Origin: Candidatus Peregrinibacteria bacterium CG_4_10_14_0_2_um_filter_43_11
GTDB lineage: Bacteria > Patescibacteriota > Gracilibacteria > UM-FILTER-43-11
Assembly (NCBI GenBank): GCA_002792495.1
Contig: PFOK01000062.1
Coordinates: 1 to 40,972, forward strand
Length of the DNA stretch: 40,972 bases
Direction: 5' to 3'
Part shown: positions 1 to 40,972 of the stretch, one piece after another
How positions within the stretch are numbered: the stretch's first letter is position 1
Layout: each line of letters opens with the position of its first letter
Notes under the pieces: model-generated
The model's input: only the letters and a program-made list of their open reading frames with translations
Told to the model about the DNA's origin: nothing
Databases searched by the model: none
Position numbers and translations under genes: made by a program

Positions 1-90
1 GGAATGACGAGAGAATAATTACACCTTTCATCATGCTTGGGGCTCACCTAGACCGCTCTCCCCGAGCTCATTATGTCATTTTATTTTGAT

Positions 91-132
91 TTAGCTATAG
101 CTATTAGCATTTAGCTTTTAGCTATTAGCCGG
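91..132. repeat. Short tandem heptamer tract (TTAGCNN, about 6 units), followed by inverted GCTAA copies out to about 180
   Basis: (T)TAGC recurs at 91, 97/98, 104, 111, 118 and 125, in roughly 7-bp phase. Its reverse complement GCTAA occurs at 146 and 174, and the palindrome TTAGCAGCTAA lies at 168-178. The tract is non-coding and lies 3' of the minus-strand CDS ending at 227. Confidence 0.6.
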
Positions 133-226
133 TTAACAAGTTACGGCTAACAGATAGCCGCTTATAGTTAGCAGCTAATAAACTTCAGATAAATAACATT
201 GTTCGCCCTCCAGAGGCGGACTTTGC

Positions 227-1882
227 TTAATATATATTTTTTAAATAACAGTGCTCGCAATATACTATCTCAGACCGATCGGGTGAGTATGTCGTTTGAA
301 TTTCGGATTGGCATTTGGCGCATTTTCGATGGTGAAGTTTTTGCGGGTTTCTTAGTTTCATTCTTTTCTTGTGACGAATGTCGGGATGAAGATGGGGGAT
401 TGGTAACCCTTTTTTTCGGTAAAAAAGAAGTTCTTGCGCGGTGATTTTGAATGGTGTTTTGCTGTCTTCGCATTCAATAGCCCAATTCAAAATATCGTCC
501 GGGATTAGCTCAATGCTATCCGGGAGCTTACTGCTTTGTATTTTCTTTTTCGCTTCCGGAGGTTCGGTTTTTACATCACTCCATTTAAATCCCAGTCTTT
601 CAGCATTTTCTTTTTGTAATGGAAAACGCTCTTGTGCTACGGTTTCGTTGTACCCAAAAGGAGAGAGGTTACGCGGAAAAAACAGACCCCATTCTCCCGT
701 TTTCACCATATGTTTCACGATCCGCTCCACCATCCGATGATATTCCTTTTTTGAATATTGTTTATTAAAAATACAGTACTTTTTATGGCGTAATCCGATG
801 CACCCGAATAGATTTTGGCTGTAATCGCATTCGTTGGAATAATAGGAATCGCTTACCCCCCAGCAACGCGCGCATCCAAGGTTATGATGGGAGTTGATCG
901 CTGTATTGATGCACTGATAATTCAAGTCGCTATTCATCCCTACAGTATCCACATCCATATTGTCTTTTGTATCTCGCCATACATGATGGGAATAACGACA
1001 ATCGCGTGCCTGTGAAGCGTTGTAGCACTCATAACAGTCTTTGGACTCGGAAATGTAATCGCCTGTGCAGTTTTCGGATGAAGTGATCTCCGCGTATTTG
1101 TAAAATTGCTCCTGTCTCCATTTCTCAAATGTCTGTTTTGTTTTTATGACTTCCGGATAGGTGTGAGGTTTGAGAGTGATGATCTTTTTTCCATACTCTT
1201 CTTTGGAGTGAGGTTCATTGAAAATATAAAATTCTTTGTGATGCAAATTCGCGCAACCAAAACAATTCTTACACCCGATGCAATTTTTTAGGAACCATGA
1301 GTCCGAACAGGTTTGGCAATTTTGTGAAAAAAATAGATTGTACCCTTGTTTGCAATTTTCGCATTCATAACACCATTCACACTCATTACAATGTGAACAA
1401 TCCACACAATGTTTGGATTTCTGAATCCAATACCCATACAAACAATTTTCGTTCGTGCTGCTTTCGACTAACAAGTAGCAGTTTCGATTGTTTTCACAAA
1501 TATGAGTGTATTCGGAGTTTTCGCTATTGCGATTTAAAATTGCAGGGCGTGGCACTTTTATCATAAGCTCGCAAAATTGCTCAAAAAATGAACGCTCGAA
1601 ATCAAACTCCCTTTCGTATTCAATGGGATTCCAGTGGTCGCTCCACCAGCATTCCTGACAATAAACGATAAAAGGGGACTCTTTGTGATAGACGGAAATT
1701 GTATTTTTTTTGCAAAGGTCACACGTTTGATGATAGAGTTGTCGTTCGTTCCTCCATGCCAGTCGTTCCTGTTGTCGGCAATTTGGGCACAATTTTGGTG
1801 CGGGCATTTTTATTTTTTGGTAAAAATCCCGATCTTCATCGGTTATTTCGAACGATGATTTGCATTGAATACATTGTTTCAT
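227..1882 (-). CDS. Cysteine-rich multi-zinc-ribbon protein, paralog 1 of 3 (function unknown)
   Basis: The ORF track gives 227..1897. I place the start at the second ATG (1882, MKQCIQCKSS) because it aligns with MKTCKQCHID of the adjacent paralog and because 1883-1902 is one arm of a perfect palindrome. The N-terminal module is CxxC...FY...CPxCR...RNER...CxxC. Two internal Cys-dense halves each end in FGCxxL(H/R)HKxxxIFN..SKxEY. GEWGxFFP..SPFxYNET is conserved, and the C-terminal module is RKCAKCQSEIQTTYSPDR..YCxxCY. Confidence 0.8.
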   Translation of the reverse strand: MKQCIQCKSSFEITDEDRDFYQKIKMPAPKLCPNCRQQERLAWRNERQLYHQTCDLCKKNTISVYHKESPFIVYCQECWWSDHWNPIEYEREFDFERSFFEQFCELMIKVPRPAILNRNSENSEYTHICENNRNCYLLVESSTNENCLYGYWIQKSKHCVDCSHCNECEWCYECENCKQGYNLFFSQNCQTCSDSWFLKNCIGCKNCFGCANLHHKEFYIFNEPHSKEEYGKKIITLKPHTYPEVIKTKQTFEKWRQEQFYKYAEITSSENCTGDYISESKDCYECYNASQARDCRYSHHVWRDTKDNMDVDTVGMNSDLNYQCINTAINSHHNLGCARCWGVSDSYYSNECDYSQNLFGCIGLRHKKYCIFNKQYSKKEYHRMVERIVKHMVKTGEWGLFFPRNLSPFGYNETVAQERFPLQKENAERLGFKWSDVKTEPPEAKKKIQSSKLPDSIELIPDDILNWAIECEDSKTPFKITAQELLFYRKKGLPIPHLHPDIRHKKRMKLRNPQKLHHRKCAKCQSEIQTTYSPDRSEIVYCEHCYLKNIY

Positions 1883-1964
1883 AGTGCGACAGTGCACAGT
1901 GCGCTACTTACATAATGTTACAGACGCGCCATGGCGCGTCTCTAGCACTGTGCACTGTCGCACT
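1883..1964. repeat. Nested perfect palindromes between the two Cys-rich paralogs
   Basis: The outer arms are 20 bp: agtgcgacagtgcacagtgc (1883-1902) and its exact reverse complement gcactgtgcactgtcgcact (1945-1964). The inner element is the 20-bp perfect palindrome agacgcgccatggcgcgtct (1922-1941). Each outer arm is built from three AGTGC units. Confidence 0.9.
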
Positions 1965-1972
1965 GAATTAGT

Positions 1973-3604
1973 TTAGTAAACTTCGTTCAAATAACACGAT
2001 TCACAATAAATTATTTCGGGACGATCTGGAGAATAAGTGGTTTGAATTTCCGACTGGCATTTGGCGCATTTTCGCGCATAAAGCATATGGGGATTTTGTA
2101 CCTTAAGGCGATCCATGTGACGGGTCTCAAAATGGCGGTGTGGGATGGGGAGATTCATTTTTTTGTAAAATGCCAGTTCTTGCGGAATGATCCGGTAATT
2201 TTTTCCGATGACTTCACAACTTAAGATGGCCTCTGTGATAGCTTCTTTTACGTCATGGATGTTATCGGGGATCGTATAGGTTTGATTCTGGAACTCTTTC
2301 GGATCTTCTTCCTTCCAATTCCAGCCTTTCTTTTGTACTTCTTCTCGCGAGAGCGGGTAATAATTGTTGGCTACGGTTTCGTTGTATGCAAAAGGGGATA
2401 GGGTTTGCGGAAAAAATTCACCCCATTCCCCCGTACTTTTCATATGTTGCACCATCCGTTCTGCCATCCGTTCATATTCCTCTTTGGAATATTGTTTGTT
2501 TAAAATACAGTATGATTTTCGGTTCAACCCCACACAACCGAACATGTGATTTGAATTGCTACAAAGGAAGTTGTAAAAACTGTCGTGACAATTGATCATC
2601 ATGGTGCAGAAGGCGGTGTTGTAAAGCTCCATTGAACTGGCGACTTCGTAAATCACTTCTCCCCATCCGAATGAACTCATGTCCATACCATTTTTTATTT
2701 TAAATCCAATGTATCCGTATTTTATTTCTTCCGCTGTTTCGAATAAGTAGCCTTCCTGCACATTTTTACAATTTCTTAAGTAGTCACCGGTGCTATTTTG
2801 ACAATTGATCACCTGAACCGCTTTGTGTGGGTATTTTAAAAAGTGTTGTCTTGCTTTTGCTTCAACTCGTTTCATGTTTTCAAAACTTCCAGAAATTTGT
2901 GCTGTTCGTTTTTCATATTCCTTTTTTTCCAGAGGCTCATTGAAAAAATAATATTTTTTATGTTTGAGTCCAAAACAACCAAAGCAATACTCACATCCCG
3001 TACATTCTTCGCAAAACATACAATTGGCACAATCCACACAATCCCTCAGTTTTATCGATTGGTAGCAGTGATCACAATGGATACATTCGTAACATAATTC
3101 GGAGTAGGGGATCCAGTAACAATCCACATTGTTTTTCCCATAAAGGGAGTAGGTGCAGAAATAACAATCTTCATTGTAATGTCCTCCTGCATTGAGGTAG
3201 CAATTTTTATCATCCGTTTCGTGTTGTACAAATTCACTGTTTTGGTTGTTTTTTCCGAAAAGCGAAACCAGTCCACCTACTTTTAGTAATTCTCCGAATT
3301 GTTCAAAAAAAGGCCTGGTGAAGTCAAACTCACGACCATAATCCATTCCATTCCATTTATCCGACCACCAGCATTCCTGACACAGTACGTTCAGCTCTTT
3401 TTCGGAGGAATAGATAGAAACATGATCCTTTTTGCACAGATTGCATTTTCGCTTATATAAACTTCGTTCATTGCGCCAGACCAGCCGTCTTTGATCGCGG
3501 CATATTGGGCATAGTGTTGGTTCGGGAACTTTCATGCGTGCGTAAAATGCGCGGTCATCATGGGCAACTTCAAAGTCGATATGGCATTGTTTACACGTTT
3601 TCAT
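1973..3604 (-). CDS. Cysteine-rich multi-zinc-ribbon protein, paralog 2 of 3 (function unknown)
   Basis: This 543-aa ORF has the same architecture as 227..1882. The C-terminal 30 aa are nearly identical (RKCAKCQSEIQTTYSPDRPEIIYCESCY), and the DNA shares a 34-nt stretch with 2 mismatches (about 2039-2072 versus about 292-325). Confidence 0.85.
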   Translation of the reverse strand: MKTCKQCHIDFEVAHDDRAFYARMKVPEPTLCPICRDQRRLVWRNERSLYKRKCNLCKKDHVSIYSSEKELNVLCQECWWSDKWNGMDYGREFDFTRPFFEQFGELLKVGGLVSLFGKNNQNSEFVQHETDDKNCYLNAGGHYNEDCYFCTYSLYGKNNVDCYWIPYSELCYECIHCDHCYQSIKLRDCVDCANCMFCEECTGCEYCFGCFGLKHKKYYFFNEPLEKKEYEKRTAQISGSFENMKRVEAKARQHFLKYPHKAVQVINCQNSTGDYLRNCKNVQEGYLFETAEEIKYGYIGFKIKNGMDMSSFGWGEVIYEVASSMELYNTAFCTMMINCHDSFYNFLCSNSNHMFGCVGLNRKSYCILNKQYSKEEYERMAERMVQHMKSTGEWGEFFPQTLSPFAYNETVANNYYPLSREEVQKKGWNWKEEDPKEFQNQTYTIPDNIHDVKEAITEAILSCEVIGKNYRIIPQELAFYKKMNLPIPHRHFETRHMDRLKVQNPHMLYARKCAKCQSEIQTTYSPDRPEIIYCESCYLNEVY

Positions 3605-3612
3605 GGTTTTAG

Positions 3613-3640
3613 TTTATAACCAAATGCATGGATGGTTCAA
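3613..3640 (-). promoter_or_regulatory. Sigma70-like promoter TTGAAC-16-TATAAA for paralog 2, probably giving a leaderless mRNA
   Basis: The minus strand reads ttgaac catccatgcatttggt tataaa ctaaaacc ATG. The -10 element ends 8 nt before the start codon at 3604. Confidence 0.4.
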
Positions 3641-3663
3641 TGGATATTTTTTAATTCATTTTT

Positions 3664-3694
3664 AAAAACCCTCAACATTTCGTTGAGGGTTTTT
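3664..3694 (-). terminator. Rho-independent (bidirectional-type) terminator after pnp
   Basis: The hairpin aaaaaccctcaac / atttc / gttgagggttttt has a 10-bp GC-containing stem flanked by an A-run and a T-run. It lies 25 nt downstream of the pnp stop codon. Confidence 0.8.
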
Positions 3695-3718
3695 ATAGTT
3701 TATTGCATGTCCGACGTA

Positions 3719-5860
3719 TTATTTTGCTGGTGCGGTAGGCGCAGCTGGAGTGCCTCCCGGTTGAGGAACACCTTTCATGGTCAAACGGAAGCGGTTGTTT
3801 TGTGTGTCGATTTCTTTGAGGAGTACGTTTACGATCTGACCTTCTTTAAGGTGATCTTTCACGTCTTTCACAAAGCCATCGGTGATTTCCGATACATGCA
3901 CCATGCCTTCTTTGCCCGGCATGAATTCCACAAGAGCGCCGAATTCGAGTAGGCGGGTGATTTTGCAGTTCATGTAGGTTTTTCCGGCTTCGGGATCGGC
4001 TACAATCGCTTCTACCCAGGCTTTGGCTTTGGCACCGCCTTCCTCGCTTTTAGTCGTGATCACCACGGTTCCGTCATCATCGATATCGATTTGAACACCA
4101 CATTCATCAATGATCTTATTGATCACTTCACCTCCCGGTCCGATGATGAAACGGATTTTTTCGGGACTGACGTGTATGGTGATGAGTCGAGGGGCATACG
4201 GTGACATTTCGGTGCGTGGCGCGCTGATCACTTTGTCCATCGCGTCCAGAATTTCCATGCGGCCTTTATGGGCGCGATCCAAGGCTTCTACAAAAATATT
4301 GTCAGGCAATCCCTTGATTTTAATGTCCATTTGAATGGCGGTGATCCCGTCACGGGTTCCAGTGACTTTAAAATCCATATCGCCTCCGAAATCCTCTTCG
4401 TCTTGTAAATCAGTCAGGATTTTATACTGGCTAGGGTCATCGTGATTGGTCATCAATCCCATTGCGATACCTCCGACCGCTTTTTTAATGGGAACACCGG
4501 CATCCATGAGTGCCAAACTGCATCCACAAGTGGCGGCCATGGAACTGCTTCCGTTGGAACCGAGGATTTCGGTTACCGTACGGATGGTGTAAGGGAAGTC
4601 TTCTTTGTTGGGAAGAACCGGCATGATGGCACGTTCTGCCAAGGCTCCGTGTCCTATTTCCCGATTACCGGTGAATAAACGGTTACTCACTTCACCTACT
4701 GAGAAAGGGGGGAAATTGTAATGATGGAAATAGTGTTTTTTGCTTTCACCTTCGATTCCATCTATGATCTGCGCGTCCCCGGGTGAGCCGAGTGTACACG
4801 TGCTAAGCCCCTGAGTTTCACCGCGCTGAAAGAGCCCGGAGCCGTGAGTGCGTGGCAAGAGTCCGACTTCCACATAAAGCGGGCGAATGGTATCGATTTT
4901 ACGGTCTTTGATGCGGCGTTCTTTTTCGAGGATGTTCTTTCGGACGGTTTCTTTGATCAATTTGTCGATGGCTTTGCCAACCTGTTTTAGCTCGTCTTCT
5001 TCCACCTTGTCTTCAAAGTGTTTTTCGGCTTCTTTGGTGAGCTGACGGATGAATTCAAAACGTTCCCCTTTGTTCATGTCGCTATATAGCGCTTCTTCCG
5101 CTTTGGCCGGATAGTTTGCTTTTACGTAATCGACGATTTCCTGATTTTTTTCCGGAGGAGTGAATTCGATTTTTGCGCTTCCAATTTCATCTTTTATTTC
5201 TTTGATGAATTGAGCGATTTTTTGTCCCCATTTTTTACCGAAGGCGATGGCTTCCAACATTTTGGTTTCCGGAACTTCGTTAGCGCCAGCTTCGATCATG
5301 ATGACGTTAGAAAGATCGCTTGAAACGATTAAATCCAGGTCGGAACGTGTGCGCGCCTCTTTGGTAGGGTTGAGCACAAATTCGTTATTGATGAGCCCCA
5401 CGCGAACGGTGGCTGTTGGCCCCTCAAAAGGGATATCGGAAATGCTGAGAGCAACAGAAGCGGCAATGGCCGCGATCATGTCGTGTTCATTTTCCTGATC
5501 ATAGGAAAGGGTAGTGAGCATCACTTGAATATCACGATAGAATTCTTTCGGAAAAAGCGGTCTTAGTGTACGATCGATCACGCGAGCCATCAAAACCTTG
5601 TCGTCGCTGGGGCGTGTTTCACGTTTGATGAAGCGACTGCCCTTGATCATGCCACTGGCATACATTTTTTCCTGATAATTGACACTGAGTGGTAAAAAAT
5701 CCACACCGGCACGAGCTTCTTTTGCCAGAGCGGCCGTTGCTAAAATAACGGTGTCACCATAACGAACCGTACAGCTTCCGTTACATTGCTGAGCCAGTTT
5801 ACCGGTTTCAACAATGAATTCACCATTGCCTATCGGTAATTTAAATATCTTTGATTCCAT
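3719..5860 (-). CDS. pnp: Polyribonucleotide nucleotidyltransferase (PNPase)
   Basis: This 713-aa ORF shows two RNase PH-like halves, a KH-like segment (IGPGGEVINKII) and a C-terminal S1 domain (GKTYMNCKITRLLEFGALVEF...GMVHVSEI). It sits in the classical position downstream of rpsO. Confidence 0.95.
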   Translation of the reverse strand: MESKIFKLPIGNGEFIVETGKLAQQCNGSCTVRYGDTVILATAALAKEARAGVDFLPLSVNYQEKMYASGMIKGSRFIKRETRPSDDKVLMARVIDRTLRPLFPKEFYRDIQVMLTTLSYDQENEHDMIAAIAASVALSISDIPFEGPTATVRVGLINNEFVLNPTKEARTRSDLDLIVSSDLSNVIMIEAGANEVPETKMLEAIAFGKKWGQKIAQFIKEIKDEIGSAKIEFTPPEKNQEIVDYVKANYPAKAEEALYSDMNKGERFEFIRQLTKEAEKHFEDKVEEDELKQVGKAIDKLIKETVRKNILEKERRIKDRKIDTIRPLYVEVGLLPRTHGSGLFQRGETQGLSTCTLGSPGDAQIIDGIEGESKKHYFHHYNFPPFSVGEVSNRLFTGNREIGHGALAERAIMPVLPNKEDFPYTIRTVTEILGSNGSSSMAATCGCSLALMDAGVPIKKAVGGIAMGLMTNHDDPSQYKILTDLQDEEDFGGDMDFKVTGTRDGITAIQMDIKIKGLPDNIFVEALDRAHKGRMEILDAMDKVISAPRTEMSPYAPRLITIHVSPEKIRFIIGPGGEVINKIIDECGVQIDIDDDGTVVITTKSEEGGAKAKAWVEAIVADPEAGKTYMNCKITRLLEFGALVEFMPGKEGMVHVSEITDGFVKDVKDHLKEGQIVNVLLKEIDTQNNRFRLTMKGVPQPGGTPAAPTAPAK

Positions 5861-5892
5861 AAAGAAAAAAGATTAAAGGATAAAAATTTTTT

Positions 5893-5967
5893 CTCCAGAA
5901 CCAAAAGTCCCAAGTTGAAGCTCATTTGGCGGTGAGTTTTAACCTGAAACTTTTTTGGCTCTAGGAG
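5893..5967 (-). promoter_or_regulatory. Long imperfect hairpin in the rpsO-pnp spacer (candidate pnp leader or processing stem)
   Basis: On the mRNA strand, ctcctagagccaaaaaagt (5967-5949) pairs with acttttggttctggag (5908-5893), giving about 16 bp with two bulges around a 40-nt insert. No U-run follows the stem. Confidence 0.4.
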
Positions 5968-5986
5968 AGATTGTATATTTCATTAC

Positions 5987-6280
5987 TTATTTTCGCAGTT
6001 CAAGCGACTTAATGACTTCTTCGTAATCTTGAGGTTTGCTGTTTTTTAGGTAATTTAAAAGCTTGCGTCGTTTTCCAACCATCAAAAGTAATCCGCGGCG
6101 GCTGTGATTGTCTTTTTTATGTTCTTTTAGGTGTTCGGTGAGCTCATTGATCTTTTGTGTAAGGATTGCGATTTGTACATGAGTCGAACCTGTGTCTTTT
6201 GGGTGAGAGGCAAAGCTGGTAATAACGCTTTTTTTCTTTTCCCTTTTAGTCACTGTGACTTTCTTTTTCGTGGTAGGCAT
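5987..6280 (-). CDS. rpsO: 30S ribosomal protein S15
   Basis: The sequence [50 protein letters not shown] is the conserved S15 core. A Lys-rich N-terminal extension is present. Confidence 0.93.
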
Positions 6281-6321
6281 AGTTTGAGTTAAAAATTAGG
6301 AATTAGATTTACAACAAGATG

Positions 6322-6350
6322 ATTTTAACAAAAAATTTTAGGTTGCACAA
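6322..6350 (-). promoter_or_regulatory. Promoter TTGTGC-17-TAAAAT with an extended -10 TG, upstream of rpsO
   Basis: The minus strand reads ttgtgc aacctaaaattttttgt taaaat. The TG lies 1 nt upstream of the -10 hexamer. The element is about 40 nt upstream of the rpsO ATG. Confidence 0.45.
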
Positions 6351-6372
6351 GGGTATTCTTCGTTTTGCGGTT

Positions 6373-7293
6373 TTAGAGCCACTTTTTTAGTTTGAATACA
6401 CCGAACAGACTTATCGCTAAAATGATCATTCCTATAATGATTCTCCAGAAGTGCTCGATGTTTTCCGGTGCGTCCTGGAAAGGGAATTTGACGTTCATTC
6501 CAAAAAGTCCTGTAATGAAGGTCAGCGGTAGCATGATGGCCGAAAATACCGTGAGTGTGCGCATTGTCAGGTTGATGTTGTGGGACAGAAGCGATTCGTT
6601 GGTATCTTCCAGAGATTCAATCACTTCTTTTTGGGTTTCCATAATATTCCAAACTTTTTCAATCTGATCGACGATGTCATCGAAATAGACAGCCAAATCG
6701 TCGCTCAAGAATCGTCTCTGCTTGTGTTCCAGGGCGGCAATAACGGAACGTTGAGGCAGTATTATTTTTCGGAGAGTGATGATATTTTTTTTGAGTGTCA
6801 TGATATCCAGTAGCTGATCGCGTGGGTGGCTTGAATCGAAAATTTCTTCCTCCACTTTTTTAAGGGATAGCTGTGTCTTGTCAACAATCGGAAACATGTT
6901 GTAAAAAAGTGCGTGAAGAATTTTATACAACAGAAATCCAACACTTTCTCCAAAAAGTTCACGTTTTATTTTTAAAGACTGTTGGCATTTTCCAAAAATA
7001 TCGTTCAGGGGAGACGACGCACTGTTGTGAATGGTGATCAAGTAATTTTCCCCCAGAAAGAAGTTGACTTGTTCGGTATCGATACGATGGAATTGCTTGT
7101 TGTATTTAGGAAAATGCAAAATGATGAATAGGTACTTGCCGTATTCATCAATTTTTGGCCTTTGACTGCCCGAAAGACAGTCTTCCAGGTCGAGCTCATG
7201 AAATCGAAATCGTTTTTTGAGGTCAAGAATTTCACTTTCTTTTGGGTTGGTGATGTTGATCCATCGTCTTTTTTTGAATTTGATTTCTTCCAT
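6373..7293 (-). CDS. corA: CorA-family magnesium/cobalt transporter
   Basis: This 306-aa ORF has two C-terminal TM helices with the signature GMN motif (TGLFGMNVKFPF). Confidence 0.85.
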   Translation of the reverse strand: MEEIKFKKRRWINITNPKESEILDLKKRFRFHELDLEDCLSGSQRPKIDEYGKYLFIILHFPKYNKQFHRIDTEQVNFFLGENYLITIHNSASSPLNDIFGKCQQSLKIKRELFGESVGFLLYKILHALFYNMFPIVDKTQLSLKKVEEEIFDSSHPRDQLLDIMTLKKNIITLRKIILPQRSVIAALEHKQRRFLSDDLAVYFDDIVDQIEKVWNIMETQKEVIESLEDTNESLLSHNINLTMRTLTVFSAIMLPLTFITGLFGMNVKFPFQDAPENIEHFWRIIIGMIILAISLFGVFKLKKWL

Positions 7294-7304
7294 AGGGTTT
7301 TAAA

Positions 7305-7715
7305 TTAGTTTTTTTTCTTCTTTTTTGGAAGATATTTAACTTTAATATCCACTTTTTTAACGGTATGGAGACGTTTTGCATATTCTTTTTTTGCGTTGAG
7401 TGAAAAGCGAATAATGGAAATCAATAATGCGAACATGAATAAAAACCACCAGATCCTCATTGAAAAATAGGGGATTCCCGCCTCTCGGAACAATAGAAGT
7501 ACCAATAGGATGGTTCCATATCGTTGAAGGAGTTTTGGAGCACTGCGTATGATTTTTTTGGCAATGGGGTTCTTTAGGTATTTTTTTCTATAAATGGTTA
7601 TGGCTAATCCTCCTAAAATAAAGAGGATCACGATCGCCAGTGTGAATTTTGTGTATTGAAAATTGGGATCGGGACGAGGGGTGAAATAATATTGTAAGGT
7701 GAGAATTCGATTCAT
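7305..7715 (-). CDS. Small integral membrane protein (3 predicted TM helices, Lys-rich tail), function unknown
   Basis: This 136-aa ORF has hydrophobic segments FTLAIVILFILGGLAITIY, YGTILLVLLLF and IWWFLFMFALLISII. It is tightly packed in the minus-strand block, with an 11-nt gap to corA. Confidence 0.6.
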   Translation of the reverse strand: MNRILTLQYYFTPRPDPNFQYTKFTLAIVILFILGGLAITIYRKKYLKNPIAKKIIRSAPKLLQRYGTILLVLLLFREAGIPYFSMRIWWFLFMFALLISIIRFSLNAKKEYAKRLHTVKKVDIKVKYLPKKKKKN

Positions 7716-7748
7716 GGTGTTAAAAAGATAGTTTTAAAATTAAATAAA

Positions 7749-8102
7749 TTATTTTTTAGTGCTCTTTACGGGTTTTTTCTTGCTTTTTCCGATTTTTACC
7801 CCTTCTTCCTCTTCAATGGCCTCCTTGAGCAATCGTCGTTCCATTTCCTGATAATACCGCTCCAATAATGTTTGCCCCGGACGAATGATTAAGTAAAGCA
7901 AAATGCCCAAAATGGGAATGGCAATGTTGAGCAGGATCGCGAAAGTTTGGAAAAACAAGCTGTTGCTACGACTGATGGAATCCCGCGTGACCCAGATGAT
8001 GATCGAAAGCCAAAGCAGGCCCACATAGACGATTCCCGCCATTTGAAACATCTGAAAAGAGGAGGATTGCGCGAATTCGATTATTTTATTCAGATAAGGC
8101 AT
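7749..8102 (-). CDS. Small membrane protein, PLDc_N-like (cardiolipin-synthase N-terminal type) domain
   Basis: LWLSIIIWVTRDSISRSNS...ILLNIAIPILGILLYLIIRPG fits the pattern W..D...R...P.LG..(L)Y as I remember it for the PLD-nuclease N-terminal membrane domain. The tail is charged. Confidence 0.5.
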   Translation of the reverse strand: MPYLNKIIEFAQSSSFQMFQMAGIVYVGLLWLSIIIWVTRDSISRSNSLFFQTFAILLNIAIPILGILLYLIIRPGQTLLERYYQEMERRLLKEAIEEEEGVKIGKSKKKPVKSTKK

Positions 8103-8137
8103 TTTTGAAGATGAGTTAGAGTTTAATATTTTTTAGA

Positions 8138-8884
8138 TTACTCTTTTATGAGGTGTTTTTTGTGTGAACAGTGGATGAAAAGAACAAAAGCCACTGCGGT
8201 AAAAATCAGAAAATTGACCTTGTGACAACTCGAAGGGACACCGTGAAGAAAATCAATGCCGAACGCACTCACAGAGTATAGCATAATCGCCAGACTTCCG
8301 GCCATTCCGGATAAATGTGTTTTTCGGTTGTATTTCATCACGTAACTTAAAATGAGGAATGTTGCCAGTGCCGAATACAGTTGTGCGGGATGGAGGGGGG
8401 TATTTACCAAAGGAATATTCATTGCGTCGAAAGAGATTCCCCAGGGCATTGTTGTGGGGGTTCCGTAATAACTTCCGTTAAAAAAATGACCCACGTGAAT
8501 TAAGATGAGCCCCACGAGCCCGGAAAGACTGATGGCATCGAGCCATAAGTAAAAATCTTCTTCGGATTTTCGGCTCAGTAAATAAAGGACGATGATCAAG
8601 CCGTAAAATGCCCCGAAAGCACTGAGTTTTAGATCCCAAATATAAAATGCCTGCAGTATGTTTTTTATGTAGTGGCTATTATTTTCAATGACATAAAACA
8701 CCCTACCTCCCAGGGCGCTTGCCAGGATCATGAAAATGAAATTGTTTGCCAGAAACGAAACATTCATTTTGTTGCGGCTGATGTAGCGCAATAAAAAAAG
8801 CATGCCCAGCAAAAAAGCCAATGCCAAAAAAAGATTGAATGTGTGAATGGTTATTGGCCCATATTGAAAGAGGACTTCATACAT
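8138..8884 (-). CDS. lgt: Prolipoprotein diacylglyceryl transferase
   Basis: This 248-aa polytopic membrane protein carries GGRVFYV, GHFFNGSYYGTPTTMPWGISF and HPAQLYSA, which match the Lgt signatures (G.R.GN..N.E..G...PW and HPTQLYE). Confidence 0.8.
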   Translation of the reverse strand: MYEVLFQYGPITIHTFNLFLALAFLLGMLFLLRYISRNKMNVSFLANNFIFMILASALGGRVFYVIENNSHYIKNILQAFYIWDLKLSAFGAFYGLIIVLYLLSRKSEEDFYLWLDAISLSGLVGLILIHVGHFFNGSYYGTPTTMPWGISFDAMNIPLVNTPLHPAQLYSALATFLILSYVMKYNRKTHLSGMAGSLAIMLYSVSAFGIDFLHGVPSSCHKVNFLIFTAVAFVLFIHCSHKKHLIKE

Positions 8885-8978
8885 TTTTTTGGCAACTTAT
8901 AGTGTTGATATTATTTTTTGGAAACTTTCGGGCATTATTTTAGGGGATTTATAAAAAATGGGCAACCTTATTCATGTA

Positions 8979-11900
8979 TTATCGTATCACTTCAGTGGAT
9001 TTTTGTTCGCTGTTCACACTGAATCCCGGTGGAGGCGTGCGATGGTCGGGTTCAATGAAGAAGGCATCTAACGATTTGGATTGTATTTTATCTATTTTCC
9101 CTTCCGGAGTGAGGGTGACTGTTGTTTGGAGAGGGCCAACAGAACAGATATCGCTTTCGCAAATTCCTCCTCCGCTGAACCGGCTGCCGCTTTCGGCAAG
9201 ATCACCCGACACATTGAATCGCCTGATGAAATCCATGTCATAGCGCTGAGCACATTCGTATTGAGTCGCCTTCCCGCACGACACGCCTTCGGGGATGATT
9301 TTATTTTTGGTTCCCCCAATCGTATTGCGAGAAGCTATATTGCCTTGCCAGTACAGTTGGTTTTTAAGTTCCTGGGAGTTCAGATTGTTTTCTCCATAAT
9401 AATAATCGGTGCCGTTAGGAGAGCTCATTAAACTTCCTTCGGCAAACACCATGCCCGCCAGATTTGTTGGATTGGAATCAATAAAAATATTGGCTCCTTC
9501 TCCCCGGTCTTTGAGCAGAATAATGCCGAAGCTGTGGCCTTCACTTTCGTAAGCAATGTTGTTTTTGATGACTAAATTCAATCCTCCTTTTAGGATGAGT
9601 GTCAGGCGATAGCCATCCGGGATCTGAATTGTTTTGTCCGACCCGTCTCCCAAAATGAGAGATTGCGTGGAATCACCTTCGTAAAAAAGAACAACCGTTT
9701 TTTCATTTTCATCGGTTTTGACACACGATCCGGATGTTTTGAACGTCCAGTGATTTCCTTTGGCGCGCAAAGGGGACATGCCGGCTGTACAAGAGGGGAG
9801 ATTCAGGGTTATTTGAGAAACATTTCGGCGCATTTGTTCACTCAGCTTCTGCAGGCCTGTGACATTGACCACATCCAGGTTTTTTCCATCGTCATAAATG
9901 GTTTCTCCCGAGCCTATCCCCGTGAAGTTCACTCCGGTCATTTTTACTTTTGTACCGGAAACCAAATTGGCTGTCGGTTTATAAATCGTGAACTGAGGTT
10001 GGTCCGGAAAACGATAAGTGATGATCTGATGAATGTTCAGATTTAGAGAATCACTATTAAAATTAGGAGGGGTAAACAGAAAAGCGGGTGTGAACCCGAT
10101 GGTTTGTTTTGACGCTAAACTGCCTGCTCCAATGGCCATCGGTGTCGGGTCATTGCGATCGATGTGATTTTTGGGGATGTCATAAATCGCATCCACTTCA
10201 TAGCTACCATCTATTTCTAAAACAGAAGGCTCAACATCGTTTTTTAAAATGGAGTAGCTATTGTGAAATAGGCTGGTGAGTTCCGTTATTGCGCTTGAAT
10301 CTGACCATTCACCTGAAAAATTTTCATAATGTGCTCCGGAAAGCGGGGGAGCGGGAGGCAACCATCCCCATACTAAGTCGGAACTGAGCGCGTGCTGAAT
10401 TTTTTGAGTCTCGAGTAATGCCGCACCCGATCCCGTGAATTCAAAAACGGTGTCATAATCGATTGAATCCAAAATCGCATTGATGCTTTTATTTTTGAAA
10501 TCAAATTCCAGCTGAGCCGGTGTTCCATCGATGACTTCACCGGTCAATCCTCCTGTTTTGATTTGACCGTTGAAAGCGATCAATCCCGGTTCGAATGAAA
10601 GGAGGGATTGATTGCCGGTGTTTTCGAAAAGATCGTTGATTTTTTTGGCGGATATCGGTTTTTGATTGATGCTGACAGCAGGAATTTCATCTTCCTGTAT
10701 ATCGATTTTAAACCCCTTGAATTCTATTGTATTGTTTTGTGTCGTCGGCGCAAAAGAAGTGATATGAACCGGATATGCTTCTGATTCCGGAATAATACCG
10801 AGGCTACTTGTTTCGCCCGGTGTGTCCAAAAAAGATTGATTGACCTTTACGGGAGAGCCGGGAGTGTTGTAAACCGAATCGTAACGCATTTGATTTTTAA
10901 AAAGTCCGTTGATCGTTATTTTACGTTTTGGACAAGTGGCGCAATCGATGGCGACAATGGGGTTTTTGGCAATGTCGTTTAGTGCCAAGTTGTAAGTGAT
11001 CGGGTCTTTTCCATCGGCAACCCCGTTGTTTTTTGTGAAACTGATTTTGGATTTGTCTTTGTTGTAACTTCCTGCTCGGACAAAAAAATGAATGGGAGGG
11101 GAATAGCCCTGATCGCCGCTTGGCGTTCCTCCGATGGTGAGCTTCATTCCCGCTTTGTTGATGATGCTACCGGTTAATGTGTATTGGCAGTATCCCAGTG
11201 GAGGCTTTTTGATAAGCCCGATCATGGATATGCTTGCGGAGATCAATTTTTGATCAAAACCCAGGCTGATCATTCCAGGGGCATTGCATGCCGCAAAGTT
11301 GTTTCCGGGTTCTTTTTCCACGGTAATAAAAGAATCGTTACGGATCCCTGATTCGGGATCATCGGCTAGCTCCGCCCATGTGATGGTTCCTATTTCACTT
11401 TCGTTTAAAAACCACGCGTTTTCTTTTGCCAAAAGAACAGGGGGGGTTAAATCTGGAATCCAATCGGTGGAAGTGCCAAACGCGATGGTGTCTTCTTTCC
11501 CTTTTTCAAACTTGATCCATCCGAGTGTTTTACTCCACGCGTAACCGTGAAACATCTGTCCGTTTCCGTCCGGGTTTGGCCCCACCCACACCCCCCAGTC
11601 GTCTTGTGTTTGATTGGCGGTTCCGGTGGTTGTTCCCGCGGAGGACGCACTTAATTTGATCCAGCCGGCGTACTCACTCCAAAAATATCCGGTCAGCCTT
11701 CCGTTGAATTGAATCCGCGCGAAATCCGATTCAGGAAAGTCTACTTTAGTCAAAGCGTTTTGAATTTGCTGACCTTCCAAAATTGTCCATCCTATTTTGT
11801 CGTTCCACAAAAATCCGGTGAGTGGGCAATAATCAGACCCGCACTTGCCCTTGTCATTAAAGTCATAAATATTGGAAGTGAATGCGGAAGACCCCTGTTT

Positions 11901-12095
11901 TGCAGAATCGCCGGCATAAAAATCATTCTGAGTGCCTTCATACCCTTCGGGACGTATCGCCGTTACATAATCAAAATGCAATAAGCCTATCTTTTCCGCG
12001 TAAGCGGTGCCCGTGATGGGTGCTTTGGCATAGCTGACATTCGCGAATGCCATTGTGCTTAAAAACCCGATGAGAAGCCATTGTTTTAATTTCAT
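8979..12095 (-). CDS. Large secreted/surface protein (1038 aa) with N-terminal G-[YF]-x-W-x(4)-GW repeats; function unknown
   Basis: The signal peptide is MKLKQWLLIGFLSTMAFANVSYA. Repeats are TGTAYAEKIGLLHF, TGFLWNDKIGWTIL, TGYFWSEYAGWIKL and HGYAWSKTLGWIKF. The remainder is long, Gly/Thr/Asn-rich and probably beta-rich. The ATG overlaps the stop of the upstream gene (ATGA at 12092-12095). Confidence 0.8.
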   Translation of the reverse strand: MKLKQWLLIGFLSTMAFANVSYAKAPITGTAYAEKIGLLHFDYVTAIRPEGYEGTQNDFYAGDSAKQGSSAFTSNIYDFNDKGKCGSDYCPLTGFLWNDKIGWTILEGQQIQNALTKVDFPESDFARIQFNGRLTGYFWSEYAGWIKLSASSAGTTTGTANQTQDDWGVWVGPNPDGNGQMFHGYAWSKTLGWIKFEKGKEDTIAFGTSTDWIPDLTPPVLLAKENAWFLNESEIGTITWAELADDPESGIRNDSFITVEKEPGNNFAACNAPGMISLGFDQKLISASISMIGLIKKPPLGYCQYTLTGSIINKAGMKLTIGGTPSGDQGYSPPIHFFVRAGSYNKDKSKISFTKNNGVADGKDPITYNLALNDIAKNPIVAIDCATCPKRKITINGLFKNQMRYDSVYNTPGSPVKVNQSFLDTPGETSSLGIIPESEAYPVHITSFAPTTQNNTIEFKGFKIDIQEDEIPAVSINQKPISAKKINDLFENTGNQSLLSFEPGLIAFNGQIKTGGLTGEVIDGTPAQLEFDFKNKSINAILDSIDYDTVFEFTGSGAALLETQKIQHALSSDLVWGWLPPAPPLSGAHYENFSGEWSDSSAITELTSLFHNSYSILKNDVEPSVLEIDGSYEVDAIYDIPKNHIDRNDPTPMAIGAGSLASKQTIGFTPAFLFTPPNFNSDSLNLNIHQIITYRFPDQPQFTIYKPTANLVSGTKVKMTGVNFTGIGSGETIYDDGKNLDVVNVTGLQKLSEQMRRNVSQITLNLPSCTAGMSPLRAKGNHWTFKTSGSCVKTDENEKTVVLFYEGDSTQSLILGDGSDKTIQIPDGYRLTLILKGGLNLVIKNNIAYESEGHSFGIILLKDRGEGANIFIDSNPTNLAGMVFAEGSLMSSPNGTDYYYGENNLNSQELKNQLYWQGNIASRNTIGGTKNKIIPEGVSCGKATQYECAQRYDMDFIRRFNVSGDLAESGSRFSGGGICESDICSVGPLQTTVTLTPEGKIDKIQSKSLDAFFIEPDHRTPPPGFSVNSEQKSTEVIR

Positions 12096-13105
12096 TGGAG
12101 ATGATTGATACAGCTATTTTTTAAAGAGAGGGTGGTGATTTTTTCACACGAAGCGATGTCTTTTTTGGCGATGGCCTGCTTTAAATAGAAACGATTCAGA
12201 TTTTCGCCCTGAACCTGCAGACATTCGCTTCTTTTCTGATCATTCTGAATCGTGCCACAATAATTCAAATCCTTTTTCTCAAGGGTTAAATCAAAGTTGA
12301 CTTCGTCCCGGCAGTTCTTTTTTTCTTCGCCTTCTAACGATTCGCAGTCGTTCAGCAGTTCCGGGCTACTTTTGCCGACCTGGGGCATTTGTTCTTTATC
12401 AAACTCGGTCACTTTGATGTTTTGGGTCACTGTTTGATTACAATTTTCTTTTAGGGCGCTATTTGTGATTTCATCACAGAATTTTGAGTTCAGTGTTTCG
12501 ATGCCACTTGAAAAAGAAGTGTTGTCCAGACAGCCTTTTTTAAGAATCGAATCCTGAATGCTCTCGCACCGGGTTTTGTTTTTTGGAGTGTAGGTGAACA
12601 TGGCGCCGATTCGGTCTGTACAATTTTGTCGCAAAGCCGGCTCCATGATCTTTTGGCATATTCCCATGTCTATTTCACTGATCGCACGATTATAATAAAC
12701 CTGATTGAAGCACGTTTCGTGCTGCGTGGTGTTTTTTAAGATGGCGCATGTGTTTTCGTTTTCTTCTTTAATCGCCAACGCAAACCATGTGTTTTCGATG
12801 CAGTTTTGTTTGAGTTCGCTATCAAATTCAATGGTTTCACAGGCTTCCGGAGTTCCCTGCCTGAGTGCTTCATTCAAACGGACATTGTCCCGCTCTCTTT
12901 TTTCCTCTTCGGTCAGCTCAGGAGTCGCGAATTTTTTTCCATCTTTTTTTTCGGATTCACTTGTGGTCTGTTTTTCACTTGGAATGTTTTTTTGACTATG
13001 GCTTTGCAAAAATAACAGCACTCCGAATATCATCATGATCACTATAAAAAAGATGATCCAGCTCAGTATTCCTCCTTTTTGGTTTATTCTTGATTTTTTT
13101 CGCAT
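12092..13105 (-). CDS. N-terminally membrane-anchored protein with eight Cys-x(11-12)-Cys repeats; function unknown
   Basis: A TM anchor (ILSWIIFFIVIMMIFGVLLFL) and a charged linker are followed by 16 Cys residues in 8 regularly spaced pairs, for example ACETIEFDSELKQNC, TCAILKNTTQHETC, ICQKIMEPALRQNC and SCEKITTLSLKNSC. Confidence 0.75.
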   Translation of the reverse strand: MRKKSRINQKGGILSWIIFFIVIMMIFGVLLFLQSHSQKNIPSEKQTTSESEKKDGKKFATPELTEEEKRERDNVRLNEALRQGTPEACETIEFDSELKQNCIENTWFALAIKEENENTCAILKNTTQHETCFNQVYYNRAISEIDMGICQKIMEPALRQNCTDRIGAMFTYTPKNKTRCESIQDSILKKGCLDNTSFSSGIETLNSKFCDEITNSALKENCNQTVTQNIKVTEFDKEQMPQVGKSSPELLNDCESLEGEEKKNCRDEVNFDLTLEKKDLNYCGTIQNDQKRSECLQVQGENLNRFYLKQAIAKKDIASCEKITTLSLKNSCINHLQ

Positions 13106-13113
13106 TTCAACAC

Positions 13114-14592
13114 TTAAAAATTAAAGATGAGTAAAACGAATAATCCGTATCCAAAAAAGAACAGAAAAAGAGAGCCGATGAAATTTTGTCGGAACGACCG
13201 GTTTTTGATTTTTAAAATCAAGTGACTGAGCAACAGAAATAAGGTGATGTTGATGATGAGAGGGGATTCCAGGGTTTTGAGCACAAAAGTGCCGGGGAGT
13301 CCTATGTTTTTTTCGATTGAAAAATCCACCAGAAAGAAGTAGATGATGTAAAAAAACAGCAACCAGCTTACAAAGCTATCCACTTCCACAAAAAATTCCG
13401 TAAAATCATGTCGTTTTTTTGGGGGTCTTTGAGGTGTTTCCTGTTCTGCTTTCTGCCCTGTTTCCTCCCGTAGGGGCGTGTCACTTTCTTTTAAGTTTAT
13501 TCCGAGTGTCTTTTTTTCTCTCCATTGCTTCCATAGCTGTATCAATTCCTCTTTTCGTTTGGATTTAATGATCTTGCCGGCCGATAAATAACTCCTTAAT
13601 TTTTTGAGTATTTCAATCCATTTTGGTGATCCCCCTGAGGAAGTGGGAGCGTTTTTGGTGTCCAATTCTTCAATAACCGCTTTTATTCCCGCCTGTTCTT
13701 TGGATAATTTTTGAGCGAGGACGGTGCCTTCGTGTTGCAAGGAAGAGATAGTTTGCCTGCCTTTTAAAAGTCCGAATTGTTTTTTGATCCGATTGAATAT
13801 TCCTTTTATCTGCCCCGCTTTTTCGTTGGCTGGGGGCTGTTGAAAAATGTCATTGCCCGTATCCATCTCTTCGATCGGTGCAATGTCGTTTGCGTAAGAT
13901 GTTTTGCTGACATCGTATTCCTCCGGGTTTTTGGGGTTCTGAATGAGCTCCAGCAAGGTACGGCTGACTTCCGCGATGTGCTTTGCATTGTTGCTCGTGC
14001 GGATTCTTTCCAGTTCATCGATTTTTCTTTTCATTTCGTTCATTTGCTCCGCGCTGAACAAAAGGCCATGCGTGCTGATGATCTTTTTGGTGATTTCGAT
14101 TATTTTATCGATTTCGGACACCAGTGCCGGGTTGTTTTCGCTTTCCTCTTTCTCCATATATTCCGTTTTTTCCCGCGGGGTGGCCGTTTTTTCTTCTTTG
14201 AATTGTTTTTCGAATAAAATCAATTTCTGTTCACTGCCTTTGATTTCCGCTTCATTCGCTTTTTCCGGATAGAGCGCGAAAACATTGAATTGATATTCCG
14301 TTTTTAATCGTTTGTAAGCTTCGTAATCGTTTTTCGCGTCAATCGTCCCCTCAATGGATTTTTTATCGTGATCGCTTGCTCTGAAGAAAAAGGTTTGAAT
14401 GCCTTCCTGTTTCTTTGATTTTTCTTCCGTTGTTTTTTTGCTGCGGTATTCTTCTTCCGAAATCTCGTCTATAGCAATAATCGAAAGCTGCATTTTATGC
14501 AATTCTTCCTGGGCGTCGTTCAGGGATAGGGCTTCGAGAGCACCATCGACTTTTTGACTGTTCTGTGTGAGGGCGGTGTATTTAAATTTCAT
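13114..14592 (-). CDS. Membrane protein with two tandem PilC/GspF-N-terminus-like repeats, a long charged coiled region and 3 C-terminal TM helices
   Basis: The ORF track gives 13114..14649. I prefer the ATG at 14592 (MKFKYTALTQ...) because a TGCTAAAAT extended -10 (14630-14638, minus strand) overlaps the upstream ATG. The two motifs are FKYTALTQNSQKVDGALEALSLNDAQEELHKMQLSIIAI and FFFRASDHDKKSIEGTIDAKNDYEAYKRLKTEYQFNVFAL. Confidence 0.7.
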   Translation of the reverse strand: MKFKYTALTQNSQKVDGALEALSLNDAQEELHKMQLSIIAIDEISEEEYRSKKTTEEKSKKQEGIQTFFFRASDHDKKSIEGTIDAKNDYEAYKRLKTEYQFNVFALYPEKANEAEIKGSEQKLILFEKQFKEEKTATPREKTEYMEKEESENNPALVSEIDKIIEITKKIISTHGLLFSAEQMNEMKRKIDELERIRTSNNAKHIAEVSRTLLELIQNPKNPEEYDVSKTSYANDIAPIEEMDTGNDIFQQPPANEKAGQIKGIFNRIKKQFGLLKGRQTISSLQHEGTVLAQKLSKEQAGIKAVIEELDTKNAPTSSGGSPKWIEILKKLRSYLSAGKIIKSKRKEELIQLWKQWREKKTLGINLKESDTPLREETGQKAEQETPQRPPKKRHDFTEFFVEVDSFVSWLLFFYIIYFFLVDFSIEKNIGLPGTFVLKTLESPLIINITLFLLLSHLILKIKNRSFRQNFIGSLFLFFFGYGLFVLLIFNF

Positions 14593-14738
14593 TTTAGTCT
14601 GACTTTTGTTTGTGTCTTCATTTTGATTTATTTTAGCATGAATAATCAAATAGCAAAATCAAGAAAATGACGAAACCGGATTATGCTCCCGGTTGTTTTT
14701 GAGATATATTGTTTGTAAGTTTATTATTGAATGATTCT

Positions 14739-16919
14739 ATGAAATACGCGTCGATTATTGTTTTTAAAAAAGGAGGGGAGTTCACCGATGTTTTGACCTA
14801 TGGTATTCCATCGGCATTGGAGCCGGAATGTGAACCCGGGCAATTTGTTCGCATTCCCTTTCGCAACCGCTTGGAGCGGGGGATTATTGTTGCTGTCACC
14901 GATCAGCCTTCTTTGGACTTTTCCCCCGAAAAGCTCAAATCCATTGAATCTGTCATTTCCGGGTTTCGGCTTTTTGCGCATCAAATAGAATTGGCTCATT
15001 TCATTGCCACTTATTATCACACACATTTAACGCGGGCTTTGCGCCTGATGATTCCCAAGGTGATTTGGGAGGGGCGTTTTAAAATTCCCGAACAGGTTTC
15101 TTATTCCTTGATTGCGACAGAGGAGTCGCTTCGCGGTGCCAAACAAATAGCCGTTTGTGATGTGTTGAAAGCGCATTCGGGGTATATGCCGGAATTTCTG
15201 TTGAAGCAAAAAGTTCCCGGTGTTACCGGCACTACACTCAGCACGCTTGTAAAACGCGGGGTGATACAAAAAGCAATGAAACCGGCTTATTTGCCTTATT
15301 CTCAGGATTCTTCGATCTCTGAGCTTTTGCTTAAAACCTTGACCCCTGAGCAAGAGGAAGCTTTTAAAACCATTCAAACCGCTTTCAAGCCCGTGCTTTT
15401 GCATGGCGTGACCGGATCCGGAAAAACAGAAGTCTATTTACGGGTGATTTTGGAAGCGATTGAGCAGGGTAAACAGGCGATTTTACTTGTTCCGGAAATC
15501 GCTTTAACGCCTCAGATGATCGATTATTTTCGCGGGATTTTCGGCGAGCGCATCGCCTTGTTTCATTCCCATTTGAGCGAAGGGGAGCGGGCGACTTCGT
15601 GGTGGAAGGTTTATACGGGGTTTTCCCCTTTGGTGATCGGTTCACGTTCCGCTATTTTCGCCCCCGTTCAAAATCCGGGAGCCGTTATTTTGGATGAAGA
15701 ACATGAATGGACGTATAAGCAGGAGTCGAGCCCTTATTATGAAACGTTTCGGGTGGCCGAACAATTAAAAGCGCAACAGGGTTGCACCTTGATTTTAGGG
15801 AGCGCGACCCCGCGTTTGGAAAGTTATTACAAAGCCAAACAAGAGTTGTATGAATATGTATTATTGAATGATCGCGTGCAACAAACGGCGATGCCCATTA
15901 TTCATACTGTGGATTTGCGCGAAGAGTTCAAGAAAAAGAATTTCAGTATTTTTTCTCTATTGCTTCAGAAGAAAATAAAGGAGCGTTTGGCCGCTCGTGA
16001 GCAAATCATTCTTTTTGTGAATCAGCGGGGGCTTGCCAGGGCGGTCGTTTGCCGGGATTGCGGGTATACCGAGGTTTGTCCCCATTGTGAAATCAGCCTT
16101 AAATACCATCGGTTCGGGGGCTCGGGGCATGTGTTGATTTGCCACTATTGCGGGTTTAAAAAAGATCCGCCGGTCACTTGTCCCACATGTCAGTCGTCTT
16201 ACATCAAATACATGGGGGTCGGCACTCAGCGTGTGGAAGAAGAAATAAAACGCCTGATTCCTTCCGCGCGGGTGATTCGCGCGGATCGCGATACGACAAT
16301 GACCAAAAACAGTTTTGAAAAAATTTACCATTCTTTTTTGAATCATGAATACGATGTTTTGATCGGCACGCAAATGGTGGCCAAAGGGCTTCATTTTTTA
16401 AAAGTCGGTTTGATCGGGATCATTCTGGCGGATGTGGGGTTGCACATTCCGGATTTTCGCAGTCATGAGCGGTTGTTTCAGCTGATCACTCAGGTGGCGG
16501 GGCGTTGTGGCAGAGGGGAAATGGCCGGTGAAGTGGTTTTGCAAACGTATCAGCCCGATCATTTTGCCATCACACACGCGGCACGTTACGAATACAACGC
16601 GTTTGCTGAAAAGGAACTCGGTTATCGGGAGGAACTCCGGTATCCGCCTTTCAGCCGTCTGATCAAATTCACGGTGGTCGGTTCGGATCTTGAAACATTA
16701 AAACGGCACATCCGTGAGGAACAGGAGGTGCTCGAAGATATTTTTACATTGAACAATCTGGCTTTTAAGATCACGAGCGCGCCCGCGATGATTCCCAAAA
16801 TGGCAGACCGTTATTATTATCATGTGCTGGTACGCGGAAAAAACCCGGAGATCATTTTTAATCACTGGCATGTGCCCAAAGGATGGCGTCCGGATATTGA
16901 CCCCATTCATACGGTTTGA
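14739..16919 (+). CDS. priA: Primosomal protein N' (replication restart helicase PriA)
   Basis: Walker A is GVTGSGKTEVYL and the DEAH-like box is LDEEHEW. The zinc-binding Cys cluster is CRDCGY..CPHCE...CHYCGF...CPTCQS. The ORF track opens at TTG 14709; the ATG at 14739 (MKYASIIV) fits a typical PriA N-terminus. Confidence 0.92.
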   Translation: MKYASIIVFKKGGEFTDVLTYGIPSALEPECEPGQFVRIPFRNRLERGIIVAVTDQPSLDFSPEKLKSIESVISGFRLFAHQIELAHFIATYYHTHLTRALRLMIPKVIWEGRFKIPEQVSYSLIATEESLRGAKQIAVCDVLKAHSGYMPEFLLKQKVPGVTGTTLSTLVKRGVIQKAMKPAYLPYSQDSSISELLLKTLTPEQEEAFKTIQTAFKPVLLHGVTGSGKTEVYLRVILEAIEQGKQAILLVPEIALTPQMIDYFRGIFGERIALFHSHLSEGERATSWWKVYTGFSPLVIGSRSAIFAPVQNPGAVILDEEHEWTYKQESSPYYETFRVAEQLKAQQGCTLILGSATPRLESYYKAKQELYEYVLLNDRVQQTAMPIIHTVDLREEFKKKNFSIFSLLLQKKIKERLAAREQIILFVNQRGLARAVVCRDCGYTEVCPHCEISLKYHRFGGSGHVLICHYCGFKKDPPVTCPTCQSSYIKYMGVGTQRVEEEIKRLIPSARVIRADRDTTMTKNSFEKIYHSFLNHEYDVLIGTQMVAKGLHFLKVGLIGIILADVGLHIPDFRSHERLFQLITQVAGRCGRGEMAGEVVLQTYQPDHFAITHAARYEYNAFAEKELGYREELRYPPFSRLIKFTVVGSDLETLKRHIREEQEVLEDIFTLNNLAFKITSAPAMIPKMADRYYYHVLVRGKNPEIIFNHWHVPKGWRPDIDPIHTV

Positions 16920-16924
16920 TTCCG

Positions 16925-19900
16925 TTATTTTGGCGGAACCAGGGTTTTGATCTGTGTGAGCAGTTCTTTGTCGGAAAATCGTGAGCTCGCGAATATGGTT
17001 TGGATGATCAAATCCATGTTATCAAACACGTCATTCAAGCTGTTGATGGTTCTCCAATGTGTGGCGCCTTCCGGATAGTTCGCCTGCAAATGCGCGACAA
17101 TTTGTTGAGCCAGAGTGTGTTGGTTGGTCGATTCATCCCTCTTGGCACTTTCGGTATCCCGTAGCATTCCGAAAAGTGTTCCATCAAGCTTGTTCATAAA
17201 GTCATGCATTTTATTACGATGCTGTTGAACCGTCCATTCACCGTGATGTCCCACCCCGGCTTCACGGGCGATGGCGTTTAAAATGTTCGGGTTTCCTCTT
17301 GTGTACGGAGCCGATCCGTTTTCACGCAAGTATGCCACATTATCTACAATGCCATCCGCAACAGCCACCCACGCGACTTGTCGCGCGAATTCTTTGCGGA
17401 AGTTTATTTTTTCCGCCGCTTGTGCGTTTTCTTCAAACCACTGCAAGGCTCCCACGTACGCGTTTTCAATACCGGTGTCTTTGGCTTCCTCCTGTCCGGA
17501 ACGCCCCTGAAGATAACGTTTGGCCGTGTGTCCATCGCCCATGGCGGCAATACTGCGTCCCCAATCATGATCCCAACCGCGTTCGGATACGGATTTACGC
17601 ACACGCTGGATGGTCATTGTGTCATTCTGTACCTGAGTCCAGTAGAAGTTCTGGAATTCTTTGCCCGGTTTCCCTTTTTTAAAATCGTCTTTAAAATAGG
17701 TTTCACAATAATCTTTATAATCTTTGGCGCTTAGTGGCGGTCTTTTGCTATAAATCCACTGCGTTGCCGGCCAGGTATTCAGATTTTTATCCAGCACAAG
17801 TCCTCTATCCTGTGTCAATAATCCTGTGGCCATGCCTGCCATGAGATAAAAGAAAACTCCTTCCGCGTAACATTTCCCGTTCTTAATACTGTATTCCAAT
17901 CCGGATTCATATTCCTGAGGATCCACGTTTTGACCGTTCATGTGCATATTGAGCAGCTGTTCCAGTCGTTCCGTGATCTGATCCTGAATGCTGTCGTAGG
18001 TGGCTTCAAATTTCTTTTTCTGTCCTTCATATGATTCATGGTTTTTACTCTCCAGTGATAAAAACTCATCGTAATCCCAAATTTGCCCGGTGGCACTGTG
18101 CAATTTTTGACGCAAAAGCGGCGGGTTGTGCAACAGTACCGGATCGTCCGGTGTCAAATGGGTTACATTCTGCAGTTTATTGAGTACTTTCCAGAGGCTT
18201 GCATCACGCCAGTCAATACGGCCTTTGTCGGCTAATATTCTTAAAATGGCTTTTACCTGATCCTGATTGGGATCAATGCTGTTTGCCGCTTTTTTTAAAA
18301 GATTTTTAAGTGCCCAGGCATCCATTGAGCTATACCGGTTTTTCCATTCATCCACTTCTTCCTGTTCCGCTTTTTCTTGTCGCGCGGTGGCTTCGCTGGC
18401 CAGAGTTCCCGCGAAGGGGATGGTACTGAACAAAGCCTGTCCCATTCGGGCGGCGTGATCGTTTTGTTTGCGCTTATGGCGACGTTGGAAAAACTCTTTG
18501 ACCTGAGCTCCCACCTGAATCATATCGCCGACTGCCAAAAAGGAAGTGCAGTTCCAGAGTTGTCGGAAGGGCGTGATTTTTTTGTTCTTGATGTGCATGG
18601 CGGCTTCCGCGAGTTTTGGGGTCATTTCCTGTAAATCCTTGTTTACCTTCTTGATGCGTTCTTCTACTTCTTCCGCTGAATATCCGTTTGATGTGCTTCT
18701 GTAATCTTCATTGAGTTCGCGGGTTCTTTCGTTGTATTTGTTCATCAAGTGCAACAAATCACTTGCCCCCGGTAAATAACCGATGTATTCGGAGCTTCCG
18801 ATCTCTTTTATGATTGCTTTTGATTTGTTGATTTCTTCTTCAAAAGTGGTTGGGGATTTATTGCCCACCACTTCGGTGCCGCCTCCGCCGCCTTCTTCCG
18901 ACGCTTTGGAGCCACCTCCCCCCATGCTGTCATACCCATGGATTTTTTCTTCAATATCCCCGGCAGACATTCCTGTGTCCGCAAGGGCGAGTCCTGCCAT
19001 GAGCTTGCTCAGTTTGTCCGCCGGGGTTCCCGGTTTTATGTTTTGGCTTCTAAAATCATTTTGCATGGCCCAGAGTTCTCCGGTCATGTCTTCATCGCTC
19101 CAATCGTCCGCGGTGTAAGGCCCTTTGTATCCTTCCGGGTAACGGTTAGGGTCATTTAATTTGGACGGTCTTTTGTCGGGAAAGGTTTCCACAAAAGCAT
19201 GTCGGATCTCCTCCCATTTTCCGCCGGTTTTATAGCGGTTGACCTGATCCCTTTGGAGATTTGCATCATGATCGAATTCCACATGGCGTAATTCGTGGGT
19301 GATCTGCGCCTTAAAATTTGCCAATGCCGTAGGATCATCGTTGTTTATGCCTTCGCGATCCACGATGATTTTCCATTCATCCCCGAATTCATAAAACACC
19401 ATATTTCCGCCCGTGTGATCCCTTAAATTACGAACACCGCCTTTTCGGAGTGGGTAATGCTCGAATGTATTTTGGTCCACATATTCTACATGTTCAGCAA
19501 AATTCGCTTGTAATATTTTTTGGATTTCACCTGCACTATTTACTGTGGCGAGTTGTCGTATAACGGCAGCCGCTTTTATAGCGGTTTCGGATGATTTCGG
19601 ATCCAGACTTTCCTTTGCGTTATCCCTATCTTCCATCAGACCGAGATCGTTTTTAAGGGTGTCGAGCTCTACCAAAATAGCTTGCAGTTCTTTTGGTTTT
19701 GGGGTATCGCCCAGAGTCCTGATTCTTACCGTTAAGGCATTCAGGTATGTTGCTTTTTCGGAACCCGGTTTATTCCAGTCCGGAAGGCCATTTGTCCATT
19801 GAATGTCTTTGGCAAAATCGGAAGGTTTTCTTCCTTTTTCGCGCGCCAATAATGTTTTGATCGTGTCGTTGGCGACAGGTGGGGGAGTGACTCCCGCGTC

Positions 19901-21349
19901 TTTTAGCTTTTGAATGCGGTCTTTTCGCAATTGCTTCTGAATAGCCGCGATGGTTTCCGGAGTTAGGGTCGCGATTTTTTGCCGGATCGCCTCAAAACTT
20001 TGAGTAATCACTTGTTTTACTTCGGCGGTGTTGCTTTTTATGTAGTCCAAATTCGGCATGGGCGAAGATTGGTCGCTTAACGCGCTATCCAGATCCGCTT
20101 CGGCTTTGTCGAGTCTTTGATCCATGTTTTCCAGAGCCGTGTCTATATTTTCCCCTTTCACTCCATTGAAAAGAGCAAGGAACGCCTGTTTTGACTGAAA
20201 CGCTTTTTCAAAGACACTACGGTGTTTTTCACTGAAGCGGGCTTTATTGGTTTCAAATCGATTTTTTAACGCTTCATAACGATTGCCTAAATAAACGCGC
20301 ATTTGTTCCATTCTCATTTCGCGTGCTTCGAGCAACATGTTGGCAATCTGCATTTTTGCCTCATAAGGCAGTTTATCGGCAAGGCTTACGAGGTTCTTTT
20401 CTTCTATTGCTCTTACATGCCTATGGGTTTGTCTTGCCTGCACATCCGGACTCTCTTGTCCTTCAGTGAGTTTTAGATAAGCCCTGTAATTTTCCTTCGT
20501 TTCATCACTATCGGCGACTCCTCTTGTTTCTAAAAATTGCTCATAACCGGGTATTGAGCCGGTATTTCTTTGACGTTCGTCGAATCCCTCCCTTTCTGCC
20601 TGCGATTGCTTTGCACGCCGGCGAATCCATCCGCTTTCATCCGTTTGCATTGATTCCAGCATTCGATTGATTGCCTCAATTTCTGTTGTATTCTTTGCTT
20701 GTTTGGCTATTTTTAGTCGGGTTTTTAATACTTCTTTTTCCTTTTTGTAATCGGCTTCCGCTCCTTTCAGATACATTGCCCCTTCCATCTTGAAAGTGGT
20801 TTGCATTGCCACTTTGTCGGCTGTGTCCATTCGTGCGTTTGCGATTTTGATTTGTCCTTCCAGTTTTTCGTCAAAAAACGCACTGATGTCCGTTTCGAAT
20901 AAATCACTCAAGTCCACCGGGCTTATATTGGCCGTATCGTTCAGTCTGGCTAAAAAATGGGTGTAAGACGCCGCCTCAAGACGTGCGTTCCGGAATTCTT
21001 CCGCCGTACGAACGGGAGCTTTGAGTGACTCCATTTTAGTTTCGCAGACGGTTTTTTTACGGGTGATTGTCTGTACATTTTTTTCAGTTCCCGGGGCAAT
21101 CAGCTTTCCGATTTTATGACGTTTTCTTTCGGCTTCAATCCGGTGCTCCAATTGTCTTATTTTTCCCCCTAAAATGTCTTGTCCGTTGGTGTACTTACTG
21201 GGCAATTCGGGTTTGTCAAGGGCATCGGCCGTTTGTTGCCATCCCGGTTTGAATCGGGAAAAAAGGCCTTTCGCGTCGCGAAAAATCAGTCGGTTTTCAC
21301 CGTTTTTTTCAAAAGACCCGCTTTGTTCGTTTTTAAAATGCTTCAACAT
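16925..21349 (-). CDS. Giant orphan protein (1474 aa), no signal peptide or TM helix seen; single HExxH motif; function unknown
   Basis: The 4.4-kb ORF is uninterrupted. The N-terminal ~650 aa are highly charged and probably helical or coiled. ITHELRHVEFDH falls at about residue 685. A Gly-rich linker (MGGGGSKASEEGGGGGT) precedes a C-terminal ~600 aa globular-looking region. I saw no nucleotide-binding or other catalytic motif. Confidence 0.85.
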   Translation of the reverse strand: MLKHFKNEQSGSFEKNGENRLIFRDAKGLFSRFKPGWQQTADALDKPELPSKYTNGQDILGGKIRQLEHRIEAERKRHKIGKLIAPGTEKNVQTITRKKTVCETKMESLKAPVRTAEEFRNARLEAASYTHFLARLNDTANISPVDLSDLFETDISAFFDEKLEGQIKIANARMDTADKVAMQTTFKMEGAMYLKGAEADYKKEKEVLKTRLKIAKQAKNTTEIEAINRMLESMQTDESGWIRRRAKQSQAEREGFDERQRNTGSIPGYEQFLETRGVADSDETKENYRAYLKLTEGQESPDVQARQTHRHVRAIEEKNLVSLADKLPYEAKMQIANMLLEAREMRMEQMRVYLGNRYEALKNRFETNKARFSEKHRSVFEKAFQSKQAFLALFNGVKGENIDTALENMDQRLDKAEADLDSALSDQSSPMPNLDYIKSNTAEVKQVITQSFEAIRQKIATLTPETIAAIQKQLRKDRIQKLKDAGVTPPPVANDTIKTLLAREKGRKPSDFAKDIQWTNGLPDWNKPGSEKATYLNALTVRIRTLGDTPKPKELQAILVELDTLKNDLGLMEDRDNAKESLDPKSSETAIKAAAVIRQLATVNSAGEIQKILQANFAEHVEYVDQNTFEHYPLRKGGVRNLRDHTGGNMVFYEFGDEWKIIVDREGINNDDPTALANFKAQITHELRHVEFDHDANLQRDQVNRYKTGGKWEEIRHAFVETFPDKRPSKLNDPNRYPEGYKGPYTADDWSDEDMTGELWAMQNDFRSQNIKPGTPADKLSKLMAGLALADTGMSAGDIEEKIHGYDSMGGGGSKASEEGGGGGTEVVGNKSPTTFEEEINKSKAIIKEIGSSEYIGYLPGASDLLHLMNKYNERTRELNEDYRSTSNGYSAEEVEERIKKVNKDLQEMTPKLAEAAMHIKNKKITPFRQLWNCTSFLAVGDMIQVGAQVKEFFQRRHKRKQNDHAARMGQALFSTIPFAGTLASEATARQEKAEQEEVDEWKNRYSSMDAWALKNLLKKAANSIDPNQDQVKAILRILADKGRIDWRDASLWKVLNKLQNVTHLTPDDPVLLHNPPLLRQKLHSATGQIWDYDEFLSLESKNHESYEGQKKKFEATYDSIQDQITERLEQLLNMHMNGQNVDPQEYESGLEYSIKNGKCYAEGVFFYLMAGMATGLLTQDRGLVLDKNLNTWPATQWIYSKRPPLSAKDYKDYCETYFKDDFKKGKPGKEFQNFYWTQVQNDTMTIQRVRKSVSERGWDHDWGRSIAAMGDGHTAKRYLQGRSGQEEAKDTGIENAYVGALQWFEENAQAAEKINFRKEFARQVAWVAVADGIVDNVAYLRENGSAPYTRGNPNILNAIAREAGVGHHGEWTVQQHRNKMHDFMNKLDGTLFGMLRDTESAKRDESTNQHTLAQQIVAHLQANYPEGATHWRTINSLNDVFDNMDLIIQTIFASSRFSDKELLTQIKTLVPPK

Positions 21350-21367
21350 AGTTTTATAAATCTATAT

Positions 21368-21396
21368 ATTATAGCATAAAAAGAACCAATTTTCAA
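21368..21396 (-). promoter_or_regulatory. Near-consensus promoter TTGAAA-17-TATAAT (extended TG) for the giant gene
   Basis: The minus strand reads ttgaaa attggttctttttatgc tataat, and the -10 ends 18 nt before the ATG at 21349. A 12-bp imperfect hairpin (about 21398-21431) overlaps the upstream edge. Confidence 0.6.
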
Positions 21397-21536
21397 TGGA
21401 TTTTAGCTTTCAAAAAAAGCCAAATCCACGATGCTGTTGCCGGGTTACCTTTTAGGCAGACGGGTCGTTTGTTTTCCTGTTACTAGCCCGTTTACTCTTT
21501 GCTTATATCACCTTTTTTTATTTAAGTCAATAAAAA

Positions 21537-21674
21537 ACTTATACTCCTTCGCTTTTATAATTTCATATAATGCGCCGTAGCCTAAATAATTACTTTTGGC
21601 TGAGCTAAAGCGAAAATAAAAGCTTCGGCGTATTATACTAATTTGAAATTATTTAGGCAGAGGAGTATAAAAGT
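21537..21674. repeat. Long imperfect AT-rich inverted repeat (arms of 41 and 49 nt, about 48-nt spacer) in a non-coding gap; MITE-like or structured RNA
   Basis: The left arm is acttatactccttcgcttttataatttcatataatgcgccg (21537-21577). The reverse complement of 21626-21674 is acttttatactcctctgcctaaataatttcaaattagtataatacgccg. Shared blocks are ATACTCCT, ATAATTTCA and ATAAT(G/A)CGCCG. Flanking A-runs and T-runs extend the symmetry. Confidence 0.65.
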
Positions 21675-21861
21675 ATTTTTTAACCCCCTTTATAGCTGGA
21701 ATAGTATAAATTGGCATAATCCCTCGTCATTTCGACCCGCCTGAAGCAGGTGGGGAAGAAATCCCTTTGCCCACTATTTCCTTCAAAATAGGCAGTGATG
21801 ATATTGTGTCATTTTATTATGGTTTAGCTATATAACGGGTGGAATCTTTTTAAGCATCACT

Positions 21862-21908
21862 AAAAAACGCGTTGTTACCTTTGTGTATATACAAGGGGTA
21901 AGAACGCG
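21862..21908 (-). terminator. Rho-independent terminator after ppsA
   Basis: cgcgttgttacc (21868-21879) pairs with ggtaagaacgcg (21897-21908), 11 of 12 bp. On the minus strand the stem is followed by TTTTTT (plus-strand A-run at 21862-21867). It lies 16 nt after the ppsA stop. Confidence 0.75.
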
Positions 21909-21923
21909 CTTTTTGATTCGTGG

Positions 21924-24323
21924 CTATTTTGTCAAATCGAGCATTGTTTTGATAACCGTATCCGGATTGAGAGACATGCTGTCGATACCTTCCTTAAGAA
22001 GGAATTGGGCGAAATCCGGGAAGTCGCTTGGACCCTGACCGCAAATGCCCACCTTTCTTTTTTTTCGTTTTCCCGTTTGAATGATCCAGCTGATCATGCG
22101 TTTGACGGCTTCATTGCGTTCATTGTATACATGGCTGACGAGCTCGGAATCTCTATCCACACCGAGTACCATCTGCGTGAGATCATTTGAACCGATTGAA
22201 AAACCGTCAAAGATTTTGCTGAATTCGTCTCCGAGGATCACGTTGCTTGGAATTTCACACATCACATACACTTCTAAGCCTTTTTCACCTCGTTTTAAAC
22301 CGTTTTTTCCCATTTCGGCAATTACTTTTTTACCTTCCTCTATCGTTCGGCAGAAGGGGATCATGACTTTAAGATTGTAGAGCCCCATTTCATCCCTTAC
22401 TTTTTTGAGTGCCTTGCATTCCATGGCAAAAGCCGGTTGAAAAACGGGATCGTAATAGCGACTCGCACCACGCCATCCGAGCATGGGGTTGCTTTCGATG
22501 GGTTCGTATTCCTTTCCGCCAATCATGTTGGCGTATTCATTGGTTTTAAAATCGCTCAAACGCACGATCACGTCTTTTGGGTAAAACGCGGCGGCGATCA
22601 ATCCCACCCCCTGTGCCAGCCTATCGATGAAAAAGTCGGGTTTGTTTTTGTACCCGTATGTGATTTCATCGATTTTTGCTTTTACTTTTTTATCCGTGAT
22701 TTTGCTGTAATTGAGCAGGGCGAGTGGGTGAACCTTGATGTATTCATTAATAATGAATTCCATACGGGCCAGTCCCACGCCGTCATTGGGGATCATGGAA
22801 GTGGCAAAAGCGATATCCGGATTGGCTAGGTTCATCATGATTTTTACTTTCGGCTTTTTCAAATTTTTAAGGCTTGTGCGTATCACGTCGTACATCAAGA
22901 TCCCGTCGTACACGTTTCCCACAGAGCTTTCGCAGGCCACAGTGATATTTTGACCACTTTTGATCATCTGCGTTCCGTTATTGGTTCCCACGACGCAGGG
23001 GATTCCCAGTTCGCGAGAAATGATGGCTGCATGGCAGGTGCGTCCACCACGGTTGGTGACGATCGCTGAAGCGATTTTCATCACCGGTACCCAGTCGGGA
23101 TCGGTCATGTCGGTCACGAGCACATCTCCTTTTTTAAAGTTTTTGATTTGTTTGACATCAAGAATGACATTGGCTACCCCGGCGCCGATTTTAGCACCCA
23201 CCGGAGCCCCCGTGGCGAGCACTTTGCCTTTCACTTTTAATTTGTATTCTTCCAGAACGGAATATTTATTATCCTGAGAATGAACGGTTTCCGGACGGGC
23301 CTGAACGATGAAAAGTTCCCCTGTCTTTCCGTCTTTCGCCCATTCCATGTCCATGGGTTTTTTGTAGTGTTCTTCAATGATCACTGCCCATTTTGCCAAT
23401 TGTAATATCTCTTTGTCGTCGATACAGAATTCTTTTCGTTTGCCTTCCGGTACTTTTACATTTTTTACCGGTGATCCTTTTGTGCCTGTCGCGTAAATCA
23501 TTTTTATTTCTTTTTCGCCAAGGTGTTTGCTGAGAATAGATCGATAACCGGTTTTTAAGGTGGGTTTAAAAATATAAAATTCATCCGGATTGACTGCCCC
23601 CTGTACCACATTTTCCCCCAACCCGTAGGCGGCGTTGATGAGTACGGCATTTTGGAAACCGGTTTCGGTATCGATGCTGAACATGACACCGGAAGCGGCC
23701 ATGTCGGAACGAACCATTTTTTGAACGCCAATCGAAAGACCGATGGAAAAATGATCGAATCCTTTGTTTTCCCGGTAGTAGATGGCGCGATCCGTAAAGA
23801 GCGAGGCAAAACATTTTTTGCAGGCTTCCAGCAAAGCTTTTTTCCCTCTGATGTTTAAATAGGTTTCTTGTTGTCCCGCAAAAGAAGCATCCGGTAGATC
23901 TTCCGCTGTCGCGGATGATCGCACGGCTACGTCACAGTTTTTCCCATACAGGTCTTCCATTTTTTCGTATGCTTTTTCAATCACTTCGTTTAGGTCTTCC
24001 GGAAAACTCGCCGCGCAGATCATGGAGCGCACCTTTTTTCCCTTGTCTTGCAAGTCGCTGATTTCCTTCACCTTTACCCCTTGAAGTGTTTTTTTGACTC
24101 CATCCTTTATTCCCGCTTTTTCCAGAAAATGATGATAGGCGTGTGCGGTGATGGCAAATCCATTGGGGACACTCACCCCCTTTTCTCCCAATTTTTGTAC
24201 CATTTCGCCAAGCGAGGCGCATTTTCCTCCCACAAGAGGAACATCTTTGATGCTGATTTCATCAAACCAAAGAATCAAAGCATGGCGACGTTTGCTCAGG
24301 CTTTTTAAAAATTTTGTAATCAT
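21924..24323 (-). CDS. ppsA: Phosphoenolpyruvate synthase (pyruvate, water dikinase)
   Basis: This 799-aa ORF has an N-terminal ATP-grasp region (VPLVGGKCASLGEM), the phosphohistidine swivel motif TNRGGRTCHAAIISRELGIPCVVG, and a C-terminal PEP-utilising TIM-barrel region (GSNDLTQ). Confidence 0.93.
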   Translation of the reverse strand: MITKFLKSLSKRRHALILWFDEISIKDVPLVGGKCASLGEMVQKLGEKGVSVPNGFAITAHAYHHFLEKAGIKDGVKKTLQGVKVKEISDLQDKGKKVRSMICAASFPEDLNEVIEKAYEKMEDLYGKNCDVAVRSSATAEDLPDASFAGQQETYLNIRGKKALLEACKKCFASLFTDRAIYYRENKGFDHFSIGLSIGVQKMVRSDMAASGVMFSIDTETGFQNAVLINAAYGLGENVVQGAVNPDEFYIFKPTLKTGYRSILSKHLGEKEIKMIYATGTKGSPVKNVKVPEGKRKEFCIDDKEILQLAKWAVIIEEHYKKPMDMEWAKDGKTGELFIVQARPETVHSQDNKYSVLEEYKLKVKGKVLATGAPVGAKIGAGVANVILDVKQIKNFKKGDVLVTDMTDPDWVPVMKIASAIVTNRGGRTCHAAIISRELGIPCVVGTNNGTQMIKSGQNITVACESSVGNVYDGILMYDVIRTSLKNLKKPKVKIMMNLANPDIAFATSMIPNDGVGLARMEFIINEYIKVHPLALLNYSKITDKKVKAKIDEITYGYKNKPDFFIDRLAQGVGLIAAAFYPKDVIVRLSDFKTNEYANMIGGKEYEPIESNPMLGWRGASRYYDPVFQPAFAMECKALKKVRDEMGLYNLKVMIPFCRTIEEGKKVIAEMGKNGLKRGEKGLEVYVMCEIPSNVILGDEFSKIFDGFSIGSNDLTQMVLGVDRDSELVSHVYNERNEAVKRMISWIIQTGKRKKRKVGICGQGPSDFPDFAQFLLKEGIDSMSLNPDTVIKTMLDLTK

Positions 24324-24353
24324 GGGGCAGGGGGTTAAATTACTTTTTCAATC

Positions 24354-24381
24354 ATATTAGCATAGATTTTTTTAAACCTAA
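24354..24381 (-). promoter_or_regulatory. Candidate promoter TTAGGT-16-TAATAT (extended TG) for ppsA
   Basis: The minus strand reads ttaggt ttaaaaaaatctatgc taatat. It lies about 30 nt upstream of the ATG at 24323. Confidence 0.4.
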
Positions 24382-24568
24382 AAAATTATTGTTGTATTTT
24401 TCTTGACACAATTCATTGTTTTGAGTTTGCTAATATACTGATTTTTAATTTATTTTTTTATGCCAAATAAAACCTTCGAATGATCAAGTTCAGGGGTTTT
24501 GTGATGACAGAGTTCAGGCCGCCTTGCGAGCTTATCGTTTTGCGGGATTATCACATTAAAACCATTTT

Positions 24569-26836
24569 TTACTTCTGATACACCACCATATTGTTCATCT
24601 GAATCATTTTCATGCGGAATATGGTTTCGGCCACTTCGGCGCGCGTCATTCCGTTGTTGGGATACAGCTTATTTCCGTTGGTATCGATGATGTTTTTTTG
24701 GTTGGCCATGTAGGCGTAGGGCGAAAACCAAGAGTATTTCGGAACGTCGAGATAAGGAGCCGAAACAATAGAGGCGGATAATTTCATACTTGTTGTTTCG
24801 AATAAAATTTTAAGATATTCGGCACGATTGACGGTTTGTGCCGGTTTAAAAGTGCCGTCGGGGTATCCTTTCACGATTTCTTTTTGGATGGCTGTCGCGA
24901 GTGTTCCCGCATACCAGGCGTTATTTTCCGTATCGGAAAAGGGGAGTGATCCGTTCACGCCGCTTTCCACATTGAAAGCGAGCATCAGCATTTTTAGAGC
25001 TTCCACACGGTTGACGGTTTTTGCGGGCTGGAAAGAGCCGTCTTGGTAACCATTAATGACACCTTCTTCTTTTAGATATTTTATGGCTTCATAATTTGGA
25101 TGCCCCAATTTGATGTCGTTAAAAGGTCGGCTGTCCTCTTGTGTTAGCGGGTCACTTTCTCCAACCAATGCGCCGTTTTGCGCACGCAGGCGGATCCGTG
25201 TGTTTTCGCCCAATGATTTGATTCTGAAGGTGGCTATTCCATTTATGAAATCACGTGCGTTTAAACGATTGGGGGTAATGGTTGCTTTGCCTTCAGTTGC
25301 GGTTATTGCCACCTCTCCGCTAAAATTCACCGAGGAGGTGGGATTCCCTTCGCTGTCCACGGCGATGAGTTTTATCACTTCCACCATTCCCTTCTGAAAG
25401 TGGCCGTCATGTTCGAACTTCAATGCGGTGGTATTTGCCACTTTTTCAATGAAGGTGATTTGATGAGCCGCTCTGCCGATGAGCACATTGCCGATTCCCG
25501 CTGTACCGCTTTTAACGACCACATCTGCCGTTCCGTTTTTGAAATCGGATTTTTTGAGAAGAGGCTGAAGACTGTTTCCTACACCACTCACCTGAACCTT
25601 GATGATGTCATTTTCCCCTAAAGTATTCAATTGATTCTGTTCGTCGGTGACGATGATGCGCACTCCATTATTGATCAGGCTGACTGTTTCGCCGGATAGC
25701 TTAAAAATCAGTAAAGAGGTATCGACTTTGTCATTCTGAATCGGTTCGATGATTTCCACAGTATTTGGCTCCACGATCGTTGTCGGTGTTTCTTCCGGTT
25801 TCGTAACCTCGGTGATGGTAATGATTTCCGACTCTTTGTCGGATTCATTGGTCTGAACGGCTCCTACGGTGTTGGCGGCTATGGCTGAGCTGCTTAAAAT
25901 AGTATTTGTGCCAAGATATTTCAACGAGAAGGTCATGGGATTTAAGGTCATCTCTTTTGCCTTTCCTATTCCCAATCCCGCGTTTATGGCTTCAAAAAAG
26001 CTCAGACCGGCGTCTTGGGATTCCTGCCATGTAAAAGGCCAATAGGGGTGCCATGGTGCGGAATCACGGTCGATTTGAAAATGCAAGTGCGGGCTGCTGG
26101 CGGTTCCTGTACTTCCGCTGGTTCCGATCAGATCTCCTTTGAGTACATTTTGACCTTCTACTACGTTGATGTCGCCTAAGTGATTGTAGCTTGAATAAAT
26201 GGTGGTGGTTTTTCCCGGATTGTCAGAATCCGGCACATCGATGTGTTTGATCACGATGTGGTGTCCAAAACCGTCACTTTGCATGGATGTTTTAATCACT
26301 TTTCCGTTCGCAATTGCATGGACGGGTGTTCCCGAAGGAACACGGATATCCACCGCCAAATGACTGCCGGAGTTTTCGTAGCGACTTCCATTGTAATCCC
26401 CCAAATAAACAACGGGGTAAGTGATTTTTGTATTCCGTATTAGGTCCTGCGCGTGGTTTCCCCATTGCAATTGGTCATCCGGGAATTCCAGTACGGATAG
26501 GTCGTAAGGAGGCAATGAAATTAAATCCTGAGGAGCGATTTCGTTGTAAACGGCTGTGTAATGATCCCCACTCCAGTTGCTCCAATCCGGTATTTTTTCT
26601 ATGGGTAAAACGGTTCCGTCAAAAGATTCCGGTATTTCTAAAACGCTTGCCTTAAACCAATCTCCGGTTTGGTTTTTATAATAAACCAGTACCGTTAAAA
26701 GAATGGTTGCTATTGCAAGTCCCGTGTATTTTAAAATCATTTGCCATCGCGCGGGAATCCACTGTGTTTTTGAGATACGTACACTTTTTTTGCTTTGACG
26801 GATCTTGCGAATGTGAAATAGTTTTTTTGCTGTCAT
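24569..26836 (-). CDS. Membrane-anchored M23 (LytM-type) metallopeptidase with Ig-like middle region and three C-terminal SLH repeats
   Basis: The N-terminal TM helix is YTGLAIATILLTVLVYY. The M23 motifs are HLAVDIRVPSGTPVHAIANGKV (HxxxD) and SPHLHFQI (HxH). The C-terminus has three repeats of the type F.D......Y.AI..L.E.G...GY.DG.F.P...V.RAE, which is SLH-like. Confidence 0.88.
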   Translation of the reverse strand: MTAKKLFHIRKIRQSKKSVRISKTQWIPARWQMILKYTGLAIATILLTVLVYYKNQTGDWFKASVLEIPESFDGTVLPIEKIPDWSNWSGDHYTAVYNEIAPQDLISLPPYDLSVLEFPDDQLQWGNHAQDLIRNTKITYPVVYLGDYNGSRYENSGSHLAVDIRVPSGTPVHAIANGKVIKTSMQSDGFGHHIVIKHIDVPDSDNPGKTTTIYSSYNHLGDINVVEGQNVLKGDLIGTSGSTGTASSPHLHFQIDRDSAPWHPYWPFTWQESQDAGLSFFEAINAGLGIGKAKEMTLNPMTFSLKYLGTNTILSSSAIAANTVGAVQTNESDKESEIITITEVTKPEETPTTIVEPNTVEIIEPIQNDKVDTSLLIFKLSGETVSLINNGVRIIVTDEQNQLNTLGENDIIKVQVSGVGNSLQPLLKKSDFKNGTADVVVKSGTAGIGNVLIGRAAHQITFIEKVANTTALKFEHDGHFQKGMVEVIKLIAVDSEGNPTSSVNFSGEVAITATEGKATITPNRLNARDFINGIATFRIKSLGENTRIRLRAQNGALVGESDPLTQEDSRPFNDIKLGHPNYEAIKYLKEEGVINGYQDGSFQPAKTVNRVEALKMLMLAFNVESGVNGSLPFSDTENNAWYAGTLATAIQKEIVKGYPDGTFKPAQTVNRAEYLKILFETTSMKLSASIVSAPYLDVPKYSWFSPYAYMANQKNIIDTNGNKLYPNNGMTRAEVAETIFRMKMIQMNNMVVYQK

Positions 26837-26865
26837 CGGTTTTGGTGTTTATTTTTTGCAGATGG

Positions 26866-26894
26866 TTGCCTAAAGTCCTTTAAAATCTTATTAT
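26866..26894 (+). promoter_or_regulatory. Candidate recF promoter TTGCCT-17-TATTAT
   Basis: The sequence reads ttgcct aaagtcctttaaaatct tattat. The -10 ends 26 nt before the recF ATG. It interlocks with the divergent promoter below. Confidence 0.4.
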
Positions 26895-26921
26895 TATAGC
26901 AAAAAATCACCCAAAGATCAA
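26893..26921 (-). promoter_or_regulatory. Candidate promoter TTGATC-17-TATAAT (extended TG) for the M23 peptidase gene
   Basis: The minus strand reads ttgatc tttgggtgattttttgc tataat. Its -35 overlaps the first base of the recF ATG, and its -10 overlaps the recF -10 on the other strand. Confidence 0.45.
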
Positions 26922-28015
26922 TGCGTTTAAGACATTTAACACTCAAAGGCTTTCGTAATTTTAAAGAGATTGAATTCGATTTCGACCTTAAAACGCCTTT
27001 GGTTGTTTTTGTCGGTCCCAACGGTCAGGGAAAAACCAATTTACTGGAAGCCATTTTTTTGTGTGGGCTTTCAAAGTCCTTTCGTACCAGTGATTTTTCT
27101 GACCTCATTGGTTTTGATGACGAGTTTTGTCGTCTTGAAATTGAAACGGAATCCGAAGATTCATTTCGTAATAATTCTCTTCGGCTTGAGTTTATCGCGA
27201 CTCGTGTTCCTCCTAAAAAAACACTCAAGTTGAATGGAGTGATTAAAAACGCGATGGATTTTATAGGGAACTTGCCGGTTGTCTTTTTTTCTCCGGACGA
27301 CATGACCAACCTTCGTGATGCCCCTCGCTTTAGAAGACGCTACTTGGATGTAATGATGTCACAATTGGATCGTCATTATTTACAGATATTATTGGAGTAT
27401 GACCACGCTCTCCGTCATCGAAATGCCCTTCTCAAACGCATAAGAGATCAAAAATCCGATAAAAATGAACTTGATTTTTGGGATGCTAAATTGGCGGATT
27501 TGGCCAAAAAAATCATTGCCGAGCGGGAGAAATCGGTTCAACAATTGGTCGCTATCACTGTGCGTCATTATCAAATCATTGCGCAGAAAGACGATGCCCT
27601 CATTATGAAATACAAACGTTTTGTCCGTCCCGATGATTACTTGAAACAATTGGAAGCTGAACGCGATCGGGATATCGCTACAGGCCATACGCATTCAGGG
27701 CCGCATCGCGATGATCTTTCTTTTTTATGCAACGACCATGATATGAAAGAGTTCGCATCACGCGGGGAATGGCGTAGCCTTGTATTGGCACTTAAATTCG
27801 CGGAGATGGAACTGATGCGGAAAGTTCTTAAAACAACCCCTCTTTTGCTTTTGGATGATGTGTTTTCGGAATTGGATCATTTGCGGCAACAGTATTTATT
27901 TGAAGGGCTTGAAGGTGTGCAGACGTTTGTAACGACGACTCATGTTGAATTTTTGGAAGGGCTTGATTTTAAAAAAACGATTTATCGGATCAACGAAGGA
28001 AGGGGTGAGATATGA
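26921..28015 (+). CDS. recF: DNA replication and repair protein RecF
   Basis: MRLRHLTLKGFRNF...FVGPNGQGKTNLLEAI carries the Walker A motif. The signature/Walker B region is LLLLDDVFSELD. The length (364 aa) is typical. Confidence 0.92.
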   Translation: MRLRHLTLKGFRNFKEIEFDFDLKTPLVVFVGPNGQGKTNLLEAIFLCGLSKSFRTSDFSDLIGFDDEFCRLEIETESEDSFRNNSLRLEFIATRVPPKKTLKLNGVIKNAMDFIGNLPVVFFSPDDMTNLRDAPRFRRRYLDVMMSQLDRHYLQILLEYDHALRHRNALLKRIRDQKSDKNELDFWDAKLADLAKKIIAEREKSVQQLVAITVRHYQIIAQKDDALIMKYKRFVRPDDYLKQLEAERDRDIATGHTHSGPHRDDLSFLCNDHDMKEFASRGEWRSLVLALKFAEMELMRKVLKTTPLLLLDDVFSELDHLRQQYLFEGLEGVQTFVTTTHVEFLEGLDFKKTIYRINEGRGEI

Positions 28016-28343
28016 TTCCTGTTCTTAAAAAAGGCGGGTGATTTTTAAACCTTTTAATCATTTGACATTATATTTTTAGGGATAATTTAAATTTTTGGTG
28101 CTTTTTTCAGGAATTTCCCGGAAAAACATTCATCATTTTTTTCTTCGTTTTTTGCTAAGCCCGCGGTGTATTTTGAGTTTGTTTTTCCTGTGGGCAAATG
28201 ATCCGTCACAGCTGTTGGTTGTATTGGGAATATTGAGTTCGTGGAATTTGAGGTATGTGAAAAACCAGGATAGGTTGGTGATGAGCGAACGGTAGACGCT
28301 ACGAAGGTGGTGGTGGATGTAATGGTAACGTTGTGTTGAGGGG

Positions 28344-29858
28344 TTGGCGCAACCGGAAAAATGTCCGGATTGCCGCTTGCAGAATTTAATGGCTTATCGA
28401 AATGAGAGATCGTTTCACAGAAGACAGTGTGACAAGTGCAAGAAAAATATTATTTCTATTTTCGCAGAATCCGCGCCATGCCCTGTTTATTGCAGAGAAT
28501 GTTGGCGGGGGGATGGTTGGGAAGCCCTCGATTACGGAAGGGGTTTTGATTTTGGAAAGCCTTTTTTTGAACAGTATTTTGAGTTGATGAAAGTGGTTCC
28601 GCAACTCTTTATGGTCAACGCGCTTGGAGAGAATGTGGACTATTCCAATTACGGCTATCGAAACAAAAATTGTTATCTTCTCATCTCAAGTGATGATTGT
28701 GAGGATTGTTATTTCGGAAATTACCTATGGAATTCCAAAAATTGCATGGATTGCTTGTATGTCACAAACAGTCAGGTTTGTTATGAGCTAACGGATAGCC
28801 ATAATTGCTACCATTGTTTTTATTCCGATGAGCTCGAAAACTGCAACGATTGTTTTTTCTCATACGATCTTAAGGGCTGCCAGAATTGCGTTGGGTGCAT
28901 TGGCCTGCGTCACAAATCTTATTGTTGGTTCAATGAGCAGCTTTTGGAAGAAGGATTTAAAGCGAAATTAAAGGATTTAAATGCAAATGATCCATCCCAT
29001 TGGGTGAGTAAATTAAAAGAAAGGAAAGGGGATGTATTTCATCGTTCTACGACCACTGTGAATTGCGAAGATTGTCTTGGAGATCACATAAAAGACTGCA
29101 AAAACGCAAAATTTTGTTTTGATAGCTATGGCCTTGAGGATTCCAAATTCATCGTCAATGGTCCGGGGCAAATCAAAAATTGTTATGATTTTTGTGGGGC
29201 CAAAGAGCTCGAAGCCTCGTATCAGGGAATTTCCACAGGAGGCCCGGGGATAAATTTACTGTTTAATAATCATGCCTGGTCGGGTTGCGCGAATGTCATT
29301 TATGGATCTTTCAACGTGGCTTCTCAATATTTATTTGGCTGTGCGGGGGTAAGGCACAAAAAATACTGTATTTTGAACAAGCAATACTCCAAGGAGGTTT
29401 ACGAGGAATTGGCACCGAAAATCATTGAGCATATGTCTGCCTCCGGAGAATGGGGTGAATTTTTCCCGATCCGATTTGCTTTTTTCCACTACAACGAAAC
29501 ACTGGCAAATGATTTATTCCCTTTAGATAAAGAGGCGGTTCTCAAAAGAGGATGGAAATTCAGAGAAGAAGAGGGTGTAAAAGGTGCCCCTGTTCAGGAA
29601 AGGGTTAAAAAATGCGCTGACTGTGGAAAGAACTATAAAATGATCGATCACGAACTTCACTTTTATCAGAACGAGGGGTTGGCGCAACCGGAAAAATGTC
29701 CGGATTGCCGACACAAAATACGAATGAATAAAAGAAATCCCTACAAACTATGGAAAAGACAGTGTGGCAAATGCGGAACAGAAATATTAAGCACTTACGC
29801 TTCACAGCGCCCCGAAAAAATTTGCTGTCAGCAATGTTATTTATCTGGCACATATTGA
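28344..29858 (+). CDS. Cysteine-rich multi-zinc-ribbon protein, paralog 3, apparently lacking the first ~30 aa of the family (non-ATG start or 5'-truncated gene)
   Basis: The frame opens after a TAA at 28326-28328, and no ATG occurs before 28389. The ORF track uses TTG at 28344. The protein starts inside the N-terminal module (..PEKCPDCRLQNLMAYRNERSFHRRQCDKCKK), but the rest is full length and conserved (WGEFFP, HYNETLA, C-terminal RQCGKCGTEILSTY...CCQQCY). Confidence 0.7.
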   Translation: MAQPEKCPDCRLQNLMAYRNERSFHRRQCDKCKKNIISIFAESAPCPVYCRECWRGDGWEALDYGRGFDFGKPFFEQYFELMKVVPQLFMVNALGENVDYSNYGYRNKNCYLLISSDDCEDCYFGNYLWNSKNCMDCLYVTNSQVCYELTDSHNCYHCFYSDELENCNDCFFSYDLKGCQNCVGCIGLRHKSYCWFNEQLLEEGFKAKLKDLNANDPSHWVSKLKERKGDVFHRSTTTVNCEDCLGDHIKDCKNAKFCFDSYGLEDSKFIVNGPGQIKNCYDFCGAKELEASYQGISTGGPGINLLFNNHAWSGCANVIYGSFNVASQYLFGCAGVRHKKYCILNKQYSKEVYEELAPKIIEHMSASGEWGEFFPIRFAFFHYNETLANDLFPLDKEAVLKRGWKFREEEGVKGAPVQERVKKCADCGKNYKMIDHELHFYQNEGLAQPEKCPDCRHKIRMNKRNPYKLWKRQCGKCGTEILSTYASQRPEKICCQQCYLSGTY

Positions 29859-29971
29859 TTTTGCACATCACAAAAACCCCTTAGAACTTGAGAAGGTAAT
29901 ATAAAAAAATGGAGCTGTTGTTCAGGGCTGATTTTACTGCGACAATGCTCCGTAGTTTCAACGAAGGAGGA

Positions 29972-30047
29972 TGGAGCCACCACCCGGAATCGAACCGGGG
30001 ACCTCACCCTTACCATGGGTGCGCTCTACCAACTGAGCTATAGCGGC
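29972..30047 (-). tRNA. tRNA-Thr (anticodon GGU), CCA encoded
   Basis: The minus strand reads gccgcta ta gctc agttggta gagc g caccc atGGTaa gggtg aggtc cccgg ttcgatt ccggg tggtggc t cca. This gives a full cloverleaf, with G-U pairs in the acceptor stem. Confidence 0.93.
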
Positions 30048-30070
30048 TTATTTAGAATAAAACAAAAAAC

Positions 30071-30099
30071 AAACTACCGATTTCATTTCTTCAAGTCAA
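30071..30099 (-). promoter_or_regulatory. Candidate tRNA-Thr promoter TTGACT-17-TAGTTT
   Basis: The minus strand reads ttgact tgaagaaatgaaatcgg tagttt. It lies about 23 nt upstream of the mature tRNA 5' end. Confidence 0.45.
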
Positions 30100-30351
30100 G
30101 AATTATTTACAAATAAAAACCCCGCCACTGCCACTTTCTCCATACGTCTTAGATAATTCATAGCTCTAGGTGGGAAAGGCCGGTCCAATGACAATCGGAC
30201 GTAAAACCTATAATCCCTTAAAAGTGCTGATCGAATGTGCGTACAAAGTGTTTTCGGACAATTCAGAGTTTTTATTTTTGTTTTTCTAGCCTTATTGAAT
30301 CAAAATTTTGTTCAAGAATCAACCTTTTTAAATTGACAAAGCGAGAGATGG

Positions 30352-30936
30352 TCATGTTATTAAAAATAACCCTACGGTGATCCATTCATAGCCATACTGC
30401 AAATAAGTTCCAAAAAAGGAAAAACCCATGGCGCCATCCAGCAGGCGATCGGCAATGATCAGCAAAATAAGAAAGAAAGGTCCTTGGGATAAAAAGTGCT
30501 GATACCAATCTTCTTTGGAGCGGGGGATGAAAAATCCCAATAATTTCGATCCGTCCAAGGGGGCTATCGGGATAAGATTGAACAAAAATAGAATGATACT
30601 GAGGCTGTAAATAGCGGAAAGCGCACCTTCAATCGCAAGGGGGGGATGGACATAACGAATCACAATAGCGATCAAAAGGGCGGTTACTAAATTGCTTAAA
30701 GGACCGGCAATAGCAATCAGGGCGGAATCCCGGCACGGATGTTTAAGATTGTTGTAATTAAAAGGAACGGGCTTCCCCCAGCCAAAATGGGCAATGAAAA
30801 TCATAAAAGTCCCCAAGACATCCAAATGTCGCATGGGGTTCAAAGAGACACGTCCGGCCATTTTAGCCGTGGGATCACCCAGCTTATAAGCTACCCACGC
30901 GTGAGCCGCTTCATGAACGGAAATACAAACCGCCAA
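30352..30936 (-). CDS. Site-2 protease family (peptidase M50) membrane metalloprotease
   Basis: HEAAHAWVAYKLGDPTAKMAGRVSLNPMRHLDVLGT is the typical M50/SpoIVFB-like HExxH block, and several TM helices are present. The frame stays open and hydrophobic upstream to 31008 (FYQSVFIHSFFSIIFIYYFYLLIAL) with no ATG or GTG. The TTG at 30936 is therefore probably not the true N-terminus. Confidence 0.8.
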   Translation of the reverse strand: MAVCISVHEAAHAWVAYKLGDPTAKMAGRVSLNPMRHLDVLGTFMIFIAHFGWGKPVPFNYNNLKHPCRDSALIAIAGPLSNLVTALLIAIVIRYVHPPLAIEGALSAIYSLSIILFLFNLIPIAPLDGSKLLGFFIPRSKEDWYQHFLSQGPFFLILLIIADRLLDGAMGFSFFGTYLQYGYEWITVGLFLIT

Positions 30937-31147
30937 CGCGATCAGTAAATAGAAATAATAAATAAAAATAATGGAGAAAAATGAATGAATAAAAACAGAC
31001 TGATAGAATCATAACACTATTATGGGAATTAGAGAAAGAAGGCATTCTACTTGAAATTACAGACCTTCAGATGAATTAAAGTTTCGACTTTGTTTTTATA
31101 AGTTATTATCTATAATGATCACATAATCATTTTCTTCAATCGTATAT

Positions 31148-31239
31148 GGAGAGGTGGCCGAGTGGCTGAAGGCGCCGCTCTCGAAAAGCGGTATTCCGAG
31201 CAATCGGGATCGAGGGTTCAAATCCCTTCCTCTCCGCCA
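31148..31239 (+). tRNA. tRNA-Ser (anticodon CGA), class II with long variable arm, CCA encoded
   Basis: The sequence reads ggagagg tg gcc gagtggctgaa ggc g ccgct ctCGAaa agcgg tattccgagcaatcgggatc gaggg ttcaaat ccctt cctctcc g cca. Confidence 0.93.
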
Positions 31240-31347
31240 GTCTTCGCCCAAAGAGCTGGCCAGTTAGAAGTGATTTGTTGAGCGAAGTGATGCAAACAAT
31301 GTTTTGTGTAAGTAAAAACATTTCAACGAAGTAAAATTGCTAAAAAT

Positions 31348-31446
31348 TCAAGTATCTGTTGCACCACCCAAAGTGATCTCATGAAGAACTTGGTTAGGTG
31401 ATTTAAAGTTAAGGGATTTTCTTGGTCTGTTATTTAGCCTTTCCTG
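31348..31446 (-). mobile_element. Remnant of an IS30-family transposase gene (C-terminal ~32 codons only)
   Basis: The minus strand translates to QERLNNRPRKSLNFKSPNQVLHEITLGGATDT*. LN.RPRK.L.(F/Y)K(S/T)P is the conserved C-terminal signature of IS30 transposases. An in-frame TGA (31447-31449) lies immediately upstream, and no catalytic DDE region is present. Confidence 0.6.
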
Positions 31447-31459
31447 TCACAAAATTAGA

Positions 31460-31488
31460 TTGACCATATTACAAACAATCTGTAGAAT
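31460..31488 (+). promoter_or_regulatory. Promoter TTGACC-17-TAGAAT for the S1-domain gene
   Basis: The sequence reads ttgacc atattacaaacaatctg tagaat with exact 17-nt spacing. The predicted 5' UTR is about 125 nt, to the ATG at 31620. Confidence 0.55.
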
Positions 31489-31619
31489 ATCTTCGCTGTT
31501 GAACTTGATATTCCTTATTGCAGAGGAATGTGAATTCATTCGCGCTTTATTTATTAACCTTACTGCTTCGTTTTTGTATGCCTATTCAATTGGCATAAAA
31601 AAACAAAAGGCGGTAAAAA

Positions 31620-32942
31620 ATGTTTATGTTTAAAATTATTGACGAAAATTTAACGATGGAAGAACTGCTGAGAGATTCAGCAGACGTTGTTAAGCCAAAA
31701 TTAGGTTCCGTGATTGAAGGCTGTGTGATCAGTATGAAGAAAAATCATCTCGTTGTGGATCTGAATGGAGTTGCCGTGGGAATTGCCTCCGGAAAAGACA
31801 CACACGACAGTTTTGGAACCATGAAAGAACTGAAAGAGGGGGATATGGTCAAAGCCGTAGTGATCCAGGATGAGAATGAACACGGAATGGTTGTACTTTC
31901 GCTTAGAAAGGCTTCCCAATCTGCACGATGGGATCGTTTTGAAGCATGTTACAAGACCGGAGAAATGATTGAAGTAATGGTGAGTCAGGCGAACAAAGGA
32001 GGTTTGCTTTTGGATATTGATGGCATCAAAGGATTTATCCCTGTTTCTCAGCTGGCTCCTGTGCATTACCCACGTGTGGAAGGCGCCAACACCACTCAAA
32101 TTTTAACGCGTTTGCAGAAATTGGTCGGCGTTAAATTGAACGTAAAAGTCATTAACATCGATCGCGAAAGTGGGAAAATGATTTTATCCGAAAAGGCCGC
32201 TCAGCAGGAGGAATCACGTGACGCGCTTTCTAAGTTGATACCGGGTAGTCATGTCGTTGGTAAAATCAGTGGTGTGGTTAAATTCGGTATTTTTGTCACA
32301 TTCGAAGGTTTGGAGGGTCTTGTCCACATTTCGGAAATTGCCTGGGGGCATGTTAGCGATCCTCATCAATACGCTAAAGTGGGCGACAAGGTGGAAGTGG
32401 AAGTCATTGGCATTGAAGGCGATAAGCTCTCTTTGAGTATGAAACGATTGACTCCAGATCCATGGCAAAAAATCGCCGAGAGTTATCCCATTGGTTCCAC
32501 CGTAAAAGGAGTGATCAATCGCTTCTCGCCTTTTGGTGCCTTTGTACAACTTAAAGACGATATCAACGGTTTGATACACCTTTCCGAAATCGCAGACAGC
32601 AAAGTGGATGACCCCGAAGATTTTCTTACTGTCGGAGAAGAAGTGGAAGCCAAAGTTATCAATATCGATCGTGATGAACACCGTATCGGTTTGAGCTTGA
32701 AGGGAATGGGCATCAAGAAGAAAGCCAAAAAGAAAGTGGAAAAAGAAGAAGGGGGTGAGGAAACCGCAGAAGAAGTAAAAAAAGACAAGCCGGCAAAGAA
32801 AGGTAAAAAAGAAGAAGTGAAAGAGGAGGTGGCCGAAACAGTTGTTTTAGAAGATACAGAAACTTCAAAAGAAGAAGATAAAGAGGAAAAACCTAAGAAA
32901 AAAGTGACTAAAAAGAAGAAAGAAGAAGCGGAAGAAAAATAA
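31620..32942 (+). CDS. rpsA: S1 RNA-binding domain protein (ribosomal protein S1-like, four S1 repeats) with Lys/Glu-rich tail
   Basis: There are four repeats of the S1 OB-fold pattern: G.V..G.V......G..V.L.....G..H.SE. Examples are GSHVVGKISGVVKFGIFVTFEGLEGLVHISEI and GSTVKGVINRFSPFGAFVQL. The last ~80 aa are K/E-rich and low complexity. Confidence 0.8.
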   Translation: MFMFKIIDENLTMEELLRDSADVVKPKLGSVIEGCVISMKKNHLVVDLNGVAVGIASGKDTHDSFGTMKELKEGDMVKAVVIQDENEHGMVVLSLRKASQSARWDRFEACYKTGEMIEVMVSQANKGGLLLDIDGIKGFIPVSQLAPVHYPRVEGANTTQILTRLQKLVGVKLNVKVINIDRESGKMILSEKAAQQEESRDALSKLIPGSHVVGKISGVVKFGIFVTFEGLEGLVHISEIAWGHVSDPHQYAKVGDKVEVEVIGIEGDKLSLSMKRLTPDPWQKIAESYPIGSTVKGVINRFSPFGAFVQLKDDINGLIHLSEIADSKVDDPEDFLTVGEEVEAKVINIDRDEHRIGLSLKGMGIKKKAKKKVEKEEGGEETAEEVKKDKPAKKGKKEEVKEEVAETVVLEDTETSKEEDKEEKPKKKVTKKKKEEAEEK

Positions 32943-32955
32943 TCTCGAATAATTC

Positions 32956-32988
32956 AAAAAGACGGCTTTGATCAAAGCCGTCTTTTTT
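32956..32988 (+). terminator. Rho-independent terminator after the S1 gene
   Basis: The sequence aaaaa gacggctttg at caaagccgtc tttttt forms a perfect 10-bp stem followed by a T6 run. It lies 14 nt after the stop codon. Confidence 0.85.
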
Positions 32989-33014
32989 ATATTCACTTTT
33001 TTGTATCATTTTCG

Positions 33015-33046
33015 TTGTAGGCGCGACGTTAACGTCACGCCTACAA
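33015..33046. repeat. GC-rich 32-bp near-perfect palindrome in the spacer
   Basis: ttgtaggcgcgacgtt | aacgtcacgcctacaa has 16-bp arms with a single mismatch (24/37), centred at 33030/33031. Confidence 0.8.
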
Positions 33047-33086
33047 AAGTGTGTAGATACGCCTTCTCCTAACACTCTTCGATTTA

Positions 33087-33095
33087 TGCTATATT
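33087..33095 (+). promoter_or_regulatory. Extended -10 element TGCTATATT; helicase mRNA probably leaderless
   Basis: tgc tatatt ends 6 nt before the ATG at 33102. No convincing -35 element and no Shine-Dalgarno sequence are present. Confidence 0.35.
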
Positions 33096-33101
33096 TGTTG
33101 C

Positions 33102-35996
33102 ATGAGTGATTTAAACGAAAAACAACGCGAGGTGATAACCCATAAGAATGGTTCTGTTCTGGTGATCGCCGGCGCGGGAACGGGGAAAACGCGCGTGATC
33201 ACCGAACGCATCGCACACATTGCGAATGAAAAATGGTGTGGCCACGATCAGATTTTGGCTCTCACATTTACCGAAAAGGCGACGGCGGAAATTGAAGAAC
33301 GGGTGGATAGGCTCATGCCATTGGGTTATCAGTTGATTCCCATCCATACTTTTCACGGATTTTGTGATAAGCTACTGCGAGAATTTGGAATGGATATCGG
33401 TCTTTCTCCCAATTTCCGTATTTTGCAGGGAGTGGCACATTGGTTGTTTTTAAAAGAGCATCTTTTTGAATTTGAATTGGATTACTATCGCCAGATGGGC
33501 AACCCCACCAGTTTTATCAGCGCTTTGATTTCGGTTTTTGCACGTTTCAAAGAAGAACTCAATTCCCCAAAATTCGTTCTGGATGCCGCCAAAAAAAAGG
33601 CTAACGAAGCTGTGGAAGAAGCGGATATCGTTGAGGCAAAGCGCTTAACGGAATTGGCAAAAGCGTATGAATTTTACCAGCAATTGCTCACAGAAAACGG
33701 GGTTTTGGATTTTGCGGACTTACATTATAAGGTGATCGATTTACTCAAAAAACGCCCCAATATTCTTACCCACCTTCAAAAACGTTATCAATACATTCTG
33801 GTTGACGAGTATCAGGACACCAATATCGCGCAGAACGCGATTGTTGACGCGCTCGCCGCCGTTCACCATAATTTGATGGTAGTGGGAGATGATGATCAGT
33901 CTATTTACAAATTCCGCGGAGCGGCTATTTCCAACATTCTGCAGTTTCAGGAGCATTATCCGGACGCGAAAAAGATTGTGCTGACTGAAAATTACCGCAG
34001 CAATCAAAATATTCTTGATGTTGCGTACCATTCCATTCAGCACAACAATCCCGATCGTTTGGAAGTGAGAGCCAACATTGATAAAAAAATTCACGGCCAG
34101 CGCTCCGGTGATGAAAATTCCGTGAGCCTGGTTCACTCCACAACGGTGGAGCAAGAGGTGGATTATGTCATCGAAGCCATTGCCGCACGCACGGAGCATG
34201 GAATTCCACTTTCCGAAATTGCGATTCTGTCGCGAACCAACGCGCAATTACAACCGTTCATAGAAGCGTTTAAAAAACACAATATTTCTTACAACTTTGT
34301 TTCTGAGCGAGGGCTTTACCAAAAAAAAGAAGTGCAGGATTTAATGGCGGTTCTGCGTGTGCTTTCTAATCCCACCGATGACCTCAGTTTTTACGCGGTT
34401 TTGCGCATGCCGGTGTGGGGAATCACCATGGAAACCATTGTGACTCTAATTCAGGAAGCCAAAAAAAACTACAAATCGGTTTGGAAACAAACCAAGCAGG
34501 AAGCGGAACAGCAAAAGGATTGTCAATTTTTAGTAAAGACACTTCAGGACTGCCTGGATTATTCCAGGGATCACACGGTTGGTGAAGTGCTTTATCGTTT
34601 TACGGATACGGTAAAACTTTATGATCTTTTGCTGCAAAAAAACACCATCGAAGCGGAAGAACAGATTGTGAACATCGCTACTTTTTTCAATAAGGTTCGC
34701 GCATTCGAAAAAAGTGCCAATTACTCCACCGTTATTGATTTTGTGGCATACCTGGATTTGGCGGAGGAAGCAGGAGAAAATCCGGCGGCGAAATTTGAAA
34801 TCGAAGATCGGGAGGGTGTTTTTATTTCTACTATTCATGGCGCCAAGGGGCTGGAGTTTGACACGGTTTTTTTGGGAAGCTGTACCAACGATCGCTTTCC
34901 CGGCGCAAACCGGAAAGACCCGATTTCGATTCCCGATGAATTGGTTCACGAAGTGCTCAGCGATTCCGACACGCATATTCAGGAGGAGCGTCGTTTATTT
35001 TATGTGGCTGTGACCCGCGCAAAAGAAAACCTTCATCTGATGCATAGCGATTATTATAGCCCCAGTAGCGCCGCGACTCCGCGTAAACGCAAACGTTCCC
35101 GTTTTATCGATGAAGTGATCGATAACATTAATTTGACGCAAATCGAAAAAACGGTAGAAGGGGTGGAACAATTTTTAAAACCGTCCAAGCCCGACGGGGT
35201 GATCCACAAGTCGCACCTACGGGAAGCATCCAATACCCCAAAAATAACTCAATTCAGTTATTCCCAACTAACGGAATTCGAGACGTGCCCGCGCAAATAC
35301 CAATACAATTACGTGTATAAAATTCCGCAACCGATAAACGGTAATTTCAGTTTCGGCACCACCATGCACACCACACTTCAGGAATTTTATAAAAATGTGG
35401 AACAGGTAAAGCAGATTTCTCTTTTTACCGAATTTGAACCCGACATGTCACTCGATAAACTCTTCGCTATCTACGAGGAAAAATGGATTGATAAAGGGTA
35501 CGAAAACAAAACGCATATGGAACTTCGAAAGGCTCGTGGTCGCGAAATTCTGGAACAATTTTACGATCATTTTAAAGAGGGAATTCCGCACATTCGGTTT
35601 TTAGAAAAAGGTTTCAAACTCAAAGTGGGGGAGTATACCCTTTCCGGTCGTATCGACCGTGCGGATGACTTGCCGGATGGCACGCTTGAAATCATCGATT
35701 ATAAAACGGGTCGCAGTAAAACCCAAAAGCAGGTTGAAGGTGACCTTCAACTTTTTTTGTATGCGCTTGCCTCTCAGGAGTGTTTTGGCTTAAAAGCGTC
35801 CCGTCTCACGCTCTATTTCCTCGACGACGATTTACAGGTTTCGGTGGAGCCAACGGAAGAAAAAATGGAAAAATTAAAGGCCGAGATCATCAAAACCGCG
35901 GATCAAATCAACACTTCCGATTTTTCTCCCACCCCGAGTAAATTCATTTGCCAGCATTGTCCGTACAATAAAATCTGCAACGCGGCTGAACTTTAG
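33102..35996 (+). CDS. UvrD/PcrA-type superfamily 1 helicase fused to a C-terminal 4-Cys PD-(D/E)XK (Cas4/AddB-like) nuclease domain
   Basis: Helicase motif I is VIAGAGTGKTRVIT and motif II is VDEYQDTN, and later helicase motifs (for example TIHGAKGLEFD) are present. The C-terminus has CPRKYQYNY, the nuclease motif GRIDRAD...LEIIDYKTG, and CQHCPYNKIC (C-x2-C-x5-C). Confidence 0.9.
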   Translation: MSDLNEKQREVITHKNGSVLVIAGAGTGKTRVITERIAHIANEKWCGHDQILALTFTEKATAEIEERVDRLMPLGYQLIPIHTFHGFCDKLLREFGMDIGLSPNFRILQGVAHWLFLKEHLFEFELDYYRQMGNPTSFISALISVFARFKEELNSPKFVLDAAKKKANEAVEEADIVEAKRLTELAKAYEFYQQLLTENGVLDFADLHYKVIDLLKKRPNILTHLQKRYQYILVDEYQDTNIAQNAIVDALAAVHHNLMVVGDDDQSIYKFRGAAISNILQFQEHYPDAKKIVLTENYRSNQNILDVAYHSIQHNNPDRLEVRANIDKKIHGQRSGDENSVSLVHSTTVEQEVDYVIEAIAARTEHGIPLSEIAILSRTNAQLQPFIEAFKKHNISYNFVSERGLYQKKEVQDLMAVLRVLSNPTDDLSFYAVLRMPVWGITMETIVTLIQEAKKNYKSVWKQTKQEAEQQKDCQFLVKTLQDCLDYSRDHTVGEVLYRFTDTVKLYDLLLQKNTIEAEEQIVNIATFFNKVRAFEKSANYSTVIDFVAYLDLAEEAGENPAAKFEIEDREGVFISTIHGAKGLEFDTVFLGSCTNDRFPGANRKDPISIPDELVHEVLSDSDTHIQEERRLFYVAVTRAKENLHLMHSDYYSPSSAATPRKRKRSRFIDEVIDNINLTQIEKTVEGVEQFLKPSKPDGVIHKSHLREASNTPKITQFSYSQLTEFETCPRKYQYNYVYKIPQPINGNFSFGTTMHTTLQEFYKNVEQVKQISLFTEFEPDMSLDKLFAIYEEKWIDKGYENKTHMELRKARGREILEQFYDHFKEGIPHIRFLEKGFKLKVGEYTLSGRIDRADDLPDGTLEIIDYKTGRSKTQKQVEGDLQLFLYALASQECFGLKASRLTLYFLDDDLQVSVEPTEEKMEKLKAEIIKTADQINTSDFSPTPSKFICQHCPYNKICNAAEL

Positions 35997-36060
35997 CATT
36001 CATTTTCCTTAAGATAAATAGTAGAGTGCAAGACCTTTTTAGTTTTAATTCATTTTATTT

Positions 36061-36417
36061 ATGCCTGAACAATTGGAATGGAAAATACCTGATAATGATT
36101 TTTTAACTCACAGACATGCAGAGGCGACATTGAGTAAAGTAACTTTGGTAACCAATTGTGTGGATTCCACCTTTCCTCAATTTCACTATGAGAGATATCG
36201 GGCAACCGTATTTGTAAAAATCGACAAGCAAGAAGAAGAGGATATTTTTTTTGAATTTTGTGAATTAGGGAGCAGTGATGTAAAAATGACACGAGAAACA
36301 TTAACCACCCTTTTAACAGGGCGGGGTTGGCCTGAGTTTCCCTTTGAACACGCTATTGATCTCGTTCGTGGAAAGTACAATGAACTTTTGGCCATAGATG
36401 TAGAAAAAGAAAGGTAG
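36061..36417 (+). CDS. Hypothetical protein (118 aa), orphan
   Basis: The ORF starts at an ATG and has balanced, globular-looking composition. It competes with a minus-strand ORF (36186..36497) whose overlapping part is Ser/Arg-rich and looks like an antisense shadow. Confidence 0.5.
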   Translation: MPEQLEWKIPDNDFLTHRHAEATLSKVTLVTNCVDSTFPQFHYERYRATVFVKIDKQEEEDIFFEFCELGSSDVKMTRETLTTLLTGRGWPEFPFEHAIDLVRGKYNELLAIDVEKER

Positions 36418-36691
36418 AGAACTCTATTTTTTAGTGACATGAAGTTGATGATGGCGAGTAATCCTGTAATCAAAAAGGCGATAACACTTACCCACACGGG
36501 AATCGCGACGGAGGCAATTGTTAGAGGTAAGGCGTAAATCGCGCGTAGAAGATGGCAGATGGAAACAACGGTGAATAAACAAACTGAAAAGATCTATGAT
36601 GATTTTTTTTATAAAAAGAGGTTAAAAAAATAATGTTTTTTGGTTATACTCTCTTTGCGTTAATTTCTCAAATCCGCCCCGGAAAGTTAAT

Positions 36692-37078
36692 ATGAATTTA
36701 TTGGATAAAATGAAAATGAAAGCTCCTTTACTTGCAGTGCTAACCCCATTTCTTTTGAGTTGTTTTCCCGGAGCCCACAGAGATGATTATTCTTTCATAA
36801 AATGTGAGCAGTTGCTCACTAACGTTCGGGAGGGGTTAGGAGAGGCTTTAAGGCTTACTGAAGCCGGAGAATGTCAAAAAGGTGTACGAATACGTACGGA
36901 GGCTTTATTGCATTACGCCAACAATATGCCTGTCGTTTGCTTGGGGGAAAGGGGTCTACCTGGAGCGGCACAAATACATGTTCATGCTCCGGAGGCACAG
37001 TTTGTTGAGGCATGGAAGGCGCGTTGTTTATCTGTTTCGAACGAGCCGATGACGGCAGGAAAAGTATTTGACAGGTGA
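36692..37078 (+). CDS. Putative small lipoprotein (128 aa), orphan
   Basis: The N-terminus MNLLDKMKMKAPLLAVLTPFLLSC has a positive n-region, a hydrophobic core and an LLSC lipobox-like site. Four further Cys residues occur in the mature part. lgt is present in the same window. Confidence 0.55.
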   Translation: MNLLDKMKMKAPLLAVLTPFLLSCFPGAHRDDYSFIKCEQLLTNVREGLGEALRLTEAGECQKGVRIRTEALLHYANNMPVVCLGERGLPGAAQIHVHAPEAQFVEAWKARCLSVSNEPMTAGKVFDR

Positions 37079-37172
37079 ACGAATGTTTACTATTATTGTC
37101 ATAATTAGCAATAAATGCTTATCGATTAACGTATAAAATCTGTTATCATATAGTCTGGTTTAATTAAAATCT

Positions 37173-38315
37173 ATGAACATTATCAACATCTTCATCATTG
37201 TTGGTATCGGTGTAGTCGGGTTTTTGGTATACCAGCTCACACAGGAATCCAAACGCTCCCGTGAGGAGAAGGGGAATGACAAAACCGTTTTAATGTTGCA
37301 GGAGCAACTCAGTCAATTGCGTGAAACATTTGATAAGGGGTTAAAGAGCCAGGATAAAACCATGCAGGATCAAATGCATCGGTCACAAGAAGCACTCCAA
37401 AATCAATTCGCTTCTACTAATAAAATCGTTCAGGAAGTCACTGTGGAGCTCACGAAAATCAAGGATACAAATAAACAGGTGGTCGGGTTTGCCGAGCAGT
37501 TAAAAACACTCGAAAACACCTTAAAAAATCCAAAACAGCGCGGTATTTTGGGGGAATTTTTTCTCGAAAACCTTCTTTCCAATGTGCTCCCACCAACCAG
37601 TTTTCAAATGCAGTACGCTTTTAAGGGGGGTGTTATTGTCGATGCGATCATTCGCGTGAACGATAAAATCATTCCCATTGATGCCAAGTTTTCTCTCGAG
37701 AACTACAACAAAATCATGGAAGAGAAAGACGACACAAGTCGGGAGCGATTGCAGAAAGAATTTAAGTCCGATCTTAAAAAGCGTATCGACGAAACCGGTA
37801 AATACGTAAAACCCGAAGAAAATACAACTGAATTTGCCTTCATGTTCATTCCGGCGGATGGTGTGTTTTACAACTTACTCTCTCATAAAGTCGGCGCATT
37901 AGAAGTGAATACCTCGGATCTGATCGATTACGCGTTCAAAAAAAACGTGATCATTGTTTCGCCTATGACCTTTTACGCGTACCTGCAAACGGTGATGCAC
38001 GCACTTCGAGCCCTGAAGATTGAAGAATCTGCCAAAGAAATTCAAAAATGCGTAGGGGATTTAGGGCGTCATATGAACGCGTATCAGGATTACATGATCA
38101 AATTAGGAGGTCATCTTGGAACCACCGTGAACAGTTACAATCATGCGGGAAAAGAATTCATGAAAATAGATAAAGATGTGTTTCGCATCACAAAAGGGCA
38201 GTCCGGAGGAGGAGCCGATATTCCTGCCATTGATTCCCCCAAAAAAATGGAAGACATTCACGTCGAAATAAGGGGGATCTCAAGCAAACCGATCGCGGCA
38301 GAATTGGCAGAGTGA
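37173..38315 (+). CDS. rmuC: DNA recombination protein RmuC family
   Basis: An N-terminal TM helix and a coiled coil are followed by NPKQRGILGEFFLENLLSNVLP, which matches the RmuC signature KxRGxWGExxLE as I remember it. A nuclease-like C-terminal domain (IPIDAKF...FIPADGVFY) follows. Confidence 0.8.
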   Translation: MNIINIFIIVGIGVVGFLVYQLTQESKRSREEKGNDKTVLMLQEQLSQLRETFDKGLKSQDKTMQDQMHRSQEALQNQFASTNKIVQEVTVELTKIKDTNKQVVGFAEQLKTLENTLKNPKQRGILGEFFLENLLSNVLPPTSFQMQYAFKGGVIVDAIIRVNDKIIPIDAKFSLENYNKIMEEKDDTSRERLQKEFKSDLKKRIDETGKYVKPEENTTEFAFMFIPADGVFYNLLSHKVGALEVNTSDLIDYAFKKNVIIVSPMTFYAYLQTVMHALRALKIEESAKEIQKCVGDLGRHMNAYQDYMIKLGGHLGTTVNSYNHAGKEFMKIDKDVFRITKGQSGGGADIPAIDSPKKMEDIHVEIRGISSKPIAAELAE

Positions 38316-38404
38316 AGGAAAAAGAGTGAATTTCGCCTTCAGAGGGTGGAAAAGTATTTCGACATCATGGAAGATAGTGAATGGTTAGATGAGTGTTAAA
38401 ACCA

Positions 38405-38433
38405 TTGCTTTTTTGGCTTAAATTTGCTATAAT
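38405..38433 (+). promoter_or_regulatory. Strong promoter TTGCTT-17-TATAAT with extended TG, driving the pilin array
   Basis: The sequence reads ttgctt ttttggcttaaatttgc tataat. It lies inside the GTG-initiated version of the first pilin ORF, which argues that the real start is the ATG at 38453. Confidence 0.6.
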
Positions 38434-38452
38434 AATAGGATTAAATATTCAA

Positions 38453-38887
38453 ATGCAAGCAATGATTAAAAAATTATTCATCACCACTCTTCTGATTTTT
38501 AGCTTATGTAACGTAGCTTTGCCCATGTTTTCGGCCGTACCCATTGCTGTGGCACAGGAATCCGCGGACAGTTTGGATAGCCCTGATTTCATGTTCAACT
38601 TAAGGGCGATCACGCATGAAGACATCAAAGAAGAAAAATTCATCAAAGGAGGAATCAATTTTATTTTCGAACGTGTGATTACGGTCATGGCAATCACGGT
38701 CAGCTCCGCGGCAGTATTGATGATCACGGTGGGGGGTTTTATGATTTTGGCTTCCGGAGGACGTCAACAATGGGTAGATAATGGAAAAACATTCATTTTC
38801 AAGTCCATTATTGGCCTGGCGGTAACGCTTGGGGCTTATATTTTTGTCACGACAGTTCAGGTGCTCATTAACAATATTTATGGTTAA
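38453..38887 (+). CDS. TrbC/VirB2-like (type IV secretion-type) pilin, paralog 1
   Basis: The signal peptide is MQAMIKKLFITTLLIFSLCNVALPMFSAVPIAVA|Q. The C-terminal hairpin consists of a hydrophobic helix (AAVLMITVGGFMILASGG), a charged loop (RQQWVDNGK), and a second helix (SIIGLAVTLGAYIFV). Confidence 0.75.
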   Translation: MQAMIKKLFITTLLIFSLCNVALPMFSAVPIAVAQESADSLDSPDFMFNLRAITHEDIKEEKFIKGGINFIFERVITVMAITVSSAAVLMITVGGFMILASGGRQQWVDNGKTFIFKSIIGLAVTLGAYIFVTTVQVLINNIYG

Positions 38888-39527
38888 ATACGTTCGTTTC
38901 GTCATCATCGGGTTAACGATGAGTTTCTGCCTGGCAGTGATCGCTCCGATGGTGAGCTATTTTGAAACATCAGCTTACGCGCAGGATACATCATCGGGAG
39001 AAGAAGCCACCGTAAAACCGGAAAAACCGGATCTTGCCTCCAAGCCTTCGGAGTGCAAGAGTCAAAAGGTCGGTGACGACATGATGGTGCCGGAAAACTG
39101 TTTGTTTTTGGAAGAACCGATTGGCGGAAAACCGAATTACGATTTATTCGTTGTGGAATGTCATCTAAATGAGGGGAACAAAACCATATGCACGTATTCC
39201 CTCTGGGGAGGCGAAGCGATTGATTCTACCAAACACGGCCCCGTACAGGCGATTGTAACGCGGCTTAAAGGAAACAGCGAAAAAAACGGAATGATATTAC
39301 TCTATAGTTATCTTGAGCTGATTTATCGGTATTTTTCAGGCATCATCGTAGGTCTTGTGGTTTTATTCATCATCATCGGCGGGATTCAAATGACCACTTC
39401 CTCGGGAGATACTTCCAAATTTGACGAGGGCAAAAAACGGATCATCCGTGCGATTACCGGAATGATTTTCTGGTTCCTTGCCTCTCTAATTTTATACACA
39501 ATTAACCCAACTTTCTTTGCGTTTTAA
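38880..39527 (+). CDS. TrbC/VirB2-like pilin, paralog 2 (larger Cys-containing N-terminal domain)
   Basis: The start ATG at 38880 overlaps the previous stop (ATGGTTAA). The signal peptide is MVKYVRFVIIGLTMSFCLAVIAPMVSYFETSAYA|Q. The C-terminus is VGLVVLFIIIGGIQMTTSSGDTSKFDEGKKRIIRAITGMIFWFLASLILY. Confidence 0.75.
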   Translation: MVKYVRFVIIGLTMSFCLAVIAPMVSYFETSAYAQDTSSGEEATVKPEKPDLASKPSECKSQKVGDDMMVPENCLFLEEPIGGKPNYDLFVVECHLNEGNKTICTYSLWGGEAIDSTKHGPVQAIVTRLKGNSEKNGMILLYSYLELIYRYFSGIIVGLVVLFIIIGGIQMTTSSGDTSKFDEGKKRIIRAITGMIFWFLASLILYTINPTFFAF

Positions 39528-39921
39528 CACACTTAAAGCCCGGCTGACATTGCTCGTATTCGCGTTTCTTCAAATGGGTGCCAAAGCGCATGCCATTACT
39601 CTGGGAAATCGTGAAGTCGAATTGAGTTCGCCTGTAGGCAGTGATATTTTGCCGGGCGGTGGTATTCATCAGGACGAAATCCGTACGAGTTTTGTTTTTA
39701 GCAACCTTATTCCTTTTGTGATCAAATACGCGATCCGTCTCGCTGTCATTCTTGCGGTAGCCGCTTTGATCGTGGGGGGGTTTTTGTTCATCACTTCTTA
39801 CGGAGACACGGAAAAACGCACCACGGCCCAGAAAACCATCATGTGGGCATTGATCGGTCTCATCATCGTCATGACCGCGTTTGGAATCGTCACCATTATC
39901 ACTAACATCAGCTTCGTTTAA
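39517..39921 (+). CDS. TrbC/VirB2-like pilin, paralog 3
   Basis: The TTG start overlaps the previous gene by 11 nt. The signal peptide is MRFNTLKARLTLLVFAFLQMGAKAHA|I. The C-terminus is AVAALIVGGFLFITSYGDTEKRTTAQKTIMWALIGLIIVMTAFGIV. Confidence 0.7.
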   Translation: MRFNTLKARLTLLVFAFLQMGAKAHAITLGNREVELSSPVGSDILPGGGIHQDEIRTSFVFSNLIPFVIKYAIRLAVILAVAALIVGGFLFITSYGDTEKRTTAQKTIMWALIGLIIVMTAFGIVTIITNISFV

Positions 39922-39922
39922 T

Positions 39923-40570
39923 ATGATAAAAACCGCTTACAACCGCCGGCTCAAATTATTCCTGATTATCTTCAGCGTTCTTACATTGTGCACGAGTGTC
40001 TATGCCGACGCGCGTGATGACTTCAAACAGGTTCTTGAATCCCGTCAAGAGCAAGTCACTTCCGCCTACAATCAACTGGACTTCCGGGTCAAGGGAATGA
40101 ACTCGTATGACCCCAAAAAAAACGGCGCCAAAGATTTGCTCGGAAAAGCAAAAAAAGCGGTTGATGACTTTAAAAAACTGGATGCCGGCAAACAAATTGA
40201 TACATTGGCAAAAGACGTTTACGACGCGAAAAAAGAATTTAAAACAGCGGAAGAAAACGCGCTATCAGCCATCAATGCCGTGAATTTATTTTTACTGAGT
40301 CCGGCGCGTCCCGGCAACGTTCCGGAAGGGGATTTAGTCGAGGATTTTGCTCCTCAGATCATTCGGCTTTTGTTCCGCTTTACTTCCATCGCCATTCTCA
40401 TTTCCATCCTTGTTTCCGCGGTCATGATGATCACGGCAATGGACAACGAGGAACGTCATACCAAAGCCAAGCAAATGCTTATTTTTTCCCTCATCGGTTT
40501 TGCTTTTGTCGTGCTGGCTTTCGCGATTGTCAAAGCGGTGACCGACATCGATTTCTTCGGATTCGTTTAA
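39923..40570 (+). CDS. TrbC/VirB2-like pilin, paralog 4 (helical N-terminal domain)
   Basis: The ATG lies 1 nt after the previous stop. The signal peptide is MIKTAYNRRLKLFLIIFSVLTLCTSVYA|D. The C-terminus is ILISILVSAVMMITAMDNEERHTKAKQMLIFSLIGFAFVVLAFAIV. Confidence 0.7.
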   Translation: MIKTAYNRRLKLFLIIFSVLTLCTSVYADARDDFKQVLESRQEQVTSAYNQLDFRVKGMNSYDPKKNGAKDLLGKAKKAVDDFKKLDAGKQIDTLAKDVYDAKKEFKTAEENALSAINAVNLFLLSPARPGNVPEGDLVEDFAPQIIRLLFRFTSIAILISILVSAVMMITAMDNEERHTKAKQMLIFSLIGFAFVVLAFAIVKAVTDIDFFGFV

Positions 40571-40584
40571 ACCGTTAAAACCCC

Positions 40585-40972
40585 ATGAAAAAACTCTTTT
40601 ATCGCATAGTAGGCACCTTCCTTTTATTCCCCTTGGCCATGAGCAACACTCTGGGGATCACTATCAGTGACTTTCGGGATGAAGTATTCCGTCCGGATAA
40701 TTTACCGGTCGGCAGGGAAGGGGATGGCTCGGTAGAAACAAAACTTATTGACGCGTTCAATTTCGCGATCAATTTAATTCTGTACGCTTCGGGAAGTATC
40801 GCGGTTTTGATGTTCGTGATCGGCGGTGTGCTTTACATCACCTCCCTCGGTAAACAGGAACAGATGGACAACGCCAAAAAAACGCTTAAATTCGCTCTCA
40901 TAGGTTTGCTGGTGGTTATTTTTGCTTACGCCATTGTCACGAATATCATCGACCTCATCTACCGGACAACGG
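40585..40972 (+). CDS. TrbC/VirB2-like pilin, paralog 5 (3' end runs off the window; not in the ORF track)
   Basis: I translated this ORF by hand: MKKLFYRIVGTFLLFPLAMSNTLG...SIAVLMFVIGGVLYITSLGKQEQMDNAKKTLKFALIGLLVVIFAYAIVTNII.... The frame is still open at base 40972. Confidence 0.7.
   Translation, partial: MKKLFYRIVGTFLLFPLAMSNTLGITISDFRDEVFRPDNLPVGREGDGSVETKLIDAFNFAINLILYASGSIAVLMFVIGGVLYITSLGKQEQMDNAKKTLKFALIGLLVVIFAYAIVTNIIDLIYRTT

Follow-up and report, generated by a model that had tools for sequence, protein, structure and literature searches.

We analyzed a 40,972-nucleotide stretch of contig PFOK01000062.1 from a Candidatus Peregrinibacteria genome (hereafter the window), in which three consecutive open reading frames, designated here A, B and C, lie on the minus strand and are followed by a gene encoding an Lgt-like protein and by two genes encoding small membrane proteins, p117 and p136 (Table 1). 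Between the stop codon of A and the ATG of B lie 8 nt (GTGTTGAA), and the stop of B and the start of C share an ATGA overlap, exactly as a first-pass annotation of the sequence had described. That annotation also placed lgt directly after C; the next gene is indeed Lgt-like, but 93 nt separate it from C. The open reading frame of A extends from 13114 to 14649, and its TTG at 14649 had been taken as the start. We place the start most likely at the ATG at 14592, because all 79 homologues begin with MKFxYTAL and because the database protein P0018, which is 100% identical to A along the full query, has 492 aa.

Table 1 Features of the A-B-C locus and its downstream genes (coordinates of the window)
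Feature	Coordinates	Strand	Description
Gene A	13114..14592	-	492-aa membrane protein; from ORF list and homologue starts
Intergenic A/priA, divergent	14593..14708	.	presumed promoter region of the minus-strand genes
Gene B	12092..13105	-	337 aa; N-terminal membrane anchor and Cys repeats
Gene C	8979..12095	-	1038 aa; Sec-exported, all-beta
Lgt-like gene	8138..8884	-	248 aa; Pfam LGT match
p117	7749..8102	-	small 2-TM protein
p136	7305..7715	-	small 3-TM protein

Within the A/priA intergenic region a hairpin with a T-run is found at 14694-14674 on the minus strand. When this region was scanned, promoter-like and terminator-like matches were not more frequent than in shuffles, and the only promoter-like match near 14623 overlaps the start codon. 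Consequently no promoter is established by these counts, and they lend no support to a transcript start near 14623. The position of the locus among the housekeeping genes priA, rpsO and pnp is fixed in all relatives, and across the window's clade the whole block from priA to pnp is syntenic. Elsewhere in the window, positions 24569-26836 encode a protein with M23 and SLH domains.

A opens with two copies of the short domain found at the N-terminus of PilC/GspF platform proteins, as the first pass had recognized. The TIGR02120 (GspF) model matches A over positions 1-52 only (E 1.3e-4), a match found in 38 of the 38 aligned A homologues (best 1e-7), and precomputed assignments place PF28597 (T2SSF_N) on 77 of the 79 homologues. 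In the AlphaFold model of A (pLDDT 79.5 overall) residues 2-45 and 67-110 each form a beta-beta-alpha-beta unit with pLDDT above 90. The two domains align with each other in hhalign (P = 2.5e-5), with HMM scores above those of shuffled controls. They are followed by a long K/E-rich helical region carrying a conserved ELERIRTSNN motif and by a C-terminal bundle of three transmembrane helices, in line with the charged region and three helices noted earlier; the helices of the bundle occupy residues 399-492 of the AlphaFold model, and the hydrophobic segments all fall at residues 419-511 of the 511-aa ORF.

As in the GspF/PilC/ComGB platform proteins (PF00482; TIGR02120), the first ~50 residues of A are thus a T2SSF_N small domain standing ahead of the membrane helices, and both copies in A would be cytoplasmic. 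Only this N-domain appears to have been borrowed, again as proposed in the first pass; Pfam detected no PF00482 T2SSF core in A at E <= 1. Platform proteins contain two T2SSF helical bundles, whereas A has none and carries two small domains in tandem. Their transmembrane helices are interleaved, one after domain 1 and two at the end, whereas those of A are all C-terminal, and the conserved partner of A is the Lgt-like gene. Unlike the usual setting of a type II secretion or type IV pilus platform, A has no neighbouring secretin. No T2SSE ATPase, prepilin or prepilin peptidase was present among the window ORFs scanned or among the genes listed within 10 kb to either side at the loci looked up. 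Foldseek comparison of the A model with the PDB returned no fold match at E < 0.01; ribosomal proteins, the best match, reached E 0.014 only and were rejected, and no platform protein occurs among the 50 matches listed. The small domain resembles the tiny alpha/beta proteins YkzG and p56, generically only. The A profile gave no alignment with E. coli HofC, a poor comparator because its N-terminus is too diverged.

B has a single N-terminal transmembrane segment (N-in) followed by a charged linker and by 16 Cys, which form eight Cys-x10-12-Cys pairs in a 30-residue repeat. The membrane anchor and the eight pairs had been seen in the first pass, which gave the spacing too narrowly, as x11-12. 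None of the 16 Cys varies among 9 orthologues, and the repeat region is presumably an extracytoplasmic, disulfide-stapled helical-repeat domain. Helicobacter Hcp proteins (Sel1-like repeats) are extracytoplasmic and consist of disulfide-stapled helical repeats with one Cys pair per unit. B may resemble them in that its repeat is short and regular and each unit contains one Cys pair, but the B unit has 30 residues and a C-x10-12-C spacing, and no Sel1/TPR Pfam match was found in the 9 B orthologues or in 6 distant relatives. No Pfam family was assigned to B. An exhaustive profile search with B recovered 1429 cluster representatives at E <= 1e-3.

C has a Sec-type N-terminus, no transmembrane segment and 12 Cys. 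Its signal peptide had been predicted correctly. The 'GW-type' repeats assigned to it are not of the Listeria type: only three GW-containing repeats are present (residues 94, 136 and 184), and they form a separate, unannotated N-terminal module at ~90-200. The repeat is of the YAWSExxGWIxF type, has a length of ~45 residues and carries the signature G-Y-x-W-S-x(3-4)-G-W-I-x-F. Its likeness to the GW modules of Listeria InlB and Ami (PF13457) is limited to a Gly-Trp in a repeated surface module, since its period of ~45 residues contrasts with an SH3-like fold of ~80 and neither C nor its 16 homologues has a GW or SH3 match in Pfam. The module also occurs in secreted proteins with SLH, prepilin N_methyl, FG-GAP or Fn3 domains. 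AlphaFold models C as all-beta (pLDDT 72.9), with Ig-like sandwiches at ~220-570 and a beta-helix-like region at ~770-925. The tail contains Cys and ends with a conserved PPPGF-x10-IR motif and a polar C-terminus. Orthologues range from 1038 to 1372 aa with 29-42% identity.

A, B and C match no characterized family. Single-sequence and profile searches of the three proteins against the PDB gave nothing meaningful, C has no Pfam match, and when every alignment member of B and C was scanned with Pfam and NCBIfam, no family recurred. In these two libraries no enzyme, ATPase, prepilin or secretin model matched A, B or C, which agrees with the first pass; profile searches likewise placed none of the three in a well-characterized unrelated family.

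Foldseek searches with the whole C model returned integrin legs, CfaB pilins and the Ig arrays of FdeC and intimin/invasin, that is, Ig arrays only, which says nothing separate on the repeat module or the beta-helix region. Matches to FdeC, intimin and InvD have E values of 2e-6 to 1e-5 but query-normalised TM-scores of only ~0.13. Pfam Big_1 remained under its cut-off (E 0.049). C resembles the multi-Ig adhesins (intimin/invasin, FdeC, CFA/I pilins) in being exported and all-beta with several Ig-like sandwiches, a weak likeness with TM-scores of ~0.1 and ~10% sequence identity. Because such scores reflect generic Ig-like repeats, 'adhesin' is a class guess for C. In contrast to these adhesins, C has no beta-barrel anchor, chaperone-usher genes, LPXTG or lipobox, adds an unannotated N-terminal repeat and C-terminal domains, and is paired with a Cys-repeat membrane protein. 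It differs equally from sortase-anchored proteins and lipoproteins, having neither an LPXTG with a hydrophobic tail nor a lipobox Cys: no LPXTG-like motif was found in the last 60 residues of 17 C homologues, and the first Cys of the window's C is at residue 85. A surface-display or attachment role for C, as suggested in the first pass, is plausible.

Two other functions were considered for this pair. C could act as an enzyme outside the cell, for instance as a polysaccharide lyase or hydrolase of the beta-helix type, with B as its chaperone or anchor. The beta-helix-like region of the AlphaFold model and a faint Pfam CEMIP_beta-hel match (E 0.14) point in this direction, but no catalytic family was significant for C and its 16 homologues in Pfam, NCBIfam or the PDB, and the best 50 Foldseek matches per library (PDB, viral structures) are generic Ig-like arrays and no enzymes; we regard this function as highly improbable. 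Alternatively, B-C could be a structural component of the envelope, such as an S-layer-like or wall-associated scaffold, in which the C repeat module attaches to wall polymers of the cell itself rather than to other cells. This would fit the fixed place of the locus among priA, rpsO and pnp, a protein that combines the repeat module with SLH domains (L096) and the M23 and SLH protein at 24569-26836. C itself, however, has no SLH or other known wall-binding domain, B-C is missing at the locus in three relatives (L030, L032 and L033) and is therefore not obviously essential, and the variable length and low identity of C orthologues are more typical of exposed, fast-evolving proteins. We consider a scaffold role rather unlikely.

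The Lgt-like protein matches Pfam LGT PF01790 with 118 bits (E 4e-34) over 213 residues, and scores 89 bits against TIGR00544, under the equivalog cut-off of 118.9. It aligns with E. coli Lgt (5azb; E 2e-12) and keeps G104, G154 and Y235. In contrast, E. coli Y26, H103, R143, N146, E151 and R239, which published work on that enzyme identifies as catalytic or essential, correspond to F, F, H, H, S and A. All six positions are non-canonical in most or all of 20 orthologues, R239 being kept in one only (L032). Judged from this alignment, the neighbour of C is an Lgt paralogue without counterparts of the E. coli catalytic residues, and this loss indicates that it probably does not perform standard prolipoprotein diacylglyceryl transfer. 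The Lgt-like gene is always downstream of A in relatives. It is followed by p136 even in distant loci without B and C, and by p117 in the window's clade. The p117 orthologues are longer and have a C-terminal double zinc ribbon; neither p117 nor p136 has a significant family. At least 4 lgt copies have been reported in Peribacteria, in a genome paper that also mentions large Cys-rich extracellular proteins and does not mention the present locus (PMC4736985). The proteins of the A-B-C locus are likewise not mentioned in those passages of a Gracilibacteria metaproteome paper (PMC11452946) that were searched.

We compared the locus with its relatives. In all close relatives that we examined (~33 independent loci), A, B and C stand side by side on one strand, bearing out the co-localization anticipated in the first pass. 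Since the priA-to-pnp block is wholly syntenic in the window's clade, adjacency there says little about function. The two junctions behave differently. Between B and C the median distance is 17 nt, and 11 of 40 loci have <=10 nt there, several of them with ATGA overlaps; B stands immediately upstream of every full-length C orthologue that has enough upstream flank. Between A and B the median distance is ~80 nt, and none of the 40 related loci has <=10 nt, so that the 8-nt spacing is peculiar to the window's genome. The A-B junction also takes insertions of 1-2.4 kb: a 586-aa membrane protein is encoded between A and B in L021, and ~950 nt separate them in L043.

B-C also occurs on its own. In a Gracilibacteria genome using code 25 (L112), a B-like gene is followed by a gene for an 810-aa C-like protein, which matches C in blastp (6e-15 and 3e-9) and has RYDLNYFR and PPPGF motifs in common with it. 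In an unassigned metagenome contig (L113), a B-like gene precedes one for a 983-aa protein matching the C profile (hhalign E = 8.6e-58). Neither locus has A or lgt. A C-like gene in the same downstream context is present in L053, where the contig start is too near to show B. In L113 a 455-aa membrane and zinc-ribbon protein is encoded upstream of B-C; it was rejected as an A analogue on the basis of an hhalign probability of 5.8%, and has only a generic double zinc ribbon in common with the p117 orthologues. Conversely, in L030 and L032, whose common genomic context is other than the window's, A is followed after 1-2 nt by the Lgt-like gene and after a further 2-5 nt by p136, and the locus contains neither B nor C. 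L033 has the window's synteny; its A is shortened and immediately precedes the Lgt-like gene, again with no B or C.

The first-pass annotation read the three genes as one self-contained display or attachment apparatus. A would then be a cut-down platform, whose N-domains couple an ATPase encoded elsewhere, for example of the PilB/GspE type, to B-C. The adjacency of the three genes in all ~33 close relatives, their tight packing in the window and the homology of the A N-domains to the platform N-terminus all fit. Against it stand the loci with B-C alone and those with A but not B-C, the loose A-B junction, with coupling in 0 of 40 relatives, the missing T2SSF core domain and the lack of an ATPase gene among the window ORFs scanned. 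A single apparatus seems unlikely to us. We consider it slightly better than an even chance that the locus consists of two conserved units, with B-C nested within a set formed by A, the Lgt-like gene and p136; the 8 nt between A and B in the window is a counterpoint, as it would fit coupling of A with B-C.

According to this two-unit interpretation, the locus would be one probable operon rather than a single three-part machine. The first unit would be B and C, made together, as the ATGA overlap in the window and the short gaps in relatives suggest. C would be exported by Sec, and B, anchored by its N-terminal helix in the cytoplasmic membrane, would expose its disulfide-stapled 30-residue-repeat domain outside the cell. 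Most likely B tethers the otherwise anchorless C in a cell-surface complex, perhaps by binding its conserved PPPGF...IR tail. The repeat module, the Ig-like domains and the beta-helix-like domain of C would face outward from what we propose is an episymbiotic CPR bacterium, and C may be an adhesin or an envelope-binding protein. The second unit would comprise A, the Lgt-like protein and p136, joined by p117 in the window's clade, all of them integral membrane proteins, with B-C lodged between A and the Lgt-like gene in that clade. In this picture the structure of the genes, their domains, their conservation and the separate distribution of the two units are observed, and the physical complex of B with C, the adhesin role, co-transcription and any role of the second unit are inferred. 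A bolder proposal, which we think quite unlikely, is that Peregrinibacteria possess a membrane machine not described before, built from A, the catalytically remodelled Lgt-like protein and p136. The N-domains of A would recruit a partner of the PilB/GspE ATPase class, the Lgt-fold subunit would handle a lipid or lipid-linked substrate, and B-C would have been captured as a client in most lineages. If so, a large adhesin could be brought to its place on the cell surface with neither pilus nor secretin.

Peregrinibacteria and Gracilibacteria are uncultivated CPR bacteria that are probably host-dependent, and to our knowledge little has been described of their means of attachment to partner cells. 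Both lineages retain the B-C pair, in different contexts, which makes it a concrete candidate for a complex that serves attachment or belongs to the envelope. The 30-residue Cys repeat of B and the YAWSExxGWIxF module of C are widespread and have no model in the Pfam copy searched. The strict linkage of A to the Lgt-like gene suggests that the small GspF-N domain may be a portable interaction module outside pilus systems, and that the multiple 'lgt' copies may include some that are not enzymes of lipoprotein maturation.

Related loci were gathered from homologues of C and of A (the 1038-aa and 492-aa products of the last and first genes of the minus-strand envelope trio), from a scan of the GTDB species genomes with an A profile (25 loci) and from a metagenome scan with a C profile (18 full-length orthologues). 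Mapping with tblastn gave the same gene order nearly everywhere: a 1330-1474-aa protein, priA on the opposite strand, A, B (337 aa), C, an Lgt-like gene, the small membrane protein genes p117 and p136, (corA), rpsO and pnp. The trio, which the first-pass annotation had read as one self-contained surface display or attachment apparatus, is therefore co-localised in related genomes according to these maps. Because the entire block is syntenic, adjacency within the window's clade tells little about function. The homologues come from Candidatus Peregrinibacteria/Peribacteria MAGs, and the window, which also encodes pnp, corA, priA, PPDK, a recF-like protein, an M23+SLH protein, two tRNAs and others, is ordinary chromosome.

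Positions of the genes and features discussed, in the window and in related loci
Feature	Locus	Position	Strand	Remark
A, ORF	window	13114-14649	minus	ORF listing, TTG start as listed
B	window	12092-13105	minus	ORF listing
C	window	8979-12095	minus	ORF listing
Lgt-like gene	window	8138-8884	minus	Pfam LGT, 4e-34
p117	window	7749-8102	minus	2-TM
p136	window	7305-7715	minus	3-TM
Hairpin	window	14674-14694	minus	7-bp GC-containing stem and T-run
1474-aa protein	window	16925-21349	minus	convergent with priA
T4SS_pilin ORF	window	38829-39527	plus	PF18895, C-terminal, E 1.3e-9
T4SS_pilin ORF	window	39881-40570	plus	PF18895, C-terminal, E 4.9e-4
B-type repeat	window	12092-12870	minus	C-x10-12-C, 30 residues
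YAWSENxGWIxF module	window	~11450-11830		C residues ~90-215
PPPGF near C-family end	window	8979-9030	minus
C-like gene with PPPGF end	L112	9095-11527
C-like gene with PPPGF end	L113	9070-12021
Small secreted Cys-containing protein	L112 (GCA_028713325.1)	11586-12134
Small secreted Cys-containing protein	L053	2622-2903
A-B insert	L021	8365-10125		586-aa membrane protein
A-B insertion	L043	about 3060-4094
p117 orthologue	L033	9079-9627		C-terminal double zinc ribbon

Reading of the minus strand bore out the three consecutive genes and the tight junctions reported for them: the stop of A is followed by 8 nt (GTGTTGAA) and the ATG of B, and the stop of B and start of C share ATGA. The next gene does belong to Pfam LGT as claimed, but it lies 93 nt beyond C. 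To judge from the sequences, the true start of A is almost certainly the ATG at 14592 and not the listed TTG, because 79 of 79 homologues begin with MKFxYTAL and the database protein P0018, 100% identical to A across the whole query, has 492 aa. The hairpin lies in the divergent priA/A intergenic region, upstream of A on its strand; terminator-like matches in this region showed no excess over shuffled expectation. The 1474-aa protein keeps its position in nearly all related loci and has no Pfam or NCBIfam match, TM segment or signal peptide. Elsewhere in the window, two ORFs carry a T4SS_pilin domain.

Several loci separate the trio. Two of them (L030 and L032) encode A proteins 24-29% identical to the window's and of the same architecture, in a shared context unlike the window's (trpS and pyrG upstream; greA, rpoD and dnaG downstream); there A is followed by the Lgt-like gene after 1-2 nt and by p136 after a further 2-5 nt, and B and C are absent. 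B-C is also absent from L033, which has the window's synteny and where a shortened A (one small domain, a short linker and an intact membrane domain) directly precedes the Lgt-like gene. The B-C pair was found without A as well. In L112, from a Gracilibacteria genome in which UGA is a sense codon, a B-like gene and directly after it an 810-aa C-like gene lie between rsmE and a ClpC-like gene, and the locus contains neither A nor lgt; this C-like protein has the repeat module, an RYDLNYFR motif and a PPPGF end, and L053 has the same C-like arrangement. In a third context without A (L113), a B-like gene is followed after 22 nt by a 983-aa protein matching the C profile (E = 8.6e-58). Over about 40 loci, some of which occur in more than one collection, A and B always lie more than 10 nt apart, at a median distance of about 80 nt, and insertions of 2.4 kb (L021) and 0.95 kb (L043) occur at this junction. 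B and C are separated by a median of 17 nt, and in 11 loci by 10 nt or less. The spacing of 8 nt between A and B is peculiar to the window's genome. We conclude from the exceptional loci and the junction statistics that the trio splits into two units, one of B and C and one of A, the Lgt-like gene and p136, the former nested in the latter in the window's clade. The L021 insert encodes a membrane protein with a Gly-rich C-terminus. Between the C-like and ClpC-like genes, L112 and L053 encode a small secreted Cys-containing protein with no counterpart in the window. The window's p117 consists of the 2-TM part only and lacks the double zinc ribbon (Pfam DZR) of its 164-186-aa orthologues.

Protein A matched only positions 1-52 of the 401-position GspF NCBIfam model (E 1.3e-4), as did all 38 aligned family members (best 1e-7), and 77 of 79 homologues in a public collection carry a precomputed PF28597 (T2SSF_N) match. 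Its AlphaFold model (38 sequences, mean pLDDT 79.5) has two beta-beta-alpha-beta units at 2-45 and 67-110 with pLDDT above 90, then long helices, a K/E-rich middle of poor prediction quality and, at 399-492, a C-terminal helical membrane bundle that is confidently predicted. Sequence comparison detects a relationship between the two small domains: hhalign gave P = 2.5e-5, and the domain-1 HMM scored a median of 7.1 bits on real domain-2 segments against a shuffled 95th percentile of 0.8 bits. The PF00482 T2SSF domain was not found, and neither a sequence search of the PDB nor Foldseek with the model gave a significant match. These results agree with the proposal that the N-domain, present twice, is all that A borrows from platform proteins. 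Core domains, topology and gene partners of the GspF/PilC family were each tested for and none was seen in A, which rules out membership; the N-terminal domain alone is common to both.

The Lgt-like protein belongs to the LGT family, yet scores 89 bits against an NCBIfam equivalog cut-off of 118.9. Activity of E. coli Lgt requires Y26, H103, R143, N146, E151 and R239. Aligned to this enzyme (5azb), the window's protein has F, F, H, H, S and A there. Among 20 orthologues from related loci, most or all likewise depart from the canonical residues at these positions, with the R239 counterpart kept in L032 only; G104, G154 and mostly Y235 are retained. The protein is unlikely to be the housekeeping lipoprotein diacylglyceryl transferase. 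Peribacteria genomes are reported to carry at least four lgt copies each (PMC4736985). A, B and C are not obvious substrates, because none has a lipobox.

Protein B has basic residues followed by a single hydrophobic segment at its N-terminus, and 16 Cys, all invariant in nine orthologues. The eight pairs and membrane anchor described in the first pass therefore stand; the within-pair spacing is 10-12 (12, 11, 11, 11, 11, 10, 11, 11) and not 11-12. Between pairs it is mostly 17 (six of the seven intervals), with 31 and 24 as the other two values. This regularity indicates a 30-residue repeat. Pfam, NCBIfam and PDB searches gave no fitting family. When 1.84 billion cluster representatives were searched exhaustively with a profile, 1429 proteins matched at E <= 1e-3, of which 313 reached <= 1e-10 and 44 reached <= 1e-30; most are of 320-350 aa with the layout of B. 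Named relatives are hypothetical proteins from Gracilibacteria and one 'Deltaproteobacteria' MAG, likewise without a Pfam family; the repeat marks a large unannotated family (P0100-P0247 among its members), in which one protein, P0152, has a lipobox-like N-terminus. We infer a putative extracytoplasmic, disulfide-stapled helical-repeat domain, likened to disulfide-bridged helical-repeat proteins purely by analogy.

The N-terminus of protein C is of the Sec type (MKLKQWLLIGFLSTMAFANVSYA|KA); the protein lacks a TM segment, lipobox and LPXTG, and contains 12 Cys spaced as six likely pairs. Its AlphaFold model (17 sequences, mean pLDDT 72.9) is all-beta and multidomain. Foldseek against the PDB and viral models returned solely tandem Ig-like arrays (integrin legs, CfaB pilins, FdeC, intimin/invasin, Big-1 or Fn3 phage proteins) at TM-scores of about 0.1, so that the likeness to multi-Ig adhesins is at the generic-fold level only. 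Enzyme families were not detected in C or its 16 homologues. The GW-type repeats noted earlier amount to three GW-containing repeats (residues 94, 136 and 184) in a separate module, residues ~92-215, with the signature YAWSENxGWIxF, which is not the Listeria GW module. In the metagenome scan this module opens many unrelated secreted proteins, some of them with SLH, prepilin N-methylation motifs, FG-GAP/Fn3 or CarboxypepD_reg; among L052-L110, the proteins that carry it are prepilin-type in L076 and L087, have SLH in L096 and have FG-GAP/Fn3 in L074. The Pfam copy searched has no model for it. A conserved PPPGF motif lies near the ends of C-family proteins and continues in Peregrinibacteria orthologues as a strongly conserved C-terminal PPPGF-x10-IR. 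As it has no sortase signal or hydrophobic anchor, this end may be a docking peptide.

C is exported and carries no anchor itself, B is anchored in the membrane and has an external domain rich in Cys, and their genes stay together, often overlapping, in Peregrinibacteria, one Gracilibacteria genome and one unassigned contig, in three contexts. B would tether C at the cell surface and, since helical-repeat proteins often bind extended peptides, might perhaps hold the conserved tail of C; C itself would act as an adhesin or wall-binding protein. The GspF-type small domains of A probably form a module for cytoplasmic interactions, and its Lgt-fold partner may handle a lipid; this second unit might conceivably service the first in the window's clade. 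The papers searched do not describe the A-B-C locus. On sequence grounds, B and C are candidates for an attachment pair in uncultivated symbionts; that a platform-type small domain should be paired with a degenerate Lgt was unexpected.

Follow-up and report, generated by a model that had tools for sequence, protein, structure and literature searches.

The window analyzed here is a stretch of 40,972 nucleotides from the uncultured Candidatus Peregrinibacteria bacterium CG_4_10_14_0_2_um_filter_43_11 (contig PFOK01000062.1, assembly GCA_002792495.1), and between positions 38462 and 40972, at its 3' end, it contains five small and tightly coupled genes that are all located on the + strand. We named these genes g1 to g5. 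The open reading frames run from 38453 or 38462 to 38887 (g1), from 38880 to 39527 (g2), from 39517 to 39921 (g3, which has a TTG start), from 39923 to 40570 (g4) and from 40585 to past the last position of the window, 40972 (g5). Consecutive genes are separated by an 8-nt overlap, an 11-nt overlap, a 1-nt gap and a 14-nt gap, exactly as was claimed in a first-pass annotation of this DNA, which had described a coupled array of pilin-type genes; the array is real. Translation of g1 probably starts at 38462 (141 aa) and not at the ATG at 38453 (144 aa), because the orthologues of g1 begin at the position of its MIKK sequence. In orthologues of g3 the first residues, LRFK or MK, coincide with its TTG start. 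The first-pass annotation counted at least five genes; the array contains exactly five. Within the window g5 comprises 129 codons, its last codon and stop lie outside it, the gene ending 4 nt beyond the window, and in the overlapping contig L002 the full gene (5753-6145) encodes 130 aa and is followed by an insertion sequence of the ISL3 family that starts 2 bp 3' of the g5 stop. The five genes thus have the structure of an operon, and the data support a single co-transcribed array of divergent paralogues. The upstream neighbour, rmuC (37173 to 38315, + strand; PF02646, E 3e-55), does not belong to the system; it is a conserved marker of where the array lies in syntenic genomes.

A promoter-like element is located upstream of g1 on the + strand, at positions 38405 to 38433. 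It consists of a -35 sequence TTGCTT (38405-38410), a 17-nt spacer, and a TGc motif followed by TATAAT (38428-38433). Read from the sequence, the extended -10 is perfect, and the -35 hexamer matches the consensus at only 3/6 positions, which is why a consensus scan did not list the promoter. This element is kept upstream of gene 1 in seven out of eight related genomes, even though the proteins of these relatives are only about 60-65% identical: in L007 and L008 a near-identical block of 35 nt is present 5' of gene 1, and the corresponding regions of L009, L010, L011, L014 and L015 contain TGnTAnAAT. The region 38405-38433 probably functions as a promoter.

Hydropathy analysis indicated that all five proteins are built according to the same plan, i.e., an N-terminal signal-like hydrophobic segment, an N-domain of variable length and, at the C-terminus, two hydrophobic helices with a short charged loop between them. 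The putative signal peptides end in AxA-type cleavage sites (arrows), which are AVA↓Q, AYA↓Q, AHA↓I, VYA↓D and TLG↓I for g1 to g5, respectively. Cleavage would generate mature proteins of 106-187 aa, composed of an N-terminal ectodomain of 32-113 aa, which in three of the five is only about 32-37 aa long, and a hairpin module of about 70-75 aa. In the g1 protein, whose orthologues were found in eight genomes, the signal peptide (residues 1-31) and the hairpin (65-141) flank a short ectodomain with the motif FMF-L...TH-D. The g3 protein (134 aa; signal peptide 1-26, hairpin 64-134) also has a short ectodomain, with PVG-DILPGG, and so does the g5 protein (signal peptide 1-24, hairpin 57-130), with RP(D/E)NLP-G. 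The two other proteins are larger, both having 215 aa. That of g4 (signal peptide 1-28, hairpin 142-215) has a possibly helical ectodomain of about 113 aa rich in K, E, D and A, and a hairpin ending in TDIDFFGFV; its orthologues are conserved. That of g2 (signal peptide 1-34, hairpin 140-215) has a beta-rich ectodomain, about 105 aa long, with four cysteines, two of which (C59 and C74) are invariant among 67 g2 orthologues and the other two (C94 and C104) at least 90% conserved, and its hairpin terminates in an invariant NPTFFAF. The N-domains are mutually unrelated and one of them is Cys-rich, as had been noted before. The hairpin motif proposed at that time is retained in part, the GG being present in four of the five hairpins and a literal AKK only in that of g5.

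AF2 models were analyzed for two of the proteins. The g2 model has a pLDDT of 87, with a beta domain at residues 55-126 (pLDDT 94-97) and predicted helices at 137-172 and 178-208; the g5 model (pLDDT 78.6) has helices at 50-86 and 91-128. The hairpins of both are modelled with a pLDDT of about 80-97. Among 1.84 billion representatives, the g2 ectodomain was found in only 24 clusters, all of the same architecture, and a PDB fold search with the g2 beta domain gave no match. For g5, 64 orthologue clusters were found, some of which are labelled 'pilin' by NCBI.

Profile searches assigned the proteins to PF18895 (T4SS_pilin). The products of g2 (38.6 bits), g3 (38.7 bits) and g5 (40.2 bits) score above the gathering score of 26.6 bits, with E values of 1e-9 to 4e-10. 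The g1 and g4 products, at 15.6 and 20.7 bits, respectively, do not reach this score but have PF18895 as their best match too, and all five have the signal peptide and two-helix architecture expected of this family. Comparison of the five hairpin groups with hhalign gave probabilities of 84-99% (E 7.5e-6 to 1e-17): the g1 hairpin aligned with those of g2-g5 at 96-97.5%, and the g4 hairpin with those of g3, g5 and g2 at 98.1%, 97.7% and 84%, respectively. Judged by these alignments to the other members (84-98%), g1 and g4 belong to PF18895 as well. The five genes are paralogues, and they are strongly diverged, with identities within the array of 20-29% for the whole proteins and 18-38% for the hairpins. 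A related family is NCBIfam NF045849 ('Mbov_0395 family pilin-like conjugal transfer protein'), of which the five proteins are not members: the scores of g3 (36.6 bits, E 2.6e-9), g4 (24.4 bits), g5 (23.2 bits) and g2 (20.4 bits; E 3e-4 to 2e-5 for the latter three) are below its curated cut-off of 40 bits, and g1 gave no match. These results agree with the first-pass assignment to a 'T4SS pilin' family that is widespread in CPR genomes.

The similarity to canonical TrbC/VirB2 proteins that had been implied at the same time was not found. None of the five proteins matched PF04956 at E<=1, a profile with which TrwL itself scores 70.7 bits, so that the earlier expectation of a profile match came true for PF18895 (three of the five above threshold) and failed for PF04956. 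Hhalign comparisons with TrwL alone were negative, and those with an alignment of 120 TrwL/VirB2 sequences gave probabilities of 0.2-0.8%. A PDB hmmsearch with the g5 profile returned 0 matches at E<=10. Foldseek searches of the PDB with the g5 and g2 models yielded nothing at E<0.8 and only generic helical hairpins, because the helical hairpin fold is too simple to discriminate. The top probability for g2 was obtained with CedA1, an archaeal conjugation-type pilin (8dfu; probability 0.66, TM 0.68 by target length), but at rank 34 and with E 3.9 this match is not significant. Since sequence, profile and fold searches detected no similarity to TrbC/VirB2, the designation "VirB2-like" rests on the architecture and on the association with virB4 that has been published for other CPR classes.

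The first-pass annotation expected VirB4, VirB6 and VirD4-like genes just beyond position 40972. Instead, the source contig ends about 190 bp past the window, inside the ISL3 element, and the genes that follow the array in contig L002 encode an ISL3 transposase, a 309-aa unknown protein, NUDIX and GrpB; in relatives the array is followed by metG and other genes. No T4SS genes are present in the 3.5 kb downstream covered by L002, and Pfam scans of all large ORFs of the window did not reveal VirB4, VirB6 or VirD4 genes in the 38 kb upstream. VirB4, VirB6, VirB3, VirB8, VirD4 and TrsD likewise gave no matches among the genes of the window (Pfam, and phmmer with R388 proteins), and there are no T4SS genes within 10 kb on either side of the array in relatives L007-L015, L088 and L090. 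When the R388 proteins VirB3/4/6/8/11/D4 were used as phmmer queries for all ORFs of the window and of 86 loci, nothing relevant was obtained; the sole matches were ORFs resembling VirD4 (in L073) and VirB11 (in L016), both from unrelated genomes. A lone PF18895 gene in L072 has no T4SS neighbours either. In patescibacterial T4SS clusters the pilin genes are located close to virB4 and other T4SS genes (within about 20 genes), and the array lies outside any such cluster. The author of the first-pass annotation had regarded two findings, taken together, as speaking against a pilin array, namely the lack of T4SS components downstream and the lack of profile similarity to VirB2/TrbC-type pilins. 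The former is what we observed, and the latter is only half the case because the PF18895 match stands.

The same five genes are present between rmuC and metG in ten related genomes, where they form part of a housekeeping block with the order recF-S1-uvrD-rmuC-[5]-metG-sortase-ftsA; rmuC directly followed by the five pilin genes was found in L007-L012, L014, L015, L088 and L090, and metG, the sortase gene, an ftsA-like gene, CYTH and purA follow the array. The conserved sortase gene, two genes downstream in these relatives, was considered as part of the mechanism and rejected, as a LPXTG sorting signal is absent from the C-termini of all five proteins. Gene number, order and size pattern are constant in all related genomes. 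The differing gene lengths in L005 and L006 reflect start choices of the gene caller. For each of 45 array proteins out of 45, all eight best matches are orthologues from the same position, which defines five fixed orthologous groups. Identities to the window are 41-57% for the ectodomains, 59-70% for the hairpins and 61-67% for RmuC. Six assemblies that come from different samples show no differences over 2.4-2.7 kb of the array (100% identity). By sequence comparison, then, this is a stable five-part set and not a fast-varying array. Checking paralogue number and N-domain diversity in relatives, as had been suggested, thus gave five fixed groups with ectodomains conserved per position, which disfavours the earlier 'variable filament tip' if this is taken to mean that the array changes.

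Of 1948 Patescibacteria assemblies, 1135 have VirB2-like genes (PF04956/PF18895) in the vicinity of virB4, and 441 arrays of 2-11 genes with a mean identity of 25% have been described (PMC12102498). VirB4 itself has a published frequency of 2417 out of 3035 Patescibacteria assemblies, and in the class Gracilibacteria the T4SS parts are dispersed (PMC12102498). In Southlakia epibionticum a series of pilin genes within the T4SS cluster is essential (PMC10633639; PMC12857230). By analogy with conjugative pilins and with this essential array, we propose that the five genes are a PF18895 pilin operon encoding subunits of a T4SS-dependent surface filament that works with a T4SS encoded elsewhere in the genome, a reading to which we give a probability of about 0.55. 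Each protein would be exported by the Sec pathway, after which its signal peptide would be removed, and the C-terminal helix-loop-helix would insert into the cell membrane as a hairpin. Both the ectodomain at the N-terminus and the C-terminus would then be exposed at the cell exterior, and the short loop, which contains K/R, would be in the cytoplasm. A VirB4-type, monoderm-like (MPF-FATA-related) T4SS would then pull the hairpins from the membrane, and these would stack into a surface filament or conduit for contact with the host cell. The five subunits would be non-redundant, each having its own conserved ectodomain: the short types g1, g3 and g5 may provide one or two bulk subunits, and g2, with a disulfide-bonded beta domain, and g4, with a long charged domain, may be decorated or accessory subunits. 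No T4SS pilus has been reported in any CPR bacterium, PMC12857230 mentioning only the 'potential to elaborate conjugative pili'. Counted against the T4SS-pilin model are this absence, the lack of nearby T4SS genes and of canonical VirB2/TrbC similarity, the ectodomains, which canonical pilins of 70-75 aa lack, and the mature size of 106-187 aa.

A more specific version of the filament model, which we consider speculative and rather doubtful, is that the genes form a fixed, co-evolving heteropolymeric VirB2-type kit of a monoderm, in which short subunits would build the shaft, and g2, whose disulfide beta domain would be lineage-specific, and g4 would act as 'minor pilins' at the tip, as initiators or in host binding, replacing the missing VirB5; the kit would be a core-genome operon unlinked from its ATPase. 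Type II secretion systems and type IV pili, with one major and four minor pilins, offer a parallel for such a five-subunit assembly.

The alternative that deserves most attention, although we regard it as unlikely, is that the products are hairpin-anchored surface proteins that function without a T4SS. The hairpin would then be an anchor or a module for homo- or hetero-oligomerization displaying five ectodomains, such as adhesins or receptors, and 'pilin' would be a mere family label. The location of the array in a housekeeping block, where T4SS genes are missing from the flanking 10 kb in all of about 11 genomes, is in line with this possibility, as are the lack of a link in sequence, profile or fold to conjugative pilins of solved structure, the lone PF18895 gene of L072, also far from T4SS genes, and the conservation of orthologue-specific ectodomains, which is expected of binding modules. 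Against this, members of PF18895 often adjoin virB4 in other CPR classes and are essential together with it (PMC12102498; PMC10633639), there is a sub-threshold match to NF045849, a pilin-like family of conjugative elements, and three of the ectodomains, at about 32-37 aa, are too small for display, the hairpins attached to them being better conserved.

Surface variation, in which paralogues would vary the exposed surface for antigenic or host-range purposes, a role that has been put forward for TrwL of Bartonella and VirB2 copies of Anaplasma and suggested for Patescibacteria, is improbable. The low identity between hairpins (18-38%), the unrelated ectodomains and the IS element at the end of the array would fit this idea, which was raised in PMC12102498, but the fixed number, order and size pattern, the strictly same-position matches (45/45 among the eight best) and the identity of the 2.4-2.7 kb region in six assemblies speak against it. 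In addition, the ectodomains evolve only slightly faster than RmuC, and neither pseudogene cassettes nor repeats suggestive of gene conversion were found. Vertical inheritance of a fixed set conserved per position argues for five non-redundant structural roles over surface variation. The possibility that these are unrelated generic two-TM proteins resembling each other in composition, so that the array would not be a meaningful unit, is effectively refuted by the Pfam scores, the orthology test and hhalign: hydrophobic helices do yield spurious weak matches to many families and g1 and g4 are below the Pfam threshold, but three of the five proteins are above a curated threshold, hhalign E values between groups go down to 1e-17, and operon, gene order and promoter are conserved across genomes sharing about 60% protein identity.

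The five-gene locus is a fresh example of pilin arrays described between 2023 and 2025 and does not by itself represent a new kind of system. It shares with the VirB2-like arrays of Patescibacteria (Quinonero-Coronel et al. 2025, PMC12102498), among them the essential six-gene array of S. epibionticum ML1 (Wang et al. 2023, PMC10633639), the PF18895 family, tandem co-oriented genes, Sec signal peptides and a CPR host. Arrays are defined in PMC12102498 as at least two pilin genes in tandem or one gene apart, and here five are consecutive; their members are equally dissimilar, with 20-29% identity over whole proteins and 18-38% in the hairpins versus a published mean of 25% and maximum of 54%. 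It differs from them in that the host belongs to the Peregrinibacteria, whereas published arrays are most abundant in Microgenomatia and Saccharimonadia, in its position away from any T4SS cluster, and in being a fixed module of five orthologues at rmuC-metG with ectodomains conserved per position.

The proteins have in common with canonical TrbC/VirB2/TrwL (PF04956) and F-type TraA a long signal peptide, two hydrophobic helices with a short charged loop, a hairpin module of about 70-75 aa and a predicted topology with both termini outside. In contrast, they show no detectable sequence or profile similarity to these pilins and have extra N-terminal ectodomains of 32-113 aa, their host is a monoderm, and VirB5, VirB1 or other such genes are not among their neighbours. 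There is no evidence for cyclisation or acetylation of the five proteins. In the Bartonella Trw system, too, the gene of a T4SS pilin is repeated several times in tandem on one chromosome; Bartonella genomes each encode several distinct TrwL proteins, and diversification of the exposed pilus surface has been proposed as the role of the copies (cited in PMC12102498). However, the TrwL copies are recent, closely similar PF04956 paralogues inside the T4SS locus, whereas those studied here are ancient PF18895 paralogues, each a conserved orthologue, and are unlinked from the machinery. NF045849, the best NCBIfam match for g2-g5, though below the 40-bit cut-off in all cases, describes a mycoplasma ICE protein, which likewise is a two-helix protein (80 residues) of a monoderm (MPF-FATA-type) conjugative element, but is encoded by a single-copy ICE gene and lacks ectodomains. 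CedA1 of the archaeal Ced/Ted systems is, similarly, a helical-hairpin pilin of a T4SS-related DNA-import machine in a cell without an outer membrane; its sequence is not similar to those of the five proteins, and the Foldseek match mentioned above is not significant.

The T4SS and pilin arrays of CPR bacteria are essential in the one species tested, and no filament, substrate or mechanism has been reported for them. The locus provides a clean comparative case, i.e., a vertically inherited set of five genes that has a fixed order and content, is conserved per position and is unlinked from the machinery. It also offers defined targets for structural and localization studies, namely the beta domain of g2 and two motifs at the C-terminus that are invariant, NPTFFAF and TDIDFF.

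Five small genes, g1 to g5, occupy the 3' end of the window on the forward strand: g1 (38462-38887, 141 aa), g2 (38880-39527, 215 aa), g3 (39517-39921, 134 aa, TTG start), g4 (39923-40570, 215 aa) and g5 (40585 to beyond 40972). Only the final codon and stop of g5 lie outside the window, and on L002, an overlapping contig, the gene is complete and encodes 130 aa. Therefore, the array consists of exactly five genes, whereas the first-pass annotation had counted "at least five". The junctions are, in order, overlaps of 8 and 11 nt and gaps of 1 and 14 nt, as that annotation had read them. Gene callers disagree on two starts: that of g3 (134 versus 123 aa) and that of g1 (144 versus 141 aa), for which an alternative in-frame ATG is present at 38453; the orthologues start at the MIKK position. 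A single stretch of 11 nt (39517-39527) encodes both the invariant C-terminus of g2 (..FFAF*) and the opening of g3 (TTG start, LRF), which is a constraint on both genes.

The five genes form an operon. A putative promoter of the extended -10 type with a weak -35 precedes g1 (38405-38433, forward strand), and consists of TTGCTT (38405-38410), a 17-nt spacer and TGc-TATAAT (38425-38433). It was missed by a consensus scan because its -35 hexamer matches at only 3/6 positions. A near-identical 35-nt block precedes gene 1 in the related loci L007 and L008, and in L009, L010, L011, L014 and L015 TGnTAnAAT occurs 23-46 nt ahead of this gene. The proteins of the genomes sharing this element are only ~60-65% identical, and its conservation across relatives supports the predicted promoter. 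The sequence scan revealed neither an internal promoter nor a convincing terminator.

All five products start with a signal-like segment that closes on an AxA-type site. Next comes an ectodomain of 32-113 residues, followed by a C-terminal hairpin of two hydrophobic helices separated by a short charged loop. The Pfam family PF18895 (T4SS_pilin) is matched above its gathering score of 26.6 bits by g2 (38.6 bits), g3 (38.7 bits) and g5 (40.2 bits); it is also the best Pfam match of g1 (15.6 bits) and g4 (20.7 bits), yet below threshold. Aligned with one another, the five are 20-29% identical over the whole protein and 18-38% over the hairpin. Comparison of the five hairpin groups by hhalign, with nine orthologues per group, gave probabilities of 84-99% and E-values from 7.5e-6 to 1e-17. 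Judged from these profile matches, g1-g5 are true paralogues of one family, and the same scores exclude chance resemblance. Thus, the earlier description of a five-gene array with a common plan stands, as does its assignment to the T4SS pilins. Several orthologues are called "pilin" by NCBI's pipeline.

The closest RmuC proteins (61-67% identity) belong to Candidatus Peregrinibacteria MAGs, and in eight of these (L007-L012, L014, L015) five PF18895-type genes come after rmuC and repeat the size pattern of the array (~140-150, 200-250, 125-135, 215-250 and 125-131 aa). Two more distant metagenome contigs, L088 (317 kb) and L090, carry the whole syntenic block: recF, S1, uvrD, rmuC, five pilin genes, metG, sortase, ftsA-like, CYTH, purA, maf, ctpB-like and glyA. 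The sortase gene (PF04203), two genes downstream of the array after metG, is conserved in all relatives examined (for instance L009 15817-16590, L088 12255-12998 and L090 12105-12881) and absent from the window. A C-terminal LPXTG signal is lacking in all five pilins, and a link to the sortase is accordingly not evident.

In a BLASTP comparison of five positions in nine genomes, the eight best hits of each of the 45 proteins were its counterparts at the same position elsewhere in the set. Identity to the window proteins is 59-70% for the hairpins and 41-57% for the ectodomains (61-67% for RmuC). Each position also has its own motifs: FMF-L...TH-D and GINYIFER (g1); PSEC, NCLFLEEPIGG, four conserved Cys and the invariant C-terminal LYTINPTFFAF (g2); PVG-DILPGG (g3); N-DPKK, VPEGD and TDIDFF-FI (g4); and VYRPENLP-G (g5). 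Moreover, six assemblies that stem from different samples or projects (ENA ERZ27293351, ERZ27293362 and ERZ17912254; JGI 3300004105 and 3300025288; SRR5487657) carry array DNA with 100% identity over 2.4-2.7 kb; they represent one clonal population, repeatedly sampled. Together, the same-position orthology, the motifs and the identical arrays argue that g1-g5 are five non-redundant components under purifying selection and not a rapidly varying array. A short (L/V)P-G motif is common to g3 (DILPGGG, 39640-39660), g4 (GNVPEGD, 40316-40336) and g5 (DNLPVGR, 40696-40716), ~12-20 residues ahead of the first hairpin helix, and is kept in the orthologues (PVG-DILPGG, VPEGD and RPENLP-G, respectively).

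The first-pass annotation had placed T4SS machinery just beyond the window. The source contig (41,164 bp) runs on for only ~190 bp beyond the window; L002 (9.6 kb), which overlaps it, was identified by an exact-protein look-up. On L002, the g5 stop is followed after 2 bp, just past window position 40972, by an ISL3-family insertion sequence of 1315 bp (6147-7461). It encodes a 409-aa DDE_Tnp_ISL3 transposase and is bounded by terminal inverted repeats of 34 nt each (6147-6180 and 7428-7461), beginning GGTTCTTATAACAAG. This element probably broke the source-contig assembly, which explains why assembly and window stop at the array end. Beyond it are a gene for a 309-aa unknown protein and then, on the opposite strand, NUDIX and GrpB genes; metG, the native downstream neighbour, is displaced at the insertion sequence in this strain, so that the array is parted from its ancestral neighbour. 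The 38 kb on the upstream side carry ordinary chromosomal genes (PNPase, S15, CorA, Lgt, PriA, PPDK, an M23/SLH protein, RecF, S1, a UvrD/PD-(D/E)XK helicase-nuclease and RmuC, besides several large ORFs lacking a Pfam match). Pfam and sequence searches detected no VirB4, VirB6, VirB3, VirB8, VirD4 or TrsD-like gene in these 38 kb or downstream on L002, and no T4SS gene lies within 10 kb of the array in any relative examined. The predicted machinery is therefore not adjacent.

Homology to TrbC/VirB2, as had been proposed, could not be demonstrated. None of the five proteins matches PF04956 (TrbC/VirB2) at E<=1, while R388 TrwL scores 70.7 bits on PF04956 and does not match PF18895. PDB sequences yielded no match to a g5 profile at E<=10, and hhalign gave probabilities <1% both with TrwL alone and with a 120-sequence TrwL/VirB2 alignment. 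In view of these searches, the label "VirB2-like" is based on shared architecture and published gene linkage. The best NCBIfam match of g2-g5 is NF045849 (Mbov_0395 family pilin-like conjugal transfer protein), a mycoplasma ICE family, with g3 reaching 36.6 bits (E 2.6e-9) against a cut-off of 40. This independent, sub-threshold link to conjugation agrees with the published view that patescibacterial T4SSs are related to the monoderm MPF-FATA class.

For g5, AF2 (52-sequence alignment, pLDDT 78.6) predicts a signal helix followed by a long hairpin made up of helices 50-86 and 91-128; for g2 (67 sequences, pLDDT 87.2), it predicts a signal helix and hairpin helices 137-172 and 178-208. Foldseek searches of the PDB with both models gave no significant match (best E 0.8-0.9), the hits being unrelated helical hairpins. 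The highest probability for g2 was that of CedA1 (8dfu), an archaeal conjugation-type pilin (probability 0.66, non-significant E of 3.9, rank 34; TM 0.68 normalised by target length), a resemblance that is suggestive but not evidence. Residues 55-126 of g2 are confidently modelled (pLDDT 94-97) as a beta-rich four-Cys domain for which Foldseek found no PDB fold counterpart. Searched alone, this domain retrieved only 24 clusters among 1.84 billion cluster representatives (members 131-279 aa), and in the full-length members the match is at the g2 ectodomain position. It thus looks private to the g2 orthologue group, and may be a lineage-private small fold.

Comparable arrays have already been described in Patescibacteria. 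Searching 3035 genomes with PF04956 and PF18895, Quinonero-Coronel et al. 2025 (PMC12102498) counted 1948 VirB4-containing assemblies with pilin genes, of which 1135 have them near virB4. Arrays of 2-11 genes numbered 441, were spread over 383 assemblies and had a within-array mean identity of 25%; a role in host-strain adaptation was suggested. In the class Gracilibacteria, T4SS parts were unclustered and VirB6 undetectable in that study. A predicted pilin gene series within the T4SS cluster of Southlakia epibionticum is essential to epibiotic growth (Wang et al. 2023, PMC10633639), and a 2025 review (PMC12857230) regards this system as possibly the first pilus-forming T4SS in a monoderm. Among freshwater-specific protein clusters, PF18895 has been reported to be the dominant domain. 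The present locus therefore adds one array to a described kind; what it contributes is a set of five components shown to be fixed, inherited vertically and not linked to the machinery.

We favour, with a probability of about 0.55, the reading that g1-g5 are hairpin subunits of a host-interface structure. Each protein would be exported by Sec and its signal peptide cleaved, and the hairpin would insert so that the ectodomain and C-terminus face outwards and the K/R loop inwards. The subunits would then be extracted by a VirB4-type T4SS whose genes lie elsewhere in the genome, and polymerised into a filament or conduit with five distinct subunit types, among which labour may be divided. The main alternative is that the hairpin does no more than anchor or oligomerise proteins displayed on the surface, with no T4SS involved. 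The housekeeping context of the array and the lack of a link to solved pilins fit such an anchor, but the published linkage of this pilin family to T4SS genes and the tiny ectodomains of three of the five members make it rather unlikely. That the array exists for variation is very improbable given the fixed orthology and the identical strains.

Elsewhere in the window, a three-gene run (1038, 337 and 511 aa; 8979-14649, reverse strand) and a 1474-aa ORF (16925-21349, reverse strand) match no Pfam family at E<=0.001, and the 1038- and 337-aa ORFs have only stray, far-sub-threshold matches at E<=0.1; these are large lineage-specific proteins with no assigned function. Three ~500-556-aa proteins (227-1897 and 1973-3604, reverse; 28344-29858, forward) have sub-threshold matches to zf_Tbcl or zf_Tbcl_2, a treble-clef zinc finger near the C-terminus, as their only recognisable feature, and may form a paralogous family. 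The only Rfam or ARAGORN matches are tRNA-Thr(GGT) (29972-30047, reverse) and tRNA-Ser(CGA) (31148-31239, forward). Finally, a 755-aa protein (24569-26836, reverse) combines Peptidase_M23 with three S-layer-homology (SLH) domains, and in relatives faint SLH matches are also seen in an S41 peptidase. These proteins hint that the envelope of this CPR lineage has a layer anchored through SLH domains.
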